From assembly GCF_000018105.1 (NCBI RefSeq), contig NC_009925.1:6210001-6242000 (forward strand): a stretch of 32,000 bases of DNA, read 5' to 3'. The notes beneath the pieces were generated by a model, which made no database searches, was not told the origin of the DNA, and saw nothing but the letters and a program-made list of their open reading frames with translations. Both the position numbers and the translations under genes were made by a program. Of this stretch, positions 1 through 32,000 are shown in pieces. This DNA comes from Acaryochloris marina MBIC11017 (GTDB taxonomy: Bacteria > Cyanobacteriota > Cyanobacteriia > Thermosynechococcales > Thermosynechococcaceae). Each line of letters opens with the position of its first letter. The stretch's first letter is position 1.

Positions 1-33
1 CATCTGCTACATCATCGCTGGAGAGAGAGGTGG

Positions 34-249
34 ATGCCTAAGAAGATTCGTGAGATCAAGGCTATGCTCAAGGAGGCTGGGTTTATCTCCCGACCGGGCA
101 AATACTCTCACAGTAACTGGAAGCATCCTCAATTGCCCCAGGTGATCACGGTTGCCCGCAAAGATGGGGCAGATGCCCCACTCTATTTGGAACGCAAAGT
201 GCAGAAAGCGCTACAGCAATTGGAGGCGTTATCGAATGACTCAGACTAA
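34..249 (+). CDS. hicA: HicA-family mRNA-interferase toxin (type II toxin-antitoxin)
   Basis: 71-aa ORF. The N-terminal pattern KxIREIKAMLKEAGF..R.GK.SH..W.H is typical of HicA/YcfA. GAGGTGG Shine-Dalgarno lies just upstream of the ATG. The 3' end overlaps the hicB start by 14 nt. Confidence 0.75.
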   Translation: MPKKIREIKAMLKEAGFISRPGKYSHSNWKHPQLPQVITVARKDGADAPLYLERKVQKALQQLEALSNDSD

Positions 250-457
250 GTATCGAATGGTGATCGAGTGGTCGGAAGAGGATCAATGCTATGTAGTGTC
301 GTTACCAGAATTTGACCGGGTGATGCAGCCCGTTACTGATGGCCAAACCTATGAAGAGGCTGCTAAACATGGGCAGGAAGCCATAGAATCCTTGATGGAA
401 TTCTACGAAGCGGAAGGCTGGACTTTGCCTGCCCCTCAAATGATGCAAATGGTTTAG
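236..457 (+). CDS. hicB: HicB-family antitoxin (UPF0150-like fold)
   Basis: ATG at 236 is preceded by GGAGG about 10 nt upstream. The product (MTQTKYRMVIEWSEEDQCYVVSLPEF...GQTYEEA..HGQEAIE) matches the HicB N-terminal domain pattern. The ORF-track start at 152 lies inside hicA and was not used. Confidence 0.7.
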   Translation: MTQTKYRMVIEWSEEDQCYVVSLPEFDRVMQPVTDGQTYEEAAKHGQEAIESLMEFYEAEGWTLPAPQMMQMV

Positions 458-461
458 GACG

Positions 462-941
462 ATGGCCCGTGCGATCGCAGAAAAATGCCGTCGATGTTCC
501 AAGCTACCCGTGGACCAAGCAAAGTTAAAGGAGTGCTGGGTGGGCCAGCGTTGCCATGTGCGACGTTCCTCGTATAAACACCGCGATCGCTATAACCGAA
601 ATAAGAAACGGAAATATCAACTACAGACGGGGAAGCTGATTCCTGAAGTTACGGTGGAAGTCCCCGTCAAACCTGCGGCTATTCGACGGATGTATCGAGC
701 GAGAAGGGATGCGCCCCTTCATGCCATGTCAGCGGAGCTGTGGATAGGCCAAAAGCGGGTTGCGATCGTTGAGCCTGTCCATACCCTGGGGTGGACTAAC
801 TCTGATGTGACGAAATACTCCAGGAATATACTCAACCGCTTCTCTGAGCATTTAGACGGAAAAGTACTGCATCAGTTTGATTCACAAGTCGAAGTGGATC
901 CAAGTCAATGCCCGATTCGTCCCTGCCCTTTGTTCCCGTAG
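462..941 (+). CDS. hypothetical protein, very basic, with an N-terminal Cys/His cluster (possible Zn-ribbon)
   Basis: 159-aa ORF starting 5 nt after the hicB stop, with an AGGA-like SD. It carries CRRC...C...C.H in the first 35 aa followed by an R/K-rich stretch. No family recognised. Confidence 0.5.
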   Translation: MARAIAEKCRRCSKLPVDQAKLKECWVGQRCHVRRSSYKHRDRYNRNKKRKYQLQTGKLIPEVTVEVPVKPAAIRRMYRARRDAPLHAMSAELWIGQKRVAIVEPVHTLGWTNSDVTKYSRNILNRFSEHLDGKVLHQFDSQVEVDPSQCPIRPCPLFP

Positions 942-954
942 GAGGTTGTTCACG

Positions 955-1620
955 ATGGCATTGCAACTGGAACTCGATCTTTGGCAGCAGTTGAATCAAG
1001 CGGAAGCGGTTCCAGTGGAGAGCGACCTCCAGCAGTTGCAGGAGCGATTGGACTTAGTAGTCGCCCAGTTGCCATTAGAGGAGAAGTTATCCACGGCGGG
1101 GACTGCCCTATTGCAGATGGCAGAAATCTTGAGTCGGCGAGCGGAGGTCTTCCTCAGGGACTGGCGAGATGCCCACAACGATGACGGTCCCATCCTTGAT
1201 TTGGATGACGAAATGGGGATGGTTCGGCAATCCATGGTGTTAGACGATGATCTAATTGCTGAACCCGACCCGGTGACTCGGCGAACATTGCCCAAAGAGG
1301 AGTGTGAGTCGATCGTTGTGCTCAAGGACAAGGCATCGTTGCTGGAAGAGCTGGAGACTGAGTTAAGGGTTGAGCAACCTGATGAAGTCTTGCAAGTCTT
1401 GGAAGAAGAGGATGTTTTGGCATGGGTACATGCCATCTCAACGTACTTACAGGGGACATCTGGGATGGTGCCTTTGGTCGAGCTAAAACAGGAGCTACAG
1501 CTGTCACTGGTACCTATCTGGCTAGGAATGCTACTCGGTGGATTTCAGTTTGAGCAGCGGGGTGGGTTTTACGATCAGAATGTCTGGATTAAGACGGGTG
1601 CCTTGAACAGCCAGCCTTGA
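955..1620 (+). CDS. hypothetical acidic protein; faint ScpA/kleisin-like C-terminus (unverified)
   Basis: ATG at 955 is preceded by AGGAGG (940-945), 14 nt after the previous stop. The 221-aa product is D/E-rich. The C-terminal ...WLGMLLGGFQFEQRGGFYDQNVWI resembles, from memory, the ScpA C-terminal winged-helix pattern. The ORF-track start at 877 overlaps the upstream gene and was rejected. Confidence 0.55.
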   Translation: MALQLELDLWQQLNQAEAVPVESDLQQLQERLDLVVAQLPLEEKLSTAGTALLQMAEILSRRAEVFLRDWRDAHNDDGPILDLDDEMGMVRQSMVLDDDLIAEPDPVTRRTLPKEECESIVVLKDKASLLEELETELRVEQPDEVLQVLEEEDVLAWVHAISTYLQGTSGMVPLVELKQELQLSLVPIWLGMLLGGFQFEQRGGFYDQNVWIKTGALNSQP

Positions 1621-1733
1621 AGACTATCTCCCTTTTTTAGAAGACCTCTGCAAGAAGCCGTACCTGGATAACTCGGATGAGATGCTAGTGATACACTCAA
1701 TCAGCGAATCGAATACGAATCACGGAGCAGCGG

Positions 1734-1985
1734 GTGGCACAATGGGAATCCATTGACCATGATGGCCTGTTCAAAGAACTGATCGAAACGTTCTTTTGGG
1801 AATTCTTAAATTTGTTTTTGCTTCAAGTCTTTGACTATGTAGAGCGCGGACCCGTCACGTTTTTATTCCAAGAAGTCTACAGCAGTATTGGTGCTGAAGA
1901 GAGGCGCATCATCGACCTGCTCGGTGCGGGTTCACTTGCCCTTACAATAAGCCCTTTGCTCAACGTCAAATCTTGTTGGATTTAG
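1734..1985 (+). pseudogene. truncated Rpn/YhgA-like PD-(D/E)XK nuclease ('putative transposase') gene, N-terminal fragment
   Basis: DHDGLFKELIETFFWEFLNLFL...EERRIIDLL matches the conserved N-terminus of the Rpn family common in cyanobacteria. Full-length members are about 280-300 aa, and this frame stops after 83 codons. Confidence 0.5.
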
Positions 1986-2288
1986 ATCCTCTGGTTGAAC
2001 CAAATCTATCGGAGTTAGTACATCACCGATCCTAAGCTTGGGCATAGGATGTGGACTAGGCCTATCAGCTGTATCAGAAAGTTGAGCTTTCGAATTCTTG
2101 AAATAATGTAAACATTGCAAGTTATTCGTTTGAGCTAAAGCCTCTCAAAGAAATACGTTCCATCTGGCACCACATGCTTTCAATGTGGTCTGGATCCGTT
2201 ACCTAAGTCAAGATAGCCATAAGTCTCTCGAATCCCTTCATCTAAGGCATAACGTTTAGAAAATAAGGCAAGGAGTTTTCAAACTGCT

Positions 2289-3656
2289 ATGAAGCGAAAC
2301 TTAACTTCAGGCCCAGTCGGTTCTCAACTTGTGAAACTGACTCTGCCAATGGTATGGGGTCTATTTGCTTTAATCGCATTTAATCTTGTTGATACCTACT
2401 TTGTGGGACAGCTGGGTACAACTCAGCTAGCAGCCATGAGCTTCACATTTCCAGTAGTACTCACCTTAGGCAATCTAGCCTTTGGGTTGGGAATTGGGTC
2501 TACTTCCGTAATTGCACGAGCCATTGGTGAAGGAGATATGCGCCGTGTACAACGCTTTACCACCAATAGCTTAACTCTGGCCCTAACAGCAGTGTTTCTG
2601 TTTGCTAGCGTGGGATTGTTCACCATCGATCCGCTGTTTAAGGCGTTGGGAGCCGGCCCTGAAATCCTTCCCTTCATCCGTGAATACATGCGGATTTGGT
2701 ATTTTGGTATCGTGTTTTTGGTAGTGCCCATGGTGGGTAATAGTGCCATTCGCGCAACCGGAAATACCTTAACCCCCAGCATTATCATGACCGTGGCTGC
2801 AGCTACGAATATCCTGTTGGATCCGCTGCTGATAAATGGTGCTTTAGGGTTTCCCCGATTGGAATTACAAGGCGCAGCTCTGGCTACGGTGATAGCTCGG
2901 GCCATCTCATTAGTCGCCGCCTTGCTAGTGTTGCATTTCAAAGAGAATTTGCTGTCTACCCAAATTTCTACCATCCAGGAAACGCTTTGGTGCTGGCGTG
3001 ACATTTTGTCAGTGGGGCTACCAGCTGCTGCTGCCAGCATGATCACACCAGTATCAATTGGAGTTATTACCAGTTTTCTTGCTTTTCATGGTGCTGCATC
3101 TGTGGCTGCATTTGGCTTAGCCTCCAGAGTCGAATCACTGGCTATGATTGCCGTCATGGCCTTGGCTTCTAGTATGGGACCTTTTGTTGGGCAAAATTGG
3201 GGGGCTCACCAAGTTGATCGGGTACGGCAGGCCCTCAGCTACGGTTATAGCTTCTGCCTTAGTTGGGGGATACTCATGGCGGTAGGGCTGGGACTGAGTG
3301 GGCGATCGCTAGCTGCAATTTTCAATCCAGATCCCAAGGTGATCGAAATCGCCACTCGATATCTGTGGCTAGTACCCATTAGCTATGGGGCTGCTGGGAT
3401 GTTGCAGATAACCAGTTCTGCCTTTAATGCGATGGGCAAACCTATCCCTTCAATTACGATTACAGGAACTCATATGGTGGGATGCTATATTCCCCTGGCT
3501 TATATCGGCAGCCGTATGGCTGGACCCACGGGTATCTTTTTGGCAGCAGCAACTGCCAACCTGATAGTTGGCTTTGGGGCCTATGTGTGGAGCCGAAGAA
3601 CTTGTTTACAGCGTATGAAAACAGTATCAAATAATACTGAAGCTCAGAAAACTTAA
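2289..3656 (+). CDS. MATE-family efflux transporter
   Basis: 455-aa polytopic membrane protein of about 12 TM helices. N-terminal L.LP.....L......LVDT.FVG.LG...LAA motif and duplicated MatE-type halves. Confidence 0.85.
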   Translation: MKRNLTSGPVGSQLVKLTLPMVWGLFALIAFNLVDTYFVGQLGTTQLAAMSFTFPVVLTLGNLAFGLGIGSTSVIARAIGEGDMRRVQRFTTNSLTLALTAVFLFASVGLFTIDPLFKALGAGPEILPFIREYMRIWYFGIVFLVVPMVGNSAIRATGNTLTPSIIMTVAAATNILLDPLLINGALGFPRLELQGAALATVIARAISLVAALLVLHFKENLLSTQISTIQETLWCWRDILSVGLPAAAASMITPVSIGVITSFLAFHGAASVAAFGLASRVESLAMIAVMALASSMGPFVGQNWGAHQVDRVRQALSYGYSFCLSWGILMAVGLGLSGRSLAAIFNPDPKVIEIATRYLWLVPISYGAAGMLQITSSAFNAMGKPIPSITITGTHMVGCYIPLAYIGSRMAGPTGIFLAAATANLIVGFGAYVWSRRTCLQRMKTVSNNTEAQKT

Positions 3657-3970
3657 GGGAGATTGAAAACAACTGTCACAACCTTACAGAAAATTTTTTT
3701 GTACAACTCTCAGATAAACTAAAGCATGCCCAAAGTCCCAAACAGCTTGGTTTGCTATTCAGTTTTATAGGTTTATTGAGAATGCTTACGAGCTAGGATG
3801 GGTTCAACAATTGTTAATTTAAATTAGCCAACCACTTTCGGTGAGAGTATTTCTGAACCATCATTGGCTAAATCGATGGGTACATTGGGCCTATCAGGGA
3901 TGAATAAGCCAATAGCTAACCATCCAATTGCATCATTGTTGGAAAAAAGAGAATATATAGGAATTCCTCC

Positions 3971-4471
3971 TCAAACTTGGAGATGAGCTTCCAACATCCA
4001 CAGCATCTTATCAACGGCCCGAGAGATTTCTCTGTATAAGTCAGCTGTGTTTGCCTCTTCCAAGCCCGTTGCAATTTCAATACTGGCCCGTAACGACTTT
4101 GCATATAAACTAACAAACTCAGCCAATAAGATCACGTAACCTTTACTCTCCATAACACGTAAGGCATATGCTGGAATCTCTGATCGTTGGGTAGCTACCT
4201 GAACTGTTCCCATGGCTACACCTCCCAAAGTCACAATCCGCTCTCCAACTAAATCAGCAAAGTGATCTAACTCTGATGCAAGATGCTCAAACAGTTGGTA
4301 GAGAGCAAAAAACTGCATCCCCTTGACGTTCCAGCAGGCACATTTCACTTTTGCTCGCAAATCAATTGTAGTGGCCAAGGTTTGGTTGAGAATTTCAATA
4401 ATTTCAACCTGAACTTCAGGAGCTAGTTCGAGCCGAGTGGCATAGTAGTGCACCTCACCATTTAAGTTCAT
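3971..4471 (-). CDS. dps: Dps-family DNA-protection / ferritin-like protein
   Basis: 166-aa product with CWNVKG..FF.L..LFE......D..D.VGERI..LGG, the Dps ferroxidase-centre region. Four-helix-bundle length. Confidence 0.85.
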   Translation of the reverse strand: MNLNGEVHYYATRLELAPEVQVEIIEILNQTLATTIDLRAKVKCACWNVKGMQFFALYQLFEHLASELDHFADLVGERIVTLGGVAMGTVQVATQRSEIPAYALRVMESKGYVILLAEFVSLYAKSLRASIEIATGLEEANTADLYREISRAVDKMLWMLEAHLQV

Positions 4472-4582
4472 ATCGTTTATCGAACCTTTATAGATTCAAA
4501 CCACCATAACCAGTCTGATAATTCTTGTCTTGTCCATCTTTGGGGAATATAGTCGAATTGCGATCACACAAGCTATTAAAGA

Positions 4583-4605
4583 TTGCTTCAAAATCAATGA
4601 AGCAA
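4583..4605. promoter_or_regulatory. perfect 8-bp inverted repeat TTGCTTCA-N7-TGAAGCAA in the dps / AraC-type divergent intergenic region (candidate operator)
   Basis: Read directly: 4583-4590 TTGCTTCA and 4598-4605 TGAAGCAA. Confidence 0.3.
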
Positions 4606-4673
4606 CTCTCATCGAGACTTAAATGTATCTCCACTTATCCGAAGAATATCCAATCTCCTTGCTAATATACCTA

Positions 4674-4685
4674 TCTATCGATAGA
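4674..4685. promoter_or_regulatory. 12-bp perfect palindrome TCTATCGATAGA about 30-50 nt upstream of the AraC-type gene (candidate operator)
   Basis: Read directly from the sequence. Confidence 0.25.
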
Positions 4686-4713
4686 GGGCAATTCGAACAT
4701 TGAGTGATTAAAT

Positions 4714-5625
4714 GTGGGAAACAATACTCTAAAGATGAAAAACTCAGCTCAACAGCAGACATTCGAGCAGCTCGTTCCGCATGATTGGGTTATGTCGCGG
4801 CAGCCTCTCAAGTCTGGTGGTCTCACTATTGAACACCACATGGAGGAACCTGGTGAACTGTCTACGCCTGGTCTCGCCCAACATGCTTTGTTGGTTACTA
4901 TGAGCCAGGGGAGTACCCAACAGTTAACTCGAATCGGCAATCAAACCTATAAGGGTGAAAATCCAGTGGGTGCCTTCTGGCTAGCGACAGCGAATACACC
5001 TGCGACCTGGGCATGGAATAGCATCGATGAAGTCATAGCAATTATCATTGAACCTTCACATCTTCAGCAGGTGGCAGCCGAGACAGAATGTTTAGATCCA
5101 AGTTCAGTTGAACTCAAAAACGTCACCTTTGGGATGGACCCCCAGCTTTCCTTCTTTGCCCGTACTTGCCGTCAAGAAGTAATGCGCCGAGAAGTAGGTG
5201 ATCGCATTTACACTGATTCACTCGCAAATTTAATCTCGCTTCATTTACTTCGGAACTATTGCACCCATCAGCCCCTGATTCGTAAGTATGGGAGTGGAAT
5301 AGGAAGCAAACGGCTACGTAATGTTCTGGACTATATCGATGCCAACCTCGATCAAAATATGGGTTTAGCGGATTTAGCAGCAGTGGTTGACCTGAGTCAG
5401 CATCACTTTTCGTCAATGTTTAAGGAATCAATGGGGGTGCCTCCCTATCGCTATGTGCTGCAGCGACGAATCCAACAAGCCAAGCAGCTGCTAAAGAATG
5501 ATTCACTATCTATCACAGACATTGCGCTAACCTGTGGTTTTGCCGACCAAAGTCATATGACGAAACATTTTCGCAAAACTGTCGGTATTACACCCAAAAC
5601 TTATCGAGAGAATTCAACTATTTAA
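4714..5625 (+). CDS. AraC/XylS-family transcriptional regulator
   Basis: The C-terminal ~100 aa carry the double-HTH signature (LADLAAVVDLSQHHFSSMFKESMGVPPYRYVLQRRIQQAKQLL...GFADQSHMTKHFRKTVGITPKTYR). The start may be GTG 4714 or ATG 4735. Confidence 0.85.
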   Translation: MGNNTLKMKNSAQQQTFEQLVPHDWVMSRQPLKSGGLTIEHHMEEPGELSTPGLAQHALLVTMSQGSTQQLTRIGNQTYKGENPVGAFWLATANTPATWAWNSIDEVIAIIIEPSHLQQVAAETECLDPSSVELKNVTFGMDPQLSFFARTCRQEVMRREVGDRIYTDSLANLISLHLLRNYCTHQPLIRKYGSGIGSKRLRNVLDYIDANLDQNMGLADLAAVVDLSQHHFSSMFKESMGVPPYRYVLQRRIQQAKQLLKNDSLSITDIALTCGFADQSHMTKHFRKTVGITPKTYRENSTI

Positions 5626-5756
5626 TGGTGGGCTAATTCCATAGCCAGTACATCTTAAACATGGCTCGAGGCTTCCCCCATCCTCAGTTTATTGGACACT
5701 ACATTACTGAAGTCCAGAAAACGCATTCTTCCAACAATAAATTAGACCTACTGTCT

Positions 5757-6707
5757 TCAATCTGCTAATTGCTTTGCTGCGATAAGGAACTGTTTTCTCA
5801 ACCATTGGTGCTGAGGGCGATTATTGTGTCGCTGATGCCAAATCATAGAGACTGTAAATCTGGTGACATCAATTGGTGGTGGTAAAAGCTTCAATCCCAT
5901 CTCTTTGGCGCACCGCTCTGCCATCCGCTTGGGGAGGAGAGCAACACAATCTGAATTGGCTAGGAGAAAGGGAACAACCATGAAGTGGGGCGTTGACCAA
6001 ACGACCTGGCGGGACTGCTGCTGTTGTTCTAAAATCAAATCGCCAATGCCGCGAAAGTCGTCCTGAAAGGATACAAGAATGTGAGTCCTTTCCACATATT
6101 GTTCTAGTGATAGTTCAGTCAATGGGCAGTCACTCTGCAAAACGCAGACAAATTCTTCCTGATAGAGGGATTCTTGAACATGCCAACGCTTGAGGTCCAA
6201 CCCAGCTCCAATAAATAAATCAATACTATTGTCATCGAGCGCTGCTAAAACTGCATCTTTATTCAACCCTTTTACTCGAATTTGTATTCCTGGGGCTTGC
6301 TGAGTCAGTTGTTGGAGCAAATTAGCGCTGAGTGTGGCTTCAACATAGTCGTTTGTCGCAATCCGAAAATCTTCTTGAGCGGTGGCTGGATTAAACACAT
6401 CTTTAGCTAAGAGCGTTTCTTGAATTTCTGCCAAGATTTGTCGCACCTGTGGGCTAATTTCTAGGGCGTAGGGAGTAACCTCCATCTGTCGCTGGGAGGT
6501 TCGAATCAAAATGGGATCTTTCAGCACCGCTCTTAATCGCTTCAATGCGTGGCTCATAGCGGATTGGCTCATGTTGAGTTTTTCGGCAGCCTGCGTAACG
6601 CTTGCTTCCTGAACCAAGATATCGAACGCAAGTAATAGATTGAGATCAAGCTGACGGAGGCTTGAGTAGTCAATAGTCACTGAAGAATCTTCTGGAATTA
6701 GTGTCAT
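5757..6707 (-). CDS. LysR-family transcriptional regulator
   Basis: N-terminal wHTH (LDLNLLLAFDILVQEASVTQAAEKLNMSQSAMSHALKRLR) followed by a ~200-aa LysR substrate-binding domain. Confidence 0.9.
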   Translation of the reverse strand: MTLIPEDSSVTIDYSSLRQLDLNLLLAFDILVQEASVTQAAEKLNMSQSAMSHALKRLRAVLKDPILIRTSQRQMEVTPYALEISPQVRQILAEIQETLLAKDVFNPATAQEDFRIATNDYVEATLSANLLQQLTQQAPGIQIRVKGLNKDAVLAALDDNSIDLFIGAGLDLKRWHVQESLYQEEFVCVLQSDCPLTELSLEQYVERTHILVSFQDDFRGIGDLILEQQQQSRQVVWSTPHFMVVPFLLANSDCVALLPKRMAERCAKEMGLKLLPPPIDVTRFTVSMIWHQRHNNRPQHQWLRKQFLIAAKQLAD

Positions 6708-6977
6708 CGATATTACTTATCTATAATATTCATTTGACTCATGCTGTCAATGGTCATTAGTCTACCGATAGAGGGGCAAATTGAGCCACAACTCTCAAGC
6801 TGCCTTAATGCTTATCGCAATCAGGGAGACCCATATGACGAACGCTATCCAATTCCACGAAATAGGTAGAACTGATGGTCAGATGATCGAAGCCCCTGTA
6901 TCAATAGACGAGGGCCCAAGAAAAAGACCTTTGGCTAGAAATTGCATTAGCCAAAATCTAGCGATGCCCTTTGATAC

Positions 6978-7205
6978 CTAACTCAAGTGGTTGAAATACC
7001 TTAGATACTGTCTAGATTGGTCTTCAACGATGTTATTGAAATGTCTATAGCTAAAAACTTTAGAGATTTGGATTTTGTAGGAGCTGTACAACTGCTCAAT
7101 CAGGCCATTCCAATCAACGCTCCTTTGCGCCTTAGCGTTATCACCCCGGCAGGTGGACCAACCCCAAGGGCTAATGTGATTAGCTAAGAGGTTGCTGTCT
7201 CTCGG
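6978..7205 (-). pseudogene. remnant of the C-terminus of an rve-type (IS3-like) transposase
   Basis: The minus-strand frame reads ...SPWGWSTCRGDNAKAQRSVDWNGLIEQLYSS...FSYRHFNNIVEDQSRQYLRYFNH*. This resembles the IS3 OrfB tail (...GNCWDNA.AESFF..LK.E....F.....A...I..YI.FYN). There is no start codon and a stop lies immediately upstream. Confidence 0.35.
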
Positions 7206-7903
7206 TCAATTTTGATTTTGACGTCAAGTTCCAAAGAAGTCGATTGACAGAGCTAGAGAGCAAGCTACAAATACAGCGATCCCCTTTCTTTGCCCACCAA
7301 TATCAAAGGTGATAATCAATATATTGATTCAAAGTACGGCATTGTATTTGCTCCTGCAAAAATACTGTATATTCTCAACTAATTGACTGTATAAAATACT
7401 ACTAAATTGTATTTATTAATGATTTTTATGAATTAAAATGACTCGCTTCCTAGGATTCTAATTAGGCATTGAATATGGAGATGGAAAAGCTCAACCAGAC
7501 ATTTATAAGACTAAATACCTGTGCATTTTATCCTTGCAAAACACTGAAAAAATCATTATTTTGGCACAATATACTCTAAATCCTTTAATTAGTTCAAGAA
7601 TCAAATATTAGTTCTATTAATAATAGATATTCATCATATTGATGACAGCAAGAATTGACTAAGGAAGACAAGAATAGACAAGAAAAACAATCAGTTTTTA
7701 CCTAGTTTAGAGACTTAGCTGGTGAAGCTACTTCTCTCTCATAGAAAACGATGGAAATGACCGATTGGAGGCGAATGACTTCTGGAAAGGTTTTGTCCTC
7801 CACAGTTGCATAGAGCGATGGATATAGGTTTCCAATTTCAAAGACAACTCAGCATGGAGAAATCCATCCTTCGCGACTCAGGAAATGACATGGGCAAGTC
7901 GAA

Positions 7904-9268
7904 ATGATTGAATCTCGGTATAGTGGCCTTCCTCGGATGATTATGTGTGTTGGCCTTTTTGCGATCACCCTGGGAGGATGCGGTAGCAGTGATCAAGTGA
8001 ATCAGCCCCAGGCAATCGCGGTTAAATTAAGCACTGTCGAATCTGACACATTGGTTGACAGTAGTGAATTTATTGGTACATCGACGGCTCGTGATCGCGT
8101 CAGTCTGGCTCCCCGTATTGACGGCAGGATTTTGGAGATTTTTGTCAGGCAGGGCGATCGCGTCCGTCGAGGTGACAAGATTGTCCGCTTAGAACCCACC
8201 CGGGATCGCGAAAATGTGAACGCAGCTAGCCAAAGTGTCAACGTTGAGCGGGCACGATTAGGGCAAGCAGTGGCTGAACTAAGAACCGCCCAAGCTAATC
8301 GTGCTGCAGCTGCTGCTCAAGTCAAAAGTGCTAAGGCTGATCTCCAGACGATAGAGGCTGAAGTAGAGCTGGCCCAGATTAACCTGGACCGCACTAAAAA
8401 GCTGGTTAAGGATGGGGTGCTTCCCCAGCAGAACTTGGACGATTCGACACGAGATCTGAAAACAAATATTGCCCAGCGAAACTCTCGGCGGGAATCGCTG
8501 AATGCAGCAATTGAGTCCCAACAGGCAGCCGATCAGCAGGTTGATCAAGCCCAGGCTAATGTGGACAGCCAAAAAGCCGCGATTGCTCGATCTAAGGCTG
8601 AATTGAGAGCAGTAGGTCAGAACTTGGAGTTCAATACGATCCGTGCCCCAATTGATGGTGTGATTGGTAGCTTTGATAGCAAGAAAGTGGGAGATTATGT
8701 CAGCGTGGGGGAGCAACTGACGACACTGACCAATAATCAGACTCTTGAGCTTAATATTAATATCCCCATCGAAAATCGCGATCAGATAAAGCGGGGATTG
8801 GCGGTGGAAACGATTGGGAACAATGAGCGCCATATCGTTAGGGGACAGATAAACTATATAGCTCCCCTCGTTCAGCAAAATGCCCAATCGATTCTGACCA
8901 AGGCAACTTTCCCAAACCAACGTCGCCTTAGAGATCGCGAGTACGTGAGGGTTCGAGTGATTTGGAATGAAAGGCCTGGCATATTAATTCCTACCACTGC
9001 CATTTCCACCTTAGGTGGACAAAGCTTTGTCTATATTGCCCAAGAGCAAAGTACCCAATCTGGTGAGCGGTCGATGATGGTTCGACAGCAACCCGTCAAA
9101 CTAGGCAGAATTCAGGATCAAGCCTATCAAATACTGTCTGGTATCAAAGTTGGAGATCGCATTGCCACTTCCAATATTTTGAGCTTGAAAGACAATACGC
9201 CGATTACAGATGCAGAGACGGTCGGACGATTGGAATCCAAGATTCAGAAGACACAGGGGACTCATTAA
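7904..9268 (+). CDS. RND efflux periplasmic adaptor (membrane fusion protein, HlyD family)
   Basis: Lipoprotein-type signal (..FAITLGGCGSS), a long Q/A-rich coiled-coil hairpin and a C-terminal beta-barrel region. The stop overlaps the permease start (TAATG). Confidence 0.85.
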   Translation: MIESRYSGLPRMIMCVGLFAITLGGCGSSDQVNQPQAIAVKLSTVESDTLVDSSEFIGTSTARDRVSLAPRIDGRILEIFVRQGDRVRRGDKIVRLEPTRDRENVNAASQSVNVERARLGQAVAELRTAQANRAAAAAQVKSAKADLQTIEAEVELAQINLDRTKKLVKDGVLPQQNLDDSTRDLKTNIAQRNSRRESLNAAIESQQAADQQVDQAQANVDSQKAAIARSKAELRAVGQNLEFNTIRAPIDGVIGSFDSKKVGDYVSVGEQLTTLTNNQTLELNINIPIENRDQIKRGLAVETIGNNERHIVRGQINYIAPLVQQNAQSILTKATFPNQRRLRDREYVRVRVIWNERPGILIPTTAISTLGGQSFVYIAQEQSTQSGERSMMVRQQPVKLGRIQDQAYQILSGIKVGDRIATSNILSLKDNTPITDAETVGRLESKIQKTQGTH

Positions 9269-12200
9269 TGCTGCTGTCTGTCTCTAGCCCTTTTATTAAA
9301 CGCCCGGTATTAACAACGGTCTGCACCATTGTGATTGTGTTGTTGGGGGTCATTGCGATGGCCTTGTTGCCGCTCGATAAACTGCCCCAAATTGCTCCTA
9401 AACAGATTGCAGTTCGGGCCAACTATGTGGGAGTAGATGCTAAGACTGCAGTCGATAACGTCACCACCGTGCTGGAGCGAGAGATTAACGGTACTGAAGA
9501 TGTCAAGTGGATGACTTCAAGTACGGATAACACGGGCACTGCCACCATAAACGTTTCTTTTCCAGTGGAGAAAGATACCAATATTTCCCAGGTTCTGGTG
9601 CAAAATCGGGTCGCTCAAGCCCAGTCAGAACTCCCGCCTAGCGTTATCTCTACTGGAGTGACCACTGAGAAGGAATCGCCCAGCGTTACGCTGGTGTACT
9701 CACTCTATTCCGAGAAAGATGAGGCCGGAAGCTACTATTACAATCCCCAGTTTCTTTACAACTATTTGGATCGTTATCTGTGGAATGAACTCAAGCGAAT
9801 TGAAGGGGTAGGCAGTTTGAGAGCCTTCGGGGCTGCGGCATACTCCATGCGGCTATGGCTCGACCCCGATAAGCTGGCAGCTCGGGGATTGACTGCTGCT
9901 GATGTTGTTAACGCAGTTCAGACGCAGAACTTTGAAGTGGGGGCGGGTGGTGTGGGCCGACAACCCGGCCTCCCCCAGCAGCAATTTGAGTTGCCCTTAC
10001 GGGTCTTAGGGCGGTTCACCACCGTTGAGGAAGCTGAAAATATTGTGGTCCAGTCAGAGGCTGATGGCACACTGATCAAAGTCTTGGATGTGGGACGGGC
10101 CGAACTCGGAGTAGAGGACTATTTCTCCCAAGCTGTATTTGATGCTAAGGATCCGGCGGTTGGATTGATTGTCTACCAACTTCCCGGTACAAATGCCCTC
10201 AATACGGCTGAGCTGGTCAAAGCCAAGATGGCAGAGTTGTCAGCGGATTTCCCCCGAGGGTTGAAGGCTGAGATTGCCCATGACAATACACTATTTATTA
10301 ACGCGTCGCTGCGTGATCTATTAGTGACCCTAGCCCAGGCAATCGGGTTGGTCGTCCTGATTATTTTCATCTTTCTTCAGGACTGGCGAGCCACCTTAAT
10401 TCCGGCAGTGGCAATTCCAGTAGCACTAGTGGGGACCATGATTGCGCTGCTGGTCCTTGGCTTTACCCTCAACCAGTTGACGTTGTTTGCCTGCATCCTC
10501 GCCACGGGGTTAGTGGTAGATGATGGAATTGTGATCGTCGAGGCCGTATCGGCGAAGCTGTCCCAGGGGATGCGTCCCCGACAGGCTGCGCTTGACGCTA
10601 TGGACGAGTTAGTGGGAGCTGTGATTTCCACCTCTGTCGTCCTGATGGCCGTGTTTATCCCAGTCACGTTTTTCCCCGGAACAACCGGAATTGTGTATAA
10701 GCAGTTTGCCTTGACCATTGCCTTTGCCGTTGTCTTCTCCACTTTTAATGCTCTAACCTTTTCTCCCTCCATGTCTGGGGTCTTTCTACGACGGGCAGAA
10801 CCTGTAAAGGGGCCATTGGGTTGGTTGTTCCCCAGATTTAACCGTAGCTTTGCCTGGCTTAAGGATCACTATCGTCAGCTGATCGAGTTTTTCACCCGCA
10901 TCACACCTCTGATCATTGGCATCTTTGTCGCGGGCCTCGTGCTGACGGGCTGGATCTATCAAACCTTGCCGCAGGGATTTGTCCCGGAAGAGGACCAGGG
11001 CTATTTCTTCGTCATCATCGAAGGTCCGCCAGGGGTGTCATTGAACTACACCCACAACATCACCCAGCAGGCCGCTCAAATGATGATGGATTACGAGGAA
11101 GTGGAGCATACCATGGGGTTATCGGGCTTCTCCTTTGATGGTCTCAATAGTAATAAGGGCGTCATGTTCGTCAAGCTCCATCCCTGGAACAAGCGCCCCC
11201 AAGATTCCAGCTCTATTTTTGGTGTTTTGCAGCGAGCGAATCAGGATTTTCAGCAGCAGATTGATGGGGGGCGTGTGCTTGCGGTTAATGCACCTGCTGT
11301 TGATGGTCTCAGTAGCTTCGGCGGTTCAGAAATTTTTATTGAGGATCGTCAAGGACGTGGGATGGAGGCCTTGATTGCCAATACCCAACAGGTGATTACT
11401 GCGGCCAATCAACGGCCAGAGGTCGCCCTGGCCCTGACGACGTTTACCTTCGATAGCCCGATGCTGGAAGCGGAGATTGATCGTAACCGTGCGAATGCCC
11501 AAAACGTCAACGTCAGTGAAATTCTAAGTACGTTGCAAACCTATCTGGGGTCTAACTTTATTAACCAGTTTGTGCTGGATGGTCGTCTCTACCGCGTCTA
11601 TGCTCAAGCTGAGGCTGCCCGACGCCAAAGCCCAGAAGATATCGATAGTTTGTATGTGAGATCGCGAACGGGTACCCTTGTACAGCTCAGTAATCTGATC
11701 AATACACAGCAAATTTCTTATCCCCCCATTGTCAACAACTACAACGCTTATCCCGCGATTAAGGTCAACATCGCCCCAGCACCTGGCTATAGTTCAGGGC
11801 AGATTATTCAGGCCATGGAAGCAGTGGCTGAAGCCACCCTGCAGCCTGGTTTTGACTATGAGTGGACCAATACGGCTGCTGAGGAGAAAACGGCAGGTGG
11901 AGCCGCCCCAGTGGTATTTGGTCTCAGCTTTATCATGGTGTTTTTGGTTCTAGCGGCCCAGTACGAGAGCTATATCGATCCGCTCATTATCATGCTTTCT
12001 GTGCCCCTAGCGATTCTGGGTGCCCTGGGCGGCATTTGGTTTAGAGCCACCTTTTTACAGGCAGGCGGGGTGTGGCCCGTCCTCAATAACAATATTTACG
12101 CTCAGGTGGGTTTAGTGATGCTGATTGGAATGGCGAGTAAAAATGCCATTTTGATTGTGGAATTTGCCAACAAAAATCGCGACTTGGGCATGAAAATCCG

Positions 12201-12531
12201 GCAGGCCGCTATTTTTGCTTCAGAACAACGGTTTCGAGCGATTGTAATGACCGCGATTTCAACTCTAGCGGGGTTTATTCCATTAGTGATTGCCTCTGGC
12301 GCAGGGGCTGTCAGTCGCTGGTCCCTGGGAACTGCTGTTTTTGGTGGCATGTTGGTCGCCACCATCTTGAGTCTGATTTTCGTGCCCATTCTCTATATCG
12401 TGATTAAAAACCTAGAGGAAGACTTCCTCAAGGGAGGCCGAACCAACCAGAAAGATCCGCAAAGGCTGACCGAGAGGCAATCAGACGGCGGTGCTGAGGT
12501 TAGCAATATCCAAAGTCAATCGGGAGAGTAA
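9268..12531 (+). CDS. RND efflux permease (AcrB/HAE1 family)
   Basis: 1087 aa. N-terminus F I.RPVLTTV....V.LLG; 12-TM layout with two large periplasmic loops; conserved TM4 region (LATGLVVDDGIVIVE). Confidence 0.95.
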   Translation: MLLSVSSPFIKRPVLTTVCTIVIVLLGVIAMALLPLDKLPQIAPKQIAVRANYVGVDAKTAVDNVTTVLEREINGTEDVKWMTSSTDNTGTATINVSFPVEKDTNISQVLVQNRVAQAQSELPPSVISTGVTTEKESPSVTLVYSLYSEKDEAGSYYYNPQFLYNYLDRYLWNELKRIEGVGSLRAFGAAAYSMRLWLDPDKLAARGLTAADVVNAVQTQNFEVGAGGVGRQPGLPQQQFELPLRVLGRFTTVEEAENIVVQSEADGTLIKVLDVGRAELGVEDYFSQAVFDAKDPAVGLIVYQLPGTNALNTAELVKAKMAELSADFPRGLKAEIAHDNTLFINASLRDLLVTLAQAIGLVVLIIFIFLQDWRATLIPAVAIPVALVGTMIALLVLGFTLNQLTLFACILATGLVVDDGIVIVEAVSAKLSQGMRPRQAALDAMDELVGAVISTSVVLMAVFIPVTFFPGTTGIVYKQFALTIAFAVVFSTFNALTFSPSMSGVFLRRAEPVKGPLGWLFPRFNRSFAWLKDHYRQLIEFFTRITPLIIGIFVAGLVLTGWIYQTLPQGFVPEEDQGYFFVIIEGPPGVSLNYTHNITQQAAQMMMDYEEVEHTMGLSGFSFDGLNSNKGVMFVKLHPWNKRPQDSSSIFGVLQRANQDFQQQIDGGRVLAVNAPAVDGLSSFGGSEIFIEDRQGRGMEALIANTQQVITAANQRPEVALALTTFTFDSPMLEAEIDRNRANAQNVNVSEILSTLQTYLGSNFINQFVLDGRLYRVYAQAEAARRQSPEDIDSLYVRSRTGTLVQLSNLINTQQISYPPIVNNYNAYPAIKVNIAPAPGYSSGQIIQAMEAVAEATLQPGFDYEWTNTAAEEKTAGGAAPVVFGLSFIMVFLVLAAQYESYIDPLIIMLSVPLAILGALGGIWFRATFLQAGGVWPVLNNNIYAQVGLVMLIGMASKNAILIVEFANKNRDLGMKIRQAAIFASEQRFRAIVMTAISTLAGFIPLVIASGAGAVSRWSLGTAVFGGMLVATILSLIFVPILYIVIKNLEEDFLKGGRTNQKDPQRLTERQSDGGAEVSNIQSQSGE

Positions 12532-12533
12532 TC

Positions 12534-12626
12534 GTGTTTAAGGACTGGACGCTCAATGACTGGATGAACAATGGTTTATTTTTCGCCACGGTCATCATGC
12601 TGATCGGCTCATTTATTTTTGCCTAA
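12534..12626 (+). CDS. possible 30-aa single-TM micropeptide directly after the RND permease
   Basis: GTG at 12534, 3 nt after the permease stop, with GGGAGAG about 7 nt upstream. Product VFKDWTLNDWMNNGLFFATVIMLIGSFIFA. Below the ORF-track cut-off and translated by hand. Confidence 0.2.
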   Translation: MFKDWTLNDWMNNGLFFATVIMLIGSFIFA

Positions 12627-12642
12627 ACAGGTGGTATCAGAC

Positions 12643-12840
12643 ATGAATTTTAGGATGCTGATCTTTTCCGGTGTAATGACGGCGCTAGCAGGTGCAGTCC
12701 TAGGCATTGTCGTGGGTCATGTGAGTCCGATGCAATCTCGAAGACCCGTCATTTTTGTGGTGGGTTCAACCCTAGGATTTTTGATCGGTACAGGTTATGA
12801 AGCTGTTCAACAGTACAAGGATGAGGAGGTAGATGAGTAA
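12643..12840 (+). CDS. hypothetical small two-TM membrane protein (65 aa) with an acidic tail
   Basis: ATG at 12643 with AGGTGG about 10 nt upstream. Two hydrophobic helices and a C-terminal KDEEVDE. The TTG start at 12619 in the track is less likely. Confidence 0.45.
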   Translation: MNFRMLIFSGVMTALAGAVLGIVVGHVSPMQSRRPVIFVVGSTLGFLIGTGYEAVQQYKDEEVDE

Positions 12841-12932
12841 AGCAAGTTTTGACAGCGGCTCAGACCACACCACACGCTGGACCGCCTTTCCTATTAAAAG
12901 TTCTTCGTACCCTTTACACAACATCAAAAACT

Positions 12933-13739
12933 ATGGACCTTAAACTTCAAGGCAAACGCGCACTCGTTACCGGCAGCAGCAGCGGCATTGGAGCCGCGAT
13001 CGCAAAAACCCTCGCCTCTGAAGGTGCCTTTGTCGTTGTTAATGGACGCAATCAGGAACGGGCAAATCAGGTGATGAATGAGATTGTTCAAAATGGGGGG
13101 AAAGCAGCGGTGGCGATCGGCGATCTCTCGGCAGACGAACCTGCCAAACAAGTCGCTAAAGCTGCAGCTCAGGCATTTGATGGGATTGATATCCTCGTCA
13201 ACAATGCTGGTGGGGGTGGGGCGATCAACTGGTTTGATGCTACTGCTGAAGACTGGGCCAATACCTACCAGCAGAACGTCCTCTCGGCAGTCCGATTGAT
13301 TCAGCAGTTTGCACCCCAAATGAAAGCGGCTGGATGGGGTCGAATCATTAATATTTCCAGTGGTGTGGCCACTCAACCCACCGCCCAGATTGCTGACTAT
13401 GCCGCTGCAAAAGCTGCGATCGTCAATCTAACGGTCAGTTTGGCTAAGGAATTAGCCTATAGCGGCATTACGGTTAACACCCTCTCTCCCGGTACCATCC
13501 GCACCTCTGGTTTAGAGAAAGCTATACGCGGAATTGCCGCTGGGCAGGGCTGGGACACCGATGATTGGGCTGAACTCGAGAAGCGAACGGCTCGTGAAGT
13601 CTGGCCGAATCCAACCGGGCGTGTAGGACGAGTCGAAGATATTGCCAATATGGTGACTTATTTGGCGAGCCCGCTGGCAGACTTCATCAATGGTGCAGAC
13701 TATCGCGTTGATGGCGGCAATATTGGTTCAATTAATTAA
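12933..13739 (+). CDS. SDR-family NAD(P)-dependent oxidoreductase
   Basis: TGSSSGIG cofactor motif, NNAG, and a catalytic S...YAAAK. The start was moved to ATG 12933 (MDLKLQGKRALVTG...). Confidence 0.85.
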   Translation: MDLKLQGKRALVTGSSSGIGAAIAKTLASEGAFVVVNGRNQERANQVMNEIVQNGGKAAVAIGDLSADEPAKQVAKAAAQAFDGIDILVNNAGGGGAINWFDATAEDWANTYQQNVLSAVRLIQQFAPQMKAAGWGRIINISSGVATQPTAQIADYAAAKAAIVNLTVSLAKELAYSGITVNTLSPGTIRTSGLEKAIRGIAAGQGWDTDDWAELEKRTAREVWPNPTGRVGRVEDIANMVTYLASPLADFINGADYRVDGGNIGSIN

Positions 13740-13795
13740 TCGCCTAAACTACCCGCTGAAAAGGAAGAACAAAAATACTCAAACTGATAAAAGAG

Positions 13796-14473
13796 ATGAA
13801 AATTGGATTGATTGGGACGGGAAACATGTCTCGTTCTCTCGGCATTCTCTGGGCAGAGCAAGGCCATGAAATTTTTTGGGGATCACGCGATCCCAACAAG
13901 GCAAAGTCCGTCGCTGAGTTCGCAGGTCACAATACCCAAGGGGGCACCAACGACGAAGCGGCTGAGTTTGGTGAAGTAATCTTCTACTCGGTACGAGGCG
14001 TAATGCCGTCCACTGTTTTATCCTCCACGGATTGCTTGGCTGGCAAGATCATTCTTGACTGTAACAATCGTGATATCCCAGAAGGGTTTGCCTACGGTCC
14101 GTTGATGGCAGAGTCTTTGGCAGAAAAGCTAGCGGTGGATGTTCCCAACGCCCGCGTTGTTAAAGCCTTTAACACAATAGCCCAAGAGGTGTTTGAGCTA
14201 TCGCCTGAACCGCTTCAGGAACATCAGGTATCGGTCTATATCTGTGGTGACGATCTAGAAGCACGACAGACCACAATGACTTTAGCCAAAGATATTGGAT
14301 TTAATCCCATTGACTGTGGCCCCCTCCGCAGTGCCCGGATGTTGGAGGCTTTGGGTGACTTTATTCGCTTCATGATTGGCGGAATGGGGCTTGGTCCCTA
14401 TGCAACGATCTCCGTTAATGTCCTACCAGAGGCTTCTCAGCAGAGGCTGGGCAGACGGCAATCCGGCTCTTGA
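13796..14473 (+). CDS. NADPH-dependent F420-reductase-like / COG2085-type NAD(P)-binding oxidoreductase
   Basis: MKIGLIGTGNM Rossmann start, ~220-aa length, and conserved ..VVKAFN.. and ..V.VCGDD..A.. blocks shared with the paralog at 18305. Confidence 0.75.
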   Translation: MKIGLIGTGNMSRSLGILWAEQGHEIFWGSRDPNKAKSVAEFAGHNTQGGTNDEAAEFGEVIFYSVRGVMPSTVLSSTDCLAGKIILDCNNRDIPEGFAYGPLMAESLAEKLAVDVPNARVVKAFNTIAQEVFELSPEPLQEHQVSVYICGDDLEARQTTMTLAKDIGFNPIDCGPLRSARMLEALGDFIRFMIGGMGLGPYATISVNVLPEASQQRLGRRQSGS

Positions 14474-14569
14474 CCCATATATTTGAGGTTTACCGAAATG
14501 TCCAAAATCGATACGGTCATTGCCGCCTAGTTCAAGCGTAGAAATAGTTCACACAAATGAGGAAAAACG

Positions 14570-15313
14570 ATGAACGTAGATGTATTGCAACTCAAAGATA
14601 AAGTTGCATTGGTCACAGGAGGTTCTAGAGGCATTGGTAAAGCCATCGTTAAAGATTTAATGGAACAAGGAGCCGCAGTAGCCTTTACTTATGCCAACAG
14701 CACCGAAAAGGCGAAAGCCCTTGAAGGTGAGTTATCGAGTCTAGGCACGATTAAGGGCTATCAGTCTGATGCCTCTAATCTAGACAACATCAACCAGCTT
14801 ACCGATGCCATTGAGAAAGATTTTGGCAAAGTCGATATTCTGATTAACAACGCCGGACGATTTGTGAGCAAACCCTTTGATGAAGTCACCGAGGATGAGT
14901 TTGAACAGCTCTTTGCAACCAATGTCAAAGGCCCGTTTTTCCTAGTGCAAAAAATGGTGAGACTTATACCTGAAGGGGGCAGAGTCATTAATATCTCATC
15001 TGGCTCTACCCAACACTATGTACCCATGTCGAGTATCTACGCGGCTTCAAAAGGTGCCTTGGAGCAATTTACGAGAACGTGGGCCAGAGAACTCAGCGCT
15101 AAGAAAATTACGGTCAATAGCCTATTGCCGGGTTACACCGCAACAGACTGGGTGTCTGATACTCCTGAAGAACAGATGCAGTGGATGGCAGGCCAAGCGG
15201 CTCTCGGAGAACTCGGCACTGCAGAGGATATTTCACGCGCCGTTCTCTTTCTAGCCTCTGATTTAGGCCGATGGGTGACTGGACAGCAACTTAGTGTTGA
15301 TGGTGGTTTGTAG
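14570..15313 (+). CDS. SDR-family oxidoreductase (FabG-like)
   Basis: TGGSRGIG, NNAG and S..YAASK motifs; 247 aa. Confidence 0.9.
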   Translation: MNVDVLQLKDKVALVTGGSRGIGKAIVKDLMEQGAAVAFTYANSTEKAKALEGELSSLGTIKGYQSDASNLDNINQLTDAIEKDFGKVDILINNAGRFVSKPFDEVTEDEFEQLFATNVKGPFFLVQKMVRLIPEGGRVINISSGSTQHYVPMSSIYAASKGALEQFTRTWARELSAKKITVNSLLPGYTATDWVSDTPEEQMQWMAGQAALGELGTAEDISRAVLFLASDLGRWVTGQQLSVDGGL

Positions 15314-15378
15314 TGCGAGAGTGACAGACACCACAGACGAAGATGCAGTTGCTAATTGCGCCGATGTATGGACAGTTT

Positions 15379-15450
15379 GCGATGGTCTACGGCCAGCCTG
15401 CCTCCAGAGGAGGAGCTACGCTAACAGCCATCGCAGACATCAACCAGCGG
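15379..15450 (+). repeat. 72-nt intergenic repeat, copy 1 (GCGATGGTCTACGGCCAGCCTGCCTCCAGAGGAGGAGCTACGC...)
   Basis: Aligned by hand without gaps to 17449-17520; about 46 of the first 56 positions are identical. Contains a small CCTCC-AGA-GGAGG hairpin. Confidence 0.7.
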
Positions 15451-15518
15451 TCCAGCATGTTCAGGACAGAAAAGCCCGCTATTGAGCCGTCGTTAACCTA
15501 TAGGAGGGAAAGAACATC

Positions 15519-16403
15519 ATGCATAAACCAGTCATTCTAGTTCTAGGAACCACCGGGCAAACAGGCTCCAAAGTACTCGCACACCTTGATGAGGCTCCGG
15601 GCGATTACGCTATTCGCATCTGCTCACGACGACAGCAACAGGTTGATGAATGGACCAGTAGGGGCCGGGATGCTGTGCGCTTAGATCTCGATGATCCAGC
15701 AACATTTGGCCCTGCCCTCAACAGCGTTGATCGCATGTTTGTGATCAGCGGCTATACCGTCGATATGCTGTTCCAAATCAAAACCCTCGTGGATGCTGCC
15801 ATCAAGTGCGGCGTCAGTCATATCGTCCATCAGGGTGTCTTTGCCAACTGGGACACAACTGACCCCCACTTTATTTGGCATCAGCTTGTCGAGTCCTATA
15901 TCAAAGCCAGTGGAATAGCCTGGACCCATCTGCATCCCAACTACTTTATGGAAAATCTTTTGGGGCTAACCGCCTTGCAAAAGGGATCATTCCCAATGTT
16001 CGTCAACAACAAAGCAGTAGGCTGGATTGCGCTGGACGATGTTGCAGCAGTGGCCGTCCGGGTTCTCTGCGAAGGTCCACAGAAGCATAGCGGTAAAGAT
16101 TACTGGCTTAGTACTGATTCTCTGACGGGTGACCAAGCGGCTGAACTCCTCACGGATGTTTTAGGGCAGACAGTGGTATGTGACCATAAAACACCTGATG
16201 AGCTGGCCACCCTTATGCAGGGAGCAGGCGTTGAACCCAATTATGCAGCAGGCGTTGTTGATTTTATGCGACAGGTGATCGACGGTCGCATGGCCTATGT
16301 TGCAACTATTCGAGATGACGTTCCCTATGTAACCGGTCGCCCATCGATCTCTTTTCGGGAATGGTGCCAGCAAAAACGTGAAGCACTGCTGCAGGGTATT
16401 TAA
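15519..16403 (+). CDS. NmrA-family NAD(P)-binding protein (atypical SDR)
   Basis: N-terminal ILVLGTTGQTGSKV Rossmann motif; ~290 aa; NmrA/HSCARG-like layout. Confidence 0.8.
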   Translation: MHKPVILVLGTTGQTGSKVLAHLDEAPGDYAIRICSRRQQQVDEWTSRGRDAVRLDLDDPATFGPALNSVDRMFVISGYTVDMLFQIKTLVDAAIKCGVSHIVHQGVFANWDTTDPHFIWHQLVESYIKASGIAWTHLHPNYFMENLLGLTALQKGSFPMFVNNKAVGWIALDDVAAVAVRVLCEGPQKHSGKDYWLSTDSLTGDQAAELLTDVLGQTVVCDHKTPDELATLMQGAGVEPNYAAGVVDFMRQVIDGRMAYVATIRDDVPYVTGRPSISFREWCQQKREALLQGI

Positions 16404-16417
16404 GGAGTAAGAAGATA

Positions 16418-17434
16418 ATGCAACGAATTTTGATTATTGGCTCGACAGGCGCGATGGGTTCATCCGTTATCCGCGCACTGATTGCCGATCAATCACGAGA
16501 CTGTCATGTATTGGCGATGACGCGAAATCCTTCAAGCGATCAGGCTAAACAGCTTGTGGAACTGGATAAGCAACGCATTGAGTTAGTCAAAGGCGATCTG
16601 GATGATGAGCAAAGCGTAGAAGCTGCGATGAAGGATGTCGATGCTGTCTTTTGCAATACTGCATTCTTCGCATCAGGTAGCGTTGACGGTGAGCGAGCCC
16701 ATGCTCACGGGGCCATTAACGCAGCTCGCCGAGCCGGTGTCGATCACTTTGTTTATGCATCACTGGATCCGGCCAGTCGCTTATCCGGCGGTCAGTGTTG
16801 TGTACCGCACTACGACGCCAAGGCATCCGTTGAAGCGGATATTGACTACCACCGTTCTGATGAGTTTATGCGACAGATTGAGGATGGCTGGTTCAGCAAT
16901 CACGTCAGCGTGTTGGTGACCTGTCCGTATATCGAAAACTTCTATGACTTCTTTACACCTGATGATGGAGAATTGCCAGACGGTCGTCTAGGTAAGATCT
17001 TTCGCGGTCCTATCGTAGGCGATGGGATTTGGCAGATGGTTGCGTTGGCGGATCTCGGCTATTTCGCCCGTATGATGTTGTGCGATGGCCGAAGGCCGGT
17101 CGTAGACCATCGCAAAACTTGGGGCGGACGAACCCTCCGCATCGCATCTGAGGAAGCCACCTTACCTGAGATTGTCCAAACTTTTGAAGCGGTTACGGGC
17201 ATTCCTGCGGCCTACCAGCCGATGACGGAACAGGAGTTTCTTGATTCTGGTTTACCCAATGCCCACGATCCCCTCAACAACATGCTGATGTATCGTGACG
17301 GCTTCTTTGAGCGGCGGGACTTTGATGAGCTGCGGACGTTACATCCGGGGCTCAGATCATTTCGCCAGTGGCTACAGGAAACAGGCTGGCGGGGTGAAGC
17401 ACGAAGTATGCGTAAGAATCCGGCAACTGGCTGA
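16418..17434 (+). CDS. NmrA-like NAD(P)-binding protein (atypical SDR)
   Basis: N-terminal ILIIGSTGAMGSSV. Only a 14-nt gap separates it from the preceding NmrA gene. Confidence 0.8.
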   Translation: MQRILIIGSTGAMGSSVIRALIADQSRDCHVLAMTRNPSSDQAKQLVELDKQRIELVKGDLDDEQSVEAAMKDVDAVFCNTAFFASGSVDGERAHAHGAINAARRAGVDHFVYASLDPASRLSGGQCCVPHYDAKASVEADIDYHRSDEFMRQIEDGWFSNHVSVLVTCPYIENFYDFFTPDDGELPDGRLGKIFRGPIVGDGIWQMVALADLGYFARMMLCDGRRPVVDHRKTWGGRTLRIASEEATLPEIVQTFEAVTGIPAAYQPMTEQEFLDSGLPNAHDPLNNMLMYRDGFFERRDFDELRTLHPGLRSFRQWLQETGWRGEARSMRKNPATG

Positions 17435-17448
17435 ATGAACATGGGGTT

Positions 17449-17520
17449 GCCATGGTCTATGGCTGGCCTGCCTCAAGAAGAGGAGCTACGCAAATGGCTA
17501 TCGCGCCTATCAACCCAGCT
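17449..17520 (+). repeat. 72-nt intergenic repeat, copy 2
   Basis: Direct-orientation copy of 15379-15450, starting 15 nt after the stop of the second NmrA gene. Confidence 0.7.
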
Positions 17521-17581
17521 ATTGGCCACCTTCGGAATGGCCTGATAGATGTTTTCAGAAACTTAGTTTGAGTACGTCCGT

Positions 17582-18265
17582 ATGAACAGTAGGAAAGAAA
17601 CAGTTGTGGTGGTAGGTGCTAGTCGTGGGATTGGTGCTTCCGTTACACAGCACTTCCACAACAATGGGCACAAAGTATTCGCGGTGTCACGCACTCAGGC
17701 AAAGGTTAATAGTTGGATCAAAGCAGACATTTCTCAACCGAGTGGAATCCAAGCTGTTGGAGATGCGATAGGAACTGAAACGTTAGATGCTCTACTGTTT
17801 ATGGGAGGCGTTTGGGAGACGGATGCTTTTACTCAGAACTATAACTTTACAGAGAGTTCTGATGCTGAAACCCGTTTTGTGATCGGCGTTAATACGATCG
17901 CACCCATTGAAATCACTCGCATACTCTCCGATAACCTGTTGCAAGCCGCTAATCCCAGAGCAATTTATATCGGTTCTTTATCAGGACTAGATAACCGAGC
18001 CTCAGCGGAGGTTGCCAACACAGCCTCAAAGTTTGGTTTGCGGGGCGCTGTCCAGGCACTCAGAATTGCGTTTGACCGCAAGATAGGCTTCACCGTTATC
18101 AATCCTGGCAACGTAGCAACGGAAGAAGTTCTGTCAGATATTCAAGAGGGTCGATTCCCACCTCAAAAAGTAATACCGATTTCAGACTTGATTCACAGTG
18201 TCGAGTGGCTATTAAGCCTATCACCACTCGTTGACGTTCAAGATCTCAACCTACAGCAGCGATAA
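17582..18265 (+). CDS. divergent short SDR-family protein in which the catalytic Tyr position reads Asn
   Basis: VVGASRGIG cofactor motif. The expected YxxxK is NTASK (N146 at 18017-18019, K150 at 18029-18031). Confidence 0.8.
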   Translation: MNSRKETVVVVGASRGIGASVTQHFHNNGHKVFAVSRTQAKVNSWIKADISQPSGIQAVGDAIGTETLDALLFMGGVWETDAFTQNYNFTESSDAETRFVIGVNTIAPIEITRILSDNLLQAANPRAIYIGSLSGLDNRASAEVANTASKFGLRGAVQALRIAFDRKIGFTVINPGNVATEEVLSDIQEGRFPPQKVIPISDLIHSVEWLLSLSPLVDVQDLNLQQR

Positions 18266-18304
18266 AAGTATCAGCAGAATATTTCTGGAGAACAAGGAGC
18301 AAGT

Positions 18305-18934
18305 ATGAAGATTGGCATCGTTGGGTCAGGCAATATCGGCGGCACACTGGGACGCCACTGGGCAGGTGTGGGGCATCAGGTGATGTTCAGCTCTCGCCAT
18401 CCCGAAACACTGCAGCCGATGGCGGATGCGGTCAATGCCCAAACCGGCACCGTTGAGGAAGCGACCAAGTTTGGAGATGTGATCTTGCTGGCGATTCCCT
18501 TTGGCAAAGTGCCGGACGTAGCTCAGCAGGTTGGGACACTTGACGGCAAGGTTTTGATTGATGCAGGGAATCCCTATCCCCAACGGGACGGTGCGGTTGC
18601 CCAGCAAGTGATCGATGATCCATCTCAGACAGCGACTGGCTATGTTTCTGCTCAGTTTTCAGGTGCGAAGACTATCAAGGCATTCAATTCGATCTACTTC
18701 AAGGTGCTGGAAGAGCAAGCATTCCAATCTGAAGATGCTCGCATCGCAGTACAGGTCTGTGGTGATGACGAACAGGCCAAAGCAACCGTTACGCAGCTTA
18801 TTGAGGAAATTGGCCTTGCTCCGCAAGATATAGGAGTTTTAGCCGATGGCATCTTGTTTGAGCCTGGGGCACCCCTCTATAACAAGAACCTGCCTATCTC
18901 TGAAGCTAAAGCCATTTTGCAACAGCTTCGGTAA
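18305..18934 (+). CDS. NADPH-dependent F420-reductase-like / COG2085-type NAD(P)-binding oxidoreductase (paralog of 13796)
   Basis: MKIGIVGSGNIGG Rossmann start, plus ..TIKAFN.. and ..VQVCGDDEQAK.. blocks. Confidence 0.75.
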   Translation: MKIGIVGSGNIGGTLGRHWAGVGHQVMFSSRHPETLQPMADAVNAQTGTVEEATKFGDVILLAIPFGKVPDVAQQVGTLDGKVLIDAGNPYPQRDGAVAQQVIDDPSQTATGYVSAQFSGAKTIKAFNSIYFKVLEEQAFQSEDARIAVQVCGDDEQAKATVTQLIEEIGLAPQDIGVLADGILFEPGAPLYNKNLPISEAKAILQQLR

Positions 18935-19046
18935 GCAAACTGGCATAAAAAACACAACACCCTTCGCGCTTGCATTCCCAAAAGCCATGAACGCTTTAGA
19001 GGTAAGTACCTCAATTCGACCTGTACACCTTATTCTCTAGTTTTCA

Positions 19047-20480
19047 GTGTTGATCATGATCGAACTTCCAGTTTTACCTTTACCCTCACAGTGGCCTCCA
19101 TCCGTTGTCTTGGCGGTAGTGGAATCAGACGAAAGCTTTACCAAAGCGGTCACGGCGTCTTTGCTAGTGACGGCAGGTCTGGTTTTCCTCCTCAGTGTCC
19201 TCCTCGGAGAACTCTGCACCCGGCTGAAGCTCCCCTCGGTGTTGGGCGACTTAGCCACTGGCATGATTCTAGGGGGCTCTGTTCTAAGTATTCTGGTCTT
19301 TGCAGAGGTTGATCAGGTCGCCAATGGTTCAATACTTCATCTGCTTGAACTGGCGACCGGTGCGCCACCCGATACGGTGATGAATGCCTATCAGTTTCAG
19401 ATGGGGGAATTCATCAATAACAGCGCCACCATTGGCTTGCTGACCCTTCTGTTTGTCACTGGATTAGAATCCGATCTAGAAGAGTTAATTCGCGTGGGTC
19501 CCCAGGCCGTTGCCGTGGCGATGACGGGCGTTTTTCTACCGCTGATCGGGGGTGCGATCGCACTCATCTACATCTTCCATGTCCCCACGATTCCTGCCAT
19601 TTTTGCCGGAGCAGCCCTGACTGCTACCAGTATCGGCATTACCGCCAATGTCTTACAGGAAATTGGCCATTTACAATCTGATGAAGGGCAAGTGATTCTT
19701 GGGGCCGCTATTCTCGACGATATTCTCGGAATCGTGGTCCTGGCCCTGACCCTGAGTCTTGTGGAAACAGGTTCTATTGAGCCGTCAAGTTTGATCCTGC
19801 TCGTGATCAATGCTGCCGTGTTTGTGCTGTTGGCGGTTCTGCTCAATCGCTATTTCTGCCCTGTGTTTACGAAGAATATTGAGCGATTTGATAACCCGGC
19901 TGCGTTACTGCTTTGCTCCTTTGCCTTTTTGAATATTTTGGCATTACTTGCGATCTCATTCGGCCTCGAAGCTCTCTTAGGCGCTTTCGCTGCAGGACTG
20001 GTTTTAGGCGGTACCAGTCAGAGGGAAAAACTGATGCGATTGGTGCAGCCCTTCGTGTTCGTTTACACGACCATTTTCTTTGTCACCATTGGCGCTAGCG
20101 TCAATCTGAACGTTCTGAATCCACTGGTGCCAGAAAACCGAGAGGGGCTGGTGATTGCTGCCTGTCTGATTGCGATTGCCGTAATCGGCAAGGTTATCGC
20201 GGGATTTACCATCCTTGGAGATAAACCGATTAACCGACTGGCCGTGGGTATAGGTATGATTCCTCGGGGAGAAGTAGGCTTGGTGTTTGCGGGGCTCGGA
20301 GCGTCCACTGGAGTTCTATCTGAGTCCCAGGATGCGGCGGTATTGATTATGGTCGTAGTCACAACGTTGATAGCGCCGCTCCTGTTGCGATGGGTCTTCC
20401 CGTCTCAACCCGAAATCTTAACGGCAGACACTGCCAAACGCTTTGCAGAAATAGAGGAAGCGGTAGGAGGAAAATTTTAA
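19047..20480 (+). CDS. cation:proton antiporter (Na+/H+ exchanger family, CPA2-like)
   Basis: 477-aa polytopic membrane protein with GLE.DL and IPRGEVGLVFA motifs typical of Kef/NapA-type exchangers. The start may be GTG 19047 or ATG 19056. Confidence 0.85.
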   Translation: MLIMIELPVLPLPSQWPPSVVLAVVESDESFTKAVTASLLVTAGLVFLLSVLLGELCTRLKLPSVLGDLATGMILGGSVLSILVFAEVDQVANGSILHLLELATGAPPDTVMNAYQFQMGEFINNSATIGLLTLLFVTGLESDLEELIRVGPQAVAVAMTGVFLPLIGGAIALIYIFHVPTIPAIFAGAALTATSIGITANVLQEIGHLQSDEGQVILGAAILDDILGIVVLALTLSLVETGSIEPSSLILLVINAAVFVLLAVLLNRYFCPVFTKNIERFDNPAALLLCSFAFLNILALLAISFGLEALLGAFAAGLVLGGTSQREKLMRLVQPFVFVYTTIFFVTIGASVNLNVLNPLVPENREGLVIAACLIAIAVIGKVIAGFTILGDKPINRLAVGIGMIPRGEVGLVFAGLGASTGVLSESQDAAVLIMVVVTTLIAPLLLRWVFPSQPEILTADTAKRFAEIEEAVGGKF

Positions 20481-20520
20481 GAATAATTGATGTCCTGTTT
20501 GCAAAATAAGGATTAATCCC

Positions 20521-21144
20521 ATGAATGACGCTGAAAATGCCTTAAGTGAACAGCTTGCTGCGATTCAAGCTCAACTTCAGCAACTCGGAACCCAGCTCAA
20601 TGAACTCCAGGCAAAGGTTTCACCCCTGCAGCAGTTATCTAAGCAAGTGACTAAAATTGAGCAACGTTTATTGGCTGTCGGCGATCTCTATCGTTATCAA
20701 CAGCTTCAAGACCACCTGGCCGCCCACCGTTGGTATGAGGCTGATCAAGAGACGATTCAACTCATACAAGAAATTGAAGGCGTGACAAATCTAGAACAGC
20801 TCACTCCCGATGACATTCGTACATTTCCCTGTGGTCAACTTCAAGTCCTGGATCAACTCTGGCAAAGTTATAGCGAAGAGAAGTTTGGTTTTAGTGTACA
20901 GGTCCGTATTTATCAAGAGGTGGGTGGTACATTTGACACGACGATCGCCCAGGATCAAAAACTAGTGGAGCAATGGGGAGAGCGCCTCGGCTGGCGAGAG
21001 GGCGATCGCTGGCGGAAATGCAGCGAACTGGATTTTTCTTTAGAGGCACCCTTGGGCTGCCATCCTTCTGGCTGGTGGAATTCGCCCTATGGGTCCAAAA
21101 TGACCAATTACTTTTTGGGGCGATTATTAATTTGTGAGCTTTAG
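20521..21144 (+). CDS. GUN4-domain protein with an N-terminal coiled coil
   Basis: Y..L...L....W.EADQET......E.........L...DI..FPC..L..LDQLW..YS..KFGFSVQ..IY is the GUN4-domain signature. Confidence 0.75.
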   Translation: MNDAENALSEQLAAIQAQLQQLGTQLNELQAKVSPLQQLSKQVTKIEQRLLAVGDLYRYQQLQDHLAAHRWYEADQETIQLIQEIEGVTNLEQLTPDDIRTFPCGQLQVLDQLWQSYSEEKFGFSVQVRIYQEVGGTFDTTIAQDQKLVEQWGERLGWREGDRWRKCSELDFSLEAPLGCHPSGWWNSPYGSKMTNYFLGRLLICEL

Positions 21145-21220
21145 GACATTTCCTGGGGCTGAGAAGGTTGCTGTCCAATACCCAACGGAAGCGTTTGCCA
21201 AACGATAGGAGACTAGAAAA

Positions 21221-21628
21221 ATGGACTTTCGATATATCTACACTCGACTCAATGTAGCGAACTTTCACGCCTGCAAAGCGTTTTACCGAGACATTATGGG
21301 ACTTCCGGTCAAGTTTGAAGATGATAGGGATGAATATGTCGAATTTGATGCCAACTCGATTCGGCTTACCCTATTCAATCGCCAAAACCTGGATAATTTT
21401 ATTCCCAAGGAAGAATCGCTCAGTTTTGATGTTCACAATGCTCAGATTGTGCTGTCATTCCAGGTCAGTAATTTGGAAGAGGCGACTACTCATCTCAAGA
21501 ATCACCAGGTAGAGCTGTTAGCCCCTCCTACCAGCTATCCGGATCGAGGATTTCTGTCCACCTGCTTTCGAGATCCAGACGGGAATTTGATTGAAATAGA
21601 GCAGATGACTGATGTACTCATTTCATAA
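21221..21628 (+). CDS. VOC-family (glyoxalase/bleomycin-resistance fold) protein
   Basis: 135 aa with an N-terminal ..I.L.V.N......FY.D..GL motif and a C-terminal F.DPDGN.IEI motif. Confidence 0.8.
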   Translation: MDFRYIYTRLNVANFHACKAFYRDIMGLPVKFEDDRDEYVEFDANSIRLTLFNRQNLDNFIPKEESLSFDVHNAQIVLSFQVSNLEEATTHLKNHQVELLAPPTSYPDRGFLSTCFRDPDGNLIEIEQMTDVLIS

Positions 21629-21812
21629 TTTAGCTATTGGATGTCAACCCCATAGGCGATGTCGCGACAACCACAAGGCGGATCAACCCCCAAATTTGGA
21701 CCGTATTATTTGGCGTACACTCCCTTTGCGTTAGCTCTTTTTCAGACCTCATACGATACCTTCAGAACAAAACGACAACCCGTGATCGAAATGACAACCA
21801 GTGATCGCTCGA

Positions 21813-22631
21813 TTATTTGGACTGGGATTTTTGAGGTGGAGACTGAGTTTGAGCCGTTCTCTGAGTCGCTGATTTGCGCCGATAACTATCGGCTTGAATT
21901 TTGATAATCAAGCCATGATGAATTAAGCGATCAATGGCAGCCACCGCCATCATCGAATCAGTGAAAATGTCATCCCATTGGCTGAAGGGTTGATTCGCTG
22001 TAATCAACAAACTTTTTCGTTCATAGCGATGCGCAATTAATTCAAACAGAACGGACGTTTCCGCTTCCGACTTTTTGCAATAGCCCAAGTCATCCAAGAC
22101 CAACAGATCATAGCGGTCCAGTTTTTTGAGCATTGGATGCAGCTGCAGTTGGAGCTTCGCCTGTTGCAAGTGTTGAACCAATGCGTTGGCTGCAAAGAAC
22201 TTCACCCGCTTACCGAATTCCAGCATCTTTTTGGACACTCCAGTGGCCAGATGTGTTTTTCCAACGCCCGAGGGTCCCAAAATAAGGCAGTTCTCGGCGC
22301 GCTCCAACCAACCCGGATCTGCGGCTAATTGCATCAAGGGAGCAGGATTGAGCTGGGGACAATGGCTAAAGTCAAAGTTGGTAAAACTTTTTGCGTTTGG
22401 GAGCCTGGCTTCGGTGAGAGCACGTTTTAGGCGAGCTTGTTCTCTTCTTTGGGCCTCCGTTTCGCACAAGGCTAGTAAGAATTCCGCATAGGACCAGTTT
22501 TCCTGCATGGCTTGGGATTCGATAGATTCCCAATGGGTCAACATGTGGGAGAGCCTGAGCTTTTTTAAATAGAGGCTCAGGTGCTGGTAGGGGCTCAGCG
22601 GGGACTGAGCAGGAGGGGAGGAGTTTGTCAT
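21813..22631 (-). CDS. istB: IS21-family helper ATPase IstB
   Basis: Walker A LILGPSGVGKTHLA, Walker B LLVLDDLGY, and IstB-type N- and C-termini. The start is ATG 22631 (MTNSS...) or 22655. Confidence 0.9.
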   Translation of the reverse strand: MTNSSPPAQSPLSPYQHLSLYLKKLRLSHMLTHWESIESQAMQENWSYAEFLLALCETEAQRREQARLKRALTEARLPNAKSFTNFDFSHCPQLNPAPLMQLAADPGWLERAENCLILGPSGVGKTHLATGVSKKMLEFGKRVKFFAANALVQHLQQAKLQLQLHPMLKKLDRYDLLVLDDLGYCKKSEAETSVLFELIAHRYERKSLLITANQPFSQWDDIFTDSMMAVAAIDRLIHHGLIIKIQADSYRRKSATQRTAQTQSPPQKSQSK

Positions 22632-24108
22632 AAAGTTCAAGTGAATGTTGTTCAATGCTGAGGTCAGGAACCTGCTTCATCTGAGGCGGCTCAAACTGTT
22701 TTTTCAGGCGATTGAGGGTAAGGCTGGATGAGCGAAGCTGCTGCTGTAAGTACACTGCTACGGCCTGTTCTTTATCTTGAACCGCAGCAATATACAGGGC
22801 TTCCACGATGATCTTGGCAGCCTGCTCCAGGTCAAATTGGGCTTTGAGCTGTTCCCAGATTTGGCGGTATTCAGGATTGGGAAGTAGGTCTGATTGCCAG
22901 GTGCAATAGATAAAAGCACGAGGCTTCAATCGCATTGAACCAATAACATGGCGATAGTTGATGCAACGGTCGCGACGTTTGCCTTTGCCACTGACACGCT
23001 TCCTCGGCAATTCCACGACTGGGTGTCGCTCTAGATAGCCGACAATCCGGTCGTGGTATAGATGCAGTTCCAATTGACGGCCAATTAGCCGAGAAGGAAC
23101 GGTGTATAGAATGCAACGAACATCAATGGTGCTGCGTTTACTGACTTTAGCGGTAAGCACTTCATAGTCAGGGGTTCGATATTTGGGCAAGGGTTGCAGA
23201 TGCTCTTTTTCTTGCTCATACTTGGCCTGGCACTGTTGATTCAACTTGGCAACCTGGGCATCAATCAAAGCTTGATACTCACCAACACTCGTAAAATCTG
23301 CACTGCCGCGCAGATAGATCGCCTGCTTAATTCGGTTTTTGAGATGGCCATGGGGAGATTCAATGGAGCCATTCTCATGGGCTACACCTTTGTTGTTACG
23401 AGTGGGTTCTAGCCGATAGTGGTCACACAGTTCGTCGTACAAACGCGTGAGGTTTTTGGACCGGCGGCCGCCCATGTTGCGATAGGCTGCACTCAAACTA
23501 TCAGTACGATGCTGTGTAGGAACACCTCCACAGGCTGCAAAGGCATTTTGCAATCCTTCTGAGAGGGCAACAAAGCTTTCGCCTCCTTGGATGATCTGGG
23601 CATATCGCCAGCCGCTATATCCCAGACGGTAATGGTATATCAGGTGCTCAAAGGGTTTGCCGGCAATGGTAATCGTGATGCCTTTGAGTTCTGTAAAATC
23701 GGAGAACCCTTGTACCCCGGGTTCATGACGCAATTCAAACATCACTTCAGGGCTTGGTCCATGTAAGGCTTTCCACGTTCTCACCCGACGTTGTAGGGTC
23801 CGCAGGACTTGGGGATACTGGCCTGGATACTTATCCTGCAGGTACTCATACAGGGTCATGGGTTTGAGGCGTGGGTCTCGACGCAGCATTGGTTCTAGCT
23901 CGTCTTCCCACACATCAGCTAAGGGGTCGGGAACGGTGCGTTGGTCCTGAAGGCGGCCGCGATTAGGTTGATGGGTGCCGGCCTCAATTCGTTGTCCGGT
24001 TCTTGTAGATATTTCGGCAATGTAAGCTGCTTCAGCTTGTTTCAAGCCGAGGTCTCTTCCGTTCATATAAACACGAGTATGATAGGAATCAATTCTTTTG
24101 TTAGGCAC
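22372..24108 (-). CDS. istA: IS21-family transposase IstA (open frame continues ~81 codons past the usual end, into istB)
   Basis: N-terminal HTH, a DDE core (..HRTDSLSAA.., ..HENGSIES..) and an IstA-type C-terminal region ending ..LELYDKLL. The low-complexity tail beyond that overlaps istB. Confidence 0.9.
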   Translation of the reverse strand: MPNKRIDSYHTRVYMNGRDLGLKQAEAAYIAEISTRTGQRIEAGTHQPNRGRLQDQRTVPDPLADVWEDELEPMLRRDPRLKPMTLYEYLQDKYPGQYPQVLRTLQRRVRTWKALHGPSPEVMFELRHEPGVQGFSDFTELKGITITIAGKPFEHLIYHYRLGYSGWRYAQIIQGGESFVALSEGLQNAFAACGGVPTQHRTDSLSAAYRNMGGRRSKNLTRLYDELCDHYRLEPTRNNKGVAHENGSIESPHGHLKNRIKQAIYLRGSADFTSVGEYQALIDAQVAKLNQQCQAKYEQEKEHLQPLPKYRTPDYEVLTAKVSKRSTIDVRCILYTVPSRLIGRQLELHLYHDRIVGYLERHPVVELPRKRVSGKGKRRDRCINYRHVIGSMRLKPRAFIYCTWQSDLLPNPEYRQIWEQLKAQFDLEQAAKIIVEALYIAAVQDKEQAVAVYLQQQLRSSSLTLNRLKKQFEPPQMKQVPDLSIEQHSLELYDKLLPSCSVPAEPLPAPEPLFKKAQALPHVDPLGIYRIPSHAGKLVLCGILTSLVRNGGPKKRTSSPKTCSHRSQAPKRKKFYQL

Positions 24109-24231
24109 TTGTACAGCCCTCTATTGATTAGGGATGTAAAAAGTGTCTTTTTTCTTGAGATTGAATTCTAGAAACGCGATCTCACACATCATTTCTAGGG
24201 AATTGAGATCTAGTTTTATCCTTCTCAGGGG

Positions 24232-24621
24232 ATGCCTGGTTTCTTCATAGCTATAGCCGACGTGACATCGTCATTGATCCGTCAGCTCGATTGTCGTCTA
24301 ATACTCAAGAAACTGATCCCCGCCGAAAAAGTTGAATTTGTTTCAGCCTCCATAGACCGGGCATTGTCATCATCCTGGTATCAGATTGAGCGTAAATTGG
24401 ATTCCTCTCAAGCCCTGATGGATGCCGTCACCATCTACGTCACTGGGGGGAGTTCTCAGCTCTGGCGTAAACAGCTCAAAGGGGTCTATGGTCGGCGGCT
24501 GAATTGCCTAGATGGCATCGCGAGAGAAATCGCAGAGACATTCCCCCAGCTAGACAAAGACCCCATGATTCTGAGAATGGCTGATGCTTATCTCACGATT
24601 AAAGGAATGGTGACCGCATGA
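24232..24621 (+). pseudogene. possible C-terminal remnant of an actin-like (ParM/StbA-type) segregation ATPase, cut off by the IS21 element
   Basis: The 129-aa frame abuts the IS21 end. It contains ..AVTIYVTGGSSQL.., which resembles the adenosine-binding ..V.L.GGGA.. motif, and a ..MADAYLTIKGM.. C-terminus like ..ANA.G... No N-terminal phosphate-binding motifs are present. The stop overlaps the next start (ATGA). Confidence 0.4.
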
Positions 24622-25019
24622 GCAATCGCAAAACCCTGAACCTCAATTTCAGCACCAGGCCAACCACTCGATTAGCGGCAACGATTGACACGATGAATGA
24701 GCTGTATGGCACAGACATCGAAGCAGCGACTGCCAACTTGCTGGAATACATGATGGCTCCAATGACTGCGGCGCTATCAGGTGCATCCAGAAGCGAAGTT
24801 GACGCCTTGATTGAGAAATCCTTGGCTCGGGCGAGATTGCATCTTGAATCGGCCCGTTTGCATCTGCCCTGTGATGAGCTTCCAGAAAAAGTTGCAGAAC
24901 CATTTGCCGCTCAAGAGGCATCTTGCCTATCCTCCCCACAAGAAGACTCTTCCCCACCCGATGAAGATGAAGAGTTTGATTACAGCAAACCCATTGGAGT
25001 ATTTGATGATGATTACTAG
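24618..25019 (+). CDS. hypothetical protein; possible ribbon-helix-helix ParR-like adaptor with an acidic C-terminal tail
   Basis: The N-terminal KTLNLNFSTRPTTRLAATIDTMNELYG fits a beta-strand/helix RHH start. The C-terminus is PPDEDEEFDYSKPIGVFDDDY. Translationally coupled (ATGA) to the ParM-like frame. Confidence 0.5.
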   Translation: MSNRKTLNLNFSTRPTTRLAATIDTMNELYGTDIEAATANLLEYMMAPMTAALSGASRSEVDALIEKSLARARLHLESARLHLPCDELPEKVAEPFAAQEASCLSSPQEDSSPPDEDEEFDYSKPIGVFDDDY

Positions 25020-25695
25020 TGAAATCTTAGACCTACTCAAAGTTGATAATGCTGAACTAGAAGAGATTCTGGAAGCTTGTAACTGGACGGGTACCACTGA
25101 GTTCACAGATGAGCAATCTGAGACCTTGTTGGTGATGAAAGCTCTCCATGATGAGAAAGGCCATGACTATATTGATGCGTACCTTCGCAGCATCGGTCAG
25201 AGGCTACAAGTGAATGACACTCTGTTCAATGAAATTTATGCCGCCATTGAAGCAGCGAATGGATTTCTGATTGACTACCGGGAGCGGTTTGAGGAGATTT
25301 GCCAACTGGTGAATGATTGTGTCTCTCCCGCTGAAGCCATCATCCCCCCTCAGCCTGTGGTCGAGGATACGCCCCCAGTAGCTGAGGTCGAGGCTGATCC
25401 TGAATCAGTCCAGATGGATAAATTTATTGATGAGCAGGCGAACGCTGCCATAGCGACCACGATCTCTCAAATCAAAGGGTTTGCAGATCTGGCCTATGAG
25501 GAACAGGAGCGGCTGAAGACTCTATTTATGACCAAGTATCGCCAGGGTTTAGCTAAAGAACTTCTCTCAGAGGAATTCAAAGCTGAATTTATGGCACGGA
25601 TGACCGCTAGCTTGGAGGGCAAAGGAGCTGAAAAAAAGCAGGGAGAACTCACTGGAGTACAGAACCCTACGCCATTGTTGTCCAGCAGCAACTAA
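25006..25695 (+). CDS. hypothetical acidic protein (229 aa)
   Basis: ATG at 25006/25009 with GGAG about 8 nt upstream; overlaps the previous gene by 14 nt. The ORF-track start at 24811 lies inside the previous gene and was rejected. No family recognised. Confidence 0.6.
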   Translation: MMITSEILDLLKVDNAELEEILEACNWTGTTEFTDEQSETLLVMKALHDEKGHDYIDAYLRSIGQRLQVNDTLFNEIYAAIEAANGFLIDYRERFEEICQLVNDCVSPAEAIIPPQPVVEDTPPVAEVEADPESVQMDKFIDEQANAAIATTISQIKGFADLAYEEQERLKTLFMTKYRQGLAKELLSEEFKAEFMARMTASLEGKGAEKKQGELTGVQNPTPLLSSSN

Positions 25696-25703
25696 CCGCC
25701 CGG

Positions 25704-25970
25704 ATGGATGGCCTGCTTGCGGAAAACGAGAAGGCTATCAAACAGCGCATTGTTGATTTAAAGCTCAAAGACAAAGAAATCAGTCAGCTTGAAAAGCTCC
25801 AGCGAATAAAGCGGACTGAGAGGGAAATTAAACGAGAAGGGACATGGTTCAAAATCGCGTTTATTGGCATCGGCATTCTCATTGGTCTTCCAGTTGGGGG
25901 CTTCCTCAATCACCTAGTTGGGCAGAATGCGGCTGTATCTTCGTCCATTGAGCAGGTTTCGGGGAAGTGA
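25704..25970 (+). CDS. hypothetical coiled-coil protein with a C-terminal TM helix (88 aa)
   Basis: A K/E-rich heptad-like N-terminal half is followed by FKIAFIGIGILIGLPVGGFL. Lies 8 nt after the previous stop. Confidence 0.55.
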   Translation: MDGLLAENEKAIKQRIVDLKLKDKEISQLEKLQRIKRTEREIKREGTWFKIAFIGIGILIGLPVGGFLNHLVGQNAAVSSSIEQVSGK

Positions 25971-25980
25971 TTTCGGGGGT

Positions 25981-26187
25981 GGTGTTGGGGATTGTGGTTT
26001 TTGCGATCGCGCCATCGATACCAATCCTCGATATCGCATCTATTAATTCACCCAGTCTTTCAACTTTTCAAAATCTCTATGGATTTTGTGTTACCTATCT
26101 GATTCCCCACCTATCTACTCAATACCAATGCTCTAACTTTTCATTTTCTCTGTGGATTTTGTATTACCTGACTATAGGGACTCAGCT
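25981..26187 (+). repeat. structured intergenic module, copy A (hairpin element 25981-26052 plus 21-nt boxes at 26080-26100 and 26153-26173)
   Basis: Hand alignment to copy D (27736-27935) shows the same order of parts: G-rich arm, HIP1 loop, C-rich arm, CGATATCG, CTATTAATTCAC, two TGGATTTTGT(A/G)TTACCT boxes, then 14 nt to an ATG. Confidence 0.8.
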
Positions 26188-26274
26188 ATGAAAGTAACTC
26201 TAGACCAACCAGAACAAGAACCTGAAACCATCGCCCGAATGCTGACGGAAAACTACATTATGGAGGTTATCTAA
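26188..26274 (+). CDS. possible 28-aa leader ORF (MKVTLDQPEQEPETIARMLTENYIMEVI)
   Basis: ATG lies 14 nt after box A2, with AGGGA about 10 nt upstream. The stop overlaps the next ATG (TAATG). Translated by hand; below the ORF-track cut-off. Confidence 0.3.
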   Translation: MKVTLDQPEQEPETIARMLTENYIMEVI

Positions 26275-26384
26275 TGAAAGGCCGTCTGATTGTTCTTCTG
26301 ATCCTGATTACCCCCTTACTGATCCTCGCAGGCTCCATTGGTTGGGTCTTAGGGATTAGTGCCTGGATTTTGATACTGAAGTGA
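26274..26384 (+). CDS. 36-aa hydrophobic single-TM peptide (MKGRLIVLLILITPLLILAGSIGWVLGISAWILILK); type I toxin-like or small membrane protein
   Basis: Strong GGAGG 9 nt upstream of the ATG, and coupled to the 28-aa ORF. Basic N-terminus, an uninterrupted hydrophobic core and a terminal Lys. Translated by hand. Confidence 0.45.
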   Translation: MKGRLIVLLILITPLLILAGSIGWVLGISAWILILK

Positions 26385-26457
26385 GGTACTCCCATTCCCT
26401 CAGCGACCAAATCGCTTGATCAGGGTTGAAGGCATCCTAGTATTTCATTTTCCAGGC

Positions 26458-26560
26458 AGATTCTGTGTTGCCTAGATGTGATGACCTATGGTTGGTCGCA
26501 GACCATCGCAACTCCAATACCCATCGCCAATACCAACCTCCAGACTTCACACCTAACCAA
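26458..26560 (+). repeat. structured intergenic module, copy B (degenerate box 26458-26478 plus divergent hairpin element 26489-26560)
   Basis: TTCATTTTCCAGGCAGATTCTGTGTTGCCTAG parallels the box A2 context TTCATTTTCTCTGTGGATTTTGTATTACCTGA. AACTCCAATACC...CCAATACCAACCTCC parallels the C-rich arms of copies C and D. Confidence 0.55.
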
Positions 26561-26636
26561 ATAAAACGACCCCTTAGCTCTTCCAGTCCAAGAGGTCGTT
26601 ACCAATCCTTTCCCTAAATTATAACGAGGTCACCCA

Positions 26637-26861
26637 ATGACGACTAACCCCTTTTTCGGCTACTACGAGCAAATCTGGATCGACCACCAGACCGACTATG
26701 GCCAGCACCCAGACCCATGCACAGGACTGCCATCAGACCAGATCTTAGACCGGGTTTCGTCCTGGCTGGCTGAGTTTAACCCGCTGCTTCCACCTGAGTC
26801 TCAGCTATCTGAGAGTATCCGGGTGGGCATTGTCCAGCGATTTTATGGGTGGCAGCTATGA
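26637..26861 (+). CDS. hypothetical protein (74 aa)
   Basis: ATG with GAGG about 9 nt upstream; no family recognised. Confidence 0.55.
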   Translation: MTTNPFFGYYEQIWIDHQTDYGQHPDPCTGLPSDQILDRVSSWLAEFNPLLPPESQLSESIRVGIVQRFYGWQL

Positions 26862-26944
26862 CAAATACTCAAAACCATGATGACTCTTCAGGTTGGGAGG
26901 GGGAGAGTTTTGCAATTGCATGTATTGATGATGTGCCGTTTTAA
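26858..26944 (+). CDS. possible 28-aa acidic ORF (MTNTQNHDDSSGWEGESFAIACIDDVPF) coupled by ATGA to the 74-aa ORF
   Basis: Translated by hand. The stop lies 1 nt before hairpin element C. Confidence 0.25.
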   Translation: MTNTQNHDDSSGWEGESFAIACIDDVPF

Positions 26945-27020
26945 GTATTGGGGTTCGTACTGTGGCAATGAAATCGCAAACTCCAATACCAACTCCCGAC
27001 ATTGCACCTATTAATGCATC
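26945..27020 (+). repeat. structured intergenic element, copy C (hairpin GTATTGGGGTT / AACTCCAATAC plus CCCGACATTGCACCTATTAATGCA)
   Basis: The 11-bp stem has 10 Watson-Crick pairs and one G:T (26945-26955 with 26979-26989). The 3' flank aligns to copies A and D. Confidence 0.7.
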
Positions 27021-27083
27021 CAATCTCTAACTTTCTGTTTTTCGACGAATAAAGTAAATCTTGCAAACTTACAGGTCAAATCA

Positions 27084-27626
27084 ATGCCATTACTAAACAT
27101 ACATTATCGAACAACGCTCGACCCTCTCACTGACCCCGACCATGCAGAAAAAGCCCTTAACGAAATTAAGAAGTTCTGGGTCCTAAACGTACAATCTGAT
27201 TTAGACAGTATCGAGACTGCATTTAAAGAAGAATTTCCCACTTACAAAATTTTTCTGCCTGATGTAGACCATTTGAAGCTTGCTCATCCGATCCCCGAGA
27301 AAAAAACGTTAGAGTACCAAAACTCTTTCGAGTACATCTCTAAGAATTATCTGGAGACTTACACCGATACATACGACAAAAGCGAGTATCCTGATTTAAT
27401 CCCTTGGGATGAGCAGTTTGCTTGGGACGGTAGTTATAACAGGAAGACAGTAACCCATCCCCTTCATAAATACCCCCAGTGGGATAAGCTAGCCCTTTTA
27501 GTCGATGACGAGGAAGGCAAGGCTAACGATATATTTTTGAGAGGTCTTTTTGAGCAGGTGCTCCCCTGTTTAGATGATGAGGGTAATCCGCAATTTAAGG
27601 GTGATGACTACCATATTCTAGGGTAA
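27084..27626 (+). CDS. hypothetical protein (180 aa), AT-rich coding sequence
   Basis: Long ORF with a plausible hairpin after the stop. No family recognised. Confidence 0.65.
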   Translation: MPLLNIHYRTTLDPLTDPDHAEKALNEIKKFWVLNVQSDLDSIETAFKEEFPTYKIFLPDVDHLKLAHPIPEKKTLEYQNSFEYISKNYLETYTDTYDKSEYPDLIPWDEQFAWDGSYNRKTVTHPLHKYPQWDKLALLVDDEEGKANDIFLRGLFEQVLPCLDDEGNPQFKGDDYHILG

Positions 27627-27635
27627 GGCCCAAGA

Positions 27636-27655
27636 GTGAGAGGGTTGTCTCTCAC
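27636..27655 (+). terminator. stem-loop GTGAGAG-GGTTGT-CTCTCAC 10 nt after the 180-aa ORF
   Basis: Perfect 7-bp stem with a 6-nt loop, followed by CAGGATTTTG (a weak U-tract). Confidence 0.45.
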
Positions 27656-27735
27656 CAGGATTTTGAACCCTTGGCAAATGTGGTCTTTGTAATATCAAAG
27701 CTATATCTCTGGTGATGTGCTGTTTTGAGTGTGAG

Positions 27736-27935
27736 TTATTGGTATTGGGGTTTGCGATCGCACTCCAAAACCAATTCCCGATATCGTACCTATTAATTCA
27801 CTCAAGTTTTTAGATTCCCTGTGGATTTTGTATTACCTATCTCACTTCTTCACTCATCTATATCAAGCCAAGGTCAATACTATATCTTTTGGATTCCCTA
27901 GGGATTTTATATTACCTATCTCTTGAGACTGATCC
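27736..27935 (+). repeat. structured intergenic module, copy D (hairpin element 27736-27802 plus boxes at 27822-27842 and 27901-27921)
   Basis: The stem 27738-27750 / 27763-27775 has 11 Watson-Crick pairs, one G:T and one mismatch out of 13. A HIP1 octamer sits in the loop. The rest is colinear with copy A, and an ATG follows 14 nt after box D2 (27936). Confidence 0.8.
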
Positions 27936-28004
27936 ATGCCAGCAAAAACTGTAAACCTGGATCGACTCTTCGGCTCTCTCAATCTCACCTGAACTATTAA
28001 GCAC

Positions 28005-29005
28005 CTAGCTAAAATTAATTACATAATCATCGCCGTAGGCTTTCAAAACTCTTTCCACATATTCGACCAAAGATGACCACCCCCAGTAGGCACTCATTTC
28101 AATCCACTGATATTTCATGAATTGCCACAGACGCTCAATCAAATTTAGATGGGGAGAATAGCTTGGCAACTCAAACAAGGTAATTCCCCGTTCGGCCCAC
28201 TCTGCTTTCATCTCATAGATTGATTGGCTCGTATGGATAGGGGCTTGATCCACCACAATGACGGTGGGCAACTCCACGTCAGCAAAAAAGGTATCAATGC
28301 AATGACTGACAACCTCACTGGTGATGGTCTGTTCTGATGTATAAGCATGTAGCCCTTGTCGTCGACTCAAAAACCCCAGAACATTCAAGCGTTTACTTGA
28401 ACGAGTCGGTATTTCCAGATACGTCCCTATGGGTTGCCATCCATAGGGAATACAGGGGACTAACGAAAAACCACTCTCATCCATAAAGAATAGATGGATG
28501 TCTCCCTTCTCTTCCTGTTCCTTGAGATGTTCTAACTGCTGTTTTTTTCGAGGTAGTGGGCATATAAAGGCTGGCCTGATGTCCCTTGGCGAAAGCGATG
28601 CCAGCTCATGTCCATCTGCTTCAAGACGCGTTTAACTGTGGCCTTTGACACGCGTACTGACCACTGTTGTTCAATCTGAGCTAACACCTGATTGAGTTGG
28701 ATGGGAGATGCCTGAGTCCACTCATAAATCTGCTGTTGTTGGTCGGGATTAAACATCGGTTTTCGACCTCGACCTGGGTGATTATAGAGTCCTGCAAATC
28801 CTCGGTTGTTCCAAGCCTTAAGCCAGTTGTAAACCGTTTTAGGACTCACACTAAAAAGGGAGGCTAAGGTGTAGGGGGGCCAACCCTGGGCGAACAAAAT
28901 GAGGCAATGGGCGCGTTGTCTGACCTGATGATGGCGACTACTGTGATAAATCCGATGCAATAAGCGTAAGCTTTCGGTGGAGATAGGACGGACTAATAAC
29001 ATCAA
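28005..29005 (-). CDS. IS630-family DDE transposase encoded in two frames (HTH part 28532-29005, DDE part 28005-28484 plus upstream open frame)
   Basis: The N-terminal part has HTH / winged-helix motifs. The C-terminal part has FMDESGF, VVDQAPIH and LNLIERLW motifs (DDE triad context). The downstream frame stays open through the A7 run and reads ...PRKKQQLEHLKEQEEKGDIHLFFMDESGF. Confidence 0.85.
28541..28547 (-). promoter_or_regulatory. candidate -1 programmed ribosomal frameshift heptamer A_AAA_AAC joining the two transposase frames
   Basis: In the upstream frame the minus strand reads CTC GAA AAA AAC AGC AGT TAG. The downstream frame is at -1 and is open across the site. Confidence 0.55.
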
Positions 29006-29300
29006 ATCAATGGATGTAAACAGAGGACTCAGGTAGTTTACAACCAGGAAATTCTATGTAATTAATTTTGTTCATCTGCTTATCAACGTTGATTTCTCCG
29101 AATTTACGCTAGGTGTCTCTTGCACATGCGATCTCTGGCGTGTATTACTGTTAACAGGTTTCGGAATAGATTAGGCAGGAAATGTTTGTGATACGCTCAA
29201 GCCTTTGAGTTGTCAATCCTCCTGCAAGATTAACTCAATAAAGGTACACAACAGGGTAGTCTCTTTGGCAGGGTGTTGTGCTGGTCAAGGTTGAAGCTTG

Positions 29301-29699
29301 ATGGAAGTCGTCCACCATTTGCAAGGCAACTTGGAAATCATCGTATCTTTTTTAGAAGTAGTACTGGAAGCAGTAGCGGCTTTTTGTATTGTGTTGGGCC
29401 TGCTCGTGAGCATCAAGCTCTCGGTTAATTTGCGCCGTCGTCGCTCAACTATACAGTTCCCATTGGGACGATTGCGGTTAACTTTTGGACGATGGTTAGC
29501 ATTAGCTCTGGAGTTTCAATTGGGGGCAGATGTCTTAGCCACGACCGTTGCTCCTACGTTTGAGGCACTCGGGAAACTGGGTGCCATCGCAATCATTCGT
29601 ACCTTTCTCAACTACTTTCTGAACAAAGAACTGATCGAGGTCTTTGAGATGCAAAAGCGCTTTGATGAGGACGAGACGGATTTATCCAACTCCAATTAA
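29301..29699 (+). CDS. DUF1622-family small membrane protein
   Basis: 132 aa. Pattern: TM helix, basic loop, then FGRWLALALEFQLGADVLATTV....LG.L..I..IRT.LNYFL, as recalled for DUF1622 proteins. Confidence 0.6.
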   Translation: MEVVHHLQGNLEIIVSFLEVVLEAVAAFCIVLGLLVSIKLSVNLRRRRSTIQFPLGRLRLTFGRWLALALEFQLGADVLATTVAPTFEALGKLGAIAIIRTFLNYFLNKELIEVFEMQKRFDEDETDLSNSN

Positions 29700-30030
29700 C
29701 CAGATCTGGATGTGAGTTGGATAATTCTAGTTGAGTGAGGATGGTTTAGCATCTTCACTTCTGCTTAGCCCTCTTTTATCACTTTGGTAGAAGAGTATCT
29801 GTAGGCTTGAAGTTACATGAGTGCTTGGCCTGATGATTGGCTTCACCCCAAACATAATTACGTCGTTTCAAATTTCATTTATCTGAAGTGATAAAGCTTC
29901 CTAACCACGTTCACCCCAATTCCAATAACCCTGTGATGATTAAGTCTTGTTCATTGGCATTCTTGTGATGTTTGCCTTTTCTCCTCTATGGGAACAATAA
30001 GTCTGATTGAGGCATTCATTGTCATTCAAG

Positions 30031-30068
30031 AAAAAACACCGCTCTTGGGGAAGAATGTGGTGTTTTTT
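30031..30068. terminator. bidirectional-looking hairpin AAAAAACACC...GGTGTTTTTT in an ORF-free gap
   Basis: The 10-bp outer stem pairs an A-tract with a T-tract, with partial inner pairing. T-runs on both strands follow the stem. Confidence 0.4.
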
Positions 30069-30117
30069 CTTTTAAGGCGCAAGCTTCATGAGCCATTTTT
30101 CGATTAAGAAAGAAAAC

Positions 30118-30145
30118 AGCCCCTACCTTTGTCGTCATAGGGGCT
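30118..30145 (-). terminator. hairpin AGCCCCTA-N12-TAGGGGCT with a U-rich tail on the minus strand
   Basis: Perfect 8-bp GC-rich stem. On the minus strand it is followed by GTTTTCTTTCTT. Confidence 0.4.
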
Positions 30146-30410
30146 AGATATTCCTATTTCCTTGATGAAGTAATCAGGTTCGTAATAGCTGATTAGACTG
30201 ATTTTGCCCAAAGGGACTCAAGATCTAACATCGAGACTAAAAACTTACACCTAGAATTTAGGAGGGAAGATTGTCCAATATCGGTTTAAGCCGCCGTTAA
30301 TCATAAAAACAACATTAATTTTTTTATACTTTTTTAACTAAATATTTATAATTTCTTTGGCATTGAATGTTCTCCTCGTATCCGTTCCTCGATCATCTAG
30401 TGGAGACATC

Positions 30411-30590
30411 ATGTTTTCCTCCCGAATTTCGCCTGAAGCAGCCACATCTCTATTCGGTCTTACCCTGACTGACATTCGCCAAGCTATTTACAACGGAGAG
30501 CTACCTGCACAATGGAATCATGGCTCTCCCTTGTTGTCTTATACTGATTTGCTGAATTATCAATTTAGAAAAGTGTCCAAGTCTGCTTAA
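30411..30590 (+). CDS. small helix-turn-helix protein, excisionase/AlpA-like (59 aa)
   Basis: ATG at 30411 with GGAGA 6 nt upstream. ISPEAATSLFGLTLTDIRQAIYNGELPA fits the excisionase-type HTH pattern (..EAA..LG.S..TI...I..G.LPA). The longer TTG start at 30357 was rejected. Confidence 0.55.
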   Translation: MFSSRISPEAATSLFGLTLTDIRQAIYNGELPAQWNHGSPLLSYTDLLNYQFRKVSKSA

Positions 30591-30790
30591 CCCTTCAATA
30601 CTTGCTTGGAGATTCTATATTCAACACCCAACAGAACGGTCGGTTATACCCAATGATTACTCAAAACATGCAGGTTAAGACTGTCTCCATCCCCCATGTC
30701 ATTGAGCTGTGTTGCATACAGCTATGAGGGGAATTATGGCTATTGAACCATAGACGTAGAGATACCTATCACTCGTTGAATTTCAACTCC

Positions 30791-30822
30791 GGCCTTTAAT
30801 TTCGTTAAACCGAATTAAAGCC
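30791..30822. terminator. imperfect hairpin GGCCTTTAATTTCG-TTAAA-CCGAATTAAAGCC between convergent genes
   Basis: About 12 paired positions with two single-nt bulges, lying between the 30590 (+) and 30834 (-) gene ends. No clear U-tract. Confidence 0.3.
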
Positions 30823-30833
30823 CCAAGCCCCAC

Positions 30834-31247
30834 TCACAGACTACTTGGCTGAACCCCTCGAAGGCCAATCTCTCGGATCCATACCTTAGAGAATTGCCCC
30901 AAGCTTTTTCCTGGAGTCATCAGGCTTTCAAAGCCCTCACTGAGTTGGACAATGAATCCCTGCCTCCATCGGTCCCAATCGGTTTGCTTGGGATAGTCAA
31001 TCTCGTCACAGTACTCCGTCCAGCTTTCTTGTTGAAACTCGGAAGCACATAAAGAAGTTCCTTTCTCTTGCACCTGAATGAAATGGTGATCAATCAATTC
31101 TTGGATAAATGGTGGGTGGCCGCTTGAAAGTTCATTATCATCCAGCACTGGGAACTCATAGACAAGCCGAAGTTCTTCCACAGAATGTTTTTTAGCAAGT
31201 CTGAGGAGTTCTAGTTGTGGGAGTGAAAGAGATGGGATATTGGCCAT
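30834..31247 (-). CDS. hypothetical protein (137 aa)
   Basis: ATG with GGAGA about 7 nt upstream; no family recognised. Confidence 0.6.
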   Translation of the reverse strand: MANIPSLSLPQLELLRLAKKHSVEELRLVYEFPVLDDNELSSGHPPFIQELIDHHFIQVQEKGTSLCASEFQQESWTEYCDEIDYPKQTDWDRWRQGFIVQLSEGFESLMTPGKSLGQFSKVWIREIGLRGVQPSSL

Positions 31248-31579
31248 AGGTTATCTCCATCATCCAGATCATGTATATTGAACCAGCTTTAAATATATAT
31301 CTGTGAATTGATAGATGTTTACTCAGAATGCCTCAGCAACTTATCGATACCAGCCTTGATTGCTCGGAGTAAATCACGATCCCCGTTGCGACTGTTCATA
31401 CTGACCGTTAGCTACTGGGTTAGAGAGTCCATACGCTGAAATACTCTATCAGCAAGTCTTTTGGTTTCCTCAAATTGTGTCCTCATCGCCTCAATGGATC
31501 GGGCAGTAGACTGGATGATCTGAGTAATTGGGATATACCAGTACTTCAATACGGTCCAGTTAATTTGAGTCAATGCTGG

Positions 31580-31750
31580 TCATCGCTGTTTCTCATCCCT
31601 GGAAACCAAGGGTTGTAGAGATTTGATATCTGTAATCCAGCGATGCAGCGCACTTTCAGCAAGATCCCTTGTGGTACTCACGACCGTCTGAATGGTCTCT
31701 TTGCCACTGGTGTGAAAGACGATGAAGGAAAACTCACGAAGCTCAGTCAT
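31580..31750 (-). CDS. hypothetical small protein (56 aa, MTELREFSFIVFH...)
   Basis: The ATG at 31750 overlaps the upstream ORF stop (ATGACTGA, 8-nt overlap), implying translational coupling. The ORF-track start at 31789 is less likely. Confidence 0.45.
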   Translation of the reverse strand: MTELREFSFIVFHTSGKETIQTVVSTTRDLAESALHRWITDIKSLQPLVSRDEKQR

Positions 31751-31973
31751 CCCCACCTCGTTTAAGCACCCATAATTCAACTGCCTCACCGATTAGGTCA
31801 AGGACTGTTGGAGACGATTCAATGTTAGTGCGTGGGTCGAGGTCATTACCCTCCTCAATGGCTTCCGAAGAGATGCTCTCCATTCCAGCTTCAATCAATT
31901 CATCAGATAGAAAGCTTGGTAATAAATAGTACAAATGCTCTAACTTTTCTCTTTGTACCTCGAAATCGGACAT
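31743..31973 (-). CDS. hypothetical acidic small protein (76 aa)
   Basis: ATG preceded by AAAGGGG about 10 nt upstream. It is the first gene of a minus-strand string of small ORFs. Confidence 0.5.
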   Translation of the reverse strand: MSDFEVQREKLEHLYYLLPSFLSDELIEAGMESISSEAIEEGNDLDPRTNIESSPTVLDLIGEAVELWVLKRGGDD

Positions 31974-32000
31974 TTTTCTATACCCCTTTCTATTTCTCGT

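Follow-up and report, generated by a model that had tools for sequence, protein, structure and literature searches.

Why do seven consecutive genes for Rossmann-fold, reductase-like proteins follow a multidrug-type efflux pump in a cyanobacterial genome, with no scaffold-forming enzyme beside them? The locus lies in a stretch of 32,000 nt from Acaryochloris marina MBIC11017 (NC_009925.1, 6210001–6242000), hereafter the window, in which positions 12933–18934 hold seven co-oriented plus-strand genes (AM1_6141–AM1_6147, here G1–G7) in the Pfam family order SDR, Npd-like, SDR, NmrA, NmrA, SDR without catalytic Tyr, and Npd-like. All seven ORFs given in the preliminary description are present and Pfam-supported, and they match the public gene calls on identical DNA, with intergenic gaps from G1 to G7 of 56, 96, 205, 14, 147 and 39 bp. 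The remark that a scaffold enzyme is missing was equally borne out, as no PKS, NRPS, P450 or other scaffold gene was found within the 32-kb window. The nearly mirror-symmetric gene order holds at the family level only: pairwise identities amount to 32 % for G1/G3, 32 % for G2/G7 and 23 % for G4/G5, and G6 is scarcely alignable to G1 or G3. As no identity exceeds 32 % and recent duplicates are thus lacking, the symmetry is a coincidence of families with no duplication behind it. A chance origin of the run itself does not seem plausible: even with 5 % of about 6000 genes assigned to the three families, a frequency that is assumed rather than counted in the genome, the expectation is about 5e-6 runs of seven.

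The pump upstream consists of an RND periplasmic adaptor (MFP, AM1_6138, 7904–9268, plus strand; HlyD_3/HlyD_D23, TIGR01730 with 204 bits against a cutoff of 94.9) and an RND permease (AM1_6139, 9268–12531, plus strand; ACR_tran 1.5e-299), which passes the TIGR00915 cutoff with 1072 against 940 bits and thereby belongs to the HAE1 hydrophobe/amphiphile multidrug type. An outer-membrane factor gene was not found within the window. The array follows this pump as described earlier, yet not quite directly, because a small ORF for a hydrophobic, membrane-type protein of 65 aa (AM1_6140, 12643–12840, plus strand), contained in the public annotations and conserved in the sister Acaryochloris strain L094, occupies the 401-bp gap before G1. 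Junction sequences and blastn delimit a pump segment of 5.85 kb (6808–12663, plus strand), comprising a 1.1-kb AT-rich non-coding stretch, MFP and RND, which is flanked by 9-bp direct repeats ATGCTKATC at 6808–6816 and 12655–12663, shows a GC content of 0.377 at 7001–8000 and is missing from L094 according to blastn.

Divergent from pump and array lies the gene of a LysR-family regulator (AM1_6136, 5757–6707, minus strand; Pfam HTH_1 and LysR_substrate), with a strong promoter-like site on the minus strand at 6750–6723 beside it. The divergent control region at 6708–6816 is common to the window and the sister strain, where L094 570–1703 corresponds to window positions 5672–6816 at 94 % identity (blastn). 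AM1_6136 is a candidate regulator of both pump and array; its best NCBIfam matches are of BsrA/LeuO type, all under their cutoffs, and it is merely 32–41 % identical to the LysR proteins beside canonical NmrA pairs. An AraC-family regulator (4714–5625, plus strand; Pfam HTH_18/HTH_AraC) is a candidate for control of the G2–G3 module. A Dps-like gene (3971–4471, minus strand) and a MATE exporter (2289–3656) are located nearby, so that the pump with its adaptor, the LysR and AraC regulators and Dps were all found near the array, as previously noted. Downstream, all on the plus strand and assigned by Pfam, follow a CPA2 antiporter (AM1_6148, 19047–20480), a GUN4-like gene (20521–21144) and a VOC/glyoxalase-fold gene (21221–21628); the VOC-fold protein reported downstream of the array is therefore present, but CPA2 and GUN4 intervene. 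These three genes are probably context outside the reductase unit; CPA2 and GUN4 also occur close to MFP-RND genes on a metagenome contig.

Every gene from 7904 to 21628 is encoded on the plus strand, gaps inside the array do not exceed 205 bp, and no convincing intrinsic terminator was detected inside it, with 12 terminator-like sites compared to 15.9 expected from shuffles. Published RNA-seq data of MBIC11017 list log2(WL/FR) values of +0.41 for AM1_6138, +0.59 for AM1_6140, +0.39 for AM1_6141, +0.41 for AM1_6143 and +0.36 for AM1_6147 (PMC11633204, Table S2). Only five of the ten genes of the unit passed the filter of that study, and these five shift with a common sign and similar, tiny size (1.3–1.5 fold), while AM1_6148 is not among the differentially expressed genes (PMC11633204).

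Turning to the proteins, G1 (AM1_6141, 12933–13739; adh_short 1e-51) and G3 (AM1_6143, 14570–15313; adh_short_C2 1e-61) are classical SDRs, the former with the motifs TGSSSGIG, NNAG and YAAAK, the latter likewise with complete catalytic motifs. The nearest plasmid homologues of G1 are found in Sphingobium and Streptomyces at 50–54 % identity. G2 (AM1_6142, 13796–14473; PF03807, F420_oxidored, 7e-17) and G7 (AM1_6147, 18305–18934; PF03807, 3e-19) are Fno/STEAP-like NADP-binding proteins, sharing the PF03807 Rossmann fold and an NADP-type Ser-Arg after strand 2 with the NADPH:F420 oxidoreductases Fno/NpdG and with the N-terminal domains of STEAP proteins. PDB matches to STEAP3/4 and Fno are of similar strength (for G2, STEAP3 9e-21 and Tfu-FNO 3e-20; for G7, 4HUJ 3e-18). 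With 83 and 59 bits, respectively, G2 and G7 stay far under the TIGR01915 cutoff of 149.8 and were rejected as F420 reductase equivalogs, in line with the earlier caution that they are named by analogy only. Photolyases that use FO are known from cyanobacteria, and the available part of a review names no cyanobacteria when listing bacterial groups with Fno (PMC8498797). The G2 family is 65–75 % identical across cyanobacteria. Relatives of G7 are carried by plasmids in Pantoea, Rhizobium, Agrobacterium and Ralstonia, and a copy 71 % identical to G7 lies inside a Calothrix reductase array. G2 and G3 are collinear with positions 4884–6420 of the Acaryochloris ‘Moss Beach’ locus L091 at 75 % nucleotide identity; a divergent AraC gene, its product 50 % identical to the one in the window, adjoins them there, and this arrangement indicates that G2 and G3 form one module.

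The two central genes encode NmrA-family proteins without YxxxK. G4 (AM1_6144, 15519–16403; NmrA 3e-24), an atypical SDR with a GTTGQTG motif, best matches SimC7 (1.5e-19), triphenylmethane reductase and YtfG/QOR2 in the PDB; it was rejected as an orthologue of the canonical NmrA partner family at an identity of just 29–36 %. G5 (AM1_6145, 16418–17434; NmrA 3e-37) is of the NmrA/HSCARG type, has an A. thomasi orthologue of 82 % identity and carries invariant H131, D133 and K135 residues, an HxDxK motif in common with HSCARG (7e-20). Its best PDB match is KstA11 (5F5L/5F5N, 1.4e-30), which aligns end to end, albeit with partial residue identity and without a G5-type family-specific insertion of roughly 23 residues (~143–165). 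Among proteins of solved structure, the nearest to G4, G5 and the canonical partner are NAD(P)H enzymes with polycyclic quinones, ketones and dyes as substrates. G6 (AM1_6146, 17582–18265; adh_short 7e-20), described beforehand as a Tyr-less SDR, indeed has NTASK in place of YxxxK, with N146 at the Tyr position in an alignment to three solved SDRs; the Asn-containing motif EVANTA is invariant in 16 orthologues, and the cofactor-binding motifs are retained. More than 800 homologues of G6 exist, with 62–74 % identity across cyanobacterial orders.

How far does this assembly hold together in relatives? In L094, the LysR gene directly faces the small ORF, a SnoaL gene and G3 to G7 at 91–94 % nucleotide identity; pump and G1–G2 are absent according to blastn, SnoaL stands in place of G1–G2 and the downstream genes differ. 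The G3–G7 core and LysR hence form a conserved unit within the genus, and the pump is no obligate companion of the reductases. The neighbourhood comparison did not bear out a co-conservation of the seven families with the RND genes, as the full array was found in none of 80 G5-anchored loci, and orthologues of G2 and G6 are solitary in unrelated neighbourhoods of other cyanobacteria. In the 16 closest G5-type loci, a second NmrA gene adjoins the G5-type gene in 15, LysR occurs in at least 8, often divergently, and an RND permease lies within 5 kb in 5 (15 NmrA, at least 8 LysR and 5 RND permeases among 134 neighbour ORFs). This LysR/RND/NmrA linkage recurs outside this genome and in other phyla. 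In a Waterburya MAG the RND gene directly precedes the NmrA pair, and in a Planctomycetaceae MAG a single TetR gene stands between the two. Other arrays comprise NmrA, NmrA, PRISE, Mo-hydroxylase, Npd, NmrA and SDR with TetR and LysR in Calothrix, and Npd, SDR, AKR, Npd, SnoaL, SDR and SDR between AraC and KatG, Fur in ‘Moss Beach’; SnoaL-like genes of the polyketide-cyclase fold lie within equivalent arrays of three Acaryochloris relatives. The array is a strain-variable mosaic of the separately conserved modules G1, G2–G3, G4–G5, G6 and G7. Of the proposed dedicated island for reduction and export of electrophiles, quinones or xenobiotics, the HAE1 pump and the recurrent LysR/RND/NmrA link stand, but the seven genes are not co-conserved and the L094 version is pumpless.

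Pumps of the MexT and LexR type have functional ties with NAD(P)H oxidoreductases and with stress by electrophiles or redox-active compounds. MexT-MexS-MexEF-OprN of Pseudomonas aeruginosa and LexR-LexABC of Lysobacter resemble the locus in a divergent LysR gene beside an RND multidrug-type pump (PMC2794183, PMC10269722). The Acaryochloris locus differs in its cyanobacterial host, in the seven reductase genes in cis downstream of the pump, in lacking an outer-membrane factor gene, in a pump-reductase linkage missing in L094 and in a LysR that is not a MexT orthologue. In the MhqR/YodB quinone-stress regulons of Bacillus subtilis, several NAD(P)H reductases likewise act alongside glyoxalase/VOC-fold proteins (dioxygenases) to detoxify quinones and electrophiles; unlike the Acaryochloris locus, these regulons rely on MarR/DUF24 regulators and azoreductase/nitroreductase enzymes and have no RND pump. 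For a role in defence, we counted in favour the common strand with its short gaps, the G3–G7 core facing LysR in L094, the parallel expression shifts, the recurrent LysR/RND/NmrA linkage, the similar arrays in Calothrix and ‘Moss Beach’, the enzymatic homologues of the NmrA pair, the HAE1 pump and the nearby MATE exporter, Dps-like and VOC proteins, and the lacking seven-gene co-conservation, the solitary G2 and G6 orthologues, the pumpless L094, the tiny expression shifts, the low LysR identity, the non-canonical G4, the lacking outer-membrane factor gene and the Tyr-less G6 against.

Unrelated reductase genes, each with its own role and promoter, may also have piled up in a flexible region rich in mobile elements, which we regard as possible, though not probable. 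Every module is of mosaic origin, and pump presence, G1–G2 versus SnoaL and downstream genes vary within the genus; the families of G6 and G2, 62–75 % conserved as single genes elsewhere, suggest roles of their own. Also in favour are the direct repeats at the pump segment ends, IS21-like genes (21813–24108), an IS630-like element (28005–29005) and a 69-nt hairpin-forming repeat (direct repeat D4) in the G3–G4 spacer (15377–15445, plus strand; RNA fold −32.6 kcal/mol, z = −3.4), with a second, 80 % identical copy in the G5–G6 spacer (17447–17515, plus strand; repeat and RNA fold analysis). Akin to these repeats (D6/I1), a 24-nt palindromic in-frame insertion within G5 (17085–17108, plus strand; alignment with L094) interrupts a HIP1 site (GCGATCGC), lengthens the protein by 8 residues and is present in none of 17 aligned homologues. 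However, seven same-strand genes of three related cofactor families are by our estimate very unlikely without selection for clustering, comparable regulator-linked arrays exist in Calothrix and ‘Moss Beach’, the G3–G7 order and LysR are kept at 91 % nucleotide identity, and five genes across the unit shift expression alike in direction and amount.

The NmrA pair raises two further explanations. KstA11/KstA10 and ActVA-ORF4 are NmrA-family NAD(P)H enzymes that tailor aromatic polyketides; the substrates known for them and for SimC7 are polycyclic quinones and ketones. SimC7, an angucyclinone ketoreductase, is active despite lacking the canonical SDR triad. SnoaL-fold proteins, as found in the related arrays, are very widespread. 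KstA11 and KstA10 form a pair of NmrA-like reductases (PMC11101304), G4 and G5 are likewise adjacent genes of the NmrA family, and the KstA11 structure contains NAD+ and a 1,4-dihydroxy-anthracycline substrate (PMC10108166). The locus might accordingly be dedicated to a single class of natural products, polycyclic aromatics or quinones such as an anthraquinone or naphthoquinone from a host or neighbour, which would undergo sequential reduction, dearomatisation and further reduction as when anthracyclines are tailored; substrate or product would pass through the pump. The G5 match to KstA11, the G4 match to SimC7 and the SnoaL-like genes speak for such a pathway, yet it is unlikely, given that no polyketide cluster is present, that array membership varies between close strains, that SnoaL folds are so common and that the likeness, at the level of sequence, is tempered by the G5 insertion and partial identity. 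Still less probable are G4, G5 or G6 as non-catalytic NAD(P)(H) sensors that modulate regulators or the pump by redox state, a role the preliminary description had considered. PF05368, GxxGxxG and the missing YxxxK link the NmrA pair to NmrA/HSCARG (NMRAL1), as does the HxDxK motif in the case of G5; the invariant Asn of G6 beside intact cofactor-binding motifs fits the idea, and G6 may yet be such a sensor. For G4 and G5 a sensing role is not favoured, as their higher-scoring solved homologues, including KstA11, SimC7, triphenylmethane reductase and QOR2, are active enzymes. Moreover, NmrA and HSCARG are eukaryotic sensors binding transcription factors or signalling proteins, whereas the Acaryochloris genes sit amid enzymes, a pump and bacterial regulators.

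We therefore return to defence and give an even chance to an Acaryochloris-specific, regulator-linked defence locus, in which separately conserved NADPH-reductase modules are co-oriented behind an HAE1 RND pump to reduce and export quinones, aromatic carbonyls and other electrophiles. The divergent LysR, with the upstream AraC possibly as a second sensor, would respond to an aromatic compound that is redox-active or electrophilic, for instance a quinone, polycyclic ketone, dye or aldehyde, and transcription from the LysR-proximal control region would run through MFP-RND and the small membrane ORF into G1–G7. The soluble enzymes would reduce carbonyl or quinone groups with NADPH in the cytoplasm, and the pump would export parent compounds or products. 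Gene families, motifs and gene order, the mosaic origin and the recurrent LysR/RND/NmrA linkage are observed; co-transcription, inducers and substrates, as well as catalysis by G2, G6 and G7, are what we infer here. For Acaryochloris, the locus most likely serves stress or xenobiotic defence, as a further example of an established type of system and not a novel one.

The seven reductase-like genes G1 to G7 (AM1_6141 to AM1_6147) that the preliminary description had placed on the + strand were all recovered at their coordinates: the short-chain dehydrogenase/reductase (SDR) G1 (12933-13739, Pfam adh_short 1e-51), the Npd-like G2 (13796-14473, F420_oxidored 7e-17), the SDR G3 (14570-15313, adh_short_C2 1e-61 and adh_short 1e-54), the NmrA-like G4 (15519-16403, NmrA 3e-24) and G5 (16418-17434, NmrA 3e-37), the Tyr-less SDR G6 (17582-18265, adh_short 7e-20) and the Npd-like G7 (18305-18934, F420_oxidored 3e-19). 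From G1 to G7, neighbouring genes are separated by 56, 96, 205, 14, 147 and 39 bp. The window sequence is identical to a stretch at about 3.03 Mb of AP026075.1 (strain MBIC10699), and AM1_6136 to AM1_6147 of MBIC11017 are the same proteins as those it encodes. Upstream lie the RND permease (9268-12531), its adaptor (7904-9268) and a divergent LysR gene (5757-6707), and farther up come genes for an AraC-type regulator, a Dps-like ferritin and an exporter of the MATE family; a CPA2 antiporter gene, a GUN4-like gene and one for a VOC-fold protein follow downstream. The order of array behind pump was thus described correctly, but a small conserved ORF between permease and G1 had been overlooked, namely AM1_6140 (12643-12840), encoding a hydrophobic protein of 65 aa for which no family was matched. 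It is kept beside the LysR gene in a pump-less sister strain and is differentially expressed along with the array.

The near mirror symmetry pointed out earlier holds for the family names but does not reflect duplication. Tandem or inverted duplication was ruled out by the low identities of the paralogues, which reach at most 32 % (G1/G3 32 %, G2/G7 32 %, G4/G5 23 %), and G6 is barely alignable with G1 or G3. We also confirmed that no PKS, NRPS, terpene synthase or similar enzyme is encoded among the ORFs of at least 80 aa in the 32-kb window, and the array, lacking a scaffold-forming enzyme, does not classify as a biosynthetic gene cluster. In a literature search AM1_6141 to AM1_6147 went unmentioned in main texts; a paper on the oxygen response has them only in its category tables.

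Of the pump components, the permease scores 1072 bits with the HAE1 model TIGR00915 (cutoff 940) and the adaptor 204 bits with TIGR01730 (cutoff 94.9). A Pfam scan found no gene for an outer-membrane factor in the window, and this component may be encoded elsewhere in the genome. The adaptor gene is separated from the LysR control region by 1.1 kb of AT-rich DNA (6817-7903, GC about 0.38) that contains neither a called gene nor an ORF of at least 80 aa and has no Rfam match. It may represent decayed mobile DNA or an extended leader; across the whole window, no Rfam family reached threshold.

From the adaptor gene to the VOC-fold gene (7904-21628), all genes share the + strand, and terminator-like sites inside the array are weak, rarer than in shuffled sequence and in no case convincing. 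In published RNA-seq data of MBIC11017 (PMC11633204, Table S2), the adaptor, the small ORF, G1, G3 and G7 shift by a near-equal small amount with the same sign, up in high white light (log2(WL/FR) of +0.36 to +0.59). The other five genes of the unit fall below the filter of that study, and the CPA2 gene AM1_6148 is absent from its list. As weak evidence, these shifts are compatible with array and pump forming one transcription unit. A palindromic element with GCGATGG...CCATCGC ends forms 69-nt hairpins in the two spacers bracketing G4-G5 (15377-15445 and 17447-17515). The two copies are 80 % identical, the first folding at −32.6 kcal/mol (z = −3.4), and they could serve as processing sites. 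A further site of the same element is at 26477-26511, and a 24-nt in-frame form at 17085-17108 splits a HIP1 site (GCGATCGC) in G5, adding the eight residues CDGRRPVV; this insertion is absent from all 17 homologues and from the sister strain. Regex counts of the element in other loci were distorted by the frequently occurring HIP1 motif.

Turning to the individual proteins, G1 (TGSSSGIG, NNAG, YAAAK) and G3 (TGGSRGIG, NNAG, YAASK) carry the complete signature of classical SDRs, i.e. cofactor motif, NNAG and Ser...YxxxK. G6 keeps the cofactor motif and lacks the catalytic Tyr of YxxxK: its NTASK (146-150) aligns with YaaSK of the solved SDRs 3E9N, 2NM0 and 5MLN, placing Asn146 at the catalytic Tyr. 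The exchange is invariant in 16 orthologues from several cyanobacterial orders. G6 and its orthologues belong to an SDR family with more than 800 members, whose identity across cyanobacterial orders is 62-74 %; in this family EVANTA(S/A)K is invariant and FMGG stands in place of NNAG. In Leptolyngbya and Gloeocapsopsis the G6 orthologues are single genes in unrelated contexts.

The doubt expressed previously about F420 as cofactor of the Npd-like proteins proved justified, since G2 (83.1 bits) and G7 (58.7 bits) both stay far below the curated cutoff of 149.8 for the NpdG/Fno equivalog TIGR01915 and since passages of a recent review (PMC8498797) name cyanobacteria only for FO-using photolyases. 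Both proteins match STEAP reductase domains about as strongly as true Fno, and FO itself is a possible substrate. Orthologues of G2 in Chroococcidiopsis and Nostoc are solitary genes in unrelated contexts. The neighbourhoods of G1 and G7 were sampled from plasmid records and one Calothrix locus, and Pantoea, Rhizobium, Agrobacterium and Ralstonia plasmids carry relatives of G7.

Both G4 (86.7 bits) and G5 (129.2 bits) are clear NmrA-like proteins (PF05368, cutoff 27) with the N-terminal GxxGxxG motif in the form GTTGQTG and GSTGAMG, respectively, and neither has YxxxK. Over its full length, G5 can be aligned with KstA11 (5F5L/5F5N, 1.4e-30), with HSCARG behind at 7e-20. The best matches of G4, and likewise of the second NmrA-family protein usually encoded beside G5-type genes in other genomes (hereafter the canonical partner), are the angucyclinone ketoreductase SimC7, triphenylmethane reductase and E. 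coli QOR2/YtfG. The KstA11 crystal contains NAD+ and a dihydroxy-anthracycline, and together with KstA10, a second NmrA-like enzyme, KstA11 reduces and dearomatises anthracyclinones (PMC10108166, PMC11101304). Because such enzyme homologues outscore HSCARG, we favour, on the strength of these alignments, catalysis on quinone-like or polycyclic aromatic carbonyls over the pure cofactor sensing by G4 and G5, while G6 may be either an enzyme or a sensor.

Within the genus, the most informative relative is a 9.9-kb contig of another Acaryochloris strain (L094), which is 91-94 % identical to the window at the nucleotide level. Its order is LysR, divergent from the small ORF, SnoaL, G3, G4, G5, G6 and G7, followed by TetR and an FAD mono-oxygenase. 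By blastn, an extra segment of 5.85 kb with the AT-rich DNA, adaptor and permease separates the small ORF from the LysR control region in the window, the SnoaL gene of L094 occupies the position of G1-G2, and the genes downstream of the array differ. A tblastn search for a SnoaL remnant between G2 and G3 gave no match, the shared sequence there being only the upstream spacer of G3. The pump segment lies between two direct repeats of 9 bp (consensus ATGCTKATC) at 6808-6816 and 12655-12663 (ATGCTTATC and ATGCTGATC), which fits its deletion (or insertion) through short-repeat recombination. As L094 retains a single copy of this repeat without the pump segment and, of the CPA2 gene, a 5'-terminal stretch of about 200 bp, it was probably derived by deletions from an arrangement like that of the window.

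In Acaryochloris sp. 'Moss Beach' (CP071717.1, 3543-13927), an AraC gene whose product is 50 % identical to that of the window faces a row of G2-like (81 %), G3-like (83 %), AKR, G2-like (84 %), SnoaL, G3-like (86 %) and SDR genes, followed by katG and fur. Over G2-G3 this locus and the window are collinear (75 % nucleotide identity), and the G2-G3 module is duplicated; upstream of the second G2 copy, 48 bp match the 3' end of G1. The location of this array between AraC and katG/fur hints at a link to oxidative-stress genes. A. thomasi encodes a G5 orthologue (82 %) in a LysR-divergent row of G5, SnoaL, canonical partner and Zn-ADH, without a pump and without an Npd gene. Upstream of it (PQWO01000006.1, 2108-9571), MerR-CMD-AKR and TetR-SDR-SDR-methyltransferase rows form a further dense group of small modules of the detoxification type.

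Across the genomes compared, the seven genes are not conserved together: in the neighbourhood comparison called for by the preliminary description, the array was present in none of the 80 loci fetched from species-representative genomes with G5 as anchor. What recurs are pieces only, namely G3-G7 in the sister strain, G2-G3 in 'Moss Beach' and NmrA pairs. The closest 16 G5-type loci stem from cyanobacteria, Planctomycetes, Alpha- and Gammaproteobacteria, and a second NmrA gene adjoins almost always. Among the 134 ORFs around them, Pfam detected 15 NmrA, at least 8 LysR, 5 RND permease, 4 Zn-ADH, 4 AraC, 4 TetR and 3 SDR genes. In a Waterburya MAG, an RND permease gene directly precedes the NmrA pair (adaptor 59 % and permease 78 % identical to those of the window); in a Planctomycetaceae MAG such a gene is also found upstream, with a TetR gene in between. 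The canonical partners form an orthologous family of their own with 41-89 % mutual identity, and G4 falls outside it (29-36 %). The window LysR is no orthologue of the LysRs beside canonical pairs either, being only 32-41 % identical to them. In Calothrix NIES-4105, a row with TetR and LysR comprises G5-like, NmrA, PRISE-type SDR, Mo-hydroxylase, G7-like (71 %), NmrA and SDR genes. A pump-anchored metagenome scan returned one locus (JAAUYG010284249.1, 1283-11261), in which genes for CPA2 (70 %) and a GUN4-like protein (52 %) lie about 3 kb upstream of adaptor (71 %) and permease (79 %), and whose contig ends 300 bp past the permease; CPA2, GUN4, adaptor and permease are therefore neighbours even without a reductase array between them. 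Reductase arrays of this sort thus recur with varying membership, and the window combines at least four pieces that are conserved independently of one another: the AraC-associated G2-G3, the NmrA pair, G6 and G7.

How far do these data support the dedicated reduction-and-export island proposed at the outset? A functional tie between LysR, RND export and NmrA-type reductases and the clustering of NADPH reductases under local regulators gain support from the comparison, but a conserved seven-gene system does not. Support is partial: L094 dispenses with the pump, and for two members well-conserved orthologues occur singly elsewhere. As the most likely function, with about an even chance of being correct, we consider that redox-active or electrophilic aromatic compounds are reduced and exported in an inducible manner. 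Its main rival, which we deem rather unlikely, is that the genes accreted without functional unity in a region rich in mobile elements. Downstream of the array there are indeed an IS21-like pair (21813-24108, − strand; an IstB ATPase and a transposase with Mu-type C-terminal domain, whose overlapping ORFs are a single fused gene in one public annotation) and an IS630-like element (27998-29082; HTH and DDE_3 ORFs within 28-nt inverted repeats at 27998-28025 and 29055-29082). Between these two elements, three families of 31-44-nt direct repeats (26012-27921; 3-5 copies each, 70-87 % identical, irregularly spaced) surround two ORFs without Pfam match (25704-25970 and 27084-27626).

Beyond reduction and export at this one locus, we put forward as a speculative and on balance improbable extension that the HSCARG/KstA11-like NmrA protein of the G5 type and a second NmrA reductase make up, at the core of the locus, a widespread, uncharacterised module that could be a distinct system for detoxification of quinones or polycyclic aromatics, of which A. 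marina would carry an expanded version. The two-gene module, known from cyanobacteria, Planctomycetes, Alpha- and Gammaproteobacteria, usually has a divergent LysR gene and often an adjoining RND pump, and by analogy to KstA11/KstA10 it could work through tandem reduction or dearomatisation. The expanded A. marina version would also recruit G6, G2 and G7 from conserved cyanobacterial families.

The locus stays entirely within known types of systems. Efflux that is linked to a regulator and accompanied by reductases is a familiar design, and no general concept would be changed. Of most interest are the widespread two-NmrA module and the G6 and G2/G7 families without assigned function. If our interpretation is true, the locus would be a compact natural system for studying how a cyanobacterium with chlorophyll d copes with redox-active metabolites in biofilms on algae and ascidians. 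It would likewise offer a handle on three large families without assigned function: the G5-type NmrA proteins and their obligate NmrA partner, the cyanobacterial SDR family with an invariant Tyr-to-Asn change, and the Fno-like proteins of organisms without F420.

Follow-up and report, generated by a model that had tools for sequence, protein, structure and literature searches.

Hairpin-and-box repeats between small genes of Acaryochloris marina MBIC11017, most likely regulatory and inherited from conjugative plasmids

Results

The window, i.e. the whole 32,000-nucleotide stretch of A. marina MBIC11017 DNA analyzed here, carries a string of small co-directional genes downstream of a ParM/ParR-like four-gene operon, with hairpins, conserved core blocks and boxes among them (Table 1). 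The plasmid counterpart of the ParM remnant is the end of a 341-aa gene of pREC4 (locus L001; L numbers denote related loci and win the copies in the window), orthologues of the remnant are annotated ParM/StbA or match Pfam ALP_N, and the gene was cut by an IS21 element at 21813-24108, in which istA and istB were identified. The second protein (pI 4.3) had no Pfam match, so that a role as ParR is suggested by its operon position and by the parC iterons of L001. No Pfam match was obtained for the third protein either, which tblastn found in seven Acaryochloris plasmids at 29-95% identity and a protein search in 13 clusters, all from Acaryochloris or without an organism name. Directly 3′ of the fourth gene stood a hairpin in every homologue examined. 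In the intact homologue L001 the stretch directly before parM (L001 4079-4225) is a parC-type array of 11-bp iterons (GGGTACCA), at least 10 in number; in other plasmids this position is taken by different repeats of their own.

Table 1. Genes and repeat elements of the array and its flanks (window coordinates).
Feature	Position	Strand	Remarks
ParM/ALP C-terminal remnant (actin-like partition ATPase)	24232..24621	+	94% identity to L001 5001-5318
133-aa ParR-like partner, acidic C-terminus	24618..25019	+	second operon position in all plasmid homologues
~228-aa conserved protein, third operon gene	25009..25695	+	Acaryochloris only
88-aa coiled-coil and transmembrane protein, final operon gene	25704..25970	+	stop codon within foot of hairpin A
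Hairpin A	25967..26037	+	G/T-rich 5′ arm, HIP1 loop, C/A-rich 3′ arm
Core block A (ATCGCATCTATTAATTCACCCAGTCTTTCAAC)	26033..26064	+	profile match, E = 1.2e-8
Box 1, module A	26061..26100	+	repeat and box searches
Box 2, module A	26135..26173	+	ends 14 nt before ATG 26188
Overlapping ORFs: 28 aa, then 36-aa single-transmembrane peptide	26188..26384	+	conserved in L002, L006, L007
Degenerate box, then directly ATG-TGA	26443..26478	+	3-mismatch match 26458-26474; 74% identity in family D1
Element B, degenerate variant (…GACCATCGCAACTCCAATACC…CTTCACACCTAACCAAAT)	26484..26560	+	resembles L002 2940-3005 and L145 6630-6700
74-aa acidic protein gene	26637..26861	+	widespread on Acaryochloris plasmids
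31-aa ORF, internal-deletion remnant of ~301-aa gene	26849..26944	+	two ends of L002 CDS 1980-2885
Hairpin C (GTATTGGGGTT / AACTCCAATAC)	26945..26989	+	begins 1 nt past stop codon
Core block C	27001..27031	+	no box after; 180-aa gene starts 27084
180-aa acidic protein gene, pI 4.6	27084..27626	+	Acaryochloris only
Hairpin D (ATTGGTATTGGGG / CTCCAAAACCAAT), HIP1 in loop	27738..27775	+	fold, arm pairing
Core block D	27783..27814	+	profile match
Box 1, module D	27803..27842	+	repeat and box searches
Box 2, module D, contains palindrome TCCCTAGGGA	27883..27921	+	ends 14 nt before ATG 27936
Truncated 18-codon remnant of 123-aa gene family	27936..27992	+	alignment to family starts
IS630-family element, terminates array	27998..29082	-	28-nt inverted repeats 27998-28025 and 29055-29082

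The proteins of the array are mostly acidic; none has a Pfam domain, and no candidate regulator was identified. The ATG of the 36-aa ORF (26274) overlaps the stop of the 28-aa ORF, the pair has 87-90% nucleotide identity in L002, L006 and L007, and differences in the 36-aa ORF fell by codon position as 5/1/7, 4/1/6 and 5/1/6. The block 26527-26861, with the 74-aa gene, recurs at more than 10 plasmid places. Deletion is apparent in the 31-aa ORF, where 26858-26930 matches L002 1980-2052 and 26924-26962 matches L002 2865-2903, and 27884-27989 aligns with the starts of L002 3068-3439, L003 6603-6971 and L007 8874-9248. The IS630-family element has DDE_3 and HTH domains and 96% identity to the IS630 copy L004 1-1070. 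An earlier note on this DNA had assumed a plasmid replicon, but the window is chromosomal, with 99.6% identity to the MBIC10699 chromosome, and the array is for this reason read as a partly decayed chromosomal relic of a plasmid region, riddled with IS elements and deletions.

A repeat search of the window recovered a 44-nt 3′ block at 26012, 26980 and 27762, and a profile built from copies A, C and D matched these three at E = 1e-18 to 1e-23. Four paralogous elements had been proposed; A, C and D stand as such, whereas B was missed by the profile and is only a degenerate relative; it has an internal 13-nt duplication, lacks TATTAAT and moves together with the 74-aa gene downstream. For C and D the arm pairings given earlier were correct, and HIP1 does lie in the loops of A (26003) and D (27754), but a supposed eroded arm at 29911-29932 gave no profile match at E ≤ 10, and neither the profile nor a box-core mismatch search found further copies in the 32-kb window. 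The observation as a whole was confirmed, copies A, C and D, the 3′ block and the four boxes being far above chance.

The core family comprised 21 matches in the profile search, every one on the gene (+) strand, and the core block (CACCTATTAATTCACCCAGTC) is strongly conserved, to a degree that a simple terminator tail does not explain. Hairpins began 0-5 nt from the upstream stop codon in winA, winC, L001a, L002a/b, L003a, L012, L134a, L135a and L136/L137, and upstream of hairpin D lies the remnant of a gene end, …DDVPF*, at 27712-27729. The hairpin and core half travels with the upstream gene. Moreover, the four-gene operon ends in a hairpin even where the hairpin sequence is unrelated: L004 and L006 have different stems, L007 has a short stem after the operon, read by eye only, and the RU_4_1 lineage has a perfect ~19-bp stem (-42.7 kcal/mol, z = -9.7), with CUUUUCAG between it and the box. 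The L137 hairpin is a near-canonical terminator, with a 19-bp GC-rich stem and then CUUUUC. Window hairpins have no U-tract, and a consensus scan found neither a sigma-70 promoter nor a canonical terminator at any module.

Hairpin A has about 20 pairs, 9 of them G·U, and folds at -27.5 kcal/mol on the + strand (z = -2.96) versus -11.9 on the - strand (z = 0.08); its orthologues L134a, L012, L135a and L003a reach -31 to -39 kcal/mol. Relative to shuffles A alone was clearly better (D, z = -1.96; C, -1.15; B, -0.71). Strand specificity of the fold is clear among the window copies for A only, and C is not strand-specific (-15.7 on + vs -17.5 on -). In a strand-neutral arm alignment transitions keeping G·T pairing numbered 36 on the + strand vs 11 on the -, a bias that does not represent 47 independent events because the copies are closely related. 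For hairpin A, a 21-pair helix has 87% of its cells paired, vs 38-54% with partners slid. Varying arm pairs switch between G-C and G-U, A-U and G-U, and U-A, U-G and C-G. The suggested check of stem covariation came out negative, with no compensatory pair in RNAalifold and, for a hand-drawn structure, 2 vs 1.6 in shuffles, which is no better. Folded as single-stranded DNA, the whole 205-220-nt module was no better than shuffles on either strand (z = -0.2 to -1.1).

Box copies were recovered by the repeat search at 26066, 26139, 26443, 27808 and 27887, with the spacings of 73 and 79 nt that had been described for four 21-nt boxes, and the consensus, TTTCAnATTCT-N4-GGATTCTGTATTACCTA, extends over about 35 nt. 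A 17-nt box core had 5 matches at ≤3 mismatches vs 0.22 expected, and none of 100 shuffles reached 5; among them is the degenerate fifth box previously reported at 26458, a unit whose gene was deleted. On the gene strand lay 40 of the 43 box matches. The ATG 14 nt after the second box was verified at 26188 and 27936, and L002 1677-1715 and L006 8104-8139 have the same spacing as module A. The box half travels with the downstream gene, and at least four gene families with no relation to one another have about 14 nt between box end and start codon: the 28-aa pair, the 123-aa family, the L006:8428/L007:9237 family and the L145 191-aa family. In these, TATTAC stands 20-22 nt from the ATG with a GGAG-like Shine-Dalgarno. 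TATTAC is without the usual final T, and a G at the -11 position occurred in 7/35 boxes. Conserved ATTCT…GGATTCT arms give the box an internal symmetry, with palindromic variants (TCCCTAGGGA and TTACCTAGGTAA), that would suit a dimeric DNA binder.

By blastn, modules occur at 1-4 places per plasmid and nowhere outside the genus Acaryochloris. Their setting is downstream of the conserved ParM/ParR operon and adjoining a MobF/TrwC relaxase, and the strings of small genes that accompany them always run in the same direction. Copies are linked to gene boundaries, in that they keep strictly to one orientation and their distances from stop and start codons are fixed. Between plasmids the modules share 79-86% identity even where the adjacent 225-aa proteins have only 29% and the backbones do not align, a conservation well above that of the backbone next to them.

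Discussion

The repeats are most likely joints between transcription units, and therefore a regulatory repeat of a familiar kind and not a new gene-cassette system. On balance we favor a module that joins two small transcription units through a terminator-like RNA hairpin and a co-regulated promoter/operator. The hairpin and core would form the 3′ end of the upstream gene, as a terminator-like or 3′-end-protecting stem-loop in the + transcript, and the one or two boxes would be the promoter of the downstream gene with a built-in operator, acting in double-stranded DNA. A single trans-acting factor could then switch many small genes on co-resident plasmids together, following establishment-region logic, with a burst of expression after transfer and then repression. 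Three interpretations were offered earlier and overall were partly supported. The best fit among them is a unit combining RNA structure, promoter and operator, in that the hairpin begins at the upstream stop, the box lies at a fixed short distance from the downstream ATG in several unrelated gene families, and both are strictly co-oriented with the genes. Intrinsic terminators and REP stem-loops share with the module a GC-rich stem directly past the stop, on the transcribed strand, that tolerates G·U and is kept while its sequence drifts; unlike them, the hairpins of the window lack a U-tract, the stem is followed by 30 nt of sequence-conserved core, and the family is confined to one plasmid context, not genome-wide.

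The plasmid context of the family is the establishment region of MobF/TrwC conjugative plasmids in Acaryochloris, by analogy the side of oriT that is first to enter a recipient, and the window repeats were most likely inherited from that first-transferred region. On the favored reading the module is analogous to the operators of IncN CUP/ArdK or p576 Reg576. According to the account of CUP sequences of pKM101/R46 in PMC6289460 (citing Delver & Belogurov 1997), these are ArdK-binding sites upstream of several genes that combine promoter and repressor site and make the genes one regulon. As in Acaryochloris, the repeat there precedes several genes of the leading/establishment region of a conjugative plasmid and also marks mosaic joints. 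No ArdK homologue was identified, and the function here is one we infer; the host is a cyanobacterium, and the module adds an upstream RNA-type hairpin and a fixed 14 nt to the start codon. On p576 of Bacillus, to which the pLS20 family is related, small establishment genes, ardC among them, are served by four promoters that have repeated heptamers in common, lying near or within the promoter and bound by one plasmid RHH repressor, Reg576, which shuts the promoters off so that expression after transfer is transient (PMC6294495). ArdC-like genes are present in the corresponding Acaryochloris plasmid regions, but on the opposite strand and without a box, and the motifs differ, TTATCCC heptamers vs a 35-nt box, with no repressor candidate here.

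There is a modest chance that the module acts purely at the RNA level, one long transcript running from the parM promoter, with hairpins as intercistronic stabilisers or processing sites and boxes not as promoters but as 5′-UTR or intercistronic operators for a translational repressor or sRNA. Read-through is plausible because no U-tract follows the window hairpins; the boxes end at their fixed distance immediately upstream of the Shine-Dalgarno, no sigma-70 match is convincing, all elements are co-directional, and the wobble bias favors the + strand. This would not account for a box that has no conserved predicted RNA structure and whose palindromes, being loopless, suit double-stranded DNA binding. 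Since the L137 hairpin is a near-canonical terminator, the next gene there needs its own promoter, for which the box is the sole conserved sequence, and boxes also head arrays far from parM (L145, L006 15199).

A dedicated recombination site bounding mobile, integron-like cassettes and served by an unrecognised recombinase is improbable, and the cassette boundary proposed earlier survives in a descriptive sense only. The blocks of homology that plasmids share do have their limits at modules, with small genes shuffled, about 7 of 10 block ends in the window lie within ~10 nt of a module part, and modules keep about 80% identity between plasmids with otherwise unalignable backbones. Like integron attC, the arms are an imperfect inverted repeat with a variable center and length, 3′ of small, promoter-poor, co-directional genes, with a strand-biased fold. 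Yet no integrase or other tyrosine or serine recombinase was found in the window or consistently in 12 related loci, nor is there an attI, and the polarity, GTTGGGG…CCCCAAC, is the reverse of attC (RYYYAAC…GTTRRRY). Junctions fall at no fixed nucleotide but variously within box 1 or after it, between the core and a box (the block shared with L004 ends at 27026) or at the ATG, as expected from ordinary homologous recombination between repeats. Each unit seems to own its control box, and the halves are separable, many units having no hairpin (L007 has boxes without G-rich hairpin or core) and winC having hairpin and core without a box.

It is similarly doubtful that hairpin and core serve as signals in the single strand being transferred, for complementary-strand priming or as Frpo/ssi-type promoters in the recipient. 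The plasmid arrays lie on the expected first-entering side of oriT; R388 and F share the divergence of the relaxase genes from oriT, and an inverted repeat and then a conserved TGTAGT motif lie on the + strand. The + strand, presumably the one transferred, also folds better and shows the G·T bias. With several copies to a leading region, the arrangement is reminiscent of F-like plasmids and their multiple Frpo copies, and Frpo/ssi of F-like and IncI plasmids likewise are structured repeats between leading-region genes with strand-specific folding (PMC11541004). Frpo, however, is a long single-stranded fold with a stem that imitates -35/-10, and the genes it serves have the transferred strand as template, whereas the whole Acaryochloris module folds no better than shuffles, its stems have no -35/-10 pair, and its genes point away from oriT, opposite to Frpo-served leading genes (PMC11541004). 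The + strand, if transferred, could not drive the array genes because it is the coding strand, not the template, and a DNA-level signal has no reason to begin at stop codons.

A selfish or neutral MITE- or REP-like family with no role for the genes is very unlikely: some copies are decaying (B, the box at 26443, winC without a box) and the common repeat material of cyanobacteria includes HIP1 and heptamer-like CCAATNC repeats, but terminal inverted repeats and target duplications are absent, the boxes repeat in direct orientation, all copies strictly point one way at set distances from stop and start codons, and copies are few per plasmid, absent outside Acaryochloris and not found elsewhere in the window. 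A role of the boxes in replication or partition, as iterons, centromere sites or DnaA boxes, suggested by the ParM/ParR remnant nearby, by repetition of the 21-nt box and by TGTGGATTT, which matches 7/9 positions of a DnaA box, can practically be rejected, given that the closest intact plasmid has its classical parC upstream of parM, that plasmids differing in parC and parMR type carry identical boxes, which never stand in tandem arrays, and that the DnaA-box resemblance lies, in its TGTGGAT part, on box positions that are not conserved (the TGT before GGATT varies). In addition, CCAATACCAA-like words were enriched in the window (12 vs 2.2 expected), half of them within 26119-27774.

Results

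A repeat search of the window recovered the 31-41-nt box family at 26066, 26139, 26443 (degenerate), 27808 and 27887, with the spacings of 73 and 79 nt that an earlier note on this DNA had given, and a 44-nt 3′ block at 26012, 26980 and 27762. The 17-nt box core occurs five times at ≤3 mismatches against 0.22 expected, and copies A, C and D of the repeat score E = 1e-18 to 1e-23 with a profile made from the same three. Several particulars of that description held up as well: the arms of C and D pair as it states, the cyanobacterial octamer HIP1 is present in the loops of A and D, and an ATG lies 14 nt past the second box in both long modules. The proposed fourth copy, B, is missed by the profile and belongs, in degenerate form, to a variant type found beside a 74-aa gene on many plasmids, while an "eroded arm" suggested at 29911 gave no match in the profile search. 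A 74-codon ORF crossing module A (25967-26191) was rejected as a gene; the same frame in a related locus, L002, stops after 16 codons.

Comparison of 12 related loci, comprising plasmids of four cultured strains and metagenomic and MAG contigs, showed a layout shared by all 12. One strand carries a MobF/TrwC relaxase operon, beyond which an intergenic region that contains inverted repeats and the conserved motif TGTAGT is the candidate oriT. There follow plasmid-specific iterons and then, on the opposite strand, a four-gene operon for ParM/ALP, a ParR-like protein, a protein of ~225 aa and a membrane protein of ~88 aa. Downstream of this operon the repeats are interleaved with small co-directional genes, and these arrays meet convergent genes, among them those for ArdC-like and HigBA proteins and, in some plasmids, a sigma-70 factor. 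The sigma-70-family genes point towards oriT and have ArdC-like, HU and AbrB-like genes as neighbours. In the candidate oriT the inverted repeat is followed on the + strand by the conserved …TGTAGT(G/T)…, a motif that loosely resembles the F nic region; this arrangement, by analogy with R388 and F, suggests that the + strand is the one transferred. The closest plasmid, pREC4 (94% identity over 1.8 kb), has at least 10 iterons of 11 bp, GGGTACCA (GGGTACCAnnA), just upstream of parM (L001 4079-4225), and judged by its sequence and place this array is in all probability the centromere, a classical parC; other plasmids have different repeats there (L004 4635-4669, L012 4466-4524). In pREC3 a second string of small co-directional genes, boxes and B-type elements adjoins a Tn3-family transposon (L145 4577-7935) far from the relaxase locus, so that the units also occur outside the oriT-proximal region.

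Coordinates of features in the window (no prefix) and in related Acaryochloris loci (L numbers; L139 is the MBIC10699 chromosome)
Feature	Location	Strand	Description
Candidate oriT sequences	L004 4598-4680; L006 4810-4895; L001 ~3960-4010; L134 ~6270-6320		between relaxase operon and parM
Sigma-70-family factor genes	L004 13109-13846; L137 8335-9150; L139 15708-16514	-	in the same plasmid-derived regions
IS21-family element	21813-24108	-	istA 22372-24108, istB 21813-22655; cuts the ParM/ALP gene
ParM/ALP remnant	24232-24621		last 129 codons left; upstream parC and oriT gone
Overlapping small ORFs, unannotated	26188-26384		28 aa and a 36-aa single-transmembrane peptide (MKGRLIVLLILITPLLILAGSIGWVLGISAWILILK)
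Deletion scar 1	26443-26478		degenerate box, then ATG-TGA
Inter-module proteins	26637-27626; L001 6860-7222; L002 3068-3439; L004 8998-9390; L134 9920-10324
Deletion scar 2	26849-26944		31-codon ORF, the first and last codons of a ~301-aa gene (L002 1980-2885)
IS630 element	27998-29082		next after the truncated module D gene

The earlier note had assumed a plasmid replicon. The window is instead chromosomal: positions 17083-32000 (L139 1-14917) are 99.59% identical to the chromosome of A. marina MBIC10699 (AP026075.1, at 3.04 Mb), and the segment with ParMR and the array is flanked by ordinary chromosomal genes for a Na+/H+ exchanger, GUN4 and glyoxalase. As DNA searches matched the array to Acaryochloris plasmids only, it is a plasmid-derived island in the chromosome. 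The island is visibly decayed, with two insertion elements, two deletion scars and a gene behind module D truncated after 18 codons. Two further features of the window, a weak HicB-like antitoxin ORF (152-457) and an RND efflux pair of HlyD-type adaptor and AcrB-type pump (7904-12531), are ordinary and bear no relation to the repeats.

Alignment of 16 and then 22 copies resolved a module of two parts. The first is a hairpin that starts 0-5 nt past the stop codon of the upstream gene; its 5′ arm is rich in G and T, its 3′ arm in C and A, and its loop varies in length and usually holds HIP1. Next to the hairpin comes a core conserved in sequence, ATCACACCTATTAATTCACCCAGTCTTTCAA. The second part consists of one or two boxes of consensus TTTCAnATTCT-N4-GGATTCTGTATTACCTAR (35 distinct copies). 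The last box stops ~14 nt short of the start codon (20-22 nt from TATTAC to ATG), and a GGAG-like Shine-Dalgarno sequence lies in the gap; four gene families unrelated to one another share this arrangement. Matches fall on the gene strand for 21 of 21 cores and 40 of 43 boxes. Boxes occur without the G-rich hairpin or core in pREC1 (L007), hairpin and core occur without a box in window copy C, and inter-plasmid homology blocks stop between core and box, inside box 1 or immediately past it. The parts are thus separable, the hairpin and core travelling with the upstream gene and the box with the downstream gene. A 79-aa "hypothetical protein" annotated at L005 8650-8889 runs across one module's hairpin and core; L004, with an identical sequence, has no such annotation, and the one in L005 is probably an over-call.

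All lineages examined have a hairpin 3′ of the four-gene operon, including L004 and L006, whose hairpin sequences are unrelated; the one in pREC1 is a short stem read by eye only. A stable GC-rich stem-loop directly after the gene was found in window copy A and in L134(a), L012 and L137, the last a member of the RU_4_1 lineage; the three homologues fold at -39.3 (z = -7.2), -33.0 (z = -4.8) and -42.7 kcal/mol (z = -9.7), respectively. The strand-specific fold proposed for all copies is clear for A, with a minimum free energy of -27.5 kcal/mol (z = -2.96) on the + strand and -11.9 (z = 0.08) on the - strand, but among window copies only A clearly beats shuffles and favours the + strand. In a strand-neutral alignment of the arms, transitions that keep a G·T pair number 36 on the + strand versus 11 on the -, with 11 copies leaning to the +, 4 even and 1 leaning to the -. 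A hand-drawn helix of 21 pairs in seven orthologues has 87% of cells pairing, compared with 38-54% when partners are slid, and its variable pairs toggle between Watson-Crick and G·U. Covariation of the stem, a check proposed by the earlier note, yielded nothing compensatory: MAFFT with RNAalifold on 12 copies gave only a 6-pair consensus with 0 compensatory pairs, and in the hand-drawn structure of the seven orthologues 2 pairs changed on both sides versus 1.6 in shuffles, the copies being too related for power. The terminator scan flagged a U-tract 3′ of the stem in no module, and the tails in the window read AUAUCGCAUCUAUUAAUU, in agreement with the earlier reading by eye. In L137 a perfect ~19-bp stem has CUUUUCAG after it and the box immediately next, an arrangement that looks close to a canonical terminator. 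Sigma-70 and terminator scans gave no module matches, and Rfam returned nothing relevant at gathering thresholds over the whole window or at E ≤ 1 over 25800-28050. Our reading of these patterns is that the stem is probably real and selected on the transcribed strand, as a terminator-like or 3′-protective hairpin, unproven by covariation. There is also, 10 nt past the 180-aa gene (27636-27655), a short hairpin, GTGAGAG-N6-CTCTCAC followed by CAGGATTTTG, that is not related to the repeat family and looks terminator-like.

The same box motif stands before several genes that are unrelated to each other, at a constant position with respect to the start. It heads arrays far from parM (L145, L006 15199), and in L137 no other sequence is conserved between the strong stem and the gene that comes after it. 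Between plasmids that share only 29% identity in the adjacent 225-aa proteins, the box keeps 79-86%. The box has internal repeat symmetry, with palindromic variants that lack a loop, which would suit a dimeric DNA binder. No array gene showed a DNA-binding domain in Pfam searches of 40 proteins or among precomputed Pfam matches in the related loci. As sigma-70 hexamers, TTTCAn and TATTAC match poorly, and a plasmid-borne sigma factor could possibly read such non-canonical boxes. Taken from its sequence and position, the box is probably a shared promoter/operator.

Discussion

The repeat family described here is real and was not described before, and its functional kind is familiar. With modest confidence, we lean towards repeats in the establishment region of Acaryochloris MobF plasmids that mark, with a 3′ hairpin and a shared promoter/operator box, the joints of transcription units, and the copy of the array in the window is a chromosomal relic of such a plasmid region. 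To our knowledge, almost nothing is known of how conjugative plasmids of cyanobacteria become established. Acaryochloris may hold up to nine megaplasmids at once. One box common to dozens of small, mostly acidic, unannotated genes adjoining oriT constitutes a candidate, testable regulon that could lead to the regulator and yield a list of candidate genes for establishment or anti-defence in the phylum. The shared box also accounts for the reshuffling of small genes between plasmids, and homologous exchange at shared regulatory repeats would explain the impression of cassettes. The logic of a shared promoter/operator has documented precedents in the CUP/ArdK repeats of IncN plasmids, whose likeness to the Acaryochloris box is functional only and drawn from the literature description (PMC6289460), and in the establishment promoters of p576 controlled by Reg576 (PMC6294495).

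An alternative is that hairpin and core form a genuine site of exchange for small establishment or anti-defence genes among co-resident megaplasmids, integron-like but without an integrase. The + strand, single-stranded during conjugation, would expose the stem and its conserved 3′ tail, …ATCACACCTATTAATTCAC; an HUH-type enzyme, relaxase-like or other, or else an unknown recombinase would recognise the two together, and the boxes would give each cassette its own switch. We regard this as very improbable; nothing points to a new mechanism, and we read the window repeats as regulatory joints instead of parts of a new mobile-cassette system. A conventional integron attC is also of low probability. 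Such sites have an IntI tyrosine recombinase and attI nearby, end in 5′-RYYYAAC … GTTRRRY-3′ and fold on the bottom strand. Here, a Pfam search of all window ORFs of at least 90 aa turned up only the IS21 and IS630 transposases, and no integrase is consistent among the 12 related loci, one weak Phage_int_SAM_1 fragment occurring in L134; the earlier note had likewise seen none, although it entertained a cassette boundary or recombination site. That idea falls also on the arms, GT(A/G)TTGGGG … CCCCAA(C/T) on the + strand, which have the polarity opposite to attC, on the better fold of the coding strand and on exchange junctions that are scattered, not at one fixed place.

Single-strand promoters of the Frpo or ssi type are long single-stranded DNA stem-loops that mimic a duplex with -35 and -10 hexamers, the transferred strand being the template. 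A role of this kind for the repeats is unlikely: DNA folds of the whole modules on the two strands are not significant (A, z = -0.75 and -1.08; D, z = -0.91 and -0.17), and the local stems have no TTGACA/TATAAT-like pair. If the + strand is transferred, as the layout suggests, it would be the coding strand of the array genes, whereas genes served by Frpo have the opposite orientation to that expected of array genes (PMC11541004).

A generic MITE or REP element is a doubtful explanation, the copies being few, in a single orientation and without terminal repeats; they occur at 1-4 places per plasmid and in Acaryochloris only, chromosomes being weakly sampled, with one strict 21-nt pattern. A genome scan with this core pattern found one Acaryochloris MAG (2 copies) and 3 chance matches, and carries little weight for chromosomes since the window's own copies, too, escape the pattern. 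A metagenome scan with the 17-nt box core gave at least 120 single matches, none with a core block or an extended box, and these are therefore taken as chance matches. Iterons, centromere DNA or DnaA boxes, all raised by the earlier note, fare worst: the boxes are dispersed and recur in plasmids whose par types differ, they do not conserve the TGT of TGTGGAT, and the 11-bp array upstream of parM in pREC4, as the presumptive centromere, disposes of the iteron reading.

Most of the inter-module proteins are small and acidic (pI 4.1-5.0), have no Pfam domain and occur in Acaryochloris alone; they are reminiscent of anti-restriction or DNA-mimic proteins, a likeness of composition with no homology support. 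The overlapping pair of small ORFs is conserved in three plasmids, with third-position-biased substitutions in the 36-aa ORF, and the coupling of the two ORFs is reminiscent of hok/mok-type small membrane toxins.
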